64,000 nt of DNA, taken from assembly GCA_051251795.1 (NCBI GenBank), contig JBPOGC010000001.1, forward strand, positions 9,207 through 73,206, given 5' to 3'. Positions 1-64,000 of this stretch are shown here, piece after piece. How positions within the stretch are numbered: position 1 is the stretch's first letter; the number at the start of each line of letters is the position of its first letter. The translations under genes were made by a program, and so were the position numbers. Below the pieces are notes generated by a model that worked only from the letters and a program-made list of their open reading frames with translations, did no database searches and was not told the DNA's origin. The stretch is from Luteolibacter sp. Its GTDB lineage: Bacteria > Verrucomicrobiota > Verrucomicrobiia > Verrucomicrobiales > Akkermansiaceae.

Positions 1-722
1 CTCTTGGGATAGGCACAGATTCGATGACAGTCGGTGGCCTCAATCACTTCTATGACCTTACTAGTAGTGGGCCACCTGTCTTCTGAAGTCCCAAGGAATT
101 TCACGAAAGCCTGCTCCGCCTCGGCAAACAAAGGCGGCAAGGGAATTGAAGTCGACCCAATGACGGAACTTGGCGGCGTGAGCAAAGACAAAGTTACACC
201 TTCATCGGGGAGACTCGGACTTGGCGGTGGCTTAGCTCCTCCAGCGACCCCAGCTCTGAGAGTGTTCTGCCACTTTGCCAGCTGGTCAAGCGTCAGATCT
301 GCTCCCGCAGCCCCCCATAGCCTATCAAAGTAGGAATGGCAGTCTTTCGCCACATTTTTGTCTTGGGAGACAAAACCATATTCCTGATTCCGGAACAGCG
401 CGGCCTCCGTCAAGTTCGCGGAGGTCACCATAGAGTGCCGATCACCGAAAAGATACATCTTGGAATGCAACCCTTTGACACCCCGGATTTGAGCACCTTG
501 CTTTATCATCCATTTCAGTGCACCTACGTCGCTGACCCCGGAAGAGAAATCCGTCAGATTGAAGCGGGTGATGATTTGGATCCCCGGTCGGTGCCCTGAG
601 TCGAGCAGCCTCTTTACTGCGCGCTGCTTGATGAACGGACAGACGACACGCAGTGTGGCGTGGCGTTCCTTCGCCCTCGCGGTGAAATGGGAAGACCAGC
701 CGCCATCTATCAGTTCGATCAT
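1..722 (-). CDS. Phospholipase D (HKD)-family nuclease-like protein; C-terminus runs off the left edge of the window
   Basis: Absent from the ORF track because there is no stop in the window. Manual translation from ATG at 722 gives MIELIDGGWSSHF...CPFIKQ...ITRFNLTDFSSGVSD...GLHSKMYLFGDRHSMVTSANLTEAALFRNQEYG..., open to position 1. It has an HxK...D motif followed by SxN and N.E.G, as in PLD-type nucleases. Confidence 0.85.
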   Translation of the reverse strand, partial: MIELIDGGWSSHFTARAKERHATLRVVCPFIKQRAVKRLLDSGHRPGIQIITRFNLTDFSSGVSDVGALKWMIKQGAQIRGVKGLHSKMYLFGDRHSMVTSANLTEAALFRNQEYGFVSQDKNVAKDCHSYFDRLWGAAGADLTLDQLAKWQNTLRAGVAGGAKPPPSPSLPDEGVTLSLLTPPSSVIGSTSIPLPPLFAEAEQAFVKFLGTSEDRWPTTSKVIEVIEATDCHRICAYPK

Positions 723-778
723 GGGATGTGTTTACGCATGTCGTTCGTATTTGAAAAGGTGAACTGCCGCCCTCTAGC

Positions 779-2272
779 TCAGAGATCAATCCTCCTGTCT
801 GCAAATGGGGACTCCAATATGGTTCCGGTGTAGCCGGCCTTTGCTGCAATAATCAGGTTCACAAAACCAGCCAGCCGACCGAGGGCATCAAGTGCCGTGT
901 GAGGATCTCCCTTGGTGACCGATCCGTAGTTGCCGTGGGCAGGGCCATGGCGATGCTTGTTGAATAATTTGAACATATCCGTGACCCACTCGCTCCGACC
1001 GGAAAAAAGGCGGAGGAACACATCGTCCCATTCCACCCGGCGATCCTGATAGTTCCAATTTTCGACCATCCTTTTAAGGCGTCTGATCATGTGGATTCTT
1101 TCCTCGCCGGCCGAGCCGTCTTCAAGAGCCTTGATCCAGCGGAGCGTCTCTCCACGAACCTCCGTATAGGCATCCGGGGGAACCTGCTTTTTAAAAAGCT
1201 CTGACCGCAGGCCTTCGATCACAGAGCAGATCATCGCCATCTGGAGCGGCGTGGGAGCTGCGTCTGAGTCAGCACCCCGAAAGACCCACATGCTCTCTTT
1301 GAGATCACTGGACTTGTCGTTGGGAAGGCTCAGATACAGTGCCGCCACTGAGGCAATCAATTTGGTGGGGTCATCAGGCGTCATGAGACCATCCCGCTCT
1401 CGGATCGGAACCATGCTTCCCTGTTCCTGCCGCCTTACCCACATGACCTGTTCCGTCACCCGCCAGTCACAACGACGTTGCAGATAAGTCGGCCACGGTT
1501 GGATTGCGTGTGTGTAAGCGACCGCATGGAGCAAGGCATCGAACCGCAAACTAGCTTCGTCGTCGGTTCCCCCTTCATGCTTGAAGCCGACTTCCAGATG
1601 ATCACCAACCTGCTTCAACGAAAACAGGCCTCCTAGGGCAGCTCCATCCCATGTGGCCTCTTTCGAACCACTGCGTTCTCCCCAAAATGGATGGCTCTCC
1701 GTCCACTTGACCCCTTTGTTGAAAAACTGGAGCTTCGTGTTCGAAAAGATGGCGATATGCTCGTATCTTGGTTGCTTGGCTTCAGCATCCCCATCAGGTG
1801 GGACGGGAGGACGGTGAGGATTTATACGGTTTAGCTTCTCCCGGATTTCATCGTGGGTCTGCGAATCTGATGCTGATGGAGGAATGATGATCTTTTCGGG
1901 CTTTAGGATAGCAGATGAGTTTTTAAGATCGCCGATCACTTGCACTGTGGATGAGCATGGAGGCCAGATCTTCCTGAACTCCACCCGCAGTTTGTTGCCC
2001 AGAACTCCGGATGCGTCCAAGGTATCTTCTTCCCTTACTCTGTTGGTCGGGGTGAAGAAGGATTGCAAGTCCCTGCCCTCACTGTCGCGAACTTCAACCT
2101 CATAGCGGTTTCCTTCAGGATCAATTTTCAGAGTCGCCGCGAGACGAACGGAGCCAGCCGCCGAGTTCAAAACGAAATCATCGATTGGCAGCGAGAGGGT
2201 TTTGTCTAGTGAGGGATCTAGCAGAAACTTTTTTACGTCGTCTTCGATATACATGATTTGATTGGAGGACAT
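779..2272 (-). CDS. HEPN-motif protein (497 aa), ApeA-like layout with C-terminal RxxxxH
   Basis: Helical C-terminal region with SVIEGL and KHRHGPAHG (R-H-x3-H at about 935-952). The start abuts the upstream gene's stop (2272/2273). Confidence 0.6.
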   Translation of the reverse strand: MSSNQIMYIEDDVKKFLLDPSLDKTLSLPIDDFVLNSAAGSVRLAATLKIDPEGNRYEVEVRDSEGRDLQSFFTPTNRVREEDTLDASGVLGNKLRVEFRKIWPPCSSTVQVIGDLKNSSAILKPEKIIIPPSASDSQTHDEIREKLNRINPHRPPVPPDGDAEAKQPRYEHIAIFSNTKLQFFNKGVKWTESHPFWGERSGSKEATWDGAALGGLFSLKQVGDHLEVGFKHEGGTDDEASLRFDALLHAVAYTHAIQPWPTYLQRRCDWRVTEQVMWVRRQEQGSMVPIRERDGLMTPDDPTKLIASVAALYLSLPNDKSSDLKESMWVFRGADSDAAPTPLQMAMICSVIEGLRSELFKKQVPPDAYTEVRGETLRWIKALEDGSAGEERIHMIRRLKRMVENWNYQDRRVEWDDVFLRLFSGRSEWVTDMFKLFNKHRHGPAHGNYGSVTKGDPHTALDALGRLAGFVNLIIAAKAGYTGTILESPFADRRIDL

Positions 2273-3073
2273 CTATGGGGAAATGCCGGTCTTCACGGCT
2301 CCGTCAAGTCGCCTGTGAAGCAGTGAAATTAGCGAAAGATAGTCGGCCGCATCATGTTCCCCATCCCAGAGCAATCTGGGTTCGTGAGCCAGACGGTTTC
2401 TAACTCCGGCGAAACAGCCTTTTAGCAGAGCGGCGAAGCCTTTGTGGTCTGATTGTTCTAGTTCCGACCGTAGCGAGTTGATCGCAAGAATCGGGCGATC
2501 AATGGAGAACACCTTGTCGATCAGCTTCGCCCCATCAATATGCACGCCTGACATTTCCCGGATTCTCTGGGCTAATCCCTTGGAGGCTTCGAACACAGCG
2601 TGGAAGTAGTCTTCCTGCATAAGTTCCGCCCGACAATATTTAGTGACTTGCTCATGAATCCTCCTGCCATGCAGCTGGGATTGGAGAGTACGGGCACGCT
2701 TTTGAGCGTCCGATAGCGTCGAAGCAGGATCCACGGATTTGAATGACCCATCTTCGGAGAGGTTGAGGCCGCAGAAGGCCAGAACCGTGTTTAGCTCAAT
2801 CCGTTTGAAGTTGAAGTCATCAGTCTTCCCTACGAATCGAGCGGGATTCATAAGATCCTGGACGAAGGCGATGATCCTATTCGCCGACTTGTCACGACGT
2901 TGAACATCGAGAAATACGGAATACAGACGACGCCATTTGGTCGATTCTCCCGACAAGTCCTGCATGCCACGGCGGATGATAGCGCGGCCAAGTTCCGAGC
3001 CTGTGCCACATTCACCGAGCACTTTCGCAAGAGACTCAATGACAGCGTCTGGAAATGACGGAACCGCTGCCAT
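2273..3073 (-). CDS. TIGR02391-family protein (AbiJ-like N-terminus plus HEPN domain)
   Basis: Contains IHEQVTKYCRAELMQEDYFHAVFEASKGLAQRIR, DGAKLIDKVFS and GVRNRLAHEPR (RNxxAH), which are characteristic of this family. Confidence 0.85.
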   Translation of the reverse strand: MAAVPSFPDAVIESLAKVLGECGTGSELGRAIIRRGMQDLSGESTKWRRLYSVFLDVQRRDKSANRIIAFVQDLMNPARFVGKTDDFNFKRIELNTVLAFCGLNLSEDGSFKSVDPASTLSDAQKRARTLQSQLHGRRIHEQVTKYCRAELMQEDYFHAVFEASKGLAQRIREMSGVHIDGAKLIDKVFSIDRPILAINSLRSELEQSDHKGFAALLKGCFAGVRNRLAHEPRLLWDGEHDAADYLSLISLLHRRLDGAVKTGISP

Positions 3074-3478
3074 ACCCTAAGAAAACCCGTCGAAATGGAA
3101 TCGCGGCGCGAGCCTATACATAGAAGCATTCGGGAGGGTGCTGGAAAAGTTCCTCATTTTTGGTAACTATCTAATAACATTCAGATTTTTGCCAAGCAAG
3201 CGCCGAAGTAGTGGATACAGAAAACTCAGAATCCAAGAAAGAAAGGCAACGACATCCTAGAACTCGTATTACACCGGCCTGCTCACCCTCCTTAATTCTG
3301 ACTACAACCTCCGCCACAACACAGGAAGGGGGTAGCATTTAGAGAGGTCTCCTTGTCAAGAAGAGATTAATAGAGACGATCTGCCGTAGATACCGTGATC
3401 AGACCTTTGAAAGGAAACGTCACCCATTGTAGTTTTCAACTTTTCATTTGATTTCAGGATTGCCCCATCTTATGCACA

Positions 3479-3874
3479 TTGCCCGTGGCTATCGTCTCCC
3501 GCATTCTGCTCATGATCCTCCTGCTTTGCAGCCAAGGGATGAGCGTTTGTTTCGACAAGTCCGGACACAGCTATGTTAGCGATCCTGTTCTCCAGTCTCT
3601 CGCTGGCGATGAAGGGTCTCCATGCCATTGCCCTTGCGACGATGACGAGTGCGAAGAGCACGAATTGAAACTAGATGCGATGCCCGGCGACTCTGTAGAG
3701 GTTCCTCCGGTTCCCTGCGTTTCACTTCCGCCTGACTTCTCGGTTCTTCCGAACTTGGAAGAGTTGCTCGCCGCATCCGGTCAGTCCGAAGTCCGGTTCG
3801 ATCATCCTGAGGAACTTACTCATGCCTCCCGGCTCCGGAAGACATTGATGTCCTGCGTGGTTTTACGCATTTGA
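3479..3874 (+). CDS. Small exported Cys/His-rich protein heading RND operon 1
   Basis: Hydrophobic N-terminus and CHCPCDDDECEEH motif, directly upstream of the TolC gene. Confidence 0.65.
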   Translation: MPVAIVSRILLMILLLCSQGMSVCFDKSGHSYVSDPVLQSLAGDEGSPCHCPCDDDECEEHELKLDAMPGDSVEVPPVPCVSLPPDFSVLPNLEELLAASGQSEVRFDHPEELTHASRLRKTLMSCVVLRI

Positions 3875-4017
3875 TAAAACGGCCTGACCCAAGGCCAGCC
3901 GTCCCACACTACCCCGATTTTGGGTAATCTGTGGAAGCCTGTTTCAGGCAATCTCGGCTGTGGTTTTCCGCGATCCCTTATTCGCGATCCATTTACGTTT
4001 TTTCAAATTCACCACCA

Positions 4018-5319
4018 ATGTACCCTCGACTCGTCTTTTTCATTTTTACTCCAGTTCTGCTTCTTTCCTGCGCAAGTGATCCTACTTCCGCACTGTCAAA
4101 AATCAGCGCCAATCTCAACGATACAAATCGGAGTGCCGGTTTTTCTTCCGCTCCTTCCTTGAAAGGTTCCGTCACCCGTGATCAAGCGATCCGGCACGCA
4201 CTCACCTACAGCCCATCCCTGCAATCGCAGCGTGCCGAACTCCGTGCGCTCGAAGCGGAAATCATACAGGCGGGTCTGCCTCCGAATCCGGATCTGGGAC
4301 TGGATGTGGAAAACTTCGCCGGAAACGGAGGTAGTCGCGGATTCAACGGAGCAGAGGTTACCGCCGCCCTTTCCCAACGTCTCGAACTCGGCGGCAAGCG
4401 TCCCAAGAGAACCCTGGTCGCCGCCCTTGAGGCGGAGTCCCTCCGTTCAGAGATCGCCAGCGAAGAGCGACGGATCAGAATGGAAGCGGATCGTGCTTTC
4501 ACCACTCTTGTCGAAGCTCGCGAAATCCGGGAGTTCAACGAGCGAAACGTGATCCGTGCGGAGGAATACCTCGGTGTCCTCGATACCCTTTTGGAAGTGG
4601 GCAAGGGCAATCGCATCGACGCGGGACGAGCAAAACTCTCCGTTTCCGAAGCCAAGGAACTTCTCGCTGAGGCGCGGTCGGCGGAAACCAGTGCCGCATC
4701 CGATCTAGGGCAAATATGGGGCGGAGGAACCTCAGATGTGAGCGCCTCGGGCACACTCGGAAGTCCGGGCGGAAGCGTCCCCACCAATCTGGAGGCGGCA
4801 ATCGAAAGGCATCCCGCGATGCGCGCCGCCGCCTACCGCTTTGCCAAAGCCCAGGCCGTTTACGATCTGGAAAAATCCGGTCGCTACCCTGATGTAGAGC
4901 TAGAAGGTGGCCTTCGCGAAATGCGCGATGCCAATGAGACCTCCGCAGTGGTTGGCATACGGGTTCCCTTACCAATCTTTAACCGTAACCAAGGCAACAT
5001 ACAGGCAGCGAAAGAACGGCTCGATCGCGCCAAAGGAGAGGGTCGATCAACCGCCAGTGAACTACGCTCCACTCTCACCAAGTTTTCCGCCGAACTACGC
5101 GCCGCGAGAAGCCGCGCCGTCGAGTTCGATTCCAGAACACTCTCCGCAGCCAGCCAGGCTTTGGAGGACACCCTCGAAGCCTATTCGGCAGGAAAGGCCT
5201 CGCTCATCGAAGTCCTTGATGCCCGCGAAACCCTCTTCGATGTCGAGCGCGGCCAAGTCCGTGCCAAGGCAGATCTTCTACGCGCCCACAATTCCCTACG
5301 ACTGATGACCAACGACTAA
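4018..5319 (+). CDS. czcC: TolC-family outer membrane factor (CzcC-like lipoprotein)
   Basis: Contains PPNPDLGLDVENF, SQRLELGGKR and PLPIFNRNQGNI, with lipobox LLSC. Start moved from 3931 to ATG 4018. Confidence 0.9.
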   Translation: MYPRLVFFIFTPVLLLSCASDPTSALSKISANLNDTNRSAGFSSAPSLKGSVTRDQAIRHALTYSPSLQSQRAELRALEAEIIQAGLPPNPDLGLDVENFAGNGGSRGFNGAEVTAALSQRLELGGKRPKRTLVAALEAESLRSEIASEERRIRMEADRAFTTLVEAREIREFNERNVIRAEEYLGVLDTLLEVGKGNRIDAGRAKLSVSEAKELLAEARSAETSAASDLGQIWGGGTSDVSASGTLGSPGGSVPTNLEAAIERHPAMRAAAYRFAKAQAVYDLEKSGRYPDVELEGGLREMRDANETSAVVGIRVPLPIFNRNQGNIQAAKERLDRAKGEGRSTASELRSTLTKFSAELRAARSRAVEFDSRTLSAASQALEDTLEAYSAGKASLIEVLDARETLFDVERGQVRAKADLLRAHNSLRLMTND

Positions 5320-5332
5320 CACCAACAAAACT

Positions 5333-6892
5333 ATGAAAATGAAATACAAACTGACCCAGGCCATCGGCCTCGGAATCCTCGCCGTTTTCTTCGCGGCATG
5401 CACCGCTGAGAAAAACGAAACCGCAGCCAACCCCGAAGCCTCCGAAGAATCGTCCTCCGGCGGTGAGATCGAAGTCCACGCCATGGCCGATTGTCCGGCG
5501 GGAGACGGCTGCTTCATCTGCGATCCATCAAAACGTGATGTCGGACGCCTCTGGTGCAAGGAGCACGACCGCTACGAAGACCGCTGCTGGCTTTGCCATC
5601 CTGAAATGAAGGATGAGAAACGTCTCTACTGCACGGAGCACGGTGTCTATGAGGATGAGTGCTATCTCTGCCACCCCGAGATCAAGGGGAAAGATGAATC
5701 CACCTCTTCCAACACCGCTCCCGCCGATGTCCTGATGTGCAAAGAACACGGCGTGGCGGAAAGGGAATGCGCCATCTGCCAGCCACAACTCGCAGCCGGT
5801 CTGAAACCAGGAGAAAACCTCAAAATCCGTGTCGCCTCCGCCGAGGCAATGGAGCGCGTCGGAGTGGAGGTTTCCAATCCCGAATCCTCCACCGCTAGAC
5901 CCTCCGTCGAGGCCTATGCGGTCGTCGACTACAACCAGAACCAAGTTGCGAGGATCACACCTCTAGTCGAAGGCATCGTCCGGGAAATATCGGTGGTGCC
6001 CGGCCAAACCGTCGCCGCAGGAGAAATCATAGGCACACTCCATTCACCGGAGTTCGCGGAAATGAAGAGTCGTTTCCTTGCCGCCGCAGCCGCCCGGAAA
6101 CTTGCCGGGCTTCAGGTGGAACGCGAACGCAAACTCGCGGACAAACGCATCTCCGCCGCCTCGGAATTGGAGACAGCGGAAGCCGCAGAAGAGGTCGCTT
6201 CGGTCGATCTCGCCGCCGCCAGACAGCGACTTCTGAACCTCGGCCTGAGTGAGAGCGAAATCGACCTGCTTGCCTCCGATGGCCGACCTACATCCTTGCT
6301 GGCACTGAAAGCCCCCTTCCCCGGAACCATCGTTGACCGCGATGTGGCTGTCGGCGAACGGGTCGAAGCTGGCGAACCGATCTTCGTCCTCGCAGATCTT
6401 TCCACCATGTGGCTAGAGCTTTCCATACCCTCCGGCAATGCCGTGGGGATCGCTCCCGGCATGGAAGTTAGCGCGACGTTTTCCGACCTTCCGGGTACCG
6501 TCATCACTGCGGAACTCGTCTGGGTTGCCAGCGAGGTGGACGAGAAAACACGCCGCATACAGGCACGTGCATTGGTCACCGCTCCACCGGTCTCCCTCCG
6601 CAAAGGTCTCTATGGAGAGGCGCGCATCCATCTGGGCGAAGCCACCCCATCCCTCTCCGTGCCAACCGGAGCGATCCAGACCATCGACGGTGTACCCTTT
6701 GTTTTTGTCCGCACGGAACCAGAGCTCTATGCCGCCACACGGGTCGAGATCGCACCCGGAACCGGGTCGGGACAGACGACGGCAATTGCCAGTGGGCTTG
6801 CAGCCGGAGACCGGATCGTCAGCAAAGGTAGCTACATCCTCCGTTCTGAGTTCCTGAAATCCCTTCTCGGAGCCGGTTGCGTGGATGACTGA
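5333..6892 (+). CDS. czcB: RND membrane fusion protein (CzcB-like) with N-terminal Cys/His repeats
   Basis: MFP core (ARITPLVEGIV, LKAPFPGTIV, ADLSTMWLE), lipobox FAAC and repeated CxEH...CxxC units. Confidence 0.9.
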   Translation: MKMKYKLTQAIGLGILAVFFAACTAEKNETAANPEASEESSSGGEIEVHAMADCPAGDGCFICDPSKRDVGRLWCKEHDRYEDRCWLCHPEMKDEKRLYCTEHGVYEDECYLCHPEIKGKDESTSSNTAPADVLMCKEHGVAERECAICQPQLAAGLKPGENLKIRVASAEAMERVGVEVSNPESSTARPSVEAYAVVDYNQNQVARITPLVEGIVREISVVPGQTVAAGEIIGTLHSPEFAEMKSRFLAAAAARKLAGLQVERERKLADKRISAASELETAEAAEEVASVDLAAARQRLLNLGLSESEIDLLASDGRPTSLLALKAPFPGTIVDRDVAVGERVEAGEPIFVLADLSTMWLELSIPSGNAVGIAPGMEVSATFSDLPGTVITAELVWVASEVDEKTRRIQARALVTAPPVSLRKGLYGEARIHLGEATPSLSVPTGAIQTIDGVPFVFVRTEPELYAATRVEIAPGTGSGQTTAIASGLAAGDRIVSKGSYILRSEFLKSLLGAGCVDD

Positions 6893-6951
6893 AGCCGTCC
6901 CCATCCTCACGCACTCCATCCTTCTCCCGTTTCCCAACAAATTCCAATACC

Positions 6952-9900
6952 ATGTTTCTCCACCTGATCCGTTTCTGTCTCGCCAACCGCCTGTTGGTCT
7001 TCCTTTTCACCGCCCTGTTAATAGTCGCGGGATTCTGGGCAGGCTCGCGTGTGCCGGTCGATGCCTTCCCGGACACCACCCCGATCCAGGTGCAGATCAA
7101 CACCGTCGCCCCCTCATTGAACGGTGAGGAAATCGAGCAACAGATCACCCTTCCCGTAGAGCTGGAGATTTCCGGGCTTCCCGGCCTCGCCAGCGTTCGC
7201 TCTGTCTCGAAATTCGGACTCTCCCAAGTCGTCGCCACCTTCGATGACGACACGGAAATCACTACCGCCCGGCAGTATATCTCCGAGCGACTGCTCACCG
7301 TCGAACTTCCCGATGGTGTTGGCACTCCCCAGATGGGACCTATCTCGACCGGGCTTGGGGAAATTTTCCACTACGTCATCAGTAGTAGTGACGGCAGCCG
7401 GACACTCGAAGAACTCCGCACCATCCACGACTGGATCATCAAGCCTGAGCTGCGCAAGGTGCGCGGCGTCGCCGAAGTCAATTCCTGGGGCGGTCTCGAA
7501 AAACAATACCATGTTGTCGTCGATCCGGAGCTGCTATTGAAATACGACCTCGCCCTGGCCGATGTCATCGAGGCCCTTGAAAACAACAACCGCAACGTTG
7601 GTGGCGGTCGCCTAACCGTTAGCGGTCAGGATCTCCTCGTCCACGGCATCGGTCGTGTCACATCCATCCCGGAAATCGGACGAATCGAAGTCGCCGCAAG
7701 CGCGGGCACTCCTGTCCGCGTCTCCGACATCGCGGAAGTCCGTATCGGCAGCGAGCTACGCCGTGGTGCAGTTACTGCAAATGGAGAAGGCGAAGTCGTG
7801 CTAGGCCTTGCCTTCATGCTCATGGGCGAGAACGCCCAGACCGTCACCCAAGCACTGAAAGAACGCCTTGAGGAAATCCGCCCCTCCATCCCGGACGGCG
7901 TGGAAGTGGAGGTAGTCTATGACCGCACGGAGCTGACCGATTCCGTGCTTGATACCGTCAGCCACAACCTCATCGGCGGCGCGGTTCTCGTTACGCTCAC
8001 CCTGCTCGTCCTGCTTGGGAACGTCCGGGCTGGCCTGCTTGTCGCCATCTGCATTCCGCTTGCCATGCTCTTCGCCGTGTTGGGGATGAATTACTTCGCC
8101 ATCACTGCCAGTCTGCTCAGTCTGGGTGCCATTGATTTCGGCCTGATTGTTGATGGCTCCGTCGTCATGACGGAGGCAAACCTGCGAGGCCTCGCCGCAC
8201 GCACCCGTGAAGCTGGCAGGAAACTGACCATCGCCGAGCGTTTCGATTGTATTCTAGAATCCAGCCGATCCGTGGCCAGACCGATCCTCTTCGGCATGGG
8301 AATCATCGCCGTGGTCTTCCTCCCCATTCTCACGCTGGAAGGAACCGAGGGAAAAATGTTCCGCCCGATGGCCATCACCTTCATCCTCGCCCTGCTTGGC
8401 GCTCTCATAATCGCCATCGTGATTTCTCCGGTGCTCGGCCATCTGTTTCTTCCACGAAAATTCAAATCCACCGAAGGTTGGCTCTCGCGCAAGCTGACCG
8501 GAGGCTACTCCGCCATTCTTGGTCTTGTCCTGAAACTCCGCTGGCCGGTTCTCGCCCTCGTGGTAGTATTGCTCGTCGTGACCGGTATCCTGGCGACACG
8601 ACTCGGAGGCGAGTTTATCCCGAGGCTCAGTGAGGGAGCCATCACCGCCAACACCATCCGCCTCGCGGGCACGTCCATCGACACTTCCACGGAATACAAC
8701 ACCCGCATTGAGCAACTCCTGAAGGAGAAATTTCCCGATGAAATCCGCCACGTCTGGAGCCGGATCGGGACGGCAGAAATCGCCACCGATCCCATGGGCA
8801 CGGAGCTTACCGACATTTTCCTATCCCTGACTCCACGCGAGCAATGGACGAGAGCGAAAACCCAGGACGAACTGGTGGTGGCGATGCAGGAAACGGTTTC
8901 CACTCTTCCCGGCGTGAACATCCTTTTCACCCAGCCCATCGAGATGCGGCTCAACGAGATGGAGTCCGGAGTCCGCTCCGATGTTGGCATCCTGATCTAC
9001 GGGGACAGTTTTGAGAAACTCACCCGCTTGAGCGACGAGATCCAGAAAGTCCTGGTCGATATTCCCGGCCAGGCGGATGTCTCCACCGATCAGATCAGCG
9101 GCCAGCCCGGACTGCGCATTGAACTCCGCCCGGAAAAGATGGCGCGTCTCGGTGTCTCCGCCGCCGAAATCCTGCCATACATCGAGGCCATCGGCGTGCT
9201 ACGCGTCGGAGAAATCTATGAAGGTCAGCGACAATTCCCTCTCGCCATTGTTTTACCGGACGAATACCGCACTCGTATCGACGCGGTTCGCAACCTCGTC
9301 ATCCCTACTTCCACCGGCGCTCGCATTCCGCTTTCCGATGTCGCGGATGTCGTCGAGGCACCCGGATCTGCCACCATCAACCGCGAGTGGGGTCGCCGTC
9401 TGATCCGCGTCCAGAGCAACGTCGATGGCCGCGATGTCGTCTCCTTTGTAGAAGAAGCGAAGCGCAAGATCGCAGAGGAAATCGACCTACCTGAGGGCTA
9501 CGTCATCGCATGGGGCGGCCAGTTCGAGAACCTCGAACGCGCCCACACCCGGCTCTCTCTCGTCGTGCCTCTGACCATGATCCTCGTCTTCGTCTTGCTT
9601 TATCTCAGCCTGCGGAACTTCAGAGACGTAGCACTGATCTATCTCGGGATCCCCTTCGCCCTTGTCGGCGGCGTCCTGTCGCTCTGGATGCGCGACATCC
9701 CGTTCAGTATCAGTGCCGCCATCGGCTTCATCGCGCTCTTCGGCATCGCCGTGCTCAACGGCCAGATCCTCATCGAGGCTATACGCTCGAACCTCCAGGA
9801 CACCACCGATGCCGTGACTGCGGTCAAACACGCAGCCACCGAACGACTCCGACCGGTGCTTGCCACCGCCATCACCGATGCCATCGGCTTCCTCCCCATG

Positions 9901-10065
9901 GCAATCTCCACCGGCGTCGGATCGGAAGTCCAAAAACCGCTCGCCACCGTCGTCATCGGAGGGGTCATCACCTCAACCGCTCTCACCCTCGTGGTTCTTC
10001 CCATCCTTTACCTGATGGTGAATCGCAAGAAGCAGTTCGACCCATCTCTAACCCCATCTCACTGA
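6952..10065 (+). CDS. czcA: Heavy-metal RND permease, CzcA family
   Basis: 1037 aa with DAFPDTTPIQVQINT, SLGAIDFGLIVDGSVV and RLRPVLATA. Confidence 0.93.
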   Translation: MFLHLIRFCLANRLLVFLFTALLIVAGFWAGSRVPVDAFPDTTPIQVQINTVAPSLNGEEIEQQITLPVELEISGLPGLASVRSVSKFGLSQVVATFDDDTEITTARQYISERLLTVELPDGVGTPQMGPISTGLGEIFHYVISSSDGSRTLEELRTIHDWIIKPELRKVRGVAEVNSWGGLEKQYHVVVDPELLLKYDLALADVIEALENNNRNVGGGRLTVSGQDLLVHGIGRVTSIPEIGRIEVAASAGTPVRVSDIAEVRIGSELRRGAVTANGEGEVVLGLAFMLMGENAQTVTQALKERLEEIRPSIPDGVEVEVVYDRTELTDSVLDTVSHNLIGGAVLVTLTLLVLLGNVRAGLLVAICIPLAMLFAVLGMNYFAITASLLSLGAIDFGLIVDGSVVMTEANLRGLAARTREAGRKLTIAERFDCILESSRSVARPILFGMGIIAVVFLPILTLEGTEGKMFRPMAITFILALLGALIIAIVISPVLGHLFLPRKFKSTEGWLSRKLTGGYSAILGLVLKLRWPVLALVVVLLVVTGILATRLGGEFIPRLSEGAITANTIRLAGTSIDTSTEYNTRIEQLLKEKFPDEIRHVWSRIGTAEIATDPMGTELTDIFLSLTPREQWTRAKTQDELVVAMQETVSTLPGVNILFTQPIEMRLNEMESGVRSDVGILIYGDSFEKLTRLSDEIQKVLVDIPGQADVSTDQISGQPGLRIELRPEKMARLGVSAAEILPYIEAIGVLRVGEIYEGQRQFPLAIVLPDEYRTRIDAVRNLVIPTSTGARIPLSDVADVVEAPGSATINREWGRRLIRVQSNVDGRDVVSFVEEAKRKIAEEIDLPEGYVIAWGGQFENLERAHTRLSLVVPLTMILVFVLLYLSLRNFRDVALIYLGIPFALVGGVLSLWMRDIPFSISAAIGFIALFGIAVLNGQILIEAIRSNLQDTTDAVTAVKHAATERLRPVLATAITDAIGFLPMAISTGVGSEVQKPLATVVIGGVITSTALTLVVLPILYLMVNRKKQFDPSLTPSH

Positions 10066-10069
10066 AAAC

Positions 10070-10669
10070 ATGTCCTGCGACTGCCACATCGAAGCCACTG
10101 ACGCATCCCAAAAAGGCGTGCTACGCAAGCTACTCGCCTTGAATGCGATCATGTTTGTCGCTGAGTTGATCGTCGGCATCATCGGCGAATCAACCGGAGT
10201 CATCGCTGATTCCCTAGACATGCTTGCAGATGCGCTTGTTTACAGCATCGCCCTCTATGCCGTCGGTCGCGCCTCTAGCATGAAAACCAGGGCCGCCATT
10301 CTCAGTGGCTGGTTTCAGATACTCATCGCCCTCGGAATCGGAGCAGATATTATCCGTCGCGCCATCACCGGCAGCGATCCTTCCTCGCTTTTGATGTTCA
10401 TTGTTTCCATCGTCGCTCTAGCGGTAAACACCTGGTGCTTGAAACTCATTTCCAAGGAAAGAGACGGGGAGGTTCACATGCGAGCAAGCTACATATTTTC
10501 CAAAAACGATGTCATCGCCAACTCCGGCGTCATCCTCGCAAGTATCATCATCTACTTCACTGGCTCCCGCTGGCCGGATCTTGTCATTGGATCCATCATT
10601 ACCATCGTCGTCCTACACGGCGGCTTGCGTATCCTCTCGGACGCAAAGAGCGAAAAATCGGAAGCGTAA
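10070..10669 (+). CDS. Short CDF cation transporter lacking the cytoplasmic C-terminal domain
   Basis: ADSLDMLADA and SKNDVIAN metal-site motifs; N-terminal CDC; only 199 aa. Confidence 0.85.
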   Translation: MSCDCHIEATDASQKGVLRKLLALNAIMFVAELIVGIIGESTGVIADSLDMLADALVYSIALYAVGRASSMKTRAAILSGWFQILIALGIGADIIRRAITGSDPSSLLMFIVSIVALAVNTWCLKLISKERDGEVHMRASYIFSKNDVIANSGVILASIIIYFTGSRWPDLVIGSIITIVVLHGGLRILSDAKSEKSEA

Positions 10670-10849
10670 AGCGTATTTGCATCACACCAACTCCCTCAGA
10701 GAAATGGCAAAAACTGAATACAAAAACACCGCGCCCTCCTACGATTCTGCGGAGATTGGAATGAGCAATGCAGCTGAAATGAACGCTAATAGCCTACCAT
10801 CCGATAAAAGTTTCTGGAATTTTTCCTTCACCCGAATATCCTAAGCGAA

Positions 10850-11230
10850 GTGAGTCTAAGAATTTTCATCGCAGTCTTCCTGGTTTTGGCAATCGCCAAT
10901 CCAGCTTGCTGCTGTGCCTTTTCTCCTGAAAACCACGCTTCACAAGCCTCTGGCTCCTGTTGTCCAAGCGGCTCCCAGAAGAAGAAAGATGACAAAGGCG
11001 ATTCTTGCACTTGCTCTTTCGTGGCAGAAAAAGCGGCTCCGGATACCGACTTGTTCAAGCCGAACATCAGTAGTTCCGACTTCATCCTGCTCGTGTCTCC
11101 TTGCTCGGATGATGATCGCATTTCTTCTCTTCCCGAGGCCGTCGCATTTCTCGCGAAATGGCCACCCGGCCGATTGCCCGTTCCCCCGGTGGGGACACGT
11201 CTGGCTACCAAGTGTTCCTACCTGATCTGA
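10850..11230 (+). CDS. Small exported Cys-rich protein heading the copper operon
   Basis: Signal peptide followed by ACCC, SCC and CTC motifs. Confidence 0.7.
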   Translation: MSLRIFIAVFLVLAIANPACCCAFSPENHASQASGSCCPSGSQKKKDDKGDSCTCSFVAEKAAPDTDLFKPNISSSDFILLVSPCSDDDRISSLPEAVAFLAKWPPGRLPVPPVGTRLATKCSYLI

Positions 11231-11355
11231 TTCGTTGGCAAGTCGCTCTCTTTCGAGCGTCTTCAAATCGCGCCCTGACCTTTTCAGGCCGAGTTTCATG
11301 ACATCCGCCAATGGCGTTTGTTGCCCCAATTCCAACAATCTTAAAAATCAGATCT

Positions 11356-11649
11356 ATGACATTCATTTCAAAAACAACACTGCTTCTCCTATCGCCCCTC
11401 GCCTTCGTCTCCTGCAACAAGGAAACCGCCGAGGTTGATACCAACACTCCCGCCGCCGAATCGGCTGCCGTGAAACCCTATCCGCTCGATGTTTGCCTCG
11501 TCTCCGGAGAAAAACTCGGATCCATGGGCGATCCCATCGTCATCAACCACGAAGGACAGGAGATCAAATTCTGCTGCGACAGCTGTCCGCCGAAATTCGA
11601 GAAAGATCCCGCGAAATACCTCGAAAAACTCGAAGCAGACTCGGAATAA
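11356..11649 (+). CDS. YHS/TRASH-like metal-binding lipoprotein
   Basis: Lipobox FVSC; CLVSGEKLGSMG...IKFCCDSCPPKFEKDPAKY. Confidence 0.8.
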   Translation: MTFISKTTLLLLSPLAFVSCNKETAEVDTNTPAAESAAVKPYPLDVCLVSGEKLGSMGDPIVINHEGQEIKFCCDSCPPKFEKDPAKYLEKLEADSE

Positions 11650-11699
11650 ACCATCAACCCTGAGCCGCCGTGCCCACGGTGCGGCGGCTCCATTTTCTG

Positions 11700-13025
11700 A
11701 TGAAAAATTCACACCTGTTCCGGGTGCTGGCTCCCTCGTCGTTTGCACTCTTCCTCGCATCATGCGCGGATCTCGGTGGGCTTGGCGGTAGTTCAGCCCT
11801 CGAAGACCTCGATATTCCGGTGGAAAATCTGCGCCCGCAGAATTACTCCGTGGGCTCCGGCGATCCCGACAAGCTCGCCGCCCTCGCCGTCTCCCACAAT
11901 CCATCCATCAAAGCACTCCGCCACAAAGCCGAGCGCATGGAAGCCCAGGCACCCCAGGCCGCCTCCTTGCCGGATCCCATGGCGTCCGTTTCCGCAGGCT
12001 CCATGGCGGAAACCGCCGCCGGTCGTGTCGAAGGCATGGTCGGAGTCTCGCAGAAAATCCCCCTCCCCGGTAAACGAGCCGCCGCCAGCCGCGCCGCCAG
12101 CCACGAAGCCGCAGCCATCCGCTCAGAAGCCGATGCCCTCGCCCTGAAAATTTCCGAACAGGTCAAAAGCGCATGGTGGGATTACTACCTCGCCGACCAG
12201 ACCATCGCCTACACCAAGGAAAACCGCGCCCTCCTCACCACCATCCGCGATGTCGTCACCTCACGCATCGAAGCGGATGCCGCCGCCCAGGCAGACCAGC
12301 TCCGCATTAACAACGAGATCACCATGCTCGACCGTGATCTCGCCAATCTCCGCCAAGTTCGCTCCTCCGCCGTTTCCCGTATCAATTCCCTCCTGAACCG
12401 CCCCACCGGAGCCAGCCTCCCCTCGCCATACGCGCCCTCCATCCCCGCCACCGGCAGCCTGCAAAGCCTCGTCTCCCGCGCCGAATCGAACCACCCGGAC
12501 ATCTCCGCCGCAAAATCCCGCACCGATGCCTTCGCCCAGCGCCTGCGCAAAGCCAAGCTGGAGAAATACCCCGATCCGACCATCGGGCTCACCTACGCGC
12601 CAGTCTCCGGCTCCGGCGTCTCTGCTGCCTCAAACGGCCGCGACCAGGTCTTCGCCACCCTCGGCTTCAACATCCCCCTTTGGCAGGAACCCCGCAAAGC
12701 CATGGTTCGAGAAGCCTCCGAAGGCATGGCCGAAACCCGTGCCATGCTGGAGTCCTCGCGCTCCGATCTCCGCTACCGTGTCGAGGACGCCTACTTCCGA
12801 GCCATGACCGCCCGCGATGTCATCGCCCTCTTCAACGACCGCCTCATCCCCTCCGCTCAGCAAGCATACGATGTCACCCTCACCGGTTACTCCTCCGGAA
12901 AAAACTCCTTCACCGATGTGATCGGCACCCAGCGCGAACTCCTCGCCTATCGCCTCCAGCTCATCCAAAGCCGCGCCCAACTCGGCAAAGCCATTGCCAC
13001 CCTCCAAGCCGCCGCTGCACTATGA
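11700..13025 (+). CDS. cusC: TolC-family outer membrane factor of the Cus-type system
   Basis: Lipobox LASC; SLPDPM, SQKIPLPGK and GFNIPLWQ motifs; upstream of cusB and cusA. Confidence 0.85.
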   Translation: MKNSHLFRVLAPSSFALFLASCADLGGLGGSSALEDLDIPVENLRPQNYSVGSGDPDKLAALAVSHNPSIKALRHKAERMEAQAPQAASLPDPMASVSAGSMAETAAGRVEGMVGVSQKIPLPGKRAAASRAASHEAAAIRSEADALALKISEQVKSAWWDYYLADQTIAYTKENRALLTTIRDVVTSRIEADAAAQADQLRINNEITMLDRDLANLRQVRSSAVSRINSLLNRPTGASLPSPYAPSIPATGSLQSLVSRAESNHPDISAAKSRTDAFAQRLRKAKLEKYPDPTIGLTYAPVSGSGVSAASNGRDQVFATLGFNIPLWQEPRKAMVREASEGMAETRAMLESSRSDLRYRVEDAYFRAMTARDVIALFNDRLIPSAQQAYDVTLTGYSSGKNSFTDVIGTQRELLAYRLQLIQSRAQLGKAIATLQAAAAL

Positions 13026-15043
13026 AAACGTATTTCAAATCCCTCGCCCGGACACCCCGGAAAATCCTCACCATCCTCATCCCTCTGGCACTTTTCCTCT
13101 TCGGCTGGTGGTTCGGTCTGCCCGCGGAAAAAAAATCCATGGCCTCGGACAGCAGCGCCTCAGACAAGGTATGGACATGCTCCATGCACCCCCAGATCCG
13201 CCAACCAGATCCCGGCCTCTGCCCTATCTGTGCCATGGATCTCATCCCGCTCGAAGGCGGCGAAGCCGGAGGAATTCGGCAGGTCTCCCTCAGCCCGGAA
13301 GCCTCCGCCCTTCTCGACATCCGTGTTTCTCCCGTCGTCGCTCTGAATAAATCCCAAGTCAATGAGATCGCCGTCTTCGGCCGCATCGCCCATGACGAAC
13401 GCCTCGTTTCCTCCCTCACCGCCCGCATTGCAGGCCGCATCGACAAGCTCTTCGTCGACTTCACCGGCACCATGGTCGCAGAGGACGAGGAACTCGCTGA
13501 ACTCTACTCCCCCGAGATCTACCTCGCGCAGAAAGAACTCATCGAAGCGCGCAAGGCCATGGACTCGGGCCCGCCCGCCGTCCGCAACACCCGCCGCACC
13601 CTCTACGAAGCCTCCCTCCGCAAGCTCCAGCTTCTGGAAATTTCTCCACAGGACATCGCCACTATCCAGACCGCGGACACACCTTCCGACCGCATCACCA
13701 TTCGCTCACCCCACGCAGGTCAGGTCCTGGAAAAAAACGTCCAGCTCGGCAGCTACGTGAAAACCGGCGACGTCCTTTTCAACATCGCAGACCACTCACG
13801 CGTCTGGCTGAACCTCGAGGTCTACGAAAGCGAACTCGCCTTCATGCGCGAAGGCCTGCCCGTTTCCTTCACCATCGAGGCACTGCCCGGCGAGACTTTC
13901 ACCGGGGAAATCAGCTACATCGACCACCTCATCGATCCACAGCGCCGCATCGCCCTCGTCCGCGTCGATGTGCCCAATCCCGAATATCGCATCAAGCCCG
14001 GCATGTTTGCCAGCGCCCGCATTCTCGCCCCCGCCCTACCTCCCGGTATGGAAAGCGACCGACTCGTCACCGTTCCGAAATCCGCCGTCCTGCGCACCGG
14101 CGACCGCGCCATCGTCTATGTCCGCAGCCCCGGTCTCGATCCCGTTTTCGAAGGTCGCGAGATCCTCTTGGGTTCTCTCCTCGGCGACCGCTACATCGTC
14201 ACCGAAGGCCTCGCCGCAGGTGAAACGGTTGTCTCCCGGGGCGCATTCAAACTCGATTCCGAACTCCAGCTCAAAGCCAAGTCCTCGATGATGAACCCCA
14301 CCGCCGGACTTGAGGAAAGACCCGCCCACTCCGCTCCCGAAGACCTCTCTGGCCAGTGGCAACCCATCCTCCGCTCACTCGGCCGCATGGAAACCGGCGA
14401 TGTCTCCGAGGAAATCGAAACCATGCAGATGGCCGTCAGGAAAATTGCCACCGACACCTTCCAGCCCGAGCTCAAAGCCCTATGGAACGAATTTTCCAAC
14501 CGCCTCCTCGTCGATCTCGCCCACGCAAAATCCCAAGACCCGGCGTCCGCGAAATCCATCGTCCGCAACTCCATCGAACAAGCCGCCCGTTACCTTGGCC
14601 TACCTTCCACCGGAGAAAATCCCATCACCACCGACCCGGAAGTCACCGCACGTTTGGAAAAGCAGATTCAGCTCTACCTCCCCATCGCCAAAGCACTCGC
14701 CGCTGACAACCCCGCCGCCGCAGCCACCGCCGCCGAAAAACTCGCCCAAGCCGCCGAACTTCCTGCCATCAAAGAATCCGCCGGAACCATCGCCACCTCC
14801 CAAGACCTCAAGCCCCAGCGCGCCGCCTTCGAGACCCTCAGCAACACCCTCATCGCTCAAGTCCGCGCCAACGGCCTCGACCGCGTCGGCAACGCCTACG
14901 TCATCCACTGCCCCATGGTCGGCAGCAACACCGGCGCCGACTGGCTCTCCAACGTCCCCGAAGTCCTCAACCCCTACTACGGCGACTCCATGCTCAACTG
15001 CGGCTCCGTCACCGAAACCCTCTCGCTAGATCCTGAAAACTGA
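13022..15043 (+). CDS. cusB: CusB-type MFP with heavy-metal-binding domain and DUF3347-like C-terminus
   Basis: WTCSMHPQIRQPDPGLCPICAMDL, MFP core and C-terminal HCPM...WLS...NPYYGDSMLNCG. ATG 13022 overlaps the cusC stop; the track's 12680 start is an artefact. Confidence 0.9.
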   Translation: MKTYFKSLARTPRKILTILIPLALFLFGWWFGLPAEKKSMASDSSASDKVWTCSMHPQIRQPDPGLCPICAMDLIPLEGGEAGGIRQVSLSPEASALLDIRVSPVVALNKSQVNEIAVFGRIAHDERLVSSLTARIAGRIDKLFVDFTGTMVAEDEELAELYSPEIYLAQKELIEARKAMDSGPPAVRNTRRTLYEASLRKLQLLEISPQDIATIQTADTPSDRITIRSPHAGQVLEKNVQLGSYVKTGDVLFNIADHSRVWLNLEVYESELAFMREGLPVSFTIEALPGETFTGEISYIDHLIDPQRRIALVRVDVPNPEYRIKPGMFASARILAPALPPGMESDRLVTVPKSAVLRTGDRAIVYVRSPGLDPVFEGREILLGSLLGDRYIVTEGLAAGETVVSRGAFKLDSELQLKAKSSMMNPTAGLEERPAHSAPEDLSGQWQPILRSLGRMETGDVSEEIETMQMAVRKIATDTFQPELKALWNEFSNRLLVDLAHAKSQDPASAKSIVRNSIEQAARYLGLPSTGENPITTDPEVTARLEKQIQLYLPIAKALAADNPAAAATAAEKLAQAAELPAIKESAGTIATSQDLKPQRAAFETLSNTLIAQVRANGLDRVGNAYVIHCPMVGSNTGADWLSNVPEVLNPYYGDSMLNCGSVTETLSLDPEN

Positions 15044-15068
15044 ACACTGAAAACTAGCAAACTTTTTG

Positions 15069-18000
15069 ATGAACAAGCTCATCCATTTCTGCCTCCACCA
15101 GAAACTCATCGTCTTCCTCCTCCTCGCCTTCTTCATCGGCTGGGGCGTCCGGGTCGCGCCCTTCGATTGGGACACAGGTAACTACCCCCGCGATCCCGTC
15201 GCCGTGGATGCCATCCCCGACCTCGGCGACAACCAACAGATCATCTTCACCGAGTGGCAGGGACGCTCCCCGCAGGATGTCGAAGACCAGATCACCTACC
15301 CCCTCACCGTCGCCCTGCTCGGAGTCCCCGGCGTCAAGGAAGTCCGCTCCTTCTCCATGTTCGGCGCGTCCTATGTTTACCTGATCTTCGAGGAGGAAAT
15401 CGAATTCTACTGGAGTCGTAGTAGAATCCTGGAAAAACTCAACTCCCTCCCCACCGGCCTGCTTCCTCCGGAAGCCACCCCCTCGCTCGGCCCCGATGCC
15501 ACCGGACTCGGACAAGTCTTCTGGTATGTCCTCGAAGGTCGCGATCCCGATGGCAAACCCGCCGGCGGTTGGGATCTCGACGAACTCCGCGCCATCCAGG
15601 ATTGGCAGGTGCGCTACTCCCTCCTTTCCGCCAACGGCGTTGCCGAAGTCGCCTCCATCGGCGGTTTCCAGCGACAATATCAGGTCGATGTCGATCCGGA
15701 GAAACTCCGTGCCCAGAATGTCACCCTCGCTCAGGTCGTCGATGCCGTCCGCAAATCCAACCAGGAAATCGGCGCCCGCAACCTTGCGGTCAACGGCGTC
15801 GAATATTTCCTCCGTGGCACCGGCTACATCGAGAAAGTCAGCGATCTGGAAAAAGCCGTCGTCGCCGTCCGCGAAAACACCCCCATCCTTGTCGAGGATG
15901 TCGCCGAGGTCGAACTCGGCCCCGCGCTCCGACGCGGCGCACTCGATGTGAACGGAGCCAATGCCGTTGGCGGTGTCGTCGTTGCCCGCTATGGCGCGAA
16001 CCCCCTCGAAGCAATCAAGAACACTAAAAAACGCATCGCGGATCTCGAAAACGCACTACCCATCAAAGCCGTCATCGATTGGAACCAAACCGATACGCAA
16101 ACGGTCTCCGATTTCGCAGCTGAACACAAAATCGAAAACCCTCTCGATCCCTCCTCATCGGACGCATGGACGGATTTCACGAAATCCCACGACAGCCGCG
16201 TCTGGCCGGACTGGCTCACGACATCAAAAGTCACCGTCGTCCCTTTTTACGACCGCTCCGGACTTATCGGCGAAACCCTCAACACCCTCGACGAGGCCCT
16301 CTACCAGCAGGTGCTCGTCACCATTATCGTCGTCGTGATCATGGTGCTCCACCTCCGCACCAGCATTCTCATTTCCGCGATGCTCCCGCTCGCTGTGCTG
16401 ATCACTTTCATCACCATGAAGCTCGCCGGGGTTGACGCGAATATCGTCGCCCTCTCCGGCATCGCCATCGCCATCGGCACCGTAGTGGATGTCGGCATCG
16501 TGCTCACGGAAAACATACTCAAGCACCTCGATGAAGCCTCTGAGGACGAACCACGCTCCGCCGTCATCTACCGGGGTGTCACGGAAGTCGCCAGCGCCGT
16601 CACCACCTCAGTCGCCACCACTGTCGTTAGCTTCCTCCCGGTCTTCACCATGACAGGCGAGGCAGGCCGACTCTTCCGACCGCTCGCATTCACGAAATCC
16701 TTCGCGCTCATCGCCTCCATCGTCGTCGCCCTGACCATCATCCCGCCCGTCGCCCACCTGCTTTTCGGCACCCTCCCGAAATGGGTAAAAACCAAACGCA
16801 TCTTCACCGTCGGCATGCTGGTTCTCGCGGGGGTGGTGTCCTTCACCTTCTCGGTATGGCTCGGCCTCGCGCTCATCCTGCTCGCCATCGGCCTCATCAC
16901 CCCGGTGTTCGTCTCGGGAAAACCCCTCCGCATCGCCATCTTCTCGATGAATTTCGTCGTCGCTCTCGTCATCGGCTGGCTGCTCACCATCGACTGGATG
17001 CCGCTCGGCCTCGACCGCTCGAATTTCTCCAACCTCCTGTTCGTCATCATCGCCATCGGCGGCCTGCTCGGCTTGTTCCGGATTTTTGAAATGTCCTACG
17101 GAGGCATCCTCAAGTGGTGCCTGAACCACAAAGCGATGTTCCTCACCCTTCCCGCCCTGCTGCTCGTCGCCGCACTCTCCATCTGGCTCGGTTTCCCGAA
17201 AGTCTTCGCATTCATCCCGAACACCTTAGGCGACGGCATCACCGAGACACGCATTTGGAAAGACGCTGCCGGGAAATTCCCCGGCCTCGGCCGCGAGTTC
17301 CGTCCCGCACTGGATGAAGGCTCGTTCCTCTACATGCCCACCGTCGCCCCCCACGCCTCCATCGAGGAAGCCCGCGAAGCCCTGCGAATCACCGATGCCG
17401 CCATCCACGCCATCCCGGAGGTCAGCCAAGTGGTCGGAAAGATAGGCCGCGCCGAGACCCCGCTCGACCCCGCTCCCATCTCCATGATCGAGACCGTCGT
17501 GAACTACGTGTCCGAATACAAGACCGACACCAAAGGCCGCGTGATCCGATTCCGCACCGATGACGACGATCATTTCATCTACGATAAATCCGGCGAACTC
17601 ATCGAGGATCGCAGCGGAAAACCCTTCCGCCAGTGGCGTCCGCAGATCAAATCACCCGCCGACATCTGGGCGGAGATCGACAAGGTCACCCGTATCCCCG
17701 GCATCACCGGGGCACCGAAACTACAGCCAATCGAAACCCGCCTCGTCATGCTCCGCACCGGCATGCGTGCTCCCATGGGATTGAAAATCAAAGGCCGCAC
17801 CCTTGAGGAAATCGAAACCTTCGGCCTCGAAGTCGAGCGCCACCTGCGCAGCGGAAACATCCCCGGCCTCGCCACCGCCACCGTCAACGCCGACCGCATC
17901 GTCGGAAAACCCTACCTGGAAATCGTCCCCGACCGCATGGCCGCATCCCGTTACGGTCTTAACATTTCCGATGTCCACGAAACCATCCAAACCGCTATCG

Positions 18001-18952
18001 GTGGCCGCATGGTCACGACCACCATCGAAGGCCGCGAACGATTCATGGTGCAAGTCCGCTTCACCCGCGAAGACCGCGACACCCTGGAGGCCTTGCAGAA
18101 CGTCCTCATCGATACCAAGGAAGGTGCGAAAGTTCCGCTCTCCCAGCTCGCCGAAATCCGCTACGTCCGCGGTCCGCAAATGATCAAGGCCGAGGACACC
18201 TTCCTCACCGGTTACGTCACCTTCGGTTCGGATCCCGGCTTCGCGGAAGTCGATGTCGTCCAGGCGGCCAGCGACTACCTCGCGAAAATGGAATCCGAAG
18301 GGAAGCTCAAGCGGGCGGAGGGCATCCGCTACGACTTCGCCGGCAACTACGAGGCCGCCCTTGAGTTCAACCGAACCCTCATGATCATGCTCCCACTCTG
18401 CCTCGGGGTGATCTTCGTTCTGCTCTACTTCGACAATCGCTCAATTACTACCACCTTCATAGTATTCAGCGGTGTCTCCGTCGCATGGGCGGGAGGCTTC
18501 CTCATGCTCTGGCTCTACGGTCGACCCGGCTTCCTCGACTTCGACTTCTTCGGCCACAATGTAGCCGAACTATTCAACGTCGGAACCGTCAATCTCTCCA
18601 CCGCCGTCTGGGTCGGCTTCCTCGCGCTCTTCGGCATCGCCACCGATGACGGCGTCGTTATCTCCACCTACCTGCGCCAGAAATTCGACGAACTGAAACC
18701 CTCGACCACCGCCGAAATCCGTCAGGCCACACTTGAGGCAGGCCTCCGCCGAGTCCGCCCCTGCCTCATGACAACCGCCACCACCATTTTAGCGCTACTC
18801 CCAGTCCTAACCAGCACCGGTCGCGGCTCCGATCTCATGGTGCCCATGGCTGTCCCCATTTTTGGGGGCATGGTCATCGCCCTCATGACCATGTTCGTCG
18901 TCCCCGTCCTCTTCTGCATGACCAAGGAAATTTCTTCGAAAACCAAAACCGC

Positions 18953-18956
<4 letters not shown>
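15069..18956 (+). CDS. cusA: Cu(I)/Ag(I) RND permease, long CusA form (about 1295 aa)
   Basis: [43 protein letters not shown] and [12 protein letters not shown]. Confidence 0.93.
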
Positions 18957-21238
<2,282 letters not shown>

Positions 21239-21253
21239 ACTAAACCATCAATT

Positions 21254-23551
21254 ATGAAATTCACCATCCTGACCCTGACATTTCTAACAATAATCGCCTC
21301 TGCGAAAACCGTCGAATACAATCTCACCATCGCCGAAGAGGAGGTGAACATCACCGGGAAATCGGTAGAAGGAATGACCATCAACGGCGACATCCCCGGC
21401 CCCGTCCTGCGTTTCACCGAAGGCGATACCGCGGTCATGCACGTGACCAACAACATGGATGTCCCCAGCTCCATCCACTGGCACGGATTGCTGCTGCCGA
21501 ATGACATGGATGGCGTGCCCTTCATCACCTATCCGCCGATCAAGCCCGGTACCACATTCACCTACCGTTTTCCCATCCGTCAGACAGGGACCTACTGGTA
21601 TCACTCCCACTCCGGCCTTCAGGAGCAGCGCGGGGTCTTTGGTTCCATGGTCATCCTGCCGAAAGAAAGAACGCACGGCGAAGACCGCGACCACGTCGTC
21701 CTACTCTCCGACTGGACAAACAAGAACCCCAAGGAAATCCTCCGCAACCTGCGGCGCGGCTCTGAATATTTCGGCGTCGAAAAGAAGACCGCCCAAAGCG
21801 TTCTTGGTGCCGCGAAGACCGGGAAGCTCGGTGAATATTTCGAGCGGGAAGCGATGCGCATGCCCGCGATGGATCTCGCAGATGTCGCCTACGATGCATT
21901 TCTCGTAAACGGAAAACCGGAAGAATCCCTCAATGCCAAACCCGGTGAAACCATCCGACTCCGTGTGATTGATGGTTCGGCCAGCAGCTTTTTCCACCTC
22001 AGCTACGCAGGCGGCCCGATGACCATCGTCTCCGCTGACGGACAGGCGGTGGAGCCTGTGAAAATGACGGAACCCATCCTGATCGGCGTGGCCGAAACCT
22101 ACGATGTCTTGGTCAAAGTCCCCGCCAACGGAGCCTACGAGTTCCGCGCCACCGCCCACGATGGCTCTGGCCACAGTTCGCTCTGGATTGGTTCGGGAGA
22201 ACGCCGCGCTGCGAAGGATCTGCCAATGCCATTTGTTTACGACACCATGATGGGCTTCAACTGGAAGAACGCTTTTGCTCTGACTCCAGCCGGAACCATG
22301 GGCATGCCGGATCGCGATGTGGATGCCGGGAAATTCGACAAGCCAGGCATGAACATGGATATGGACATGGGCGGAATGGATCACGGGAAAATGAAAATGC
22401 CGATGGCGATGAGTGGCATGGATCACTCGAAAATGAAGGGCATGAAAGACATGCCATCAATGCCGGAGATGGACAAAGACAAGGGCGTGATCCACAACCC
22501 GCCCGTGTGGTATGACTTCCTGCTGCGCGAGGATGCAGCCCGTTCACCCATGCTCGCCAGGGACTCCATAATGTCCAAGGAGCGGCCATTTCCTCCTTAC
22601 AAGAAACTCCGTGCCATCAAGGACACCTCGTTTCCTGCCAGCGCACCGCGCCGCGAGTTCCGCCTCACTCTGGACGGCGACATGAACCGCTACGTCTGGA
22701 TGATCAATAACAAGCCCATCAAGCCTGAAGACGATATTCTCATCCGCGAGGGCGAGGTGGTTCGCTTCATCATGATCAACCGCACCATGATGCATCACCC
22801 GATGCACCTCCACGGACATTTTTTCCGAGTGATCAACGGCCAAGGCAACCGCGCCCCTCTCAAGCACACGGTCGATGTAGCGCCGATGACAACAACAGTT
22901 TTCGAGTTCATGGCCGATGAACCGGGCGACTGGTTTTTCCACTGCCACCTGCTCTACCACATGATGAGCGGCATGGCTCGTGTGGTGGAATACGAATCGT
23001 TCACTCCCGCTCCGGAAACGGCCGCAGTTCGCGAAGGAATCTATGAGGAAACGAACCCATGGTTTTTCTACGGCTACGCGGACGTCCTCAGCAACGAAAC
23101 CCAGGGAACGATCACGTTTTCCGATCCGCTGAATATCCTCATGCTGAATTGGGAAGCAGGATGGGACGGAGTCGAAGGCACGGAATGGGAAGCCGATCTT
23201 ACCTACGGCAGATACATCAACCGCTTCACCACCGTCTTTGCAGGGGTCTATGCGGAAGGAGTGAATTCCACCCGCGAAGACGAGCGGCTCATTGGAGGCA
23301 TCCGCTACCTCCTGCCGGGAAACTTCATGTCACAGGCCTGGATCGACGACGAGGGCGAAGCTCGTTTCATGATCGACCGTGAACTCATGCTCACTCCCCG
23401 TCTCGGCATCTTTGGCGAGGTGGAATACGACACCCTGGAGGACTGGTCATACCAAGCAGGCCTCACCTACGCGCTCACCCAATATATTTCCGCGACCGCT
23501 CTATGGGACAGCACTTACGGAGTGGGTGCGGGATTCACCTTACGATTCTAA
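21254..23551 (+). CDS. Multicopper oxidase with Met-rich insert and C-terminal beta-barrel-like domain
   Basis: HWHG, WYHSH, HPMHLHGHFF and HCHLLYHM copper motifs; Met-rich segment; C-terminus ends GFTLRF. Confidence 0.92.
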   Translation: MKFTILTLTFLTIIASAKTVEYNLTIAEEEVNITGKSVEGMTINGDIPGPVLRFTEGDTAVMHVTNNMDVPSSIHWHGLLLPNDMDGVPFITYPPIKPGTTFTYRFPIRQTGTYWYHSHSGLQEQRGVFGSMVILPKERTHGEDRDHVVLLSDWTNKNPKEILRNLRRGSEYFGVEKKTAQSVLGAAKTGKLGEYFEREAMRMPAMDLADVAYDAFLVNGKPEESLNAKPGETIRLRVIDGSASSFFHLSYAGGPMTIVSADGQAVEPVKMTEPILIGVAETYDVLVKVPANGAYEFRATAHDGSGHSSLWIGSGERRAAKDLPMPFVYDTMMGFNWKNAFALTPAGTMGMPDRDVDAGKFDKPGMNMDMDMGGMDHGKMKMPMAMSGMDHSKMKGMKDMPSMPEMDKDKGVIHNPPVWYDFLLREDAARSPMLARDSIMSKERPFPPYKKLRAIKDTSFPASAPRREFRLTLDGDMNRYVWMINNKPIKPEDDILIREGEVVRFIMINRTMMHHPMHLHGHFFRVINGQGNRAPLKHTVDVAPMTTTVFEFMADEPGDWFFHCHLLYHMMSGMARVVEYESFTPAPETAAVREGIYEETNPWFFYGYADVLSNETQGTITFSDPLNILMLNWEAGWDGVEGTEWEADLTYGRYINRFTTVFAGVYAEGVNSTREDERLIGGIRYLLPGNFMSQAWIDDEGEARFMIDRELMLTPRLGIFGEVEYDTLEDWSYQAGLTYALTQYISATALWDSTYGVGAGFTLRF

Positions 23552-23593
23552 CAAGTTTCGCATCAGGAAAACCTTCAAACACAAACAACCGAT

Positions 23594-24328
23594 ATGAAAA
23601 AACAAGCAACCATCGACCGCATGGTCACCCCGAAACACATCTGCCCATGGGGCATCAAAGCCTACGACCTCCTGAAACGGAATGGCTACGAAGTCACCGA
23701 CAACCACATTGAGACCCAGGAAGCGAACAAGGCCTACAAGGAGAAAAACGACGTCGACGAAACACCGCAGATCTTCATCGGGGAAAAGAGGATGAACTAC
23801 GACGGCCTTCGCGAACACCTCGGTCTCGGCCCCGATCCGAAGGAAGGCAAGACCTACCAGCCCGTGCTCGCCGTCTTCGCAGTCACCTTCCCCATGGCTC
23901 TCACCGCCTGCTGGGCCTTCCTCGGCTCCCTGGAAATCATTCGCATCCTCGAACTTTTCATCGCCTTCAGCATGTGCGTGCTCGGTATTCTGAAACTCCA
24001 GGATCTCCTGTCCTTCGCAACCGGCTTCGTCCAATACGACATCATCGCCCGGCGCTACGTCCCCTACTCCTACGTCTATCCTTTCGTCGAAGCTGGGGCG
24101 GGCATCCTGATGATCGCCGGACTCTTCACCTGGATCGCCGCACCCGCCGCCCTCCTCGTCAGCACCATAGGCGCGATTTCGGTATTCAAGGCCGTTTACA
24201 TCGAGAAACGCGATCTAAGCTGCGCCTGCGTCGGCGGCGGCAGCGAAGTGCCTCTAGGTTTTATCTCCCTCACCGAAAACCTGATGATGATTGCCATGTC
24301 GATCTGGATGCTGGTTAAGGCATTTTGA
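23594..24328 (+). CDS. Glutaredoxin-like plus MauE/DoxX membrane domain fusion
   Basis: N-terminal CPWG and TPQIFI; C-terminal CACVGGGSEVPLGFISLTENLMM. Confidence 0.85.
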   Translation: MKKQATIDRMVTPKHICPWGIKAYDLLKRNGYEVTDNHIETQEANKAYKEKNDVDETPQIFIGEKRMNYDGLREHLGLGPDPKEGKTYQPVLAVFAVTFPMALTACWAFLGSLEIIRILELFIAFSMCVLGILKLQDLLSFATGFVQYDIIARRYVPYSYVYPFVEAGAGILMIAGLFTWIAAPAALLVSTIGAISVFKAVYIEKRDLSCACVGGGSEVPLGFISLTENLMMIAMSIWMLVKAF

Positions 24329-24437
24329 ATAGCGGAACCGCTCGCTCTTTAAATTTAAATCTGCCCATAGGCTTGTTAAGAAACTATTGAATCACCAACG
24401 AAAGAACTTAAGAATGAACATTAAAACCAAACTAAAA

Positions 24438-24626
24438 ATGACTACGAACGATCCCACTAAGATCCTGAAGCTTGCACTTTCCAGCATGGTTTTTATGACA
24501 ATGGGAAGCTGCAAACCACACTCCTCCCCCGAATCCGGCGACAGTCCCGGCTTCCATCGGCACGGGATACGATCAGTGGGCGAATATCGGCCAGGGCGCT
24601 ACCACAGCCACTCAGATCCACACTGA
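24438..24626 (+). CDS. Possible small His-rich lipoprotein
   Basis: Hydrophobic stretch ending MGSC and a His-rich tail; AC-rich start context; only 62 aa. Confidence 0.3.
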   Translation: MTTNDPTKILKLALSSMVFMTMGSCKPHSSPESGDSPGFHRHGIRSVGEYRPGRYHSHSDPH

Positions 24627-24825
24627 AAATTCGATCCTTGGATAGAGTGAACAATGGGCTCTTGCCACATCCCAGAGTTCGCTCTGCCCATTCTCGATCA
24701 GATAGAGGATCTAAAACACTAGACGGCATCTAGCGGAAAATTAGCCGGCCACTAACGCTATACTTCGACCGCCATACGAGTCCGCCGTCGGGCCTATTCG
24801 TCCGCTCAGATGAATAGCCACTTTC

Positions 24826-25718
24826 TCATTCAGTCTCACTGCTCGAAGCGCATTCCTCGCCCTCCAGTTCCGTGTCTATCGTTACATGGGTGAAATCTTT
24901 TTCATCAAGCAAGTCCCTAACCCGGTTCTTCACTTCGGTGATCTCCCCACGCTTGGAGTCGCTGGACATTACGACGTGGGCGGTCAGCACATGGCTTTCC
25001 CCGTCAAGCGACCAGACGTGGACATGATGCACTCCGCTAACTTTCGGGAAACCTAGGATCGTTTCCTCAAAATCTCCGGCATCGAAAGATTCGGGGGTCG
25101 TTTGCAGGAAGACGGTCATCACCTTTTTCAGATTCCGTCCCACGTTCCAGAGAACGAACAGTGAGATGACGATGGAGAGGATCGGATCGATGATTGGCAC
25201 ATCCCAAATCGCCATCGCCCCGGCACCTATCAGCACCGCACCCCAGCCGAGGTGTCCTCCAGCAGGTGCCAGCTCATTACTTTTTCGGTCAGTGAAGATC
25301 CCTTCCGTGTCCGGATCACCGCGTAGCCGTTGACCGCGATCCCGACCACCGCGAGCGCGATCATGCCGGGCGCGTTGACCGGCTCAGGGTTCATCAGTCG
25401 ATTGACAGCCTTCCATAGAATGAAAGTAAGACCAGCGATCAGCACCAGGCCGGTGATCAATCCGCCGAGCAAGCGGAAGCGTTTGTAGCCATACGTGTGC
25501 TTCGGCGTCCGGCCCTTCTCGGAAAGCCTCTCAAAATACCAGGCGAGGCCGAGGGAGGCGGTGTCACCCGCATCGTGCAGCGCATCCGTGAGAATCGCTA
25601 TGCTGTTGGTCCAGAGACCCCCGAATATCTCCAGAATGGTGAAACCGAGATTGAGAAAGAAGGCGACTTTAAGGTTGCCTTCGCTGCCGTGATCATGGCC
25701 TGAGTGGGAACCGGACAT
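24826..25718 (-). pseudogene. czcD: CDF transporter (CzcD/ZitB-like) split by a 1-bp frameshift
   Basis: The 5' part ends WHLLEDT and the 3' part starts LIGAGAM. Restoring one base at about 25251 gives the canonical WHLLEDTLGWGAVLIGA. Confidence 0.85.
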
Positions 25719-25730
25719 AATGTTATCGGT

Positions 25731-26093
25731 TCATTTCCCGGATCGCGCCCACGCCTTTGCCGCGTCACATTCCGACAAGTCGAAATAGCGCACCTCGGCG
25801 GAGGTGAAGGGCTTCATGAGTTTCGTCATCCATTCATCCCATTTCTTTTCACCGACCATGGCGATGCGGAGGAAGTCATCCTTATGCTCCATATCGAAAC
25901 GGGCATCAGCTCCAAGCGCATCCCAAGTCCAGCCCTCGAAGTCTCTCATTTCCCAATAGAGATTGATCTTCCCGCTTCTCCCGATGCGCTCCTTGAGCAA
26001 AGGCAAGAGGGTCTCGTAATCGCTTTTCTCAAGCTTTCCAGTCATGCGGAGCGCGACAAAGCGGTCGTCGGATTTTGGTAGTATTTCTTACAT
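25731..26093 (-). pseudogene. SpoIIAA-like (STAS/SEC14) protein with a stop at codon 2
   Basis: ATG(26093) TAA GAA ATA CTA... is in frame with MTGKL...WEMRDFEGW...RIAMVGEKKW. A shorter product from ATG 26045 is possible. Confidence 0.7.
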
Positions 26094-26116
26094 GGTTTTG
26101 TTTTTGGTTAGATTTT

Positions 26117-26503
26117 TCAGTGGTTGGTTTCGTCAGTTCCCAACAACTCCCGGACGGCCAAGTCGTGGGCTGCGGTTTCTTCGGGTGATGGTGGGCGCTC
26201 CAGGGAAAACCAAGAATCGCTGCTGTGGAAGTCCATCTCTTTTTTTAGAATCTCATTGGCCACGGGTTCGGTGAGAGCATACTCAATCTTCCATTTCTCC
26301 ACCCGCTGGCGGATCGCCTGTTCGTGTTCCTTGTCATCGGTCTTCATGACGACGGCGATCATAAGGAAGAAAACCCCGAGGATGGGTGTAAAGAGAAGGA
26401 GCTTGTCCCGGAGGGTGAATGACTCCTTTGGTCCTCTTTCCGCCTTCGGGCGTTTGCCCGGGTTTTCGGAGAAAGTTTGCAGCCGTCTCTGCTTCTTGCT
26501 CAT
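26117..26503 (-). CDS. Hypothetical single-pass membrane protein
   Basis: ATGA overlap with the ATPase stop; one transmembrane segment. Confidence 0.65.
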   Translation of the reverse strand: MSKKQRRLQTFSENPGKRPKAERGPKESFTLRDKLLLFTPILGVFFLMIAVVMKTDDKEHEQAIRQRVEKWKIEYALTEPVANEILKKEMDFHSSDSWFSLERPPSPEETAAHDLAVRELLGTDETNH

Positions 26504-28455
26504 CCCTTTTTCTTTCCACTTAGAAGCCTTAGTGAATTCACGATCACTAGCAGCGTGGCTCCGGTATCGGCGAGGATGGCCATCCAAAGCGTGGCATGAC
26601 CCGCGAAGGTGAGAACGAGGAAAACGGCTTTGACCAGAAGTGCGAAGGCGATGTTAAACCGGATCATTCCGAGCGTCCGCTTTCCAAGTCGGATCGCCTC
26701 GGCGAGTTTTCCGAGATCGTCTTCCATCAGAGCCACATCCGCAGTCTCGATGGCCGTATCGCTTCCTATCGCCCCCATGGCAATACCGACCGAGGCGATG
26801 GCGAGAGCCGGAGCGTCATTCACACCGTCGCCTATCATGCCGACCTGTCCGTGCCTGGCGATCATCTCCTTCAGACGGGTGACCTTGTCATCCGGCATCA
26901 GGTCGCCGAAGGCTTCGTCGAGGCCCGCTTCTTGAGAGATCGCGTCCACCGTCCGCTGGTTATCCCCGCTGAGCATGACAATTCTTTCGAGTCCCGCCGC
27001 GTATAGCGACTCAAGCGCCTTATCAGCATCTTTCCGGAGCGCGTCGCCGATTGAGATCAGTCCGAGGATTTCGCCCGGATCGTCGCCCGAAGGTCTCCGG
27101 CCGAGCACAGCCAGCGAAAGGCCTTTTGACTCCACTTCGGCGAGTTGCGCTTCAAATTCCTTTCCGCAGAGTCCGCTTTCATGGACAAGACGGTGATTCC
27201 CGACAAAATAGGTTTTCCCGTCGATCACAGCCTCGGCACCTTTTCCAGCGATGGACTCGTAGTTGCTGGACTCGATCACCGGAACTTTCCTTGCCTCCGC
27301 CTTCTCCACTACAGCTCGCGCTATCGGATGCTCGGAGTGGCTGTCGATTGAGGCAGCGAGTGCCAATATCCGTCCTTCTGATTCATTGGAAAGAGAGCGA
27401 ACCCCGGTGACCTTGGGTTTACCTTCGGTGATGGTGCCAGTCTTGTCCACAGCCAGCGCCTTGAGTTTTCCTAGGGATTCCAGATGGGTTCCTCCTTTGA
27501 CCAAGACACCCCGTCGCGCCAGTGCCGTGAGTCCTGATACAATGGAAACGGGTGTCGCGATCACGAGTGCGCAAGGGCAGGCAATCACCAGCAGAGCCAG
27601 TGCCTTGTAAATCCAGGGTTGCCATTCCGCGCCGAAAAACAACGGCGCGATCAGGGCGGTCAGAATCGCCGCGACAAAAACGATTGGGGTGTAGATCGAG
27701 GCGAACTTGTCCACGAAGCGCTGGGTTGGGGCGCGGCTGCCCTCCGCCTCCTCCACCAGCCGCGTGATCCGGGCGAGCGTGGAATCCGAGGCCACCTTGG
27801 TCACTTTCACTTCCAGCGATCCTTCGCCATTGACCGTTCCTGCAAAAACTTCATCTCCCGGTTCCTTTTCCACCGGAACTGATTCTCCGGTGATGGGGGC
27901 CTGGTTGACTGCGGAGCGTCCGCCGGTGACTTCCCCGTCGAGCGGAATCCGCTGCCCACTGCGGACAAGGATCAGATCACCCACCGCAACATCCGAGGCT
28001 TTGATTTCTTCCGTCGAGCCATCTTCCGATTTCCTCAACGCGGTTTCAGGCGTCAGAGACATCAGGGAGCGGACGGCATTTCGTGCCCGCTCCGCGCTCA
28101 GACCCTCTAGCCACTCGGAGAGCGCAAAAAGGAAAACCACGGCAGCCGCTTCCGCATGTTCACCGATGATCCACGCGCCGATCACGGCCACGGTCATCAA
28201 CACGTTCATATCCAGCTTGAACTTCATCACGGCCTTCCACGCTGCCGGGAAAACAAGCGCACCTCCGGAAAGTGTGGCGATGGCGAATGCGACCATCTGC
28301 CAAAGCTCTGGCACGCCGGTCCATTTCAGAACCAAACCCAGACCTGTGAGCACACCGGCTATTACGATGAAGGTTTTCTGCGGTAGCGGCCCCGACGCGT
28401 GGTCGTGCTCGCAGCCGCAATCGGATTTCTTCACTTCGTGTGTTTGTTGGTGCAT
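26500..28455 (-). CDS. cadA: Zn/Cd/Pb-type P1B-ATPase
   Basis: CGCEHDH N-terminus, CPC, DKTGT, SEHP, GDGVNDAP and C-terminal K..F and ADTG motifs typical of the P1B-2 class. Confidence 0.92.
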   Translation of the reverse strand: MHQQTHEVKKSDCGCEHDHASGPLPQKTFIVIAGVLTGLGLVLKWTGVPELWQMVAFAIATLSGGALVFPAAWKAVMKFKLDMNVLMTVAVIGAWIIGEHAEAAAVVFLFALSEWLEGLSAERARNAVRSLMSLTPETALRKSEDGSTEEIKASDVAVGDLILVRSGQRIPLDGEVTGGRSAVNQAPITGESVPVEKEPGDEVFAGTVNGEGSLEVKVTKVASDSTLARITRLVEEAEGSRAPTQRFVDKFASIYTPIVFVAAILTALIAPLFFGAEWQPWIYKALALLVIACPCALVIATPVSIVSGLTALARRGVLVKGGTHLESLGKLKALAVDKTGTITEGKPKVTGVRSLSNESEGRILALAASIDSHSEHPIARAVVEKAEARKVPVIESSNYESIAGKGAEAVIDGKTYFVGNHRLVHESGLCGKEFEAQLAEVESKGLSLAVLGRRPSGDDPGEILGLISIGDALRKDADKALESLYAAGLERIVMLSGDNQRTVDAISQEAGLDEAFGDLMPDDKVTRLKEMIARHGQVGMIGDGVNDAPALAIASVGIAMGAIGSDTAIETADVALMEDDLGKLAEAIRLGKRTLGMIRFNIAFALLVKAVFLVLTFAGHATLWMAILADTGATLLVIVNSLRLLSGKKKG

Positions 28456-28491
28456 AAATTTAAATAGTCGGGGTTCGTTTGCGGGCACGGC

Positions 28492-29055
28492 TTATCCTTC
28501 GCGGACGACTTCCAAGAGGTCGCCTTCCAGTTTCGTGACCAGACGCATGATGGGGACGGTATCTTCCTCATTCGTAAAATTGGCATTGCTGAGCGCACCC
28601 CGCAGCTCCCGGAGATGATCGAGGGAATCGGAGATCGCATCGCTCTTCGGGGTTTCCCGAAGTTTGGTGACCAGATCGTTGATGCTGGTGACGACACCAC
28701 CCATTTCATCGCTGTGTGCCTCGATGTCCAGATACTCCAGCCGACCTGCCGAGATTCGTTTCAGATGGACGAAAAGATGGTTCACCGGAGAAATCACCAA
28801 CCGCTTGATCACCAGTACGGATGCAACCCAAACGGCTAGGCAGATCAAGGCGACGTGGATAAAATGATGAATGAGAAACTCACCCCAGTCGGCAGGGCGC
28901 TCGATAAGGAACTCCACCAGGGTATAAAGTCCCATCCCGGAAACGGTGGCGATGAGAGTCCACCACACGACTGCGGAGTGTAATGTCCCGGAGCCTACGC
29001 GGATTCCGTTGGGCTGCATGACTGCTGGATTTGCTGAGTTCGTTAGATATTTCAT
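28492..29055 (-). CDS. Membrane protein with HAMP-like domain and no output domain
   Basis: Two TM segments (second with HHFIH), then SPVNHL...ISAG...SDEMGGVVTSINDLV. Confidence 0.7.
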   Translation of the reverse strand: MKYLTNSANPAVMQPNGIRVGSGTLHSAVVWWTLIATVSGMGLYTLVEFLIERPADWGEFLIHHFIHVALICLAVWVASVLVIKRLVISPVNHLFVHLKRISAGRLEYLDIEAHSDEMGGVVTSINDLVTKLRETPKSDAISDSLDHLRELRGALSNANFTNEEDTVPIMRLVTKLEGDLLEVVREG

Positions 29056-29070
29056 GATTGTAAAATGGGG

Positions 29071-29601
29071 CTAGGGATCAGGATGCATGTCCTTCTCGAT
29101 GCTGGGTTTGCTGTAGTAGGAGGCTACCAGACGCCCATCGGTGTAGATTTTGACCGCATACCCGTAGTAGTCTTCGCCGGAGGCTGATACGACCGTTGTT
29201 TTGGATCTGCTTTTACCACCGCTTTTGCTCCGGCTTTTGGACGTGACTTTGTATTCCCGGTTTCCGGTGATCTTGGTTTCTGCGGTTTCCACCACTTTGC
29301 GGTCATTCGCCGGGATGCTGGTTTTTTCCTCGCCTTCTTTGATCACCTTCAGCTTCTGGTGATTCTTCATATCATGGCCGTAAATGACCCATTTCACAAC
29401 CGCTCCATCCAGAGCATTCTGGGAAGTGTTTGTGAGTGTGACTTCGATTTTCCGGGTCTGTGTTTTCGATTTTGATTTCCCCCGGTCATAGGTTGCCTTT
29501 CCCTCGATCTTCGCTTCCATGCGGAGGGAGTGATTTGTCTCCCCGATGGCGTTGAAGGCCATCATGAAGGTCAGAGCGCAGATTGATAATTTGGCTTTCA
29601 T
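29071..29601 (-). CDS. Hypothetical secreted Lys-rich protein
   Basis: Signal peptide MKAKLSICALTFMMAFNAIG; beta-rich sequence. Confidence 0.7.
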   Translation of the reverse strand: MKAKLSICALTFMMAFNAIGETNHSLRMEAKIEGKATYDRGKSKSKTQTRKIEVTLTNTSQNALDGAVVKWVIYGHDMKNHQKLKVIKEGEEKTSIPANDRKVVETAETKITGNREYKVTSKSRSKSGGKSRSKTTVVSASGEDYYGYAVKIYTDGRLVASYYSKPSIEKDMHPDP

Positions 29602-29621
29602 ATATGTTGGATTGGTTGTCC

Positions 29622-29653
29622 AAAAAAGCACCCGACGGGAGTCCGCCGGGTGC
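29622..29653 (-). terminator. Rho-independent terminator
   Basis: Minus strand GCACCCGGCGG-ACT-CCCGTCGGGTGC followed by a T6 tract, just after the 29668 stop. Confidence 0.75.
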
Positions 29654-29667
29654 CGCATCGACTTCGA

Positions 29668-30216
29668 TCAGTCATGATCGTGGCCTTCATGGCCGTCTTT
29701 CTCTTCTTCGCCATGGGCACAGGTGCAGGCGTATTCCTTATATTTGCAGGTCGGGCAGTCGTTCAGGTTAAGATTGAACTTCTCCATCACGGTTTTTGCA
29801 TCCGGTGTGGCCTTGATCTGGACGACAACCGGGAAGTCATTGCCTTCCGGAAACGCTTTGTCCGATACGAGGACTTCCCCTTCCTTGGCAAACGCCATCC
29901 GGGTCGGATTCGAGCGGTCTCCCGCGATGATCGATACGGACTGCTCACCTATGGGCGTGGCTTTCCCATCCTTGTCCAGAGCGGTGATCCGGACTTTGCG
30001 GTCTTCTGTTACGAAGAACTCAAGGTGAGGCTCTACCTCATGGATGACCTTGCCTCCATTCGGACCTGCTTTTGCTTCTTCATGTCCTTCCTCCGCGTGT
30101 TCCGCGTGGTCGTGTCCTTCATGGCTTTTTTCTTCGGCGATCAGGGTTCCGGCTCCAGCGAAGGCGATTGCCAGGATGGATGCCGCTAGTGTTGTTTTGT
30201 TTGTTTTCTTTTTCAT
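29668..30216 (-). CDS. Periplasmic His-rich putative metal chaperone
   Basis: Signal peptide, HEGHDHAEH, AGPNGGKVI, C-terminal CPTCKYKEYACTCAH and HEGHDHD. Confidence 0.8.
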   Translation of the reverse strand: MKKKTNKTTLAASILAIAFAGAGTLIAEEKSHEGHDHAEHAEEGHEEAKAGPNGGKVIHEVEPHLEFFVTEDRKVRITALDKDGKATPIGEQSVSIIAGDRSNPTRMAFAKEGEVLVSDKAFPEGNDFPVVVQIKATPDAKTVMEKFNLNLNDCPTCKYKEYACTCAHGEEEKDGHEGHDHD

Positions 30217-30255
30217 ATGGTTGTTTTGGTTAGTGGGATTGTTTTTCATTTCAGA

Positions 30256-33200
30256 TCAGATGGAGGCTGCGGATTCGATTTCGAGCGAGCGCAAGGCTGG
30301 CTTTCTGCAGAAGCGGTAGAACAGCGCGGGCGTGACGAGCAGGCCCAGAAGAGTCGAGCTGATGAGGCCACCTACGATAACGATGGCTACCGGGTTGAGG
30401 ATTTCCTTGCCCGGCTCATCCGCAGCCAGCACCAAAGGAATCAGCGCGAAGCCCGCAGAGAGTGCGGTCATCAGGATGGGGATCAGCCTTTCCTCCGTCC
30501 CCCGTGAGATCATCTCCGGGGTGAACCCTTCACCCTCGTGCTTCATCAGGTGAAGGTAGTGGGAAATGAGCATGATGTTGTTCCGTGCCGCGATACCACC
30601 GACGGCGATGAATCCGACAAGAGTTGCGATGCTCACATTGTTCAGGGTCATCTGGGTGTAGAGGACTGCTCCAACCAGAGAGACCGGAATGATCGTCAGT
30701 ACAAGGGCTACAAAACTGAAGCTCTTGAAATAGGAGTAGAGCAGGAAAATCACCACCAGCATGATGGCAGCCGACATGATTGCGATAGTTCGTGCTGCTT
30801 CTTTCTGGGCTTGGTATTCTCCCTCGTATGAGATCGTGTAGCCTTCCGGCAGCTTGATGTTTTTATCAATCGACTCTTTGAGCGCATCGACTGCGGAGAC
30901 AAGGTCGGGAACCGTCGGATTGATCGAAACCACGAACCGGCGGCGTGAATTTTCCCGCAGGATATTGTTCGGCCCGGTGGCGTTGCGGATATTCGCGACG
31001 GTGCCGAGTGGCACGAGCTTGTCGTTTTTCGTATCGATATAGAGAGTCTCAAGTTTCTCCGGATTCTCCCGCCATTCCGGGGCGAGCCTCACCACCAGAT
31101 CGTAAACTTTCACTCCCTCGTAGATTTCGGCGACATATTCACCGCCCATCAATCCGGACATTTCCTCTGTCAGTGATCCGGGTGTGACCGCGTATGCGGC
31201 GGCACGCTCCCTGTCAGGCTCGATGCGAAGCTGGGGAACGGGAGCCTGCTGCTCAGTCCGCGCTTCTTCCAGCCCCGGAATTTCTCGCGCCAAGGCTGTG
31301 ACCTCGTCGCCGAGCCGCTTGAGTTCATCCAGATCAGGTCCGAAGATTTTCACCGCGACCTTTGCGGATACGCCGCTGAGCATGTGACCCACGCGGTCCG
31401 CCAGGGGGCCGCTTAGGGCACTGAACGTCCCTGGAATTCCCTTCATCGTTTCACGAATGTCGGCAAGGATTTCCTCGCGTTCCCTTCCGCCTGATTCGTC
31501 GAATTCCACGTCGAATTCCACTGTGGATACGGGAACCACATGGTCTCCACGTTCTGCTCGACCGGCCCGGTATCCCGCAGTTTTCACGCCGGGTATCTTG
31601 AGTAATAGCTCCTGAGCCACATCGGCCAGTTCGGTCGTAGTTTGGAGCGAAGTCCCTGGTGCTGAAGTAGTCGCGATCAGTGCGGTCGGTTCACGGAAAG
31701 CAGGAAGGAAATTACGACCCATGTTGTCATACGCCGCCCAACTGAACCACATCAGGATCAGGGTGATTGCGATCACCAGCAGGGGTTGGGAAAGCGCGAA
31801 GCGCATCCACGTCGCGCTGAATCCCTTTTTCAACCAGCGCACGAAGAAGACATCCCCGTGATCCTTGCCTGGCTTCGGATTGAGCAACATTGAACTCAGG
31901 ACGGGAATCACCGTCAGCGAGACGAGGAAGGAAGCGGCCATACTGACGATTGTGGCAATCGCAATCGGCGTGAAGAGTTTGCCCTCGACCCCGCTGAGAG
32001 CCATGAGCGGTAGGAATACGAGGATGATCAGAATCGTTGCGTAAAGGATGGACGAGCGCACCTCACTGGAAGCCAGCGCGATCACTTCGAGCTTGGGCTT
32101 CGCATTGTTCAGGGATGCGTTTTCCCTCAATCTTCGGAAAACATTCTCCACATCCACAATCGCATCGTCCACCACCATGCCAACGGCTACGGCCAGTCCG
32201 CCGAGTGTCATCGAGTTCACACTGAGATCCATCAGATCGAAAATCAGAATCGTGATACCCAGTGACAACGGAATAGCGGTCAGGGTGATGAGAGTGATCC
32301 GGACGTTCAGCAGGAACAGGAACAGGATGATCGCCACCATGATTGCGCCGTCACGGAGGGCTTCCTTGAGATTGTCGATGGATAGGTTGATGAAGTCTCC
32401 CTGACGGTAGAGTGTGACCAGTTCGGCACCCTCCGGGAGCGAACGGTTGAGTTCTTTCAATGCCTGTTCGACTTCTTCTGTTAAAGCGAGGCTGTCGAAG
32501 CCAGGCGACTTCCGGACACTGAATATGACTCCACGGTTCGAGAGGTTTCCGGCCTTGTCCGGCTCGTGATGGGACAGTCCCATCGCCGCATCGCCGCGCA
32601 TCGGCTCGATGTCCCAGACCACATCCGCCACATCGCGGATATGGATGCTGCGGTCGTTGCGGAAAGCTACGACGGTTTCGGCAATGGCATCAAGGTCGGT
32701 GGTCATCGCAAGATTCCGAACCATGATTTCCTCCGCCCGATCCGTGAGGAATCCGCCGGTTGTGTTTCTAACGGATTCAGCCGCAGCTTCCTTCAGTTGT
32801 TCGAAGGTGATCTGGTGCAAAAGCATCCGCTCGGGATCCGGCTGCACCTGCACCTGCTTGACCCCGCCGCCCATGGACAGAACCTCGGCAATGCCGGGGA
32901 TCGACTGGAGGCGTCTGGCTATCGTCCAGTCCGCGATTACCCGCAGGTCGCTGGGCGCGGTCTTTCCTGAGGAATCGCGCAGACCTACCAGCATGATGTC
33001 GCCCATCAAAGAGGCTACGGGGGTCATATAGGGGGTCACCCCTTCCGGGAGGGATTCGGTCGCACCACTGAGACGCTCCTGCACGAACTGCCGTGCTTTG
33101 TAAATATCCGTGCCCCAGTCGAATTCCACGAAAATCAAGGAAAGCCCGATGTCGTTGGTCGAACGGACGCGGTTGACTCCGGTCACGCCCATCAAGGCAT

Positions 33201-33411
33201 TTTCCAAAGGTATGGTAATAAGGGTTTCCACTTCCTCCGGAGCGTAACCCTGGGCCTCGGTGAGAAGTGTCACCGTCGGCTTGGTGAGATCCGGCAGAAC
33301 CTCCACCGGGAGTTCCAGGGTTTTCTTCACCCCGAAGACCATGAGCACCACAGCGATCATCAGAATGAGACCGCGCTGGGCTAGGGAAAATCGAATCAGT
33401 TTGTTCAACAT
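30256..33411 (-). CDS. Heavy-metal RND permease (third system)
   Basis: 1051 aa with EVLPDLTKPTV, TLGGLAVAVGMVVDDAIVDVENV and RLIPILMTAL. Confidence 0.92.
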   Translation of the reverse strand: MLNKLIRFSLAQRGLILMIAVVLMVFGVKKTLELPVEVLPDLTKPTVTLLTEAQGYAPEEVETLITIPLENALMGVTGVNRVRSTNDIGLSLIFVEFDWGTDIYKARQFVQERLSGATESLPEGVTPYMTPVASLMGDIMLVGLRDSSGKTAPSDLRVIADWTIARRLQSIPGIAEVLSMGGGVKQVQVQPDPERMLLHQITFEQLKEAAAESVRNTTGGFLTDRAEEIMVRNLAMTTDLDAIAETVVAFRNDRSIHIRDVADVVWDIEPMRGDAAMGLSHHEPDKAGNLSNRGVIFSVRKSPGFDSLALTEEVEQALKELNRSLPEGAELVTLYRQGDFINLSIDNLKEALRDGAIMVAIILFLFLLNVRITLITLTAIPLSLGITILIFDLMDLSVNSMTLGGLAVAVGMVVDDAIVDVENVFRRLRENASLNNAKPKLEVIALASSEVRSSILYATILIILVFLPLMALSGVEGKLFTPIAIATIVSMAASFLVSLTVIPVLSSMLLNPKPGKDHGDVFFVRWLKKGFSATWMRFALSQPLLVIAITLILMWFSWAAYDNMGRNFLPAFREPTALIATTSAPGTSLQTTTELADVAQELLLKIPGVKTAGYRAGRAERGDHVVPVSTVEFDVEFDESGGREREEILADIRETMKGIPGTFSALSGPLADRVGHMLSGVSAKVAVKIFGPDLDELKRLGDEVTALAREIPGLEEARTEQQAPVPQLRIEPDRERAAAYAVTPGSLTEEMSGLMGGEYVAEIYEGVKVYDLVVRLAPEWRENPEKLETLYIDTKNDKLVPLGTVANIRNATGPNNILRENSRRRFVVSINPTVPDLVSAVDALKESIDKNIKLPEGYTISYEGEYQAQKEAARTIAIMSAAIMLVVIFLLYSYFKSFSFVALVLTIIPVSLVGAVLYTQMTLNNVSIATLVGFIAVGGIAARNNIMLISHYLHLMKHEGEGFTPEMISRGTEERLIPILMTALSAGFALIPLVLAADEPGKEILNPVAIVIVGGLISSTLLGLLVTPALFYRFCRKPALRSLEIESAASI

Positions 33412-33415
33412 AGGA

Positions 33416-34555
33416 TCAAGCGGTTGGGGTTGCTTTGGAGTGGCGTTTCGCGTTCCAGACCATCTGCCCTAGCAATAGGACAAGGATGGAGGCTCCGATT
33501 GAGTAGTAGATCAGCCACTTCGGCGCACCTCCTCCGGTTCCTTCGCCATGACCTTCGTGATCGTCCTCGGCATCGCCTCCCTTTTCTCCTTCCTTCAGCT
33601 CGGAGCCGTCCTCGGCATGCTCATGCCCGTGCGCGGCATCCAGTGCGTCTTTCAGTGACATCCCGCTTCCTCCCCCGACAAAGCCGAGCGAATACGAACC
33701 ACGTGTCACCACTTCGTCTCCGGGGAAAAGTCCCTCCTTCACCTCGACCCATCCACCGCTTTTTTCACCTACGACAACCGACGCCCTGACGAACGCATTC
33801 GGAAGGTCAAAATCCTTCACATAAACCACCCGTGCCGCAGGATCGCCTTGGAGGGATTGTTCAGGAACGGCCAACACATTCGGGCGGCTGGATACAACGA
33901 TGGCAAACTCGGCTCGCAAACCGGGCTGAAGTTTCCCATCCTTGTTCGATACTTGGAAAACACCTTCGACCGCACCGGCTTCACGGTTCGCCTGAACGCC
34001 GAACCTGAGCAACTCGGCTACGATAGGCTCTCCTCCGATTGCAGGAAACGTGATCCTTGCCTTCGTGCCCGGCGCAATCCCCGCAGCAAGCTGTTCGGGA
34101 ATTTGTGCCACGACCCACATCTCGTTCCTATCTGAAATATCGAAAAGCTCCGTGCCGGGTTCGACCGGCTGGCCTTGCAGGACGTGAGACTCGATAACGA
34201 GACCGTCATGCACCGCTGTCAGCTCGATGGTCGGTGGCGGATTTCCCGGCTGGCGGCTTTCCACTTTTGCAAGGACTTGTCCTTTTTTCACCCGATCGCC
34301 GATGAAGGCGTTTACCTCGACGGCACGACCCGGAATCCGGGAGGAGACGGAGTGCTGGTTTCCCGGCACCTCCTCGACCCGCCCGATGGCGAACACTGTT
34401 GTTTCGAAGGTACGTTCCTCCACCATCACCGTCTCCAGACGAAGGTTTTTCACACCGTTCGCGTCGAGAATGACTGTGTCTTTCTGGCGGTCTTGTGCGA
34501 AGATCGCGCTGATGGCGAATCCGAAGACTGCCGCTATTTTGAGAGTTGTTTTCAT
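33416..34555 (-). CDS. RND membrane fusion protein with His-rich C-terminal membrane anchor
   Basis: MFP core, DAAHGHEHAEDG and a C-terminal TM segment. Confidence 0.88.
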   Translation of the reverse strand: MKTTLKIAAVFGFAISAIFAQDRQKDTVILDANGVKNLRLETVMVEERTFETTVFAIGRVEEVPGNQHSVSSRIPGRAVEVNAFIGDRVKKGQVLAKVESRQPGNPPPTIELTAVHDGLVIESHVLQGQPVEPGTELFDISDRNEMWVVAQIPEQLAAGIAPGTKARITFPAIGGEPIVAELLRFGVQANREAGAVEGVFQVSNKDGKLQPGLRAEFAIVVSSRPNVLAVPEQSLQGDPAARVVYVKDFDLPNAFVRASVVVGEKSGGWVEVKEGLFPGDEVVTRGSYSLGFVGGGSGMSLKDALDAAHGHEHAEDGSELKEGEKGGDAEDDHEGHGEGTGGGAPKWLIYYSIGASILVLLLGQMVWNAKRHSKATPTA

Positions 34556-34592
34556 AAATATAAAAGTTGGGAAAATAAGGTTTTGAAATGGA

Positions 34593-35813
34593 TCAAGGTT
34601 TGCCTACGGAGGCTTGGTATCGGATACGGGCTAACTGGAACTCGCGCATCGCATCGAGCCTGGAGGCTTGGAGATCCAGTGTTTGCTCGCGGGATGTCAG
34701 GACGGCCTGGAGATCTCCCTGACCCTGAAGGTAGGCTTTTTCGAGGAGGTCGGTCTGCTCCTTCGCGAGAGGAAGAAGCTTGTCGTTTAGTTCGGAAATA
34801 AGAGCACCCCACTGGCGCATTTCGGCGACGGCAGTTGCGCTTTCATGCATGATGTCGCGCTGGAGTGCGGCGACTTCCCGTTCCTTGCGGTTACGGATCG
34901 CTGTAGCGGCGTCGATATTCCCCTGGTTATCATTCCAGAAAGGCAACGGGATACTAAGTTTGAAACCGATGATGCCCTCGTTCTCAAGGCCATCGGGAGC
35001 ATCCTCCGATCTTTCCCCGGCTGCGAAGATGGAAGCCTCCACATCATCCCTGCGCCGTGCTTGTTCCAAGGCGATGCCGGTTTTGGCTGCCTTGAGATCA
35101 ATGCGGGCAGCATTCAAATCCGGGCGTTCAATACTGTTCGTCGAGGGAATGGTAATTGGCGGGGCGTTTCCGGAAAGTATTACTCCATCTTCAGGGGCAA
35201 TCCCGACCAGAGGTCTCAGTCTTCCAAGCGTTGCGCTTTCATCCGCCTGGAGCCGACGTTCCTCGGTGGTGAGTGTGAGAACCGACAGCCTGGCTCTTGC
35301 CGCATCCAGAGAAGAAATTTCCCCGCGTTCCGCAGCTCCGGCGATGAACTCGGCGAGTTCGTTGGATAGATCCTTTTGTTTGATGAGCAGCGCCTTGCGC
35401 TCACGAATGGATAGGACTCTGACAAATTCCCCACGCGCTTCGGCAACGAGGAGACGTTCGACATCGCGAACCTCCTGTTCCGCGGCCTCGACTCCGGCTA
35501 GAGTGATCTCTTTTTCCAGGGAAAGACGGTTAGTGACCGGGAATTTCTGGGTCAAGCCGATTTCTATCGAGCCTTCGGCGTTCTGAATGTTGTGGCTGAG
35601 GCCGGTATCGAACGATGGGTTCGGCAGGCGGCCGGACTGAACCATGCGACCGAGAGCTTCGTTGATGCGGAAGCGCGCAGCTGCAAGGGTTGGATTGCTA
35701 TGCCTGATACGGCCGGGAATGCTTTCGTAGGAAAGGATTTCCACCGGTTCCGCAAGGGAAAGATCAGTGATAAAGAGACACGCGACGAGCGTGAAAGGTA
35801 TGGTAAATTTCAT
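34593..35813 (-). CDS. TolC-family outer membrane factor
   Basis: GRLPNPSF and LSIPLPFWNDNQGNI motifs. Confidence 0.9.
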   Translation of the reverse strand: MKFTIPFTLVACLFITDLSLAEPVEILSYESIPGRIRHSNPTLAAARFRINEALGRMVQSGRLPNPSFDTGLSHNIQNAEGSIEIGLTQKFPVTNRLSLEKEITLAGVEAAEQEVRDVERLLVAEARGEFVRVLSIRERKALLIKQKDLSNELAEFIAGAAERGEISSLDAARARLSVLTLTTEERRLQADESATLGRLRPLVGIAPEDGVILSGNAPPITIPSTNSIERPDLNAARIDLKAAKTGIALEQARRRDDVEASIFAAGERSEDAPDGLENEGIIGFKLSIPLPFWNDNQGNIDAATAIRNRKEREVAALQRDIMHESATAVAEMRQWGALISELNDKLLPLAKEQTDLLEKAYLQGQGDLQAVLTSREQTLDLQASRLDAMREFQLARIRYQASVGKP

Positions 35814-35952
35814 GGATGGTGTTGATTGTGCGATAAGCAGAGCCGTAAGTACGGATCTGGATAAATACGGAGAGGTTCTTCAAAGATCCGGAGTAAAAGG
35901 GACGCGTGAATACGCATCAGTTCCGGACGGGGGCGCAGCAAAGGTGCGCACG

Positions 35953-35982
35953 AAAAAAGCCCGTCAAACGACGGACGGGAAA
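35953..35982 (-). terminator. Terminator-like hairpin between the leader ORF and RND operon 3
   Basis: Minus strand CCCGTC-CGTCGTTT-GACGGG followed by CTTTTTT, immediately after the 35985 stop. Confidence 0.7.
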
Positions 35983-35984
35983 CC

Positions 35985-36335
35985 TCAGATCAACGGTGGT
36001 TTGTCCAGTGCGAAGACAGGGCTATCCGGGATCAACGAATCATAGCGGGAGATTTCTACCCGCCGGGTAACGTATGCAACGGACGAAAACGCGAATGGCG
36101 CACCCTGATCCATGTTCTGGAGGTGGCAGCACTCGTGATGATGAGTGGAACCGCTGTCATGGGTTTGCCCCTCATCATGATGGGAATCGTCCGAAGGATC
36201 GTGCGAATGACTCGATTCAGTGCTATGCTGAACAGCGCATTCGTCATTGTCGCTGTGACCATTCTTGTGACCCATAGCGACAAGAATCCCTGCGAGGACG
36301 CAGAAAGTCAGTAGCAGCTTGGTCAGATGGATCAC
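35985..36335 (-). CDS. Small exported His/Cys-rich protein heading RND operon 3
   Basis: GTG start, signal peptide, HHHECCH and C-terminal DKPPLI. Confidence 0.7.
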   Translation of the reverse strand: MIHLTKLLLTFCVLAGILVAMGHKNGHSDNDECAVQHSTESSHSHDPSDDSHHDEGQTHDSGSTHHHECCHLQNMDQGAPFAFSSVAYVTRRVEISRYDSLIPDSPVFALDKPPLI

Positions 36336-36511
36336 GCGGAACAGATGGCCTAAAACCATCCGACCCGCAACTAGGTTTTTCAGAAAAATGGGAATTTCAA
36401 CTCCGTGCAGATGCTTGCCGTTGACTGAATGATGACTTCTTTTCCACAATCATACTGACACGCAACCTCTCCATTCTTCTTTAAATCGACGATTCGTGGC
36501 TCTCGCAAAAA

Positions 36512-36538
36512 ACAGTTGCGAGCGTAGATTGCAACTGT
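36512..36538. promoter_or_regulatory. Inverted repeat, candidate operator
   Basis: ACAGTTGC-N11-GCAACTGT upstream of RND operon 3. Confidence 0.35.
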
Positions 36539-36734
36539 CCCGCGATTGCGATGGGTTCAGTGGTGAGCCTCCTCTAGCATAACTTCAATACAGACATTTC
36601 TGAAATTCCTACTGATCAACAAAACCCAGTTGTATTGTGGCATGATGGAGCATTCATTCCAGATAAGCAGAACTGCATGGCCTCAAGGAAATGACCTATT
36701 GCACTCTCCGACAGATTGGCCGTAAAATTGGCGC

Positions 36735-37037
36735 ATGGCCCACAACCTTGCACGAGAGAAGCGCGAAGAGTATTTGACCCGGTTCGGAAAAGCATACGAT
36801 TCGGATCGTTATCCATCCCCAGAAACCACGCCGGCAGACCGTAGATCTTTGATCGCAACGCTCAAAGTCTGTGATGCAAGCGCACGCCAGATCGACATCC
36901 ACCATGAACTCCAGCGGCTACCAAAATCTGGCGACGTCGTCATTCTGGACGCCGACAACGAGCACCTTCCACAGGAACATGAGGAACAAGCTGCAATCAT
37001 GAAACTCTGGAGTCCTCACTCCAAGACAACATCCTGA
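36735..37037 (+). CDS. Hypothetical protein (possibly 5'-truncated)
   Basis: 100-aa ORF with protein-like composition and no recognised motif. Confidence 0.4.
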   Translation: MAHNLAREKREEYLTRFGKAYDSDRYPSPETTPADRRSLIATLKVCDASARQIDIHHELQRLPKSGDVVILDADNEHLPQEHEEQAAIMKLWSPHSKTTS

Positions 37038-37152
37038 GAACCAGACAGCGCCGGGGCAACGGAAACGGCTCATGGAGCTTGGATCATTTTTCAGAATCCA
37101 TCCGGTTCAGATCTTGCGATACTTCAGAAATTTCGACCACAAAAACTTATCT

Positions 37153-37641
37153 ATGACCGCCACAATTCATCCACCCTATCATTTGCTCCGGTCGCAGGAA
37201 TCATGCTGGAAATGCGGATCCGATGCGGAAGTCATCGCGTTCACAACAGCGGAGGTTTCCGGCGAGGAAGATGATGACAACGAACTTCCGGTTCATTCAC
37301 CGGTCGTTCTGACAAATATCAGAAATGCCCCCCAACCTTTCCTGGTTGCCGCCACCCGATCCGGCGCAAACTACGAGTGCCGATTCTCAAAAACTGCCGG
37401 GCATGAGTATTTCATGAATCAATGCGGATGCGGCGCAGTTCTGGGAGATCACTTTCTTCACAACGAACCCGGACATGCGTTCTTTCCAATGAACGATGAA
37501 GAGGCCTCTTCCGTTCAGGTTCAGGAGATCGATTGTCCCGACCCACTGGAAATCGAATGCAGCTTTACGGGCTGGTCTTCGCTTTGTCTCGTGAAGAGCG
37601 GAACCATGGTCGATGGAAAGATTGACGTGACCCCGGTATAA
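37153..37641 (+). CDS. Hypothetical Cys/His (Zn-binding-like) protein
   Basis: CWKCG and FSKTAGHEYFMNQCGCGAVLGDHFLHNEPGHAFFP. Confidence 0.7.
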   Translation: MTATIHPPYHLLRSQESCWKCGSDAEVIAFTTAEVSGEEDDDNELPVHSPVVLTNIRNAPQPFLVAATRSGANYECRFSKTAGHEYFMNQCGCGAVLGDHFLHNEPGHAFFPMNDEEASSVQVQEIDCPDPLEIECSFTGWSSLCLVKSGTMVDGKIDVTPV

Positions 37642-37787
37642 ACCTTCCAATCATTTATGATCGGACGGAGGTCGTTTCCCTTTACCCTGGATTTCGATTG
37701 CTTTGCAATTCGATACACTTCGACCAGTGCGTCTTTGTCCTTTTGGGTCTCCATCGACTCGACTAAATTTCCACGGGAACAGCCATT

Positions 37788-37955
37788 CAATGATCTTTAT
37801 CCGAATGCTGCTTTCGATCACACCAATCGTGATCGCGTGGCGGGTGAGGCCTTGGTGGAGACGTGGATGTCGAGCTTGTTCATCAGGTTTTGGCAGTGTT
37901 TCTCAACGGTCTTGATACTAATATAAAACTCGTCCGCCGTCTCCTTGTTTGGATG
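37788..37955 (-). pseudogene. Relic of a NarL/LuxR-type HTH C-terminus
   Basis: Minus strand reads NKETADEFYISIKTVEKHCQNLMNKLDIH, then after a frameshift GLTRHAITIGVIESSIRIKII. Confidence 0.75.
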
Positions 37956-38196
37956 CGTTGCTCAAAACAAAGACCAAGCCCCAGCTGAAGGATTTGTAAA
38001 CAGCCAGCTGTCCGTGAGGTAAATTCGCCTCAAAATCTCGGGACTCATTCCAAAAATCCAAGGTGAAACTTCCAAGGTGATCAAAGCTCTTGCGACTGGC
38101 TTGCCAGATGCATCGCCCTTTTACGATTTGTGAGCGTTGCCCGGGGAGTCGTCAGTCATAATAAAAGAACTAATTTCGGATGGGGGGCGATTGCGC

Positions 38197-38493
38197 TCAA
38201 ACTTCAGGTTCACCACTTTCGTTGCTTGAGAGTGGCTCCTGTTGGCCTTGGAATTCTTTCAATCCCTCAAAGAATTCCTTGGTGAAATGTCCTGCGGTAT
38301 TAGCATTGATTCGTGCCATCTCGTCTATACTGAGAAGATTAAGACGCCCATTGGGTAGAAGCCTGATCCTCAAAAGGCTATCCATCGGGTAATCGATAGG
38401 AAACTGCATTTTACCTTCGTCTAGTTGTTGGCGCAAAAGATTAAAGTTTCGTTCGAAATCGCCCCGCGTGAGAGGTGTGTTCATCTTTTCCAT
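38197..38493 (-). CDS. avs1c: Avs1c-like small protein, second copy
   Basis: TPLTRGDFERNFNLL...LPNGRLNLLSIDEMARINAN, clearly paralogous to the adjacent gene. Confidence 0.75.
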   Translation of the reverse strand: MEKMNTPLTRGDFERNFNLLRQQLDEGKMQFPIDYPMDSLLRIRLLPNGRLNLLSIDEMARINANTAGHFTKEFFEGLKEFQGQQEPLSSNESGEPEV

Positions 38494-38557
38494 AATCAGC
38501 CAAAAATTGTGTTTGTTCTCGAAAGCCTGTGCAATTCCCCGATTGAGGTATCTTCAT

Positions 38558-38869
38558 TCAATTATCATGAGTTGGATCGTCGGATTCTGCGGGCGAAAGA
38601 ACATCTGACTCCCCTCTCTTGTTTTCGATTTTCTTCTGAAAGGAACATTCGCTCATCTGATTCATCATATTGGCTTGTAAGCGAGCACTCTCGTCAACGC
38701 TTAGGAAATCCATCCGGCCGTTTGGAAGAAATCGCACTCTTGCAATGCCTGAAACTGAGTGAGTTAGTCCTCTTTGAACGAAAAATTGACCATCTTCGAT
38801 TTTTCGATGGAGCAAATTGAAGTTCCGCTCAAATTCCGCCCGGGTGCGGGGAGTGTCCATGGGATTCAT
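38558..38869 (-). CDS. avs1c: AVAST type I accessory protein Avs1c
   Basis: TPRTRAEFERNFNLL...LPNGRMDFLSVDESARLQAN; third gene after MBL and protease-STAND. Confidence 0.85.
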   Translation of the reverse strand: MNPMDTPRTRAEFERNFNLLHRKIEDGQFFVQRGLTHSVSGIARVRFLPNGRMDFLSVDESARLQANMMNQMSECSFQKKIENKRGESDVLSPAESDDPTHDN

Positions 38870-38872
38870 AAT

Positions 38873-41800
38873 CTATACCAGTCGGTTATTACGTTCATCG
38901 ACAACGGTAAGGAGTTCGTTGTCGAGCCATATGATCCATACCAGTTTGAGTCCGGCAGGAATCTTCAAGGCTTCTCGGGGAACCGATAGCGAGCAGCCGC
39001 CTCTTTCGGGTTGCCCAAAACCCCGAACGTTGTTCCGGCGACTATAACGCCAATTTTTCCTCGTAAAGTCATCGTCCTTCGCTCCAATGAGGTTCTGAAT
39101 ATAGGGCAGCGGAGCCGCCGGGGTAAACGAGCCAAAGAAAACAATTTCAGGCTTCAATCGGCTGCAAATTTCGAAAGGTGTTCTGACCGTCGAAGCATTT
39201 GGTAATTCAGATGATCGGAAGGACTGATCAAGCTGTGGACCGAAGGAACCTCGCTGCACTGAGTTAGGCTGAAGCAGACATAATACTTCGACATGGAGTG
39301 TTCCGTCCTCATTTGGTTTAACGGCCATGTCGTGATAGTTGAGCAACACTGTCGCATTCGAACCCAATACGGCGGAGTAGTCATCCGATTTGATCGCTGC
39401 AATTAACTGATCGGTGACGGGGTTGCTCACCCCTTGCACCATACATTCTGGTTGGCTTGGATTGTAAGGTCTGAGTGCGGCCTCTAGCTCTCTTGCGCCG
39501 CCCTTTGAAACATATTTCCACAAAGCTAAATTGAGGCTGTAGCGTAGCTTGGATTCCCAACGACTCAACGGACGGTTTTGGCCTTCCCTAAAACTAGTTG
39601 CCACTGCGGTCTCAAGCATCAACCCATCTGTAACGCCTAATGGAGAACAAATTTGCTCTAACTCCTTCTGCCAAGCGGCGACAGACTCAGAATCGAGAAG
39701 CTTCACGATCCGCCTCCATTCTGGAGCTAAGGAACTAGCCCAGATTGGGAGCTCTGGACTTTCGCCCGCTCCGCGTTTTCCTGAAAAAGAAGCCGCTATC
39801 AAGTTCATTGCGACTTTTGCAGACGACATACCCGCTTTCTCTGCACGCTCTGCCAAACGCATTAGAACAGCCATACGCGAGACATGTCGCAGCTGTTCTG
39901 TGACCGTGGTCAGATCCAGGACATCTGTAATTCTTTCCCACGTCGTTGTGGGGTCGCGAGCCGAAATACCGTCAAACACGCCACATAGGACATCTGATCC
40001 ATATCCATCATCCATCGAAAAGGCTGTGCTCAAAGCCTCGGAAAACAGATCGGGAACCTGTTCTACAAGCCAAAGTAACATTGCTGCTGCTCGCTCTCGT
40101 CTAAGCCATTGAGGATGATCGCACAGCCAAACTATAAATCGGTAAAACTCTAGATTTGGACAGAGTTCAGTATCATCATCTAGAAACTCGAACTTTTGAA
40201 TTTCCGGTGTGGCATCTCCAACAACAAGACGAACATGGCTGATCACTGTATCAAGTAGTTTCTGCCCCTCCACCTCGTCGAGTAGAGGGCCGACTTTGTC
40301 AATTAGATGCCGGGCAGGTATCCATTGGTGCACATTGCGTTCAGCCTCAATTAAAGGTGCGTAGGAGCGGATTACGTCAGCAGCGCTCGATTCATCCTTC
40401 GCAATAATCTCTTCAGCCCGACGCGCACTATCAGAGAGATTACCCCAGATGGGCCAACCTCCTTCTTGCGCAGTCTTCAACACCTTTGCCGCCTGCGACT
40501 TTGCCTCCCTACTATTTCCTAGAGTCAGTTGTAATTCGGCCTCTTTAAGTATTTGATCGCCATCTCGTAGAGCTTTCTTTCGTCCAAAAAAACCAGATTC
40601 AGAGAGGTCGTCATCAAAATCCTCATCCTCGCCAACTTCAGCTGCTGGCTTGATCGGCTCGACTGGTTTAATCGGTGTCAAACCAACGAGCACCGCTGCA
40701 AATGCGACATGAAGCTCTTGCTTCAACTCATGTCGAAAGGCTGATGCAAAAATAGATTTTTCGTCGCTGGGCGTTTCCGAATTTACTACAATTCCGAGTC
40801 GTTGAACCAATTCGGGCAATGCTCCTGCCTCGTTTGCTATAGTCGCAAAGGCAGCGGCGTAATTGGATACATAGCGACTATCTCCACAATGGAATATCTC
40901 AAGCAACGCCCAGCGAAAAGTCCACGAAACAGCTTCTGAGTGTCTTACCAATTCTAAGATCGCGTCCTGATCATCAATAGCTCCGCCAGGAAACCTGCTT
41001 CCCCGCAATGGCCCAACCTTATCAATTGGCCCAAAATTCGCCTCTGCCCACAGCTCCTCGGTTGATCCGCAACATTGTCTTTGAAAATATCCTATTGCGG
41101 CACCGTATCTCCCATTGCGAGCAATCTGACCAATCAGCATCGACTTTTCTGCCCGTATGTAACGTTGAAAAGTCATTTCGCCCGAAGCTCTCTCAAGATA
41201 GCCCGCAATCTGTGGTATGCGGTTAGCAAGATCTACATCGACCGCCAAACTGCTTAGAACCTCAGTCATGATACCAAGCTGATCCTCCTTATACCAAGTC
41301 GGCCCCATAGAAACAGACAGTAATGTTTGGTATAATCTCTCTGCCTCCTCTTTGGCTCCAAGGTCTGCAAAGATGGGAATCATCTGTAAAATCTCGGGCA
41401 CAAGTTCGTGACGGTTCTCCACACCCCTAAGCAAGTGATCCCTTAGAACTTGCAGTAATCTCAGTAGTTTGGCCGTCAAGACATCTTCAGTCTTCTCCCG
41501 CGTCAATTGTTTTAGAATTTGGAAAGCCGACGCCCGAAAACCCTCGGAATACATACCCCATTGACCTCCAGCACTCGACACGAGGGAATCCAACCATCGG
41601 GGCAGTTCTTCTGGAAAACAGTCACTTATTAACTCGGCCAACTGACGATATACCGTTGGTAGCGCATTTTCTGGTATAGCGTAGCTGTCCTTCCAAGCTG
41701 CACGTTGTTCCAAAGTAAAGCGAAGAGGTGCTAGTACTTGTGCCTCCAGTTGCTTTAAGCAACTAGCCCTCTGCATTTCGTCAGAATCGGTTTTGGCTCT

Positions 41801-44614
41801 TCGAGTTCTGCCGTCACAGCAGTATAGTGATACAATCAGATGCCGTATTGATTCAAACCAATCGGCGCCTTCGACATTGCCACTGGAAGGCTCCTCAAAT
41901 GCAGGATCGAGGAAAGCCATGACTCGCCAGTCGCAGAGACATTCCTGAAGGTCTTTATGGTTAACGTCGACCCCGTTTTCTGCTTTGAGCTGCACCTGCC
42001 TCGGCGTTTGTTTGCTGCCTTTCGCTGCAAATTGCTTTACGATGTTTGCGTCGGCACCAAAGCGAATCAAAGTATCAGAGACTCCGGCTGCCAGAGGAGG
42101 ATTGATTTCAGCGGTCGGCAGTAATTCGGCAAGATCAGAAAAAAATTGCGACAGCGATTTTCTGTCTTTGCAAAGGTGGTAATTTTCCACTGTAGCCTCA
42201 AATTTTAGTAGACCAAAGCATAGTGAGGGCAACAAGCGCGAGAGATCAGCTTCATCTCCTAAACTTTCTTTGATTCGAGAAAGATTGGCGTATTCATCAC
42301 GAAAACTGAGAAAATATGTAGGCGACTCTGCGACAAGTGGTTGAATGCATTCGTCTAGCTTTTCTGGAGCGTCCGCGAAAAATTCATTACAAGCGTCTCT
42401 GGCCATTTCAATGATTCGGTAGAACTGCTCCATACCGCTACCATTGATCGCTAATCGAATCTGAAAGTGAGTCTGTATGTGAAAAGAGCAGAGAGTTAAG
42501 AAATCACGCAGCTCGATTGGAGGCTGGTACCTCTCGATGATGCCTAGTTCGATTCTCTCAAGCAGTGCCAACGCTTCACCATCATATCCATGCCGATGTA
42601 GTAGGAAGGCAATCTCAAGGGCATCGACTGGTTCGACAATGAGGGTTTTGAGTCGCACTACATGCTGAAGTGCCTCGGTAGGACGATCTAGGACGATGAG
42701 AGCTTCCGCGATCAAGCGCGCTGACTGGGCAAACAGCGTATTATAGCGGAAACTGATTCGTTGAGCTAAAAGCGTGACGCGGAAAAAGTCGTCGGGCGAA
42801 GCCTCTAAAGCGGCCCGTTTAACCGCCGCATCAACATCCGCAATAAGGGCGTCGGGTTCTACTCCCAACGTCACCGCAGTGTCGAACCAAGTTTGATTGC
42901 ACTCTGTAAACACGTCGGTATCGCCTGCAAGCAGGAGATGGAAGATTCGATTTAGAGCGCAATATCGGATCAAAGGCTCATCGCAGCAGAACTTTGCGAG
43001 CCGCGCATTAATCGTGCCTTCGATTGCCTCCGTTTTTTCGACGATAAAAGCTGCTAACGATGCGTGGTAGATAGTTGTGTTTTCGTTGTCGGCTAACAAA
43101 TGCCCGACCCTGCTTATGACAGAAATGAACTGTGCTTGTTCTCGCTCATTGAGAACCTTGGCGAAATCCGTCCGTGATACCCCCCACCGGAATCGAGCCA
43201 TTAGTGCAAGCAAGTTTACGGCGTCGCCATCCACCAACAACTTGGCCCAAATGCCTTGGTAGTATTCCTCGATTGGACCAGTCAAAACTGGAAAATCTTC
43301 TAGTTCGTCATCTTCTGCCCGAAGGTTGGCAAACTCGATTAGGTATCTCAGATATAGCGGATGACCGTTGGCCTTCTCGCATATCAGATCAATCAGTGCT
43401 GGTGATCTTCGCTCAGGATTCAACACCTCTAAACAATATTGGTAACAAGCTGAATCGGGTATGGGTGGCAGCTCAAAAACATCGTCCTGGTTGACCTTTC
43501 CTGACAGCGGAGCTTCAGTATTTGCAAAATTCGGAGCAGTCAGCACCACGCTCACATGAGATGGTAATTTTGCTGGGAGGAGGCCGAGGAGTTCATTCAG
43601 TACCCCCCCTTCAGGAACCTCATTCAATCCATCGAGGAAAATCACTCCCTGCCGACTACTCTTCCTGCAGTAATTCGAAAGTGCATCAAGATACTCTGCA
43701 GTTTTCTTAATCTGTTCGTGGTAGGGTCTCTCTTCCTTCTGAGGCGGCTGACCTGTGATCAGTCCGGAAACCTTTGTCGTAAACCATTCCAAAAAAACTT
43801 GTGGTTGAGCCCGATAGTCAGCACCTAGAGAGCTCTCTGGATCGGAGAGACAATAAGCGCCCAAACATACAAACTTTTTGTCATCAGCCTGAAAATTTCG
43901 GCAGAAAGTCGACTTACCATAACCGTGAGCACCTTCCAAAAAAAGATAGCTACCTGACCGCTCCTCAAGCGCTATAGCAAAACTTTCGGGAAAGTCTCCC
44001 CGGCCAGCAAGTGCCGGTGATGTGAGGTTAGATTTGTTGCTGGGTAGAACCACCCCATTGTGGGTAAAAAAATCTTCCAAGGTCCTCAAACTCAGGGCAG
44101 CAACGGTGCCATCAAATTCTTTCGAGATGATGCCAACAACCGCGCCGTCGCAAATCATTGCCCCGCCCGAAATGCCTTCGTAAGCAAGTAACTTCGTCGA
44201 CGGGTCGATGGAAAGATCAATGTCTATCTTTAGTTTCGGAGTATCCAGAGTTTGTGCAACCGTTCCCACTAATCGATGTCCTATAGTAGATTTGCTGCCT
44301 GGGTAGCCGAACGTCTGCCAGGCCTCACCCTGCCGGGGCATGTCCAGTCTCACAGGCAGTGGCTCGGCAGTAGATACTGCGTCCATGGACAAGATGCATG
44401 CGTCCCAGTCTTCCGAGTGGGCAACAATTTTACCAGCTACAGCAACGTCACCAGAGTTTGGAAAAAATAACTCAATTGGTTTCCCTTCATCTATGCTGGG
44501 AATCAAGCAGTGCCGTGCAGTGATAATTCGATCCTTTCCAATCAACCAGCCGGTTCCAGACTCGGTGTCACAATTTACGCGGCATGTTGCCTCCTTGATG
44601 AGATGTTCAATCAT
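38873..44614 (-). CDS. avs1b: AVAST type I protease-STAND NTPase Avs1b
   Basis: 1913 aa; trypsin-like N-terminus (TARHC, D, GISGG), Walker A GAHGYGKS, Walker B IFLDGLNE and a long helical sensor region. Confidence 0.9.
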   Translation of the reverse strand: MIEHLIKEATCRVNCDTESGTGWLIGKDRIITARHCLIPSIDEGKPIELFFPNSGDVAVAGKIVAHSEDWDACILSMDAVSTAEPLPVRLDMPRQGEAWQTFGYPGSKSTIGHRLVGTVAQTLDTPKLKIDIDLSIDPSTKLLAYEGISGGAMICDGAVVGIISKEFDGTVAALSLRTLEDFFTHNGVVLPSNKSNLTSPALAGRGDFPESFAIALEERSGSYLFLEGAHGYGKSTFCRNFQADDKKFVCLGAYCLSDPESSLGADYRAQPQVFLEWFTTKVSGLITGQPPQKEERPYHEQIKKTAEYLDALSNYCRKSSRQGVIFLDGLNEVPEGGVLNELLGLLPAKLPSHVSVVLTAPNFANTEAPLSGKVNQDDVFELPPIPDSACYQYCLEVLNPERRSPALIDLICEKANGHPLYLRYLIEFANLRAEDDELEDFPVLTGPIEEYYQGIWAKLLVDGDAVNLLALMARFRWGVSRTDFAKVLNEREQAQFISVISRVGHLLADNENTTIYHASLAAFIVEKTEAIEGTINARLAKFCCDEPLIRYCALNRIFHLLLAGDTDVFTECNQTWFDTAVTLGVEPDALIADVDAAVKRAALEASPDDFFRVTLLAQRISFRYNTLFAQSARLIAEALIVLDRPTEALQHVVRLKTLIVEPVDALEIAFLLHRHGYDGEALALLERIELGIIERYQPPIELRDFLTLCSFHIQTHFQIRLAINGSGMEQFYRIIEMARDACNEFFADAPEKLDECIQPLVAESPTYFLSFRDEYANLSRIKESLGDEADLSRLLPSLCFGLLKFEATVENYHLCKDRKSLSQFFSDLAELLPTAEINPPLAAGVSDTLIRFGADANIVKQFAAKGSKQTPRQVQLKAENGVDVNHKDLQECLCDWRVMAFLDPAFEEPSSGNVEGADWFESIRHLIVSLYCCDGRTRRAKTDSDEMQRASCLKQLEAQVLAPLRFTLEQRAAWKDSYAIPENALPTVYRQLAELISDCFPEELPRWLDSLVSSAGGQWGMYSEGFRASAFQILKQLTREKTEDVLTAKLLRLLQVLRDHLLRGVENRHELVPEILQMIPIFADLGAKEEAERLYQTLLSVSMGPTWYKEDQLGIMTEVLSSLAVDVDLANRIPQIAGYLERASGEMTFQRYIRAEKSMLIGQIARNGRYGAAIGYFQRQCCGSTEELWAEANFGPIDKVGPLRGSRFPGGAIDDQDAILELVRHSEAVSWTFRWALLEIFHCGDSRYVSNYAAAFATIANEAGALPELVQRLGIVVNSETPSDEKSIFASAFRHELKQELHVAFAAVLVGLTPIKPVEPIKPAAEVGEDEDFDDDLSESGFFGRKKALRDGDQILKEAELQLTLGNSREAKSQAAKVLKTAQEGGWPIWGNLSDSARRAEEIIAKDESSAADVIRSYAPLIEAERNVHQWIPARHLIDKVGPLLDEVEGQKLLDTVISHVRLVVGDATPEIQKFEFLDDDTELCPNLEFYRFIVWLCDHPQWLRRERAAAMLLWLVEQVPDLFSEALSTAFSMDDGYGSDVLCGVFDGISARDPTTTWERITDVLDLTTVTEQLRHVSRMAVLMRLAERAEKAGMSSAKVAMNLIAASFSGKRGAGESPELPIWASSLAPEWRRIVKLLDSESVAAWQKELEQICSPLGVTDGLMLETAVATSFREGQNRPLSRWESKLRYSLNLALWKYVSKGGARELEAALRPYNPSQPECMVQGVSNPVTDQLIAAIKSDDYSAVLGSNATVLLNYHDMAVKPNEDGTLHVEVLCLLQPNSVQRGSFGPQLDQSFRSSELPNASTVRTPFEICSRLKPEIVFFGSFTPAAPLPYIQNLIGAKDDDFTRKNWRYSRRNNVRGFGQPERGGCSLSVPREALKIPAGLKLVWIIWLDNELLTVVDERNNRLV

Positions 44615-45783
44615 ATTGGGGTCGATTTGTTAATTGCGATCCATCCGGTTTCGCCTTCGCTAACGACAAACTCAGCGCCAGCCGTACTCTGATACGATTT
44701 TAGCCTCTGTGACGCTGGCGTGGAATAGTTGAAATGTAGAGTCCTACAGAAATTAGCAGGTCTGTCCACGATTGCCTTAAGCACCGCGAAATCTGGATGG
44801 TTATGACCACTACCATTGGTAGAAATAAAGAAGTCTGGGCTGTCTACTAGGGTAAGTAGCTCTGGACTGGTATTGCGCGAGCTACCATGATGCGCGATCT
44901 TTACAGCGTCGTAAATTGATGGCCCGTTCGTTGCTAGTGCAGCGACAGTATCATTGGCCCAGGAGTCACCGAGAAACAGTAGGCGACGGCCTTCAACCTC
45001 TACGATTAAAGAAATCGAACTACCGTTCGTAACGGAAATGTCGGGGACATGAACTACAGATAAGTCAGCATCCGATGAGGCGAGCAATTGCTCTTTTGGA
45101 GCAACCACTTCGCGTGAGCAGAGAAACTCGAAAGCATCGTCGAGATCATTTAAAGATCCGACCCAACCCATACGCCTTACTTCCGATGTCCACCATTTCA
45201 ATAAGGCATCCAACCGAGTTTCACTAGGGCCGAGAATTGTAATTTTACTTTGGGGAAAGTTAAGTGTAATTATTCCATCCCCACCGATCGGAGTTTCTCC
45301 ATCGTGCATGTTCCATTGGTAGCCTCCCTCACACAATAATTGTGCGAGAGAGCTGCCTTGGCGTGCGCTAATCTCCTGCCCTTGGCTGTTTGCTTTTTTT
45401 GACTGTTGAAAACCTTGCTGGCATATGTCCCGCAAGAGCGCCTTATCATCTTGTCTCATCGCAGCTTTATTCCCATTCAAAGTGGCTAAACTACGGAGAC
45501 TATTGTGCAAAACCTCCCGAACGGGAATGAAGGCTGGCTCTTGGGCAGATCCATTTAGGCTAAAAAAGGATAAAAGTCCGGAAATATGATCCGCATCGAT
45601 GTGTGTCGCGACTACAAGGTCAAGTGCGTAGCCATTGGTCGCGAGATCTTCCAAATCGGATTTGATGTAACGGTGAAAAGTGTCGGCATACCCGCCATCA
45701 ATGAGAAAAGCGAATGGATCGACCGAAGCCTTGACTAGAAAGGCATCACCGTTTCTTGCTGGATAACTTTTAAGCTGAACCAT
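44611..45783 (-). CDS. avs1a: AVAST type I MBL-fold hydrolase Avs1a
   Basis: NGDAFLV, LIDGG, THIDADHISG and KIAHHGS; stop overlaps the avs1b start. Confidence 0.9.
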   Translation of the reverse strand: MVQLKSYPARNGDAFLVKASVDPFAFLIDGGYADTFHRYIKSDLEDLATNGYALDLVVATHIDADHISGLLSFFSLNGSAQEPAFIPVREVLHNSLRSLATLNGNKAAMRQDDKALLRDICQQGFQQSKKANSQGQEISARQGSSLAQLLCEGGYQWNMHDGETPIGGDGIITLNFPQSKITILGPSETRLDALLKWWTSEVRRMGWVGSLNDLDDAFEFLCSREVVAPKEQLLASSDADLSVVHVPDISVTNGSSISLIVEVEGRRLLFLGDSWANDTVAALATNGPSIYDAVKIAHHGSSRNTSPELLTLVDSPDFFISTNGSGHNHPDFAVLKAIVDRPANFCRTLHFNYSTPASQRLKSYQSTAGAEFVVSEGETGWIAINKSTPI

Positions 45784-45966
45784 GAGGATTATGCGGACTA
45801 AGGACTGAGGAAATCTGGCCTAATCGCAAGCCTGTGTCGATGGCGGGGTGGCGACGTTTATTCCTCATAGGATTTCATCCCATAGCCTTTTCGTTGTTGT
45901 GACGTTGCTATGGTCGCTGAAAGTCTTTCAACAGCGATAGATGATCATGAAATTTTCCTACACTCC

Positions 45967-46158
45967 ATGATGATCGCCGCACCTGACGATCTAAAACACG
46001 TTTTCGACGCCGCGTTTTCCGACATCCGGCAGTCATGTCGAAAGCACACGCCCGGACTGATCCTGCACAAGATCGGCACAATCACCAAGGTCTCGACCGG
46101 AACCGCGGGCGTTTGCGGCGTCGACGGTGTGAGTTTCGAAGAGATCCCAGTGATATAG
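45967..46158 (+). pseudogene. Relic resembling the N-terminus of an alternate (N-type) F1F0 ATPase alpha subunit
   Basis: LKHVFDAAFSDIRQSCRKHTPGLILHKIGTITKVSTGTAGVCGVDGVSFEEI resembles the alpha-subunit N-terminal GTITSVSTGIAxVxGLxGVxxEEL pattern, then stops. Confidence 0.5.
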
Positions 46159-46183
46159 GCCCAGCACCTAACAGCACCAAGCC

Positions 46184-46620
46184 TCACAGCACCTTCACCA
46201 GCATCCAGATCGACATTGCCATCATCATCAGGTTTTCCGTGAGGGAAATGAATCCAAGCGGCACCTCACTCCCACCGCCAACACAGGCGCACCTGAGATC
46301 ACGTTTCTCAATATAAACGGCTTTGAAAACGGAGATTGCACCGATGGTGCTGACGATCAGCGCGGCTGGTGCCGCGACCCACGTGAGAATGTCGGCAATC
46401 ATTAGGATTCCCGCTCCGGTCTCTACAGTTGATAAACGTAGGAGCAGAAAACATAGCGTCTCGTGATCAGTTCGCCTTATAGCGTCTGGTATGGGTGACG
46501 TCCGTTAGGAACGAGAAGGCGGAGACCTCAATGACGGACTGGTAGGTTTTCCCCTCACGCTCCCCTGAGGGAAGGATGTGGGCGATACAGCAATCCAGGG
46601 AATCATACCCGTTGGTGGCG
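46184..46620 (-). pseudogene. Degraded second copy of the glutaredoxin-MauE gene (23594-24328)
   Basis: Near-identical C-terminus (AVYIEKRDLRCACVGGGSEVPLGFISLTENLMM). Upstream fragments GYDSL, EGKTYQ and RRYV.SYVY are broken by stops and a deletion. Confidence 0.88.
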
Positions 46621-47009
46621 CGGGATCGGGGCATCGGTCGGCAAGGTCTGGAGACATTAACGTTCATACACCGCAGAGCTTGACTACTCCCGCATACGGC
46701 TCTGCTCGCTGTAACGGAAAGGATGGTGGGGGTGATGCTCGGATGGAGTTGGGCATTCCTGTCACCCTGCTTGGAATCTTGCGAGACATCCCGGTGCGGA
46801 AGAGCTGCTGCGAGCCGTATCTGTGAATCAGATGGATTGGTGTTGTGACTCCGATGTATAGCGTCACCATCGCGCAATTCGGACATCTGGAGTTGCCGTT
46901 GTTGGCTTCGTTCAAGAAATCCGGTTAGAGATCATAACGCCCAACATCAGCAACATCTGCCGTCAGCGATTTCACCACGTCGTTCGGTTGCGGAATATCA
47001 AATCATCCA

Positions 47010-48443
47010 ATGACGAGGAAAAATCCAGCAAGTTCCGTTCCGGCACTTCCGATAAAGTTCAGCAACCTGTTGACCGACGACGTAAACAAGCCGGTTCCCT
47101 GGATCATCGAAGACCTTATTTCGGAAGGCGAGCAGATGCTGGTTTTCGGAGCACCTAAGGTGGGCAAATCTCAATTCGTCCTCCAAATGGCCATCTCAGT
47201 TGCACTCGGCAATGATTTCCATAAGTGGCGAGCGTCTATACAGGGAGAGGGTAGGAAGGTTCTCTACGTCAATCTGGAGATCGGTGAGCGCTCATTTATG
47301 CGGCGAATTGCAGATCATGTAATCGCGGAAGCACAGTTAGGGGCGCGTCCCGATTCAAAGAAAGAGATCCCCATAGAAATGGTGGAGGGAATCAATGAAC
47401 TCATAGCAGGGAAATTGTTCTTCAGCGAAGGGATGCGCACTGTTGGAATGACCAATGATTTGATCGACGAGATTCTCAAAGCCGAAGATAAGGGGGGGAA
47501 GGTCGCGGCTCATCGATTCGTGGACAAATGGCACGCGAGCCTCGACGAAATGAAACCGGATCTCATTATCTTCGACACGCTTTCGAAAATGCACTCGCTT
47601 GATGAGCGAAATAACAATGAGATCCAAGGGGTTCTATCCGTGATCCGCAAGATCTCAACAGTTCAGTCGGGCGACATTCCGGACGAGCGCAAAGAACTGG
47701 CTCATGTAATTGTCCATCACTCGCGTAAAAGTTCCGAGAACAGCATAAGCGGAGGAGAACTGTCGCTGGACTCGATCCGGGGAGGGTCGTCAATTCGGGC
47801 AGAGGCGGATGTCATCGTCGGCATATTTGCACGAAAGGATAAGTACGTGGTTCAAGCAGGTAAGACAATGCCTCGCGATGTTTTGATCGAAGCTCGAAAT
47901 ATTGAAGGGGACAGGGTCGATTTTCAATTCGACGGCGTTCGGTTCAGATTGACTACTGCACAGGATGTGAAGGAAGCAAAAGAGGGACCGATTACGCAAA
48001 TCCGTGGTATCTTCGAAGAGTTGGGGGTAAGAGGTATATCAAGCGGGGTTTTAGCCACCAAACTGGCCGCAAGATTGAATCCCGAATATAAGGAAGAAAT
48101 CAAACCGAACAGCAGCAAATATCAGGAGAGCAAAAGATACCTGACTAAGTTTGCTAAGGAGGGTAAGCATCTCGAACTGATCACGAAGAAGCACCACGGT
48201 GATTTGATCCGGAGGTCGCCTGTTCAAGGCAAGAGAACCACGGCCTACACCTTCTACTGGATCCGGGATACGTCGGGTTGGCTGGAAATTGAATCCATCA
48301 GCAACGCCATGGCAGAAATGGAGAAGGATGCTGCCGAAGACCTGGATTCAGCAGGCAAGAATCCTGCAACTAGGGGGAAATCAGGCAAAGGGAAAAAACC
48401 TTCGAAAAAGGATACTGACAAACCAAGCTCGAAACGGGCGTAA
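47010..48443 (+). CDS. AAA_25/RepA-like SF4 helicase
   Basis: GAPKVGKS, VLYVNLE, LIIFDTLSKMH, IVHHSRK and RGGSSI motifs. Confidence 0.85.
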   Translation: MTRKNPASSVPALPIKFSNLLTDDVNKPVPWIIEDLISEGEQMLVFGAPKVGKSQFVLQMAISVALGNDFHKWRASIQGEGRKVLYVNLEIGERSFMRRIADHVIAEAQLGARPDSKKEIPIEMVEGINELIAGKLFFSEGMRTVGMTNDLIDEILKAEDKGGKVAAHRFVDKWHASLDEMKPDLIIFDTLSKMHSLDERNNNEIQGVLSVIRKISTVQSGDIPDERKELAHVIVHHSRKSSENSISGGELSLDSIRGGSSIRAEADVIVGIFARKDKYVVQAGKTMPRDVLIEARNIEGDRVDFQFDGVRFRLTTAQDVKEAKEGPITQIRGIFEELGVRGISSGVLATKLAARLNPEYKEEIKPNSSKYQESKRYLTKFAKEGKHLELITKKHHGDLIRRSPVQGKRTTAYTFYWIRDTSGWLEIESISNAMAEMEKDAAEDLDSAGKNPATRGKSGKGKKPSKKDTDKPSSKRA

Positions 48444-49422
48444 AAACAACTGCAGTCCCCTTCCCTATAGAAATACTGTAGTAGTTAAAAATCCCCCCGT
48501 GTAAAATTAAAATACTCCCCCCTTGGCACTGGCTCACCAAGTGGCCAGGCAAAAATTACTTTCTCAGGATTCGTTAGAAATGGCTTAGCCCTCTGGGCGA
48601 ATTATCCCCGGTTGCGGAGCTGGTGAAGCACCTCTCTTTGAAAGTGACTCCACACCTCCGCTTTCAAAAGCCCGGTTTCCGGGCTTCGAAACAATCGGCT
48701 GCTGCTTCCGGATTCCCATTCGGCAGCGCGCCAGATTGGATGATTCCCGACAATCCAAATTGTCGTGGCTGCAGGGAAGTCCCCTGCGCTTCCGTGAGAT
48801 CCGGATCAGCGTGGTTTACAACTCGATCATGCAACTGGAAAATCACGGAGAATCGGCTCCGCCAGCGCCAATATCCGTTAAGGAGGGCGCGGATCGGATC
48901 CGGATGGCAGTTCTTGCCAGACCGGAAATTCGGAGTGGTGGATGAAAAGATCGCAAAGTGCACTTACCGTTCCTATCGAAATCTGTTCTCTAACCACACC
49001 GAGTCCCAAAAGGTATGAATGCTTTATGGAAAAGGAAGAAATGATTGTTCCATCAGCGGCTCCACCTTCACTTGCCGAAGTACCGAGGAAAAGTGGACTA
49101 TTCCCGGAAAACTGAGGCTGCAGGATCGAGCGACTGCGCACGAATCTTGCGAATTCTGACTTACCCCTTCCGGGACAGGGAACCGAATCCGTGCAGCTTC
49201 CCGAATTCTTTTGGGCGTCAAGGGCCGAGGCCGTCCTCACCCCCCTTTGTCCTGACATGCATGGCTGCCTCTTGGAAGAGAAGAAGCGATCGTCCCCTTA
49301 CGGCTGCGCTTTCGCTTGCGACCCTGCTTCTACCAAACCTTTTGAGATCCAGAGAGTTTAATTGCCCGTTCCAAAATTTGGATGGGCGGCTGTTTGGAAA
49401 TTAACCAAAACAAAATATAAAA

Positions 49423-50472
49423 ATGAAAAGAATATATCATTACACCCGTTCCAGCCTTGTGGAAGACATCTTGGAAGCTGGGGAAATAAAGCCTGCAACT
49501 GCTTTTACCAAACCATGGGAACTGCCCGTTGTATGGCTGTCGAATGCAAAAGAGTGGGAACACGCCGCCTCTACAACGGATACCACAACAAAGAGTTTGT
49601 GGCCATTTGAAGCGATTGCTCAAGAAGATCCGTTAGTGAGGTTTGAAATTGATCCCTTGGCAGTGAACACAATTTCCCAGCCTAAGGTTCGGCAAATCCT
49701 AAAAACATGGGAATCATTTTCCTCTTCCCTAGGGGACGAGGCGAAGTCGCAAAGTGCGGATCCTCATCAGTGGATGGCAGTAAAGGGGAATATTCCGCTT
49801 TCAGCGTGCGTTCGAATAGAGATTGCAACGTCCGCAAATCCTTGGAATTGGAGTAAGATTTCTTTCAAATCTCCGTCCAACTGCACCACTGGAAATTCAA
49901 CGGGAGATGACGGATTTCAATCTCGAGAACATGAAAAACCTGCAACGGATGACAAAAAGACAGCGTCTTCTCATTCGGGCACGAGCGCGACCTGTGGAAA
50001 TCTAGTACACTTGACCCTAAATACCGGTCATAGTTTCACTCGACCACTGGCGATATTGAGACCCGTTGATCTCCGCTTACTGACTCCCATAGTTTACGAC
50101 GGAGGTGGGTTTATACCGAACTTCTCCCCTTGGAGGTGCGTTATCGCACAAGAAGATGGTATCGCCACTTTTGACATTCGCAGAAATGTCGAAGACGTCG
50201 TTACATTTAACATGGTCGCATGGACTATTCAGGGTGCACAGAAGGGCAAAAAAATGTTAAAAGACCTATATACTTCTATGTTGAGTACCCTTTCGGACTC
50301 AGGTGCTATCACGACTCCAGAAATGCCAGAGATACCGGATAAACTACCTTGGCTAGCGACACTAATTCTTCCTACGGCTCCTCTTTATGCTAAGTCATCA
50401 GATCTGAAATGGATGGCCGATTTTGAGGGGTGTCTAGCTAGCACAATCATCATTCATCATCTCAACGGATAA
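49423..50472 (+). CDS. Two-domain hypothetical protein; N-terminus may have an ADP-ribosyltransferase-like fold
   Basis: YHYT...ILEAGEIKP...VVWLS...WE pattern, a Ser/Thr-rich linker and a second domain. Confidence 0.6.
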   Translation: MKRIYHYTRSSLVEDILEAGEIKPATAFTKPWELPVVWLSNAKEWEHAASTTDTTTKSLWPFEAIAQEDPLVRFEIDPLAVNTISQPKVRQILKTWESFSSSLGDEAKSQSADPHQWMAVKGNIPLSACVRIEIATSANPWNWSKISFKSPSNCTTGNSTGDDGFQSREHEKPATDDKKTASSHSGTSATCGNLVHLTLNTGHSFTRPLAILRPVDLRLLTPIVYDGGGFIPNFSPWRCVIAQEDGIATFDIRRNVEDVVTFNMVAWTIQGAQKGKKMLKDLYTSMLSTLSDSGAITTPEMPEIPDKLPWLATLILPTAPLYAKSSDLKWMADFEGCLASTIIIHHLNG

Positions 50473-50535
50473 CTCTGAATACATTTAAATTTCAGAGACA
50501 TACTGTATCAGGAACTTAATGCTCCTGAGCTTCAT

Positions 50536-50589
50536 GGCCGGAAACCGAAACTCAATATCTCCGATCTTAGAGGTTTTCGGTTTCCGGCC
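50536..50589. repeat. Perfect 15-bp inverted repeat with 24-nt spacer
   Basis: GGCCGGAAACCGAAA (50536-50550) pairs with TTTCGGTTTCCGGCC (50575-50589). Confidence 0.9.
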
Positions 50590-51233
50590 TAACATTCCTT
50601 CATAAAAAAGCCAGAATAAGGCCATCTTGTAATTTCTAGTAGAAGGCTAATTAGAAGAATCGAACTTTGACTTGCCGGATCTAGAAAAGTTCGCGCGATA
50701 CGCTACCAGTAGTGCGGAGGAAGTATGACAGCCTTCCCAAAATTGAAGGATCCGAGCTGTGTCATATCGTGCAATCGGGCTTCCCTCCTTCAAGATTCCT
50801 GAAGATAGGAAGCAGTGCCGGCCACAGGTAACTTCTATTAGATAAAGTTCAGAATCGAAGTTTAGATAAATACATCATTTTCATATCAACAATCCAGCTC
50901 ATAAGTATGTCATAGAGACCTAAACCATTCGGTGCGGTAACGTAACCAAAACACTTCAAGGTTTTACAATCAGGCAGCAGTTCTGATACCCTATCAGCTT
51001 CCTTAGTTGAAGGTCTCCGAATCTTCCAATTTGACAGTAGTGTTTTCTTCGGGTTATTATACAAACTAGGAAATCTACGCCAACCCCTTGCACGGGGAGA
51101 CCGGTAATGGATTCTATGCCACCCATCATATTAACTAAATTAATAAATAATGAAACATCTACCTCCATCAAATAAAAGAATCAAAGGGGATAATATATCA
51201 TCTAGCGCCAATCCTAGAGAAACTATCCCAGCA

Positions 51234-51815
51234 ATGAATCCATCCCTTGCAAAAGAGCTGATTGCGGCGGCCGAGGTGGGTCACATACACCTTATCGAAT
51301 GGTTTCTGGTAGCTCGGTTATTGGATGCAGACCTATGCGGAGAAATTCTGTCTGCAGCATCACACAAAGGTAATATCCAAATTGTACGCCTACTCCTTAA
51401 ACATGGCTGTGAGGTGCAGTTTGACGACAATCGTCCTTTGTTTTTAGCCCAAACCGGTGGATCTTTGGCGATTATTCGACTACTACTTTCCAATGGGGCG
51501 AGAAGCAATTTCTCTCACACTTCGACAGCGGCTCAAGATGGGAATCACCTTTTTCTTGGATTGCTGATGCCAACTACAACTTGGAGCTATGATGAATTGG
51601 ATCAATTATTGGGTATTGCGGGCGCTACCGCCGATGCCACCGGCTGCATCAGGTGTATACAAACTGTAATCCGGCATTGTTCAACAGATCATCTTCTTGA
51701 GTTACTAACGAAAAAGGATGTTCTTGAGTATGAAGAAAATCCAGGGCTCGAAATCGTACAAGTTCTAGCGCACGAGAAATTACGGTTTCGGCGATACACT
51801 CCGGATCCGTTTTAG
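51234..51815 (+). CDS. Ankyrin-repeat protein
   Basis: AASHKGNIQIVRLLLKHG and LFLAQTGGSLAIIRLLLSNGA. Confidence 0.75.
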   Translation: MNPSLAKELIAAAEVGHIHLIEWFLVARLLDADLCGEILSAASHKGNIQIVRLLLKHGCEVQFDDNRPLFLAQTGGSLAIIRLLLSNGARSNFSHTSTAAQDGNHLFLGLLMPTTTWSYDELDQLLGIAGATADATGCIRCIQTVIRHCSTDHLLELLTKKDVLEYEENPGLEIVQVLAHEKLRFRRYTPDPF

Positions 51816-52065
51816 TCCCCACCATCTTTGACCCAACCGTCAAGCTCTTCGCTTCCCACGCCAATCTTCCAACCTATGACGATCTGCAACGACTGATCGG
51901 CAGTGGACGGTTTCTGCTGAGCCACGGCTCCGAAAGTGGAATAAACGTCGCCAGCAAAAAGATCCACGATCTGATCCGACGTGTCTGCCGTTGAATCGAT
52001 TCCAACTACGCAACCAGCACGATATGGAAATCACCGCATCTTGCTACAAATATTGAAGATTGATG

Positions 52066-53427
52066 TCATGCCGAATTTTCTTGAAGAAAACCATTCATCC
52101 CAAGGGTTTCATAGCAATTCGCTACATCTCCCGTTGTAAGATCAAACCTGCAGTTTTTCTCCAAAGCTTCTGGCAGCACTTCGTATTTGGCCAATTTCTC
52201 AAGTCCATGTTCAGTGAGATAGAACCCACCGCGTTCTTCATTTGAGAGAAGGTAAGTTTCGTTCCCCAGATGATCTCTTCCTGCTGGGATCACAAGGTAG
52301 GAGTAACCGTCCAATCCGGTCACACTTGTTTCCCACCACGTTTCCTGTTCAACCAATTTTCGGATCAGACGTCGCTGTCGCCAGACCCACTGGCGATTCA
52401 GCTTAGGTGAGAGGTGATGTATTTTGGCGAATTTGCCTACAGCACGCCTCCACGCCGTAGTGGTAGGAGTTATTAACGTTAGTTTTCCTACGCTTTGCCA
52501 GGCCCGTTCTGGCAGGACATTTTTAGGTCGACTCAGTACTCGTGCACCTTTTGGAATTGGGGTTCCTTCATCCCTAGATTGGCTAAGTGTTCGACTGTAA
52601 TTCCACGCCATATAAGCTGCACTCCTTAGAATTGCGGCAATACCTGAGGCAGCTCGGGATCGTGAAATTCCTATTCCCAACTTTGAACTTCGAACGGTCG
52701 AAATAATCCGGTCGATGAGCGATTTTTCCATCCTAGCTGATCTCGGATATTTGCTCCACGCAAGGAGGTGAACGTGTAGACGTCCTTCGTTTGATGAATC
52801 TGGATGATATGCCACAACCTCGACGCTTTCAAAATCAGCTCTGTAAAGTTGGTTTCCTGTGAAGTTTTTGAGCATTTTTCTAATCTCCTTGTAGTTGAAG
52901 TCCCCCGCAAAGGTTAGAGTGATGAAATGAACTCTTTTCATCTTACCGAGATTCAATTGGAGTTCTTGGTAGAATTGAAATGCCCGCCTATCCCAGTTCC
53001 GGTTGTTTGGTAGGCAAATGGCCACCGAAAGTTTTTGCCTTGCTGCCATAACCAGCGCCTTGAGATGCCAAAAGTAAGGCCGAAGTATCTGTTTTGCTTC
53101 TTCACTACCTCCTCGACGTATTTGTCCAAGATATTTCGAGGCTTTTTCTCTAATCTCCCTTAAAACCATTTGTCCATTTGGCAGACGGGGAGAAAGCTTC
53201 ATGGCTAGTTCTCGACATAATATCCTCCAATCTTTTGAGTCAGTTGTTTTCCTTTTAGTAGACAAGGGAGCCACGTCGTTAAATAGGTCTTTGAATCGGA
53301 GCCAGTCCCATCGTTGAGAGTCTGATTCAAAACAAAGAGCACCTCTTCCGCTGGCATCGAATTTAATGTTCCGAAAAGGTATTGGGGGTCGAGATCGGAG
53401 AGGGGCCTCTATATTTTTCGTTATCAT
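52066..53427 (-). CDS. HUH-family rolling-circle Rep-like endonuclease
   Basis: Motif I HFITLTF, motif II GRLHVHLL and motif III-like AAYMAWNY, in canonical order. Confidence 0.7.
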   Translation of the reverse strand: MITKNIEAPLRSRPPIPFRNIKFDASGRGALCFESDSQRWDWLRFKDLFNDVAPLSTKRKTTDSKDWRILCRELAMKLSPRLPNGQMVLREIREKASKYLGQIRRGGSEEAKQILRPYFWHLKALVMAARQKLSVAICLPNNRNWDRRAFQFYQELQLNLGKMKRVHFITLTFAGDFNYKEIRKMLKNFTGNQLYRADFESVEVVAYHPDSSNEGRLHVHLLAWSKYPRSARMEKSLIDRIISTVRSSKLGIGISRSRAASGIAAILRSAAYMAWNYSRTLSQSRDEGTPIPKGARVLSRPKNVLPERAWQSVGKLTLITPTTTAWRRAVGKFAKIHHLSPKLNRQWVWRQRRLIRKLVEQETWWETSVTGLDGYSYLVIPAGRDHLGNETYLLSNEERGGFYLTEHGLEKLAKYEVLPEALEKNCRFDLTTGDVANCYETLGMNGFLQENSA

Positions 53428-53594
53428 ATATTTTTTACCAATTGGTTTATTTCACTTTATTATGTTTTTAAGGAATAACAAACAGTTTTCTGCGGTCGTA
53501 GTCGCGTAGCAAAATTACACTCTTACCATGTGCGACTAGGAGGTTTGCACTTCAAGTTGGTATGTTACTTTTAGACATTAAGGCCACCGTCTCA

Positions 53595-54731
53595 TCATTC
53601 TCGGATTGGTTTCACGTCGGCGTGAGCTGAACGCCCAGAGCACGAAAGCCCCAGAGCTTTCGCCTTCTTGCCAAGCAGAATGGCGCCTTGCGCACGTCGG
53701 GGCGTCCACCATTTAGAGGATCTGTCATCAATATATTGCAGGAACCTGAGTTTGTCGGCCGGTATGTTGCGGGTATGGGCCAGAAAGGTTTCGCGGGAAT
53801 AGTTTTCCCATATCTTGCTCTTGCCCGCCCCAGAGACCGTCGCCAGTTGATCAGCTTCCGCCCCAAGGCCAGCATTCCGCAGGGCAGAAAGCGTTCTAAC
53901 AAAAGATTCACCCCTTACATTGATGGGTTCCGCCCACACGTGTTCGCATTTTTTGACGCGAATCGCTGCACACACCTCACGTGAGAAGCGGTCGTAATCT
54001 GCTTGGGGAAGACTAGGGCAAATCATCCCGAAGGTGCGAAACCCGTTGTCTTGTAGCCAGTGAAGAGAATCAATCCGCTTTGAAACTAGAGCCGTGCCTT
54101 TTTCGATTGCTCTCGCCACCCGGTCATCAATGGTGCCGGTGGAAAATCCAAATATCAGCCGATGGTAATGGTGAGCCGGAATCATGCAGTCAGCTACCAG
54201 TTTGTGCAAGAGGTTGCTTTTCGAGAGCAGTCGGATCTGCCACCCTGTATGATCGAGAATTAGATTGCACATTTCGGCTGTTTCTCGAAGCAGCTCCATG
54301 TTCGCAGCAACATCGACGGTAGTGGAGGAGTAAACGACCCGGTTGTCATCATCATCTAAGAAAATTCTCCCTCCACTCCGGTTCAAAAGCTGGATCCTGA
54401 GGAGCTCGACAGCATTCCTCCTACGGATAACCCCCTCTTCAAACCTAAGCGGCTTGCCAGTCTTATCCTCATAGGAATTGAGAATTGCCGGTGCGAGAAA
54501 GCGCTGCATGGATCCTACATAGCAAAACGAGCAGCTGTAGCCACATGCGTCGCCCGGGTTAAAGATCAATCCATCACAGAGGAGTTTCTCCCGGAATGCA
54601 TCATTTCTGATATTGAGAACGGTTTTAGCATCTCGGTAGAGAACGGGTTTACCGTTCATTGTGGAGCGAGATTCCAAATTGGAGCCAGGGTGCGGAGGTT
54701 TTTGTATATTGTGGTCTAGTTGTGTATTCAT
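53595..54731 (-). CDS. Radical SAM protein (spore photoproduct lyase-like group)
   Basis: CGYSCSFCY (CxxxCxxC), YSSTTVD and LLSKS. Confidence 0.85.
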   Translation of the reverse strand: MNTQLDHNIQKPPHPGSNLESRSTMNGKPVLYRDAKTVLNIRNDAFREKLLCDGLIFNPGDACGYSCSFCYVGSMQRFLAPAILNSYEDKTGKPLRFEEGVIRRRNAVELLRIQLLNRSGGRIFLDDDDNRVVYSSTTVDVAANMELLRETAEMCNLILDHTGWQIRLLSKSNLLHKLVADCMIPAHHYHRLIFGFSTGTIDDRVARAIEKGTALVSKRIDSLHWLQDNGFRTFGMICPSLPQADYDRFSREVCAAIRVKKCEHVWAEPINVRGESFVRTLSALRNAGLGAEADQLATVSGAGKSKIWENYSRETFLAHTRNIPADKLRFLQYIDDRSSKWWTPRRAQGAILLGKKAKALGLSCSGRSAHADVKPIRE

Positions 54732-55133
54732 GGTATGTTTATTGGTGTTTATGTTGTTGTTAGAAATTCATGGGTAATTGGCGTGATTTGAAATCTTCGG
54801 ATCATCAAAGGCATGGTTCGGAGCCAAAATGTTATTGAACCCGAAACCACTGAAGGTATGGATGCCCAGTGTCCAAAAAAGCTCGATAGAGTGTTTCTTT
54901 GCGCTAATTGTCGCAGGCGTTAAGGGAGCTCTCCTCCGGAAGTAATTGCGACATCACCACTTCCGCCAAACCGATTTTGCCAACTCCATCGAGATTATGG
55001 TAATTCCTCAAATCTCCGGGTTGCCAGGGTGAGAAGTCTCTGAGTAACTGATGAGGAGAACATGCAGCATCACTTCTCGACTTTGTGTCCTTCATAAAAC
55101 AAGTAGTACCGAAGCGCCGAAAAGCGCCAAAAG

Positions 55134-55155
55134 AGTCCCTAACAATTTAGGGACT
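55134..55155. promoter_or_regulatory. Palindrome in a divergent intergenic region
   Basis: AGTCCCTAA-CAAT-TTAGGGACT, preceded by AAGCGCC direct repeats. Confidence 0.4.
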
Positions 55156-55318
55156 TTCATTCTAGTGATGAGATTCGCCTCTCTGGCGTGTGAATGGCCG
55201 ATGACTTCCCTCTTGCTACGGGGAAGGGAATTGGCGAGCGTATTTTCCGAGTTAAGCTTGCCGAGTAGTTTTTGGAGATACCACCCGGACAATTAGCTGC
55301 GATTTAAAGAACCATCGG

Positions 55319-56134
55319 ATGAACCCCCGCGATTCTCATACGGACTACGTCCCTTCCAAGTTTACGGGCAAACTGCAAGATGCAATCAAATCGATGGAAA
55401 TATGGTTGATCTCTTGGAGAAAGTCGGTCGGAGGTGGAAACCCTTGCGAGACCAACCGTCATCTGGATGGTTTTTTACTCTCTTCTTACGAGGGTTACCG
55501 CCTTATGGCCATTGGTCAGGGTAACCATGGTGATGTTGCGAAAGACATCGCCCAGACCTGTGTCTTACAATTGATCAAACGGAATCAGCTAGGCTTTCGT
55601 CCCCCTCTTGTCCCTAGAAGTATTGATTCCCTGCTGGGAGATGAACCCTTGTCTGATGACGAATCGGATTCAGGAACTCCGCTTGCTGCTTATCTATATG
55701 GAGTTTTGTCCAGGGGTGTGGGTGCTCAGACCCGAACACACCGAATGCGAGCGAATCGCACTCGTCCAATTGAAGCTATTGAGCTAGATGAGAAAGAATC
55801 AGATCCGTCAGAGGTCAGTAGCTACTCTCCTCGAAGGCCCGACAGTGTCATAAGGAACGTCAGCGCAGTGCAAAACCTGGAATTTGCGATGCGGATCCAT
55901 GACGACTACCTGAACACAACAACCTACAAGGGTTCCACGCTCCGAGTGGTCTTCGCAGACTGGACCCCGATGGGGGAGTGGGCGGGACGATGTAGCAAGG
56001 AAGATCGTCCAAAGGCCATACCAACGCGCACACTACAACGTCATGTTTCAACTATTAAGAACCTAATCCGAGGGGCAAAAAAGACGAACCGAAGACAGAT
56101 CGAGACGGAAAATCAAACCGATAAGGATCTATAG
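55319..56134 (+). CDS. Divergent ECF sigma-like protein
   Basis: Region-2-like DVAKDIAQTCVLQL...LAAYLYGVLSR and C-terminal helix PTRTLQRHVSTIKNLI. Confidence 0.45.
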   Translation: MNPRDSHTDYVPSKFTGKLQDAIKSMEIWLISWRKSVGGGNPCETNRHLDGFLLSSYEGYRLMAIGQGNHGDVAKDIAQTCVLQLIKRNQLGFRPPLVPRSIDSLLGDEPLSDDESDSGTPLAAYLYGVLSRGVGAQTRTHRMRANRTRPIEAIELDEKESDPSEVSSYSPRRPDSVIRNVSAVQNLEFAMRIHDDYLNTTTYKGSTLRVVFADWTPMGEWAGRCSKEDRPKAIPTRTLQRHVSTIKNLIRGAKKTNRRQIETENQTDKDL

Positions 56135-56698
56135 AAAGAAACAAGCAACCTGCTTATCTACGGAAGAAGATTGATTTCATCAAACCGGTGGACAGGGCGT
56201 AATCTCCAGCGGGTTTGGAATATAATTTGAGCGGGGGAGCCCCCCTGATAGCCTGTCTTTCTGGCCTCTGAAAAACTTTTTTTCGGAGGTGCCAGGCGGG
56301 GGTCAAGGGGGGCTGGGACACAGCTCCAAGTATATTCCATGAGCCGTGGAATGTCCTCGCTTCTACGGGGCGTTGCGGGGTGTCCCCGCTGTGATGGGAG
56401 TGGGCAACAACGTGCCCGCGTGGGAAGACCCCTCTTCCCAGCCAAAATTTCTTAAGTTATTGCTGAGAACGACTAAGAGATGGCACGCATTGGACATCTG
56501 TATTCCAAGACAAACCTAATTGAATGCGACTCCGAAACGCTAGTGCTCTCAATCGGAAATTCACACGCTGCCCGAATATCTCACCGACTCTAGTGGTACA
56601 CGAGTCATCAAACTCAAAATCTAAATAACAGCGCGAATCTTCTCGGTCTAGAATAGTTCTGGAGGAATTCGTCGAAACTCCTAAGCTAGCGTCCAGCG

Positions 56699-58552
56699 AT
56701 GTGGACAGACACCGAAACTACCGATGACCTTCTCAATTTTTCCATCATCGCGCAAACTGCTGCGCAGTTGATCAAGGATTCTGATTCTGCGCCTTTGTCG
56801 ATCGGAGTTTCAGGAAACTGGGGAACTGGAAAGTCTTCTCTGGTGAAGATGATTGGCGAGAAACTCAAAGAGGACGAGGCTGACAAGAGTCGGTTTGTCT
56901 TTCTGGAATTCAATGCCTGGCTATATCAAGGTTACGACGATGCCAGAATGGCATTGCTTCAATCTGTTTCAGACTGCCTTCTGGAAGAGACTCATCGACG
57001 AAAGACAAACGTTGAGAAGGCTACGGAGTTCGCGAAGAGGATCAACTGGTTAAAAATTGGAAAACTTTTGGCACCAGCCGCAGCAGGAGCCGTGATAGGT
57101 GGAACAGTGGCCGGACCCATTGGGGCGGTTGTGGGCGCAGCGCAAGGTCTGGCAAAAAAAGGAGCGTCAGCCACTTCTGAGGATTACGACAAGGTAAGCG
57201 AAGCTTGCGGATCCTTGGGCACGGATCTAACGGGAATTCTCGCAGAAAAAAAGGGTATATCTTTGCCAAAAGAAATCGACGGGATTCGAAAAGCGTTTGA
57301 AGAGCTCCTTAGGGAAATGGACATCACTCTGGTCGTGCTGGTGGATGATTTGGATCGGTGCCTACCCGATACCGCAATTTCGACATTGGAAGCCATGAGG
57401 CTTTTGCTGTTGCTTCCTCGGACTGCTTTCATAATTGCTGCTGATGAAGAGATGATTCGCCATGCAGTCCGGCATCACTTTGACGGGATCGATATAGGCG
57501 AGGATCTAGTAACCAGCTATTTCGACAAGCTCATCCAAATACCTCTGCGGGTTCCCAGGTTAGGTCACGCCGAGGTAAAAGGATACCTGATACTACTTTT
57601 TGCGCAATTGGAGGTGCGGAGGAATAAGCTAACTGAGAAAGAATACGAAAAAGCCAAAGAGGCTATTCTGAAATCCGTAAAAGAGTCTTGGGGATCAGGT
57701 CTGACCAGAGAGGCTATGGGCACCGCTTTCTCAGGGCACGAGGTGATGAAACCACTGATCGGTCTAGCGGATCAGATTGCTGGTCTTCTCACGACCGCAA
57801 ACCAAATTGCCGGAAATCCTAGGTTGATCAAACGCTTCCTCAACGATCTCAACATCCGGAAAACCGTAGCTGATGCTGAAGGGATGTCATTGGCGTATGA
57901 AGCTCTTTTGAAATTACAGCTCTTCGAGCGGTGCGTTACCCCCGCAGCTTTTGAATTCTTGGTTTCGGAGTCAAGTAAGAGTGAGGAAGGGAAGCCGAGC
58001 TTTTTGGCAAAGCTGGAACTGATGTTGGCAGATGGGAAAGACTATGTAGAACCTGACGAGAGTTGGAAGGATCCGTTCATTGAAACTTGGATGAAACTAC
58101 ATCCTCCGCTAGGTGATCTAGATCTCAGGCCAATTCTCAATCTTAGCAGAACGCAGGTAAGTGCGACTGTAAGCTACGACAAGCTTAGTAGCCAAGCACT
58201 GGAAGTTATTGAAAACATCGTTGAGTGCAAGGATGTAGAGCCGTTTATTGTAAAAAGGGTGCGCGAGTTGACTGAAGCCGAAGCGGAACAAATTTTGGTC
58301 AGGCTATCGAGAAAAGCTCGCGGCGAGCAATTTTCAACTCCATCGATACTTCGCATAATGAATGTCACCGAGGCCTACCCCGGCCTTGGAAGCAACTTGG
58401 CCACATTGCTTGCGGAAATACCGGCAAAGGGAAGGAAGGCACCACTAATTCCACACCTTAAGGGCAAGCCATGGGCTAAAGAAATTATGCGTAAATGGGG
58501 GGATGATCCAAGAACTCCGAATCCGGCCAGAAAAGCGATCAAAGCTAATTAA
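56699..58552 (+). CDS. qatA: Qat system KAP-family P-loop NTPase
   Basis: MWTDTET start, GNWGTGKS, LVDDLDRCLP, YFDKLIQIP and GNPRLIKRF. Confidence 0.92.
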   Translation: MWTDTETTDDLLNFSIIAQTAAQLIKDSDSAPLSIGVSGNWGTGKSSLVKMIGEKLKEDEADKSRFVFLEFNAWLYQGYDDARMALLQSVSDCLLEETHRRKTNVEKATEFAKRINWLKIGKLLAPAAAGAVIGGTVAGPIGAVVGAAQGLAKKGASATSEDYDKVSEACGSLGTDLTGILAEKKGISLPKEIDGIRKAFEELLREMDITLVVLVDDLDRCLPDTAISTLEAMRLLLLLPRTAFIIAADEEMIRHAVRHHFDGIDIGEDLVTSYFDKLIQIPLRVPRLGHAEVKGYLILLFAQLEVRRNKLTEKEYEKAKEAILKSVKESWGSGLTREAMGTAFSGHEVMKPLIGLADQIAGLLTTANQIAGNPRLIKRFLNDLNIRKTVADAEGMSLAYEALLKLQLFERCVTPAAFEFLVSESSKSEEGKPSFLAKLELMLADGKDYVEPDESWKDPFIETWMKLHPPLGDLDLRPILNLSRTQVSATVSYDKLSSQALEVIENIVECKDVEPFIVKRVRELTEAEAEQILVRLSRKARGEQFSTPSILRIMNVTEAYPGLGSNLATLLAEIPAKGRKAPLIPHLKGKPWAKEIMRKWGDDPRTPNPARKAIKAN

Positions 58553-58554
58553 TC

Positions 58555-59412
58555 ATGGGTACGTCAGCTTCAAGTAAAGGTCCGAAATCTGGAGTATCGT
58601 TTGATCCTCCGTGGCTTGATGACGACGGAGGATTAGGACCAGTTAAGTCGGTAGGCGGAGAACCAGACGGTTCTCAAACTCCGGAAAAAGGGAAAACTGA
58701 AGACAATCTAAGTCCCCCCTCGGGTTCTTCAATCGCGCCTCCTTCACGCTTTTCAAATGCACGAAGAAATCTCGGGAAGTTTGCTCGGGATAGAAACGGA
58801 AAGTCCGGGTTTAAAAAGGCTGCCGGTCACTATTCTAAGACAGGAATGGGAGGATCGGGTCGGCTCGCGAGCCGGATGAAGTATTCGACAGCTACCGGTG
58901 CCAGACTGGCAGGCTTTCTAAGCTCTGCGAGTTCAGGAACTGATACAACAGTCACCACTTGGGTCAAAGACATTGTTGACCGAGGGATTAGCGGCCAGGA
59001 ACTTATAGATGCAATCACCCGTCACGTAGCTCCAAATGGAGGTAGCAAGGAGGAGGCGTCCAGCTCTGATTCGATGAATCGAGCCCTCGCAGAATTTTAC
59101 GAAAAGAATCCGGATTCTGATCTTCTAAGTCTTGACGAAAATGAGGTTAGAGAAGTCACGGAAAATTTCATGGCGAACGAGGCGTGTAGTCGACTTACGA
59201 ATGATATTGGACAGGTTCTTGAAGGGGAAAAAATATCCCTGAGAGAATCCCTATCGATTCTGAGCGAAATGCGGGAATACTTGAGAGCGGATTTATCCGT
59301 CCAAATTAAAGAGCTTTGGATCAAAGCTGCCAATCCAACTCATTCGCAACTAGATCGGCTTTTACAAAGTTCGATTCAAAGAACATTTGAAATCTACGAA
59401 GGAGAAATATGA
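58555..59412 (+). CDS. qatB: Qat system associated protein
   Basis: MGTSASSKGP...PPWL N-terminus and position between qatA and qatC. Confidence 0.88.
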   Translation: MGTSASSKGPKSGVSFDPPWLDDDGGLGPVKSVGGEPDGSQTPEKGKTEDNLSPPSGSSIAPPSRFSNARRNLGKFARDRNGKSGFKKAAGHYSKTGMGGSGRLASRMKYSTATGARLAGFLSSASSGTDTTVTTWVKDIVDRGISGQELIDAITRHVAPNGGSKEEASSSDSMNRALAEFYEKNPDSDLLSLDENEVREVTENFMANEACSRLTNDIGQVLEGEKISLRESLSILSEMREYLRADLSVQIKELWIKAANPTHSQLDRLLQSSIQRTFEIYEGEI

Positions 59413-60731
59413 TCAGATATGTTTGCTGTCCGGTTGGGTCTATCCCCGAGGTTTGTCCGCCGGGTGTAGAGTATATTTCTTTATACAAAACTGGAGCACT
59501 GGCTCGGTTCGAGGTGGGTGACGTCGCTCTATCCCTATTGTCGGACATTCGTAACTCCGGGATTAGGGGATCAGTGGAAGCTTGGGACTTCTGTTCAATC
59601 GCCATGGCTGTGGCTGCGATTGATGAATCAGTTTCGAGGATTGATACTGCTGACGGGTGGACGCGTGTATTGAGGTGTGAAATCCATCTGGTGGAACCAC
59701 TGATTTGGCAAAATCAGGTTCGACAGTTGGAAGAGACCCTCAGGTTCTTAACAGGTGATTTTTGGAAGATCTCGCTCGTGAACGGCGGGGAACCTTTACC
59801 TGTCCCGAGAAAGACTGTTAAACGACACGGCAGTTGCGTGTCCCTCTTGTCTGGAGGTGTCGATAGCTTGGTTGGAGCGATCGATTTATGTCGTTCCGGT
59901 GAAACCCCAATTCTCGTCTCAAAAATTGTTCGTGGGGATTCAGACTTTCAATCGGAGATAGCAGATGCCTTAGTCATTAAAGAAAATCATATCCAGTGGG
60001 GTTTCAACAGCCGTCCCACATCGAAAAAAGAAGGTTCGACTAGAGCGCGTTCAATTATTTTCCTCGCTTATGCGGCATTCGTGGCTTCGTCGCTAAGAAC
60101 AGGAACTAAGGGTAAAGCTCGGGTACCATTGTATGTTCCTGAGAATGGATTCATCAGCCTGAATCTGCCACTGACACCGCTACGACGAGGAAGCTTGAGT
60201 ACTAAAACGACTCACCCTTGCTATTTGAAAGGTCTTCAGGAAATGTGGGATGCAGTAGGAATACCTGTTACTATCGAATCTCCATTCGATTACAGATTCA
60301 AAACGAAAGGAGAAATGCTTGCCGACTGCATTGATCAACAGACCTTGATTAACCTTATCGGAAAATCGACCAGTTGTGGCCGATACGGGGTATACAATCA
60401 GACCCATTGTGGCAGATGCGTGCCTTGTCTTGTTCGACGTTCAGCATTCTTGAGAGCCGGGCTCAAAGATTCGACAGAAACCTCAATTTACAAAGGCAAC
60501 GAATGTTCATACGTCTTTCAAAACATCCTGACTGCCTCAAAGGAAGAATCTGCCAAAGATATTCGTGCTGCCGGCATCGCCTGCCTCCGGGTCGAAACGA
60601 AAGGAATTGAAAATTTCATCGGTGGAGAGCTTTCATTTGCACCGGATTCAGATCGAAAGCGGTATTCAGGAGTGGTTGGACGGGGCTTAGCTGAAATCGG
60701 AATATTTTTGAGGCAACACGGAGTCTTATGA
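59409..60731 (+). CDS. qatC: Qat system QueC-like protein
   Basis: LLSGGVDS, PENGFISLN, KTTHP and SC...HCGRCVPC. Confidence 0.92.
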   Translation: MIRYVCCPVGSIPEVCPPGVEYISLYKTGALARFEVGDVALSLLSDIRNSGIRGSVEAWDFCSIAMAVAAIDESVSRIDTADGWTRVLRCEIHLVEPLIWQNQVRQLEETLRFLTGDFWKISLVNGGEPLPVPRKTVKRHGSCVSLLSGGVDSLVGAIDLCRSGETPILVSKIVRGDSDFQSEIADALVIKENHIQWGFNSRPTSKKEGSTRARSIIFLAYAAFVASSLRTGTKGKARVPLYVPENGFISLNLPLTPLRRGSLSTKTTHPCYLKGLQEMWDAVGIPVTIESPFDYRFKTKGEMLADCIDQQTLINLIGKSTSCGRYGVYNQTHCGRCVPCLVRRSAFLRAGLKDSTETSIYKGNECSYVFQNILTASKEESAKDIRAAGIACLRVETKGIENFIGGELSFAPDSDRKRYSGVVGRGLAEIGIFLRQHGVL

Positions 60732-61468
60732 TCGATTTCCATTCCCATCTCGACCTCTATACTGATGCCATATCGGTAGCGCGTGAGACCTCGCAAAGAA
60801 ATCGCTTTACGTTGGCCGTCACTACAAGTCCAAAAGCTTGGGTTGCGACCTCTCGGATCTTGGGAGCGTATCCCAACATCAAAATCGGACTCGGTTTGCA
60901 CCCAGAAATCGTCGAAGAAAAGGCAGCAGAGCGGGATCTTTTGATCGATTACATTCGCAATGCCGAGTTTGTCGGTGAGACTGGACTGGACGGGTCAAAA
61001 CGATTCAGGAGCAGTTTCGAACTCCAACGTTCAATCTTTACTTCCCTCTTGAGAGAATGCACTGCCCAAGGAGGGAGAATTATAAGTATCCATAGCCGTA
61101 GTGCTGCAACTCAAGTAATTGACCTCTTGAACACCTATCCAGACGTCGGTATCCCAGTCCTCCACTGGTTTTCTGGATCTGAATCTGAGTTAAAAAGAGC
61201 GATAGATCGGGGGTGTTGGTTTAGTGTCGGTCCGGCTATGAGCTGTAGCGCCTCGGGAAGGAAGATTCTGAGACTACTTCCCTTAGATCGCATTCTTCCT
61301 GAAAGTGACGGTCCTTTTGCCGTGGTCGGGAAAAGACCCATCATGCCATGGGCCGCAATCTCAGTGTCTGCCGAAATAGCGAGGTGTAGAAATTTAGAGG
61401 TAGGCGAAGTAGAAGATCAGTTTCTGGAGAACGCAAATAAGATCCTGAAGCAAAGCAAAAGCTTATAA
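60728..61468 (+). CDS. qatD: Qat system TatD-family nuclease
   Basis: DFHSHLD, GLHP, VGETGLDG, SIHSR, LHWF and LPESD. Confidence 0.92.
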   Translation: MIDFHSHLDLYTDAISVARETSQRNRFTLAVTTSPKAWVATSRILGAYPNIKIGLGLHPEIVEEKAAERDLLIDYIRNAEFVGETGLDGSKRFRSSFELQRSIFTSLLRECTAQGGRIISIHSRSAATQVIDLLNTYPDVGIPVLHWFSGSESELKRAIDRGCWFSVGPAMSCSASGRKILRLLPLDRILPESDGPFAVVGKRPIMPWAAISVSAEIARCRNLEVGEVEDQFLENANKILKQSKSL

Positions 61469-61859
61469 GTGAAACCCTTAGAGGGTTGCCGTGCATCGCA
61501 ACTCATCGTCTGATGATCCTTTAGATGTAGGCGCAGCTCGCAGGTTTGGTGTTAGGTTGGCGTTGGCCTGCGTAATTCTTCTTCAGCTGGCTCCCCTTCC
61601 CCTTCCCCTTCAGCCCTTAAATATGACTAAGGAAGCTTATATCGTCCCTACCCACTTCAGCAGTGAGCATTCAGTCTATAGTAGCAACTAGGCAAATACA
61701 TACGGCTGCTATTTTTGGAGCTGATGATACCCCAGCCCTAAAACTCGCACTAAGACTAAAAACCCTCCGCGATTTTTTTGGGAAAAAACCTTGGAAGTGG
61801 GCACAGAACCATCTCCATCTCCATCTCTAAAGCGTAGGCAGAGTGTTGGAGGTAGGACT

Positions 61860-62831
61860 CTAAAGGCCTAACGAATCGGAGTTCCCAATCGACTTCGATT
61901 TTGGACTTTTAGACGGCACTACTGTCTCGGGATGGCAGCGGGAATCGTCTCCCAGTTCGTCCATCAACGTCATCAGAAGCGTCTCTTCAAAAAATCGAGT
62001 TCCAAGATTCAATCGTACCGCCTCATCGATTCCCTCCCTAGATGCAACTTCAAATCGCTCTCTGCAAAATTCCGGCATCCTTCCGAGAAAGGAATCCAGT
62101 ATCCCGAGGTAATCCCTCCGAGCCAGTGGAGGCAGTGAGATAATATTTGAGCCGAAGCGATTGCTCAGTTCTGTTGGAAGCGTTTTGGATAGGTCTCTCG
62201 TGTCGGGGCGATTCTCCGTAAACTGTGGCTGCAGAAAACCTATCCCGCTTTTGCTATCATTTTCCCAGAACCCCTGAAATGCACCAACTCCGACGATCAT
62301 CGTTTTCTCTCTTAAAGTTTTCTCCGCGAGAAAAATTCGGTTCGAGGAGATCATCTCATCATCAGAATCCTTCAAATTCCGGGGAATCCTCCAATCAAGA
62401 AGGTCGAAGAGTTCCGACCGTAGGTAGGTCGTCCAGCTGGTGTTGCCTCCGACCTTATCGATCTCGTCCACGATGATAATCGCCCCTCGTTTAGCTGAGC
62501 AGCTTTCAAGAAAATCAAAAACTGTTGGCCACGTGCACACAGCGCCTCGTAGCGAGGATCCCAATAATTGCCATGTCGATATATTCACATAGAATGTCGG
62601 AATTCCTATTTCTTTTCCAACAGCTCGCGCCAAATGGGTCTTTCCTACCCCGCTAGGCCCCACTATACAGACATTTGGTCGGATGTTTAGTGGGAACTGA
62701 GTTCTATCTACTGTAAACGCCACGCTGGCCATTCTTGAGAGTTTTTCGAATGCGCGGTTCTGATGGGGAAGGATGTTGTCATGACTGTTTCCTATTTTCA
62801 TTTCTGAACTTTTTTTGGATTTCGGATTCAT
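61860..62831 (-). CDS. AAA+ ATPase (ClpX/HslU-like NTPase module)
   Basis: GPSGVGKT, IIVDEIDKV and ELSNRF. Confidence 0.8.
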   Translation of the reverse strand: MNPKSKKSSEMKIGNSHDNILPHQNRAFEKLSRMASVAFTVDRTQFPLNIRPNVCIVGPSGVGKTHLARAVGKEIGIPTFYVNISTWQLLGSSLRGAVCTWPTVFDFLESCSAKRGAIIIVDEIDKVGGNTSWTTYLRSELFDLLDWRIPRNLKDSDDEMISSNRIFLAEKTLREKTMIVGVGAFQGFWENDSKSGIGFLQPQFTENRPDTRDLSKTLPTELSNRFGSNIISLPPLARRDYLGILDSFLGRMPEFCRERFEVASREGIDEAVRLNLGTRFFEETLLMTLMDELGDDSRCHPETVVPSKSPKSKSIGNSDSLGL

Positions 62832-62833
62832 AT

Positions 62834-63490
62834 TCAAAGAAGCTCGTGCATTGGGACATCAATGCTTTCGATGATGTTGGGTATCGCGCGTCGGACGCGT
62901 CCCAGATGCTGATAAATTGCACTGCGTGAAACTTTGAGACGCGTCGCCAATGTTCTTGCGGGGATCCCATCGATTAACAATCCAACACCCACTACCGCAT
63001 TCACGGCACTGATTTGCTTGTTTCGGAGAGCGATTCTAATCGCTTTTTGGACAACCGTTCGCCTAGCCGATGTGGGCCACGCAGAGACATTGACCTGAGA
63101 GGGGTGGATATTGACACCCGAGAGTTCTAGAGAAAATCTATCCAACATCTCAGCTTTGCCTTTCAGTGCCTTGATGTATTCGCGCTTTTGAATCTTTAAA
63201 GCCGCTGCTATTGCCCGCGGAGGGCACCATGAATACTTTGCGTATTTATCAGGGGACATCTTCTCACGGACATACCATCCCAACGAAAGTAGGATGGCAT
63301 CTTGGCGAATGTCGTCTTCGTAGCCTTTCAGAATACCTCGGAGAACCTTGTCCCTAAGACGTGTTCTCGCTAAGGAATTCAGCTCAGCTGCCGTTTGATT
63401 TAATTCTGCTTGTCCTTCAGTGTTTCCGACCTCTTCAGTCTGATATTTCGAATTTCGTAGTTTTGATTTCTTTGTATAGTGCTTTTTCAT
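62834..63490 (-). CDS. Sigma-like / HTH DNA-binding protein
   Basis: DDIRQDAILL and C-terminal IPARTLATRLKVSRSAIYQHLGRVRRAI. Confidence 0.6.
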   Translation of the reverse strand: MKKHYTKKSKLRNSKYQTEEVGNTEGQAELNQTAAELNSLARTRLRDKVLRGILKGYEDDIRQDAILLSLGWYVREKMSPDKYAKYSWCPPRAIAAALKIQKREYIKALKGKAEMLDRFSLELSGVNIHPSQVNVSAWPTSARRTVVQKAIRIALRNKQISAVNAVVGVGLLIDGIPARTLATRLKVSRSAIYQHLGRVRRAIPNIIESIDVPMHELL

Positions 63491-63588
63491 GCACCAGAGA
63501 CTTCGATTCCCTGATGGAATGAGGTGAAAACCTCATCTTTGATGGATTCGAAACCAAGAGTGATATATCTTCATCACCCCCAAAGCGA

Positions 63589-64000
63589 TTAGAACCCGAT
63601 TATCTCAAGGTGCTTTGGGCTCGCCGATCTGGGACGACCTACATAGACGGCTAAATTAGGTCGAATCCAAGTCGCCAGATTGGAATGCGTATGCCCGGAT
63701 AAGACAGTTATCTGACGCTTAGGAAAAGCCCGTGTTATGCCTAGAATGGCCATACCGGCAGATAAATTGGTGAAATGAGGCAAATGGGTGGGGCCACATG
63801 GTTTGCCGGCGTACTTTACGGCGCTGGGAAAAGGAGGTGTATGGGTGGCAATCACAACATGCCTGAATCGGGCGAGTGCTAGGGGTAGCGTTTTCCGAAA
63901 CACCATCGCTGACTCTTTACCGAGCGTAACCATCTTGTTCATAGATTGTTTCTTAGTCAGTCCCCGGAATTCGTTGATGGCTTTCCAGTCGGGACTGTCG
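63589..64000 (-). CDS. Calcineurin-like metallophosphoesterase, C-terminal part (5' end outside the window)
   Basis: Frame is open to the right edge; VIATHTPPF and VLSGHTH motifs. Confidence 0.8.
   Translation of the reverse strand, partial: DSPDWKAINEFRGLTKKQSMNKMVTLGKESAMVFRKTLPLALARFRHVVIATHTPPFPSAVKYAGKPCGPTHLPHFTNLSAGMAILGITRAFPKRQITVLSGHTHSNLATWIRPNLAVYVGRPRSASPKHLEIIGF

Follow-up and report, generated by a model that had tools for sequence, protein, structure and literature searches.

PD-lambda-3 of E. coli ECOR28 is listed as 'Nuclease, HEPN' in the supplement of Vassallo et al. (PMC9519451), the main text of which gives no description of it; the system works by abortive infection (PMC13190303), and a PD(D/E)XK nuclease domain has been assigned to it (PMC10952713). 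ApeA, also an abortive-infection protein, is a nuclease of tRNA anticodons (bioRxiv 10.64898/2026.01.26.701840). The location of HEPN genes inside restriction-modification (R-M) operons is an established pattern (PMC3710099), and genes embedded in such operons are enriched for defence functions (bioRxiv 10.1101/2024.01.29.577857). PrrC, a HEPN nuclease whose N-terminal domain is regulatory, is also carried as defence cargo within Type I R-M operons.

The window analysed here (64,000 nucleotides; contig C1, 9207-73206 of its assembly) lies wholly inside an island of ~71 kb integrated into tRNA-Cys, the border repeats of which are 71 kb apart. Three minus-strand genes of the same direction, located 4.5 kb from the integrase end of the island with integrase and relaxase genes nearby, encode a Ymh-type HEPN protein, a 497-residue protein and a PLD/HKD protein. 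An earlier note on this DNA, made from the letters only, had described these three genes on an island, their gaps of 0 and 56 bp and their motifs (RNRLAH, RHGPAH and HSKMYLFGD/TSANLT), all of which were found in the ORFs. A 9-kb 'islet' was rejected: no attachment-site repeats were found in it.

Gene 1 (2273-3073) encodes the Hypoth_Ymh/TIGR02391 protein of 266 residues, gene 2 (779-2272) the 497-residue protein of an unannotated family, and gene 3 (1-722; the ORF, 3-722, is open at the edge) the PLD/HKD protein, the first 240 codons of which are in the window. As annotated, the gap between genes 1 and 2 is 0 bp, with the TAG of gene 1 followed directly by the ATG of gene 2. Homologues of gene 2 all begin at the equivalent of its Met7 (MYIEDD; window position 2254), suggesting that the true gap is probably 18 bp. 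Genes 2 and 3 are separated by a spacer of 56 bp (723-778), and no terminator-like site was found between the three genes. A promoter-like site on the minus strand (TTGGCA, an 18-nt spacer and GATAGT; 3166-3195, or L001 12401-12372) is located ~90 bp upstream of gene 1, but is a consensus match only, with a count of such sites below the shuffle mean. The three genes are probably co-transcribed. When the contig is read leftwards, gene 3 is completed to 395 residues (C1 8741-9928, with 8741-9206 outside the window) and is followed by a convergent, relaxase-like gene on the plus strand. The operon thus ends at the PLD gene, and does not continue further as had been suggested.

Gene 1 is a predicted PD-lambda-3-B-type Ymh HEPN RNase. 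An N-terminal domain of ~135 residues is followed by a C-terminal HEPN domain bearing RNRLAH (R225-H230; codons at 2384-2401), in which R225, N226 and H230 are invariant in the family alignment. The protein matches Hypoth_Ymh (PF09509; 4e-40, 136.8 bits, cut-off 25), TIGR02391 (2e-33, 115.1 bits, cut-off 39.45), phrog_6297 (8e-60) and, over positions 1-264 or 1-268 of 270, PADLOC PD-Lambda-3_B (PDLC03987; 9e-74); a sequence search of the PDB gave nothing useful. Full-length homologues stand by themselves in the lysogeny modules of prophages (phage TP712), with no nuclease neighbour, and also adjoin Hachiman on plasmids. As in PD-lambda-3, a Ymh HEPN protein and a nuclease are encoded in one operon, but the nuclease here is of the PLD/HKD type and its gene is set apart from the Ymh gene by gene 2. 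Membership of PD-lambda-3 was rejected because component A was not detected, either in the 497-residue protein (E<=1) or in the PLD protein (E<=0.01).

Gene 3 is a predicted DrmC-type single-HKD nuclease, which would act on DNA. Its HxK motif (H86-S-K88; codons at 459-467) lies in HSKMYLFGD (residues 86-94) and its (S/G)xN motif (S101-A-N103) in TSANLT (residues 100-105); the protein would dimerise, with two chains forming one active site. Matches were obtained to PLDc_2 (PF13091; E 4e-13 to 1e-12, 49.7 bits, cut-off 27) and to the PADLOC DrmC model (PDLC02599; 3.8e-105, positions 5-385 of 387), whereas the score for the NCBIfam DrmC_I equivalog (42.9 bits) is below the cut-off of 133, and a PDB sequence search gave nothing useful. 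The end-to-end match of this single-HKD PLD nuclease to DrmC recalls DISARM, but the operon includes no helicase or methylase, and the gene 3 subfamily occurs alone in Type I R-M operons. DISARM was rejected: there is no DrmA or DrmB at the locus, where the neighbours are relaxase and integrase genes, and no DrmB/DUF1998 (PF09369) in the whole genome (94.7% complete). PADLOC recognises single components only, one being PD-Lambda-3_B and the other a DrmC model that lacks its DISARM partners, in agreement with the view of the earlier note that no named system is matched.

The 497-residue protein has no match among the Pfam, PADLOC, NCBIfam or PHROG models. Its family, with 26 close clusters and 201 clusters at 50% identity, is present in three of 401 genomes of the phylum and is sparse and horizontally scattered. 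In an AF2 model (pLDDT 86.8), residues 1-285 are mostly beta and residues 290-480 are all-helical. The beta-rich part shows a weak, non-significant likeness to tail-tube/Hcp-like barrels and PilZ in Foldseek searches. Among 25 sequences, only ~20% identical and with identities down to 17%, R441 and H446, the first and last residues of RHGPAH (441-446; codons at 935-952), are invariant, and E353 (codon 1214-1216) is nearly so. The protein thus has a conserved Rx4-6H motif within an all-alpha domain, as in the HEPN superfamily.

Two distant family members match Pfam HEPN_Apea over the whole domain (0.0023 and 0.023); the protein of the window has no match to this model (PF18739), and the best family member reaches 18.8 bits against a gathering score of 24.4. 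When the family was compared by hhalign with an alignment of genuine ApeA proteins, the HEPN domain was aligned over 151 columns (E 0.0033, with a probability of only 10%; best of 16 decoys in the same comparison, E 0.095), and E353/R441/H446 were paired with ApeA E321/R401/H406. The corresponding comparison with the Ymh alignment recovered a 17-column motif only, indicating that the operon's two HEPN proteins are not close paralogues. The motif and the weak HEPN_Apea profile match suggest a HEPN fold, as the earlier note had proposed, but Foldseek did not confirm it: full-length and C-terminal models gave nothing, HEPN included, against the PDB at E<=0.001, and the full-length model gave nothing against BFVD at the same threshold. 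The family profile had no match among PDB sequences.

The 497-residue protein, a candidate RNase, is probably an ApeA-like abortive-infection protein. A genuine ApeA_NTD1+HEPN_Apea member of 464 residues is similar in size and has the same layout, in which an N-terminal region of 280-300 residues precedes a helical C-terminal domain with a conserved Glu and RxxxxH. ApeA_NTD1 has been described as mostly beta strands (PMC3710099), and the N-terminal part of the 497-residue protein is modelled as beta-rich. Sporadic distribution is a further likeness, and ApeA is also embedded in R-M operons (PMC3710099). Unlike genuine members, which score 2e-56 on ApeA_NTD1, the family has no match to this domain (PF18862; none of 25 members at E<=0.1, and no N-terminal alignment by hhalign) or to PADLOC ApeA. 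The motif also differs (RHGPAH/RNxxAHG in the family, TRNYxTH in ApeA), and the structures of E. coli ApeA are mostly helical over their whole length. In the mechanism envisaged, the N-terminal part would act as the sensor for an infection cue, the HEPN domains would dimerise to form a composite active site, and the dimer would cut host RNA, most likely tRNA. The protein would thus act as a single-protein abortive-infection RNase.

The neighbourhoods of the family were compared in roughly twenty other distinct loci, and in none of these do all three genes occur together. In about ten loci, the 497-residue-protein gene is flanked by hsdM, hsdS or hsdR, within Type I R-M operons or next to them (L002, L005, L007, L008, L009, L013/L014, L027, L049, L050 and the P0002 contig), and its usual slot is a cargo position between hsdS and hsdR. 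The neighbours vary, and include SPARTA, Wadjet JetABCD, an AAA_15 pair (ABC-ATPase), EcsC/PDC-S29, DUF3800 and HATPase_c+DUF4325. In L009, the homologue is located between hsdS and the HATPase_c+DUF4325 pair, and no Ymh or PLD gene is close by. PLD family members occur without the other two families between hsdS and hsdR in L028 and adjoining an HNH gene in L029. The 497-residue, PLD and Ymh families are each found repeatedly between hsd genes, in stacks that include other systems. The proposal that all three genes are of the defence-nuclease type is supported.

Partial links between the families were nevertheless found, although the trio expected from the earlier note was not. The order gene 2-gene 3 is confirmed in one of the two closest relatives, L027 (74% and 71% identity), with a spacer of 55 bp, and is probable in the other, the P0002 contig (83% identity), with a spacer of 56 bp; the length of the spacer is kept, but not its sequence. 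In L007, a 5' stub of a PLD gene is located upstream of the 497-residue-protein gene. Links to Ymh were seen in two or three lineages: a Ymh gene adjoins the family in one relative (40% identity), in reverse order and with a 4-bp overlap, and a Ymh 5' stub is located upstream in L017/L018. A distant family member is followed by a different small HEPN protein (DUF4145).

Taken together, the three genes are best explained, with a probability of roughly 0.58, as separable anti-phage modules that are stacked on the tRNA-Cys island and would function independently, rather than as an obligate three-component system. This reading follows from the finding that each family is also encountered separately, for the most part as anti-phage cargo in restriction operons. 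The coupling of the three genes into one module, as originally proposed, is weakened by the same finding, by the lack of a second trio and by the presence of complete independent systems, SPARTA and Wadjet, among the neighbours. Some points speak against a stack: the 497-residue-protein gene is beside Ymh or PLD genes at a higher rate than expected of random neighbours, the gaps between the three genes are short (0-18 bp and 56 bp), and the validated PD-lambda-3 system, itself 'nuclease + HEPN', is a precedent for joint action of a Ymh protein and a nuclease.

In a possible but clearly less probable explanation, the 497-residue and PLD proteins would form the two-gene core of a multi-gene system, as RNase and DNase effectors or as sensor and effector, with an exchangeable first gene (Ymh in this operon, and EcsC or a protein of 270 residues in relatives). 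The spacing kept in L027 and probably in the P0002 contig is consistent with such a core. In addition, most loci have a variable same-strand gene 5-20 bp before the 497-residue-protein gene. In L005, however, the upstream gene belongs to a complete SPARTA system (TIR_2 + short pAgo; 7e-173). The pairing with PLD is confirmed only in close relatives and may thus be inherited linkage, and the homologues in L009, L014, L005, L006 and L002 are intact without a PLD gene. The PLD family is also much the larger (>1000 clusters, versus ~200) and occurs alone. A wider and equally tentative version would make the 497-residue family the hub of an undescribed modular abortive-infection system with interchangeable adjacent partners (Ymh/DUF4145 HEPN, PLD nuclease, EcsC and others), here coupling two HEPN RNases to an HKD DNase. 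If so, sensing by one protein would trigger the destruction of both RNA and DNA.

A PD-lambda-3-like pairing of nuclease and Ymh HEPN in abortive infection, with PLD replacing PD-(D/E)XK and the 497-residue-protein gene as an inserted extra, is unlikely. PD-lambda-3 is listed as a nuclease with a HEPN protein and acts by abortive infection, and the Ymh protein of the operon matches its B component over the full length. The operon has no match to PD-Lambda-3_A, however; Ymh directly beside PLD was seen in no other locus examined, and the prophage homologues of Ymh have no nuclease neighbour at all.

The marked preference of the 497-residue family for the hsdS-hsdR slot raises the idea of a PrrC-like guard, which a Type I R-M complex would keep inactive until a phage inhibits restriction and so frees it. 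PrrC/EcoprrI and the linkage of HEPN genes to R-M operons (PMC3710099) are precedents, and a Type I R-M system is encoded by an hsd operon on contig C27 of the same genome, with which the protein would here have to act in trans. We consider this quite improbable. The three genes here lie on the tRNA-Cys island, outside any hsd operon, and L006, L034, L035 and L038 similarly have no adjacent hsd genes. Unlike PrrC/RloC, the protein has no ABC-ATPase domain, and no ATPase or HsdR-binding domain of any kind was recognised in it. Many unrelated systems occupy the hsdS-hsdR slot, which argues for a cargo hotspot and not for a functional tie. Finally, it is very improbable that the genes are accessory to the island and serve housekeeping or plasmid maintenance instead of defence, as might be proposed from their adjoining integrase and relaxase genes, since all three families are repeatedly found among known defence systems, their distribution is sporadic and two of the three proteins match PADLOC models.

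On the preferred reading of a stack, the three genes in combination are unlikely to be a new system, and the original claim loses value accordingly. The new part of the locus is the 497-residue family, which is undescribed. With ~200 clusters and no entry in Pfam, NCBIfam, PHROGs or PADLOC 2.0, this family is a promising candidate for a new HEPN defence made up of a single protein, and its repeated position as hsdS-hsdR cargo supports a defence role through 'guilt by embedding'. An infection signal of a new kind could be what the N-terminal region detects, since no relative of this region is recognisable. In addition, the locus illustrates the cassette-like shuffling of defence genes, in which displaced PLD and Ymh genes have left their 5' stubs in relatives.

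The most valuable item of the locus is the undescribed family of the 497-aa protein encoded by gene 2, which is classed here as a putative HEPN defence protein of ApeA-like type that is carried inside R-M operons. As described in the earlier note, gene 2 (window 779–2272; RHGPAH at residues 441–446) lies in a row of three co-directional minus-strand genes, between gene 1 (window 2273–3073; 266 aa, RNRLAH at residues 225–230) and the PLD gene, gene 3 (window 3–722, open at the window edge; HSKMYLFGD...TSANLT at residues 86–105). The 56-bp gap between genes 2 and 3 is as described, and the gene 1 stop codon does abut an ATG, but the gene 1–gene 2 spacer is probably 18 bp rather than 0 bp, because all gene 2 homologues begin at Met7. 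The window occupies 9207–73206 of contig C1 in the source assembly (309 contigs); when C1 is read leftwards past the window edge, gene 3 is complete at 395 aa. Its leftward neighbour is a converging relaxase-like gene on the opposite strand, at the left end of the surrounding island (C1 7775–8620; MobA/VirD2 match, 1e-09); therefore, the operon comprises exactly three genes, and the suggested continuation beyond the window is limited to the remainder of gene 3. Consensus matching alone revealed one promoter-like site upstream of gene 1 and no terminator-like sites between the three genes. Just right of the trio, a small Cys/His-rich exported ORF (window 3479–3874) stands before the first of the czc-type RND efflux operons.

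Comparison of gene 2 with Pfam, PADLOC, NCBIfam and PHROGs gave no match. A word-indexed search yielded 26 clusters of homologues, the few source-named ones being from Verrucomicrobiota, and an exhaustive profile search yielded 201 clusters at 50% identity. The AlphaFold2 model built with the family alignment is confident (pLDDT 86.8), and consists of a mostly beta region with two sub-domains (residues 1–285) and an all-helical region (residues 290–480). Members sharing only 17–25% identity all have R441 and H446, and nearly all have E353. Below threshold, Pfam HEPN_Apea aligns over its whole length with two distant members (0.0023 and 0.023). In hhalign, the gene 2 family aligns over 151 columns (E 0.0033; best of 16 reversed or block-shuffled decoys, E 0.095) with the family of a bona fide ApeA_NTD1+HEPN_Apea protein of this phylum, with E353, R441 and H446 falling on the invariant E321, R401 and H406 of ApeA. 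These sequence comparisons suggest that gene 2 probably carries a remotely ApeA-like HEPN domain. Because Foldseek searches of the PDB with both the full-length and the C-terminal model, and of BFVD with the full-length one, gave no significant hit, the HEPN fold proposed in the earlier note is not confirmed structurally. The layout of an N-terminal part followed by a C-terminal helical domain resembles that of ApeA, although ApeA membership tests place gene 2 outside ApeA itself, and its N-terminal part has no detectable similarity to ApeA_NTD1 or anything else.

The proposal that the three genes may form a new system receives only partial support. All three occur together in none of roughly twenty distinct loci compared for the gene 2 family, and immediate neighbours change from locus to locus. 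The commonest setting is within a Type I R-M operon: hsdM, hsdS or hsdR flanks the gene 2 homologue in L002, L005, L007, L008, L009, L013/L014, L027, L049, L050 and the P0002 contig, usually with the homologue between hsdS and hsdR. In L005, a complete SPARTA-type pair (TIR_2 protein and short pAgo; 3147–5980; PADLOC pAgo_I, 7e-173) lies between hsdS and the homologue. Other neighbours include Wadjet, an AAA_15/PDC-M55-like pair, EcsC/PDC-S29, DUF3800 and HATPase_c+DUF4325 genes, Qat with a giant protein (>2000 aa), and UvrA-like, ClpP and HNH genes; L009 has neither Ymh (the gene 1 family) nor PLD. The PLD family, which is much larger (>1000 clusters), has a member alone between hsdS and hsdR in L028 and one beside an HNH gene on another element in L029. 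Full-length Ymh homologues are found alone beside the cI repressor gene of temperate phage TP712; there are more full-length matches in streptococcal prophage records, and Ymh homologues also adjoin Hachiman on enterobacterial plasmids. These contexts fit the way in which defence cargo is known to be stacked inside R-M operons (PMC3710099; bioRxiv 10.1101/2024.01.29.577857).

In several verrucomicrobial Type I R-M operons, a DUF4325 gene (about 102 aa) recurs just before hsdR (L007, L008, L009, L014 and L027), preceded in L007, L008 and L009 by a HATPase_c/STAS-like gene (about 310 aa); the two (L007, 9522–10759) look like a separate portable module. In L034 (7394–13407), a distant gene 2-family member shares 14 bp with the beginning of a giant ORF (>2000 aa, no Pfam match), and this pair adjoins a TIR gene as well as a QatABCD-like cluster.

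Partial linkages leave a real two-gene or modular system in play as a rival reading. In L027, a gene 2 homologue is followed by PLD after a 55-bp spacer (identities 74% and 71%), and on the P0002 contig an 83% identical homologue has a downstream gene at 56 bp, the PLD identity being read in L027 only; in both of these closest relatives the upstream gene is not Ymh. Directly upstream of the L007 homologue, a 30-codon PLD395-type 5' remnant (MIELTDIGWTSYFAARAKECDGKLRVVCQF; 7781–7870) resembles a scar left by the replacement of a cassette. Ymh (58% identical) directly follows gene 2, with a 4-bp overlap, in a relative of only 40% identity, and a 52-aa ORF immediately upstream of the homologues in L017 (773–930) and L018 (7844–8000), whose first 32 residues match the Ymh N-terminus at 44% identity, is probably a truncated Ymh gene (5' stub). 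A DUF4145 HEPN protein follows one distant family member. Cassette shuffling inside a shared hotspot would give the same partial links.

Gene 2 would most likely be a single-protein abortive-infection RNase, in which the N-terminal domain would sense a cue and the HEPN domains dimerise into a composite site, for which ApeA is a precedent (bioRxiv 10.64898/2026.01.26.701840). Gene 1 is a Hypoth_Ymh/TIGR02391 protein by domain match, with full-length matches to PADLOC PD-Lambda-3_B (9e-74) and phrog_6297. PD-lambda-3 is entered as 'Nuclease, HEPN' (supplement of PMC9519451) and acts by abortive infection (PMC13190303); gene 1 would be another HEPN RNase, independent and of the PD-lambda-3 B type. 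Gene 3 has one PLDc_2 domain, and its match to PADLOC model PDLC02599 (DrmC) runs the full length (3.8e-105). A place in a DISARM system is rejected, as gene 3 scores far below the cut-off of the NCBIfam DrmC equivalog and DUF1998/DrmB was not found in the whole genome; gene 3 is therefore a predicted orphan DrmC-type HKD nuclease, which would act as a dimer because each chain has one HKD motif.

The whole window lies inside an island of ~71.4 kb between two copies of a perfect 53-bp direct repeat (C1 4194–4246 and C1 75592–75644; window coordinates about -5012 and +66386), which is the 3' part of tRNA-Cys(GCA). The intact tRNA-Cys(GCA) is at the right-hand copy (C1 c[75593..75667]) and a tyrosine-integrase-like gene (C1 4318–5502) is beside the left copy; the three-gene operon starts 4.5 kb from this integrase end. 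This genome also has a Type I R-M operon of its own outside the island, on contig C27 (469–8569), where ORFs of 259 aa and 566 aa lie as cargo between hsdS and hsdR.

What the first reader, a model, noticed from the sequence alone, without database searches (positions are those of the whole stretch)
38197..45783. AVAST type I locus with two diverged avs1c genes
Seen: MBL hydrolase, protease-STAND and then two tandem roughly 100-aa paralogues sharing TPxTRxxFERNFNLL and LPNGRxxxLSxDExARxxAN but differing in the middle and tail. Known: the described Avs1 has three genes (avs1a, avs1b, avs1c). Inference: the extra copy could be a second protease substrate or effector, a decoy against phage inhibitors, or a heteromer partner, making this a four-gene variant.
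Basis: partly seen in the sequence, partly recalled or inferred. Interest (0 to 1): 0.65.

Follow-up and report, generated by a model that had tools for sequence, protein, structure and literature searches.

The report
Avs1 defence locus with two Avs1c
This is a genuine AVAST type 1 anti-phage operon that carries two diverged, both-conserved copies of its small third gene; such extra copies prove to be recurrent (near-universal in Bacteroidota), so the locus is a real but not unique variant that gives a handle on a gene whose role I found described nowhere.

Summary
On the minus strand lie avs1a (44611-45783), avs1b (38873-44614) and two Avs1c genes (38558-38869 and 38197-38493). All four pass NCBIfam equivalog cut-offs and match the PADLOC Avs1 models. 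The two Avs1c proteins are 38% identical.

The second copy is not a decaying duplicate. It belongs to a well-supported clade ("beta", 16 sequences). In all 9 loci where I could see context, beta sits second, after a partner copy ("alpha") that forms its own clade. Both are under purifying selection (dN/dS about 0.1-0.4).

Closely related Avs1b backbones carry alpha alone, beta alone, or alpha then beta. So avs1c types are shuffled between loci.

Independently, 17 of 18 Bacteroidota Avs1 loci carry 2-3 tandem avs1c genes that group by position. Proteobacteria and Bacillota loci have one, with a single exception.

Avs1c is a stand-alone three-helix protein with no structural or sequence relative. 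It always starts within -13 to +25 nt of the avs1b stop in loci with an intact avs1b.

What the extra copy does stays inferred. My best guess is a non-redundant accessory subunit, acting either in a heteromer with alpha or as an alternative isoform.

The parts
44611..45783 (-). avs1a: MBL-fold pronuclease (390 aa). Metal motif H61-x-D63-x-D65-H66. Gating-loop cut-site residues I138 (context EISARQG) and L233.
   Evidence: PADLOC Avs1a 6.7e-144. NCBIfam NF041809 scores 442.7, cut-off 420. Position 138 is Ile in 133 of 140 family members; position 233 is I, L or V in 124 of 140. These correspond by alignment position and context to I134 and I234 of EpiAvs1a (PMC12799240; no Erwinia sequence was in my alignment). 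The stop overlaps the avs1b start by 4 nt.
38873..44614 (-). avs1b: trypsin-like protease fused to a STAND NTPase and a long helical sensor (1913 aa). Protease triad H35/D71/S149. Walker A G228-K234. Walker B D328.
   Evidence: PADLOC Avs1b E=0 over 1-1905. NCBIfam NF041810 scores 1912.9, cut-off 1500. Pfam Trypsin_2 3.1e-10, plus NACHT/AAA_16. The catalytic residues are invariant in the 20-sequence alignment A2.
38558..38869 (-). avs1c-1 ('alpha' type, 103 aa, or 100 aa if translation starts at M4). It begins 3 nt after the avs1b stop and is in the same frame.
   Evidence: PADLOC Avs1c 1.7e-29. NCBIfam NF041811 scores 93, cut-off 70. It belongs to the 14-member 'c1 partner' clade, SH-aLRT 97. 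The AF2 model has three helices, pLDDT 79. dN/dS is 0.16-0.38. Junction sequence.
38494..38557 (-). 64-nt spacer between the two avs1c genes. It has no terminator-like hairpin and no strong Shine-Dalgarno sequence. Related loci have spacers of about 46-96 nt.
   Evidence: Sequence. The alignment with L078, L081 and L160 shows only patchy conservation. The terminator scan found nothing here. Gene spacing.
38197..38493 (-). avs1c-2 ('beta' type, 98 aa). It has the same fold, but helix 2 is replaced by a Pro-rich loop (QFPIDYPMDS), and the distal part of helix 3 has its own signature.
   Evidence: PADLOC Avs1c 6.8e-23. NCBIfam scores 84.8, cut-off 70. It belongs to the 16-member 'c2 core' clade, SH-aLRT 98. 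AF2 pLDDT is 80.5, with H10-26, a short H38-41 and H58-83. dN/dS is 0.08-0.23. Type consensus sequences.

Best explanation
The locus is a complete, probably active AVAST type 1 (Avs1) abortive-infection system acquired by horizontal transfer on a mobile island.

Core mechanism, inferred from the characterised Erwinia system:
- Avs1b recognises a phage protein (the large terminase in characterised Avs1) and oligomerises.
- Its N-terminal trypsin-like protease then cuts the gating loops of the Avs1a pronuclease after conserved Ile/Leu residues.
- This unleashes DNA degradation.

Avs1c (the name occurs in none of the searchable papers, though the two Gao et al. papers that defined Avs1 were not held) is a stand-alone protein of about 85-100 aa. 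It has three helices plus a hairpin. Its gene is always placed for translational coupling to the end of avs1b. I therefore read it as a stoichiometric accessory subunit of the Avs1b/Avs1a machine.

This locus carries two non-redundant Avs1c isoforms, alpha then beta.
- They share the invariant N-terminal helix and the LPNGR hairpin. I infer this is the docking face.
- They differ in helix 2 and in the distal part of helix 3. I infer this is the variable face.

Both genes are maintained by purifying selection and are inherited as a pair.

My odds on what the pair does:
- The two isoforms work together in one complex, as a heteromer or at two non-equivalent sites: about 0.35.
- They are alternative isoforms, each sufficient alone, kept together for breadth or robustness: about 0.30.

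Shown here: gene identities, paralogue clades, gene order, selection, distribution.
Inferred: everything about binding and role.
For: Identity and intact catalytic motifs.

Published mechanism for Avs1a and Avs1b:
- PMC12799240: protease cleavage of EpiAvs1a next to I134; the I134K/I234K double mutant abolishes defence.
- PMC13581612 cites Avs1-3 as terminase sensors.

Horizontal acquisition:
- None of 400 other genomes of the same phylum has Avs1c.
- GC is 0.47-0.50 in the locus against 0.55-0.58 in the flanks.

Both copies functional:
- dN/dS is 0.08-0.38 with saturated dS across four loci.
- The beta clade has 16 rows at SH-aLRT 98 and the alpha-partner clade 14 rows at 97.
- Beta is always second, after alpha, in 9 of 9 loci with visible context: the window, L078, L081, L160, the P0078 contig and L162-L165.

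Tight coupling: avs1c starts -13 to +25 nt from the avs1b stop in 122 of the 127 loci scored; the other five have a broken avs1b or a misassigned reference ORF.

Stand-alone family: 387 clusters at 50% identity in 1.84 billion representatives; among the 150 listed, all are 73-215 aa and none is a fusion.

Parallel arrays: in Bacteroidota, 17 of 18 loci have 2-3 copies, and in most loci the copies group into clades by position. This argues that extra Avs1c paralogues are functional parts of the system.
Against: - No experiment or expression data.
- No multimer model could be made, so binding of Avs1c to Avs1b or Avs1a is only inferred from gene linkage.
- Alpha-only and beta-only loci exist on Avs1b backbones 83-85% identical to each other. 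So neither type strictly needs the other, which weakens an obligate heteromer.
- The c1-c2 spacer (64 nt, no obvious ribosome-binding site) leaves the translation level of c2 unknown.
- Terminase sensing is extrapolated from Avs1b relatives that I estimate at about 33% identity. That figure comes from a Pectobacterium Avs1b locus, not from the characterised Erwinia protein itself.
Confidence: 0.75

Rival explanations
1. Alternative-isoform (allotype) model. Alpha and beta are interchangeable versions of the same subunit. Carrying both gives robustness against phage proteins that bind or inhibit one type, or it widens the range of triggers.
For: - Alpha-only, beta-only and alpha+beta loci all occur in one Avs1b clade.
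- P0129 and P0134 Avs1b are 83-85% identical to L003 Avs1b, yet their Avs1c is only 57-58% identical. For comparison, L005 and L003 are 75% identical in Avs1b and 81% in Avs1c. So avs1c types are swapped between backbones.
- Two-copy loci are not monophyletic on the Avs1b tree.
- Divergence is concentrated in one face of the protein.
Against: - After pairing, both copies form their own clades, distinct from single-copy alpha and beta (97 and 98 support). This suggests co-adaptation.
- The order is fixed as alpha then beta (9 of 9).
- In most Bacteroidota loci the paralogues group by position, which looks like fixed subunits rather than alternatives.
- No Avs1c-targeting phage inhibitor is known.
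Confidence: 0.3
2. Second substrate or effector model. Avs1c proteins are cleaved by the activated Avs1b protease, and the two copies are two substrates or pro-effectors.
For: - Avs1b is a specific endopeptidase that activates a partner by cleavage (PMC12799240).
- Avs1c has a disordered tail, often acidic, that could be removed.
Against: - The Avs1a cut-site context ([E/P]-I-[S/G]-A-[R/K]-Q-G, Ile in 133 of 140) has no counterpart in either Avs1c or in the Avs1c family consensus.
- Avs1c has no enzyme-like or membrane-active features, no Pfam, PHROG or PDB relative, and no fold match.
- The acidic tail is absent in Bacteroidota copies.
Confidence: 0.1
3. Redundant recent tandem duplicate or pseudogene. 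c2 is a neutral copy on its way to loss.
For: Tandem position. Most Avs1 loci outside Bacteroidota have one copy (83 of 104 loci with enough downstream sequence).
Against: - The copies are only 38% identical.
- The reading frame is intact and scores above the equivalog cut-off.
- dN/dS is 0.08-0.23.
- Sixteen orthologues form a supported clade, always paired with alpha.
- Single-copy relatives show no decayed remnants.
Confidence: 0.03

Closest known systems
AVAST type 1 (Avs1) of Erwinia piriflorinigrans CFBP 5888 (EpiAvs; Gao et al. 2020/2022; PMC12799240)
   Same: - Same three protein families in the same order: MBL pronuclease, then protease-STAND, then small Avs1c.
- Overlapping or tightly adjacent genes.
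- Conserved protease triad, Walker motifs and gating-loop cut-site residues.
   Different: - Two Avs1c genes instead of one.
- I estimate Avs1b at about 33% identity to enterobacterial Avs1b, from a Pectobacterium locus. The Erwinia sequence itself was not compared.
- The host is a member of a phylum in which Avs1c was otherwise not found (0 of 400 genomes).
Environmental Verrucomicrobiota/Planctomycetota-associated Avs1 clade (for example L003 Verrucomicrobiales MAG, L005 Planctomycetota MAG, L078, L081)
   Same: - Avs1b is 60-74% identical.
- The avs1b stop and avs1c start are in the same frame.
- L078, L081, L160 and L162-L165 have the identical alpha-then-beta layout.
   Different: Most members (L003, L005, L079, L080, L082-L088) have alpha only. 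L158 and L159 have a beta-like gene only.
Bacteroidota Avs1 loci (for example Sphingobacterium L040, Flavobacterium L048, Wenyingzhuangia L066)
   Same: Multiple tandem Avs1c paralogues (2-3), 25-58% identical to each other, conserved by position across genera.
   Different: - They arose by independent duplications; their copies form separate clades from the window's pair.
- The genes overlap or abut rather than being separated by a spacer of about 60 nt.
- Their tails are short and not acidic.
- Avs1b is only about 25% identical.
Protease-pronuclease pairs in Hachiman (HamMAB), Lamassu and DRT
   Same: The same MBL pronuclease plus fused trypsin-like activator module, with cleavage after Ile in gating loops.
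   Different: As described in PMC12799240, those systems have no Avs1c-like third gene. The 150 listed Avs1c hits are all small stand-alone proteins, and every Avs1c whose context I examined lies in an Avs1 locus (loci).

Membership tests
AVAST type 1 (Avs1) | Avs1a: MBL-fold hydrolase encoded immediately upstream of the STAND gene | tested here: met
   NCBIfam NF041809 equivalog 442.7 (cut-off 420), PADLOC Avs1a 6.7e-144, Pfam Lactamase_B. There is a 4-nt overlap with avs1b.
AVAST type 1 (Avs1) | Avs1b: N-terminal trypsin-like protease fused to a STAND NTPase and a long C-terminal sensor | tested here: met
   NF041810 scores 1912.9 (cut-off 1500). The PADLOC Avs1b match is full length. Pfam finds Trypsin_2 plus NACHT/AAA_16. 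H35/D71/S149 and Walker A/B are invariant in alignment A2.
AVAST type 1 (Avs1) | Avs1c: small protein encoded directly downstream of avs1b | tested here: met
   Both small ORFs exceed the NF041811 cut-off (93 and 84.8 against 70) and match PADLOC Avs1c. The first starts 3 nt after the avs1b stop.
AVAST type 1 (Avs1) | Gated pronuclease: conserved Ile cut sites in two insertion loops of Avs1a | tested here: met
   I138 lies in EISARQG (Ile in 133 of 140 family members). The second site is L233, where the family has I 77, L 37, V 10. These correspond by alignment position and context to I134 and I234 of EpiAvs1a (PMC12799240; no Erwinia sequence was in my alignment).
AVAST type 1 (Avs1) | Three-gene architecture (one copy each of a, b, c) as originally described | tested here: not met
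   There are four genes, with two Avs1c paralogues. The same deviation is seen in 20 of 104 surveyed loci.
AVAST type 1 (Avs1) | Anti-phage protection and activation by the phage large terminase | not testable with these tools
   Needs plaque assays and terminase co-expression. It is inferred only from homology to characterised Avs1.

The most novel reading that the evidence does not exclude
Avs1c is an exchangeable specificity or anti-counter-defence cassette.
- Distinct Avs1c 'allotypes' (alpha, beta, and the position-specific Bacteroidota types) are shuffled between otherwise near-identical Avs1b backbones and stacked in arrays.
- The number and type of Avs1c genes then sets which phages, or which phage inhibitors, the system can cope with.
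- That would make Avs1 a modular multi-subunit sensor rather than a single-receptor system.
Probability: 0.2. Interest if true: 0.7.

Novelty: new variant of a known kind. Interest (0 to 1): 0.45.

Why it matters
Avs1 is a model bacterial NLR-like system. Recent papers explain its sensor and its protease-pronuclease effector, but the accessible ones assign no role to the third gene. The name "Avs1c" occurs in none of the searchable papers.

This work shows three things about avs1c:
- It is universally coupled to avs1b.
- It exists as distinct types that are swapped between loci.
- It is kept as ordered arrays of 2-3 paralogues in whole lineages.

Together these argue that it is a real, dosage- and type-sensitive component. 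They also supply natural experiments (alpha-only, beta-only and alpha+beta loci on similar backbones) for working out what it does. For annotation, Avs1 should be treated as "a, b, and one or more c".

Tried and rejected
- Near-identical DNA in E. coli genomes and in plasmids: none.
- Plasmid tblastn with Avs1c: 7 records, all single copy, all annotated avs1c.
- Fold search of the Avs1c model against PDB: no match with E<1.
- Profile against PDB sequences: 0 hits.
- Solved structures: none for Avs1b, and only a weak competence-protein (MBL-type) hit for Avs1a.
- Pfam and PHROGs for Avs1c: nothing significant.
- Avs1a-like cut-site motif inside Avs1c: none.
- Promoter and terminator scan: no more than chance, and nothing between c1 and c2.
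- Conserved fifth gene downstream of c2: none. The ORF shared by L081, L160 and L163 is probably the antisense shadow of a convergent gene.
- Remnants of a lost c2 in single-copy relatives: none.
- Search with the sensor half of Avs1b for relatives with other effectors, to see whether Avs1c follows the sensor or the protease: only trypsin-fused Avs1b came back, so this is uninformative.
- Sampling 400 genomes of the host phylum for Avs1c: only the window's own genome.
- Gao et al. 2020 and 2022 are not held in the paper library. What I say about them rests on citing papers and my own knowledge.
- A multimer or fusion structure model was considered and dropped. The tool returns no interface information, and c1 and c2 are in different frames.

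Full report
**1. What is in the window**

Four co-directional ORFs lie on the minus strand:
- avs1a, 44611-45783, 390 aa
- avs1b, 38873-44614, 1913 aa
- c1, 38558-38869, 103 aa
- c2, 38197-38493, 98 aa

avs1a and avs1b overlap by 4 nt. c1 starts 3 nt after the avs1b stop codon and is in the same frame. c2 follows after a 64-nt spacer.

PADLOC gives Avs1a 6.7e-144, Avs1b E=0 over its full length, and Avs1c 1.7e-29 and 6.8e-23. NCBIfam equivalogs NF041809, NF041810 and NF041811 are all passed: 442.7/420, 1912.9/1500, 93/70 and 84.8/70. Pfam sees Lactamase_B in avs1a, and Trypsin_2 plus NACHT/AAA_16 in avs1b.

The two small proteins are 38% identical, E 5e-24.

**2. Is the system intact?**

In a 20-sequence Avs1b alignment, these residues are invariant: the protease triad H35/D71/S149 (GISGG), Walker A G228-K234 and Walker B D328.

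In 140 Avs1a sequences taken from related loci, position 138 is Ile in 133, in the context [E/P]-I-[S/G]-A-[R/K]-Q-G. Position 233 is I, L or V in 124; the window has L. By alignment position and sequence context I take these to be the two gating-loop cut sites that were mapped experimentally in EpiAvs1a as I134 and I234 (PMC12799240); no Erwinia sequence was in my alignment. That paper shows Avs1b cleaves Avs1a during infection and that cut-site mutants lose defence. PMC13581612 cites Avs1-3 as terminase sensors.

So the core mechanism here can be inferred by homology. It was not tested.

**3. Origin**

The host genome has only these two Avs1c genes. None of 400 other genomes sampled from the same phylum has any. 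GC is 0.47-0.50 in the locus against 0.55-0.58 in the neighbouring metal-efflux genes.

The closest Avs1b proteins (60-74% identity, one at 97%) come from metagenomes and from Verrucomicrobiota and Planctomycetota MAGs.

**4. Survey of avs1c copy number**

I anchored on Avs1b, not on Avs1c. This fetched 75 loci from one-genome-per-species references and 80 metagenome loci. I counted Avs1c HMM hits in six-frame ORFs.

Among loci with at least 1 kb downstream of avs1b: 83 have one copy, 11 have two, 9 have three and 1 has none.

By phylum in the reference genomes:

| Phylum | Loci by copy number |
|---|---|
| Bacteroidota | 17 of 18 with 2-3 copies |
| Pseudomonadota | 34 single, 1 double |
| Bacillota | 4 single |
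| Verrucomicrobiota / Planctomycetota | 2 single |

In most Bacteroidota loci the copies fall into position-specific clades across genera, and they are 25-58% identical within a locus. So these are old, retained paralogues. Multi-copy avs1c is thus common in one large branch of the family.

**5. The window's own pair**

Among 351 Avs1c homologues, the listed 120 split into about 99 closer to c1 and about 22 closer to c2.

An IQ-TREE analysis of the window's clade gives:
- a 'c2 core' clade of 16 rows, SH-aLRT 98
- a 'c1 partner' clade of 14 rows, SH-aLRT 97
- c2 core nested with 6 further Avs1c rows, SH-aLRT 98. The two of these whose loci were examined are single-copy.

Wherever context is visible, c2-core genes lie second, after a c1-partner gene, directly behind avs1b. 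This holds in 9 of 9 cases:
- the window, L078 and L081
- L160, where the database record had not called c1
- the P0078 contig
- L162-L165

Close relatives carry alpha only (L003, L005, L079, L080, L082-L088). I found no decayed c2 downstream of them. L158 and L159 carry a beta-like gene only.

Two-copy loci are not monophyletic on the Avs1b tree, whether built from the full length, the N-terminal part or the C-terminal part. The Avs1b proteins of L158 and L159 are 83-85% identical to that of L003, but their Avs1c is only 57-58% identical. For comparison, L005 against L003 is 75% in Avs1b and 81% in Avs1c.

The C-terminal 350 residues of Avs1b co-segregate somewhat with the two-copy state: the identity excess is 0.07-0.10 there against 0.00-0.06 elsewhere.

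Together this points to exchange of the 3' end of the operon, including avs1c types, between related loci. A single vertical duplication does not fit. Repeated loss cannot be fully excluded with a protein of about 100 columns.

**6. Selection and structure**

Pairwise dN/dS among four alpha+beta loci is 0.16-0.38 for c1 and 0.08-0.23 for c2, with saturated dS. So c2 is at least as constrained as c1.

AF2 models built with family alignments give the same fold for both proteins: helix 10-26, a second element, a short LPNGR hairpin, a long helix from about residue 58 or 60, and a disordered tail. pLDDT is 79 and 80.5, and above 90 in the core.

The types differ in two places:
- Element 2. Alpha has a helix (FFVQxGLSRSIAGI). 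Beta has a Pro-rich loop with a 2-residue deletion (QFPxDYPMDS).
- The distal part of helix 3.

The N-terminal helix, the hairpin and the start of helix 3 are near-invariant across the whole family: R10, E14 and R52 are invariant, and P7, E12, F13, P49, N50, E60, R63, A66 and N67 are conserved in at least 90% of sequences.

No fold match, no PDB sequence match, and no significant Pfam or PHROG match.

A profile search of 1.84 billion representatives finds 387 clusters. The 150 listed are all small stand-alone proteins of 73-215 aa. None is a fusion to Avs1b or to another Avs1c.

In 122 of the 127 loci scored, avs1c starts -13 to +25 nt from the avs1b stop; the other five have a broken avs1b or a misassigned reference ORF. 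This argues for coupled, stoichiometric synthesis.

The tails are acidic in single-copy loci and in this pair, but not in the Bacteroidota arrays.

**7. Interpretation**

Firm:
- This is a genuine Avs1 locus.
- Its second avs1c is a conserved, selected, non-redundant paralogue.
- The alpha-then-beta pair is a recurrent lineage.
- Extra avs1c copies arose independently and are fixed in Bacteroidota.

Inferred:
- Avs1c is an accessory subunit that docks through its invariant face.
- The variable face distinguishes the isoforms.

Whether alpha and beta co-assemble or are alternatives is open:
- The existence of alpha-only and beta-only loci favours sufficiency of each type.
- The fixed order, the co-divergence of paired copies, and the position-specific Bacteroidota paralogues favour joint action.
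- A substrate role lacks support, because Avs1c has no cut-site motif.

**8. Novelty**

'Avs1c' occurs in none of the searchable papers. The two recent Avs1 studies mention only that two more genes accompany the NLR-like gene, or they ignore the third gene. PGAP would already label both genes avs1c, so the raw fact is visible in annotations. I could not find the pattern described anywhere: the types, the swapping, and the ordered arrays.

I rate it a new variant of a known kind, of moderate interest.

Noticed in passing
L040-L077 (Bacteroidota loci, e.g. L040:9988-10709, L066:15156-15874): Nearly all Bacteroidota Avs1 loci carry 2-3 overlapping or abutting avs1c genes that mostly form position-specific clades. 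This is a parallel to the window's pair, and a much commoner one.
   Followed up: partly
L158:2501-2830 and L159:2501-2833, compared with L003:15758-16093: Avs1b proteins that are 83-85% identical carry Avs1c of different types (57-58% identical). This indicates swapping of the avs1c gene between related loci.
   Followed up: partly
window 38870-38875 and 27 other loci: In 28 of 127 loci, avs1c lies in the same frame as avs1b and is separated from it by a single stop codon plus 3-21 nt. Whether stop-codon read-through ever makes an Avs1b-Avs1c fusion was not examined. No such fusion appeared among the 150 listed database hits.
   Followed up: no
L160:2150-2449: The public record behind L160 (GCA_047514455.1 contig) does not call the first avs1c gene, although the frame is intact and scores 7.5e-42. 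Annotation-based counts of avs1c will therefore be underestimates.
   Followed up: yes
L061 (contig CAYTKM010000010.1): This MAG is labelled 'uncultured Gammaproteobacteria', yet it carries a Bacteroidota-type Avs1 locus (25% identity class) with two avs1c genes. Either the locus was transferred between phyla or the contig was mis-binned.
   Followed up: no
L034, L060, L004, L140: In these loci the longest avs1b frame ends 0.4-2.7 kb before avs1c, and the tblastn matches span 7.2-7.5 kb in L034 and L060. These avs1b genes look interrupted by an insertion or a frameshift.
   Followed up: no
window avs1b residues about 1250-1340 (nt about 40600-40870): This is an acidic, low-complexity linker (…PIKPVEPIKPAAEVGEDEDFDDDLSE…). 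In the corresponding alignment block, identity between otherwise similar Avs1b proteins falls to 0.35-0.49. It is a hypervariable hinge inside the sensor.
   Followed up: no
window 37072-37641 (+) and 35985-36449 (-): The neighbours downstream of c2 have no Pfam assignment (a 189-aa ORF with Cys/His pairs) or only a sub-threshold DUF2946 hit. They are not conserved next to other alpha+beta loci.
   Followed up: partly

Follow-up and report, generated by a model that had tools for sequence, protein, structure and literature searches.

An integrative mobilisable island of Luteolibacter that probably carries an undescribed rolling-circle-type module

Introduction

The block at positions 47010-56134 of a Luteolibacter contig, flanked by the defence systems Avs1 and Qat, contains genes for a helicase, an HUH Rep-like protein and a radical SAM protein among long spacers, and it raises the question of what kind of element such a set would serve. 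We analyzed it within a window of 64,000 nucleotides (the whole stretch of DNA under study; coordinates refer to it unless marked C1, which are those of the contig). A preliminary description had proposed the replication and regulation core of an integrative or satellite element carrying defence and metal cargo. We find that the block is a conserved backbone part of a 71.4-kb integrative mobilisable island located in a tRNA-Cys gene. It is probable, though well short of certain, that this island carries an undescribed module of the rolling-circle type, whose role in replication we infer.

The island and its boundaries

The 3' end of tRNA-Cys is present as a perfect direct repeat of 53 bp at C1 4194-4246 and C1 75592-75644, and the two copies bound the 71.4-kb island that contains the block. 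The 53-bp sequence is single-copy in the same-genus genome G008, which provides the empty site, and synteny with three same-genus genomes ends at the trkH end (C1 4162). Some 0.6-4.9 kb to the left of window base 1 there are a tyrosine integrase of 394 aa (C1 4318-5502), homologous (E 3e-24) to a 443-aa protein that clears the Pfam Phage_integrase threshold, and a MobA/VirD2 relaxase (C1 7775-8620; 39.2 bits against a cut-off of 24.6). The earlier remark that no integrase or conjugation genes were in view is therefore right for the window and wrong for the contig: the integrase seemed to be missing because the window ends short of it, and extending the contig, as had been suggested, recovered both integrase and att sites. 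Besides the relaxase no conjugation genes are present in the island, mating-pore genes included, and a VirD4-type coupling protein was not found in the 94.7%-complete MAG. The att repeats, the integrase and the unoccupied site in a related genome support the proposal of an integrative element with defence and metal cargo. Nothing was found that points to the phage satellite version of it: relatives were absent from IMG/VR, INPHARED and PLSDB (one weak match in the latter), and capsid or terminase genes were not seen.

The cargo includes an AVAST type 1 system (38873-45783, minus strand; Avs1b of 1913 aa, PADLOC 1827 bits, and the MBL protein Avs1a of 390 aa, 6.7e-144), the defence operon QatABCD (56699-61468, plus strand; PADLOC QatA 1.9e-123, QatB 5.8e-30, QatC 8.1e-90 and QatD 9.7e-79), HEPN/PLD defence and metal-resistance (metal-efflux) genes. 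The GC content changes at ~36.5 kb. At the tRNA-proximal end, a backbone trio recognised by Pfam matches (61860-64000, all minus strand) is made up of an AAA ATPase (61860-62837), a 218-aa HTH protein (62834-63490) and a metallophosphoesterase (from 63589 onward, the gene being cut by the window end; whole gene C1 72795-73658). All three reappear in locus L006 at 65-73% identity, and the metallophosphoesterase and HTH genes again in L018 and L019 with an AAA-like gene adjacent. The trio has no specific match to a PADLOC defence family: the ATPase gave weak generic AAA-ATPase matches to IetA models (E 5.8e-6 to 7e-4), and the HTH protein and metallophosphoesterase matched nothing in PADLOC, IetA included.

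The HUH protein and a frozen site in its gene

The gene at 52066-53427 (minus strand) codes for a Rep-class HUH endonuclease of 453 aa with two conserved tyrosines. Its motifs (H167-F-x-T-x-T172, H218-x-H220 and Y272...N276-Y277) are invariant in 20 homologues, and the AF2 model (pLDDT 81.5) has the b-a-b-b-a-b-a Rep topology. When this model was compared by Foldseek with BFVD there were 45 matches with E<=1e-3, the named ones being Microviridae replication initiator/VP4; the PDB fold search returned only generic ferredoxin-like matches. By sequence profile the protein has only a weak affinity to a known Rep family (Pfam PF23343, 18.8 bits, below the cut-off of 27.8), and there was no Pfam match to Y2_Tnp or Zn_Tnp_IS91. 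The family that it founds is rare, with 34 representatives among 1.84 billion proteins, and has so far been seen only in Verrucomicrobiota, with one gene copy per genome and no relatives found in IMG/VR or INPHARED.

The upstream and downstream flanks of the HUH genes have no motif in common. Inside the genes, a stretch at codons ~55-68 (53231-53269, minus strand; CCCTTGTCTACTAAAAGGAAAACAACTGACTCAAA), with its core AAACAACTGACTCAA at 53235-53249 (minus strand), is frozen at the nucleotide level. Across 19 sequences the identical-codon fraction at this site is 0.95-0.97, compared with 0.40 +/- 0.067 elsewhere in the gene and a maximum there of 0.63 (377 windows). There is one copy of the site per locus or element, and its variants are subclade-specific, tracking the subclades of the HUH protein. 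As single-stranded DNA the site is unstructured, and around it there is no hairpin or iteron of the sort typical of many RCR origins. Such a freeze of synonymous sites is what would be expected of an origin or nick site within a gene, and we regard it as a candidate for one. The cut site of phiX174 protein A lies inside gene A. The freeze could instead reflect another overlapping signal (an internal start, an antisense RNA target or a regulator site).

The helicase and the other genes of the block

The four domain calls made earlier for the block (helicase, ankyrin, HUH Rep-like and radical SAM) were borne out, and the other two were not. The helicase (47010-48443, plus strand; 477 aa) is a RecA-fold P-loop protein of the RepA/DnaB-like AAA_25 family (Pfam 1.6e-23), with a weak Pfam match to DnaB_C, the Walker A motif GAPKVGKS, matches to PHROG primase/helicase families of 1e-12 to 1e-20 and a C-terminal extension of ~170 aa that has no domain assignment and ends in a Lys-rich tail. 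Homologues of 68-73% identity accompany the same backbone genes in L018 and L019, and one of 38% identity adjoins the HUH gene in L052, L053 and L061. Directly 3' of the helicase gene lies a hairpin-rich conserved non-coding region, NC1 (48444-48990), whose first ~120 nt follow the pattern TGTAGTAGT..C6..AATTAAAAAA..C6-TGG with an imperfect hairpin. The alignment of NC1 with L018 and L019 spans ~550 nt and shows long stretches without variation, together with indels whose lengths are not divisible by 3. In L052, L053 and L061 the initial ~120 nt of NC1 recur 3' of the helicase of 38% identity (nhmmer 1.7e-6). NC1 is thereby a candidate for an origin or some other cis element.

The ankyrin-repeat protein (51150-51815, plus strand; 221 aa, Pfam Ank_2 1.1e-10) has an Ank_2 counterpart of 27% identity in the diverged module of L052 and L061. 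The radical SAM protein (53595-54731, minus strand; 378 aa) belongs to an SplB-like group; it has a CxxxCxxC motif (C63/C67/C70), a match to phrog_13321 at 1e-12, and matches below cut-off to Pfam Radical_SAM (3.8e-4) and to the NCBIfam families rSAM_mob_pairB (1.3e-9), Rv2578c and PA0069. The gene at 49423-50472 (plus strand), formerly called ART-like, codes for an orphan of 349 aa without a Pfam match even at E<=5 or any match in NCBIfam or PADLOC; relatives exist for its C-terminal half only, residues 172-343 matching ORFs of L007 and L052 at 26-32% identity. The supposed ECF-like gene (55319-56134, plus strand) codes for an all-helical orphan of 271 aa (o271) that has six clusters in 5.8e9 proteins and no Pfam match at E<=5. 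The best PDB match of its AF2 model (pLDDT 65) was the ECF sigma factor RpoE (5uxx_C) at E 0.45, and a homologue sits between the HUH and radical SAM genes in L012. The regulatory, sigma-like part of the proposed core is unsupported.

All six ORFs of the block are intact. The long, hairpin-rich spacers noticed before measure 167-1226 bp, and in two of these the non-coding sequence is both conserved and structured. The block also retains remnants of genes resembling DUF5131 and DUF3800, among them the probable 5' end of a DUF5131 gene (49231-49361), which blastn aligned at 74% identity with the beginning of the DUF5131 gene in L019. The second structured region, NC2 (56190-56460, plus strand), is a GC-rich multi-hairpin element of ~270 nt present also in L004, L006, L012, L018 and L019. 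Its pair cells are paired in 92.9% of cases, against 40-58% when the partners were slid, and compensatory changes affect 14 of 71 pairs, against 1-4 when slid; none of 500 shuffles attained the observed value. The 3' domain of NC2 is found in six other Verrucomicrobiota genomes, near RadC or M78-peptidase genes. NC2 has no Rfam match and is a candidate non-coding RNA or single-strand DNA element.

Recurrence in other loci

The genes of the block do recur together elsewhere, in keeping with the earlier proposal. HUH, AAA_25, radical SAM, ankyrin and o349-like genes are found within ~12 kb in L052, L053 and L061, from three other metagenome samples, as a diverged set with 26-57% identity. HUH and radical SAM genes are linked in five loci (L006, L007, L012 and L052 among them), the radical SAM gene is linked to AAA_25 in L018 and L052, and loci of the HUH and AAA_25 types are connected by the metallophosphoesterase, the HTH protein, the AAA-like ATPase and NC2. 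The HUH and helicase genes go together in the three diverged loci but are separable: they co-occur in only 2 of ~19 distinct HUH loci, six other HUH-bearing genomes lack the helicase, and no HUH gene appears in the 13-19 kb visible at two helicase loci. They are consequently not an obligate pair. In five other loci the HUH gene is the first after a tRNA, and in three of these the opposite end of the island is marked by an att repeat with a tyrosine integrase: L010 (tRNA-Phe, 51-bp repeat, 14 kb), L017 (tRNA-Phe, 35-bp repeat, 47 kb) and L014 (tRNA-Val, 16-bp repeat, 11.6 kb).

A proposed mechanism and its alternatives

These data suggest an island inserted at the tRNA-Cys 3' end by its tyrosine integrase, which with the MobA/VirD2-type relaxase occupies the tRNA-distal end, the metal-efflux genes, Avs1, QatABCD and HEPN/PLD being cargo. 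The 453-aa protein would be an active Rep-class HUH nickase that, by analogy with phiX174 protein A, may cut one strand at the ~35-nt frozen sequence within its own gene and stay tyrosine-linked to the 5' end, the nick starting rolling-circle copying of the excised circle. We infer that the AAA_25 protein would be its partner, as an element-encoded helicase or a second initiator, and NC1 is likely to be the cis site of that protein; the radical SAM protein, the ankyrin protein and the orphans may act as accessory partners. Like the dual Rep/relaxases of ICEs, some of whose relaxases double as Rep (PMC5704250), the HUH protein may also pass the single strand to a conjugation machine, a role not required here because the island already has a canonical relaxase.

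Among the alternatives, the one that deserves most attention, still rather unlikely in our opinion, is that the HUH protein is mainly a non-canonical relaxase and the frozen site an oriT nick site for helper-driven mobilisation, with no part in vegetative replication. L014 and L010, two compact islands of 11.6 kb and 14 kb, have HUH and integrase and no recognisable relaxase, L014 has also ArdC, the HUH neighbours elsewhere are typical transfer or establishment genes (SSB, RadC, ArdC, ParA, DUF3150, M78 peptidase), and in most streptococcal IMEs the putative relaxase is an RCR-initiator-like protein (PMC5704250). However, the island owns a MobA/VirD2 relaxase, the MAG yielded no coupling protein, and the recurrent linkage with a helicase and its cis region suits replication better; the two roles are not mutually exclusive. 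Less probable again is that the block is a patchwork of decaying pieces left by several elements and no longer serves a joint function. The low coding density with spacers up to 1.2 kb, the gene remnants, the variation of gene order and strand among loci (HUH, o271 and radical SAM are cyclically permuted relative to L012) and the GC shift at ~36.5 kb would fit such decay, but the six intact ORFs, the invariant catalytic residues of the HUH protein and the retention of the gene set in another lineage at 26-57% identity speak against it, and the freeze at synonymous sites, like NC1 and NC2, shows ongoing selection.

Quite improbable, in turn, is that HUH, radical SAM and o271, perhaps with the ankyrin protein and the helicase, form an undescribed anti-phage defence system, as could be thought from the position between Avs1 and Qat and from homologues beside BREX, DISARM-like, type I RM+SIR2, AbiE and Bil-like systems. 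The block genes have no meaningful PADLOC match, the only ones being marginal and sub-threshold (the helicase to mad8, E 0.0043; the ankyrin protein to PDC-M72A, E 7.7e-05), the HUH gene keeps its place and orientation at the att/tRNA end while defence genes vary, as a backbone gene does, and a cis-acting site within the gene is expected of a replicon function rather than of an effector. We give very little credit to rolling-circle transposition of the IS91/ISCR/Helitron kind, in which HUH would act as the transposase. It would account for the two conserved tyrosines, for an HUH gene at one end of a variable cargo region and for the IS91 copy near HUH in L008, and it is opposed by the lack of Y2_Tnp and Zn_Tnp_IS91 matches, by the single HUH copy per genome with one site per locus, and by tRNA-derived direct repeats of 16-53 bp with a tyrosine integrase, the signature of site-specific recombination.

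Comparison with known systems

IncQ plasmids have both an HUH enzyme and a RepA helicase (MobA and RepA). The earlier view that HUH initiators and RepA helicases usually belong to different replicon classes was too strong, since IMEs with RCR-initiator-like proteins (Rep_2, PHA00330, Viral_Rep) or with RepA/RepC have been described (PMC5704250). Among these, the streptococcal IMEs resemble the island in several ways: they have a site-specific integrase and att repeats within a conserved gene (a tRNA or another), lack mating-pore genes, encode a Rep-class HUH protein related to phage replication initiators and carry variable cargo (PMC5704250). The island differs in belonging to Verrucomicrobiota, in an HUH family without curated profile, in having a canonical relaxase in addition, in a tRNA-distal integrase with HUH proximal, in a module that adds the AAA_25 helicase, the radical SAM protein and two structured non-coding regions, and in a candidate cis site within the rep gene.

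With phiX174 protein A and Microviridae VP4 the HUH protein shares the motif order (I, HUH, two-Tyr helix), structural similarity of the model to Microviridae initiators (Foldseek E 4e-5 to 1e-3) and, in the case of phiX174, a conserved DNA site in the initiator's own gene. Sequence identity amounts to only 13-23% over ~140 residues, the tyrosine spacing is Y-x4-Y instead of Y-x3-Y, and the protein has large extra N- and C-terminal domains and is encoded in a chromosomal island. ICEBs1 NicK and Tn916 Orf20 (MobT), with PcrA and HelP, follow the same logic that we propose, one nickase for rolling-circle maintenance and transfer that needs a helicase (PMC5704250, PMC3542172). MobT is a Rep_trans family protein that relies on PcrA, an SF1 helicase of the host, whereas the helicase candidate here is element-encoded, of the RecA-fold AAA_25 type, and the island lacks conjugation genes.

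IncQ (RSF1010) and the RepA/RepC islands (GISul2, IncP islands; PMC5704250) likewise combine an AAA_25-family RepA-type helicase with a MobA-type relaxase on a mobilisable element. In contrast to these, no RepC-like iteron binder or RepB primase was recognised in the island, its helicase has 477 aa with an unassigned C-terminal domain, and PLSDB plasmids gave one weak match only. Finally, the Prochlorococcus tycheposons (bioRxiv 10.1101/2020.12.28.424599) are alike in carrying cargo, in tRNA integration by tyrosine recombinases, in helicase/primase replication genes and in building islands. They are mostly 10-20 kb and an HUH gene is not among their hallmarks, while the island described here reaches 71 kb, has a relaxase and belongs to a different gene pool.

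Ends and class of the island

The window lies within contig JBPOGC010000001.1 (C1, 75.7 kb), and the contig sequence beyond both window edges holds the ends of the element (positions below are those of the window unless marked C1). On the left we found trkH and, beyond it, genes for an integrase and a relaxase. The integrase (C1 4318-5502) is a tyrosine recombinase of 394 aa; its own Pfam match is weak, and it has a 443-aa homologue (E 3e-24) that scores above the Phage_integrase threshold. The relaxase (C1 7775-8620) is of the MobA/VirD2 type and 281 aa long, with a Relaxase domain score of 39.2 bits (cut-off 24.6). To the right is a tRNA-Cys gene (C1 75593-75667, minus strand). The 3' 53 bases of this tRNA-Cys region recur as a perfect repeat at C1 4194-4246, and synteny with three same-genus genomes stops at the stop codon of trkH. 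The closest of the three, G008, has the 53-mer as a single copy within its tRNA-Cys and therefore represents the empty site. Repeat, synteny break and empty site together delimit an island of 71.4 kb.

Judged by its genes and att repeats, the element is an integrative mobilisable element (IME). It has a recombinase with att repeats at a conserved target and a relaxase, with no T4SS genes among the large ORFs of the island and no coupling protein (PF02534) found in the MAG. The preliminary description had seen no integrase in view, which was an effect of the window edge and not a property of the element; the extension of the contig that it proposed yielded both integrase and att sites. Its idea of an integrative element carrying defence and metal cargo also agrees with what was found, att repeats, integrase and empty site on the one hand and, on the other, AVAST type 1 (Avs1a/b) and QatABCD, located by PADLOC at the flanks of the block described below, together with metal efflux genes in the first 36 kb of the window.

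Other classes fit less well. A PICI-like phage satellite would be expected among viral sequences, and the annotated ORFs include no packaging or capsid-interference genes, while the family of the HUH Rep-like protein of the island is absent from IMG/VR and INPHARED. An IS91/ISCR transposon could also account for an HUH enzyme, but we obtained no Y2_Tnp match, the gene has a single genome copy and the att repeats are tRNA-derived. The resemblance to an RSF1010/IncQ-type replicon is confined to the AAA_25 domain of the helicase; its neighbours gave no RepC or primase match and no iterons were found.

The ends have further features. In G008, trkH and tRNA-Cys are separated by some 3.7 kb containing three ORFs (locus L032, 7097-10780), a stretch absent here, where attL begins 32 bp past trkH. 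Two perfect copies of a 17-bp direct repeat, one just inside each island end, lie beyond the window edges at C1 4279-4295 (33 bp from attL) and C1 75467-75483 (109 bp from attR); they may be integrase arm sites.

Genes of the block and their recurrence

The ORFs first placed in the block at 47010-56134 are real and intact, and four of the six original gene calls stood. These are a P-loop helicase (47010-48443, plus strand; Pfam AAA_25 at 1.6e-23, weak DnaB_C, PHROG primase/helicase families), an ankyrin protein (51150-51815, plus; Pfam), the HUH Rep-like protein (52066-53427, minus) with three Rep motifs, and a putative radical SAM (rSAM) protein of the SplB-like group (53595-54731, minus) with CxxxCxxC at C63/C67/C70. 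The rSAM has weak family matches (Pfam score 21.1 bits against a threshold of 29.5, NCBIfam subfamilies far under their cut-offs) and no match in a PDB sequence search; the HUH profile and the helicase likewise yielded nothing useful against PDB sequences. The calls of an ART-like and an ECF-like gene were left without a profile match. The former, a 349-aa orphan at 49423-50472 (o349), had no match in Pfam (even at E<=5), NCBIfam or PADLOC, nor a meaningful one in PHROG, so no ART profile supports it. The latter, a 271-aa orphan at 55319-56134 (o271), gave no Pfam match at E<=5 when sigma70 regions 2 and 4 were sought. The top Foldseek PDB match of its AF2 model (pLDDT 65) was the ECF sigma factor RpoE, which we do not count as evidence given its E of 0.45 (probability 0.47).

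The preliminary description also proposed looking for co-occurrence of these families, and the genes do recur together in other genomes and metagenomes. In five loci HUH and the rSAM are no more than 10 kb apart, and in one of them, L012, an o271 homologue is located between the two. The closest helicase homologues (L018 and L019, 68-73% identity) are accompanied by the same metallophosphoesterase-HTH-ATPase genes, an SSB and either an rSAM or a DUF5131 protein, besides two small ORFs known from the tRNA end of this island. A diverged version of the whole set was found within about 12 kb in three samples (L052, L053, L061), with identities of 45% for HUH, 38% for AAA_25 (a divergent neighbour), 57% for rSAM, 27% for ankyrin and 26% for the o349-like protein. 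Linkage retained at such divergence argues for a functional module. The AAA_25-type helicase is missing from six other HUH-bearing genomes, so the HUH/AAA_25 pair is not obligate.

Gene order within the set varies. HUH, o271 and rSAM are cyclically permuted between the window (52066-56134; o271 leftward, then rSAM and HUH rightward) and L012 (8816-12903; HUH rightward, o271 leftward, rSAM rightward), and in L006 rSAM directly follows HUH. The DUF5131 protein (L019, L010, L011, L057) and the SplB-like rSAM (L018 and the window) look interchangeable, taking the same slot in backbones that are collinear apart from this. Two spacers hold probable gene remnants, 49231-49361 resembling the start of the DUF5131 gene of L019 and 51915-52031 part of a DUF3800-like gene of L006. 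The metallophosphoesterase-HTH-AAA trio was considered as a known defence system; PADLOC yielded nothing specific, the AAA gene having weak, generic AAA-ATPase matches to IetA models and the other two genes none.

A rare Rep-class HUH family

The motifs HFxTLT, HxH and Y272...N276-Y277 of the HUH protein are invariant in 20 of 20 homologues. Its AF2 model (pLDDT 81.5) has the secondary structure E165-173, H179-196, E199-207, E217-225, H231-247, E252-261, H263-282, that is, the topology b(motif I)-a-b-b(HUH)-a-b-a(Tyr), which is the Rep order; the permuted relaxase order was not seen. By its motifs and predicted core, the protein is a Rep-class HUH endonuclease. PF23343 (REP_ORF2-G2P) scored 18.8 bits (E 0.002), under the gathering threshold of 27.8 bits and hence a resemblance only. 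Foldseek against BFVD matched 45 viral structures at E<=1e-3, the named ones being Microviridae replication initiators/VP4 (E 4e-5 to 1e-3, TM about 0.2-0.4 over 130-160 residues), tblastn against phage records gave no match, and the PDB fold search returned only generic ferredoxin-like folds.

The family is rare, with 28 clusters among 5.8 billion proteins and 34 representatives among 1.84 billion. It was present in 6 of about 186,000 species genomes and in 16 metagenome loci, all named sources being Verrucomicrobiota, and was not found in 40 relatives of the host, PLSDB, INPHARED or IMG/VR. One 717-aa protein (P0014, 12 member sequences) is a fusion with a full HUH domain and, at its C-terminus, a calcineurin-like metallophosphoesterase; the latter was considered as a relative of the separate metallophosphoesterase of the island and is not close to it (E 0.27).

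In five loci HUH is the first or second gene past the 3' end of a tRNA and reads away from it: tRNA-Phe in L010, L017 and L058, tRNA-Val in L014 and tRNA-Met in L059/L060. Three of these islands could be bounded, L010 by a 51-bp repeat (14 kb), L017 by a 35-bp repeat (47 kb) and L014 by a 16-bp repeat (11.6 kb), and in all three a tyrosine integrase lies just within the far tRNA-end repeat, as in the present island. The tRNA-adjacent position is the usual place of an integrase and could suggest that HUH is one, but every bounded island has its tyrosine integrase at the far att repeat. Between the ends the genes vary (type I RM with SIR2, MvaI RM, BREX, DISARM-like, AbiE, Bil-like, Avs1, Qat), and HUH behaves as backbone with the defence genes as cargo.

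The compact island of L014 (8969-20642) is a useful minimal family member, with the order tRNA-Val, small serine resolvase, HUH, F14, F15, MvaI/BcnI RM, ArdC, tyrosine integrase and 16-bp att, F14 and F15 being conserved unknowns also present in L010. In L010 (9632-10000) and L017 (9720-10000) the stretch from tRNA-Phe to HUH contains a terminator-like hairpin and, after it, the direct repeat TGTCCGCC-N3-TGTCCGCC. This repeat is absent from the other loci and so is not general, and k-mer searches up- and downstream of the HUH genes revealed no common motif.

A site conserved at synonymous positions inside the HUH gene

What led us to codons 55-68 of the HUH gene was a blastn identity of 90-94% inside genes with about 50% identical proteins. 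In the 19 genes compared, 95-97% of the pairs that agree in amino acid at these positions also agree in codon. The same-codon fraction was 0.40 +/- 0.067 (maximum 0.63) in 377 windows elsewhere in the gene and 0.36-0.42 at the catalytic motifs. In the window this frozen site, on the minus strand at 53231-53269, reads CCCTTGTCTACTAAAAGGAAAACAACTGACTCAAA. Each locus has a single copy of the site, which has subclade-specific variants, one of them ACACAAGTGTCTCAA, and is less structured than shuffled sequence.

The origin of phiX174 lies inside gene A, where selection likewise acts on the nucleotides themselves within an initiator gene. By this analogy we read the frozen site as a candidate nick site or origin. 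Alternatively, an internal start or a regulatory target within the gene could be under the same constraint. On the reading as a nick site or origin, the predicted target of the HUH protein would be a 35-nt sequence within the gene that encodes it.

Two conserved non-coding elements

Hairpin-rich spacers had been noticed before, and two of them contain conserved structured sequence. NC1 (48444 to about 48990) follows the stop codon of the helicase and is kept in L018 and L019 with non-triplet indels; its first 120 nt or so are also found 3' of the helicase with 38% identity (nhmmer 1.7e-6). L019 has two additional tandem copies of the 3' part of NC1 past its helicase gene (8973-9382; nhmmer 2e-9 and 8e-26), and these look like large iteron-like units.

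NC2 (56190-56460, about 270 nt) is present in five other backbone loci. With four sequences, from which the structure was itself derived, 92.9% of pair cells were paired versus 40-58% with partners slid, and 14 of 71 pairs showed compensatory change versus 1-4 when slid, in the same four sequences. The G-U pairs suggest that it is the plus strand that folds. In six other Verrucomicrobiota genomes (L038-L044) the 3' domain (GGGGCGTTGCGGGG..CCCCGC..ATGGGG, a hairpin, and GGGGAA..TTCCCC) was detected joined to a different 5' domain, in the neighbourhood of RadC or M78-peptidase genes, and it may represent a wider undescribed family of structured elements tied to mobile DNA. Rfam gave no match for the window, NC1, NC2 or the NC2 relatives. 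A repeat scan of 45700-56800 detected no iterons and a single perfect 15-bp hairpin (50536-50589).

Meaning and relation to known elements

We infer that replication and nicking are carried out by the HUH module. A much more speculative model, which we hold to be rather improbable, makes the HUH protein the founding member of a new Rep/relaxase family with the origin or nick site in its own coding sequence. AAA_25, the SplB-like rSAM and both non-coding elements would join it in a self-contained ssDNA processing module defining Verrucomicrobiota-wide tRNA-integrating vectors for defence and metal cargo. In this model the single-stranded intermediate would be the target of the rSAM, and NC2 would serve as a single-strand origin or promoter.

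The work defines, with bounds, a family of tRNA-integrating islands in Verrucomicrobiota, a phylum for whose mobile elements we found no description in the literature searched. Backbone can now be separated from cargo (Avs1, Qat, BREX, DISARM-like, RM, metal efflux). Several objects become testable, the putative HUH nickase family with its intragenic target, the helicase with its adjoining conserved cis region, and the NC2 element with its covariation support and no Rfam family. If nickase and site work as proposed, they could supply the genetics of a tool-poor phylum with a compact origin/initiator pair.

IMEs with RCR-initiator-like proteins and ICE relaxases doubling as Rep are already known (PMC5704250, PMC3542172), as are tycheposons, cargo-carrying, tRNA-integrating elements with replication genes (10.1101/2020.12.28.424599). 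The element type is therefore not new. Undescribed, as far as we could find, are the HUH family, the site within its gene, the recurring combination of HUH, AAA_25, rSAM and ankyrin, and both NC1 and NC2. With nickase and site working as proposed, the streptococcal picture of Rep as relaxase would extend to Gram-negative environmental bacteria.
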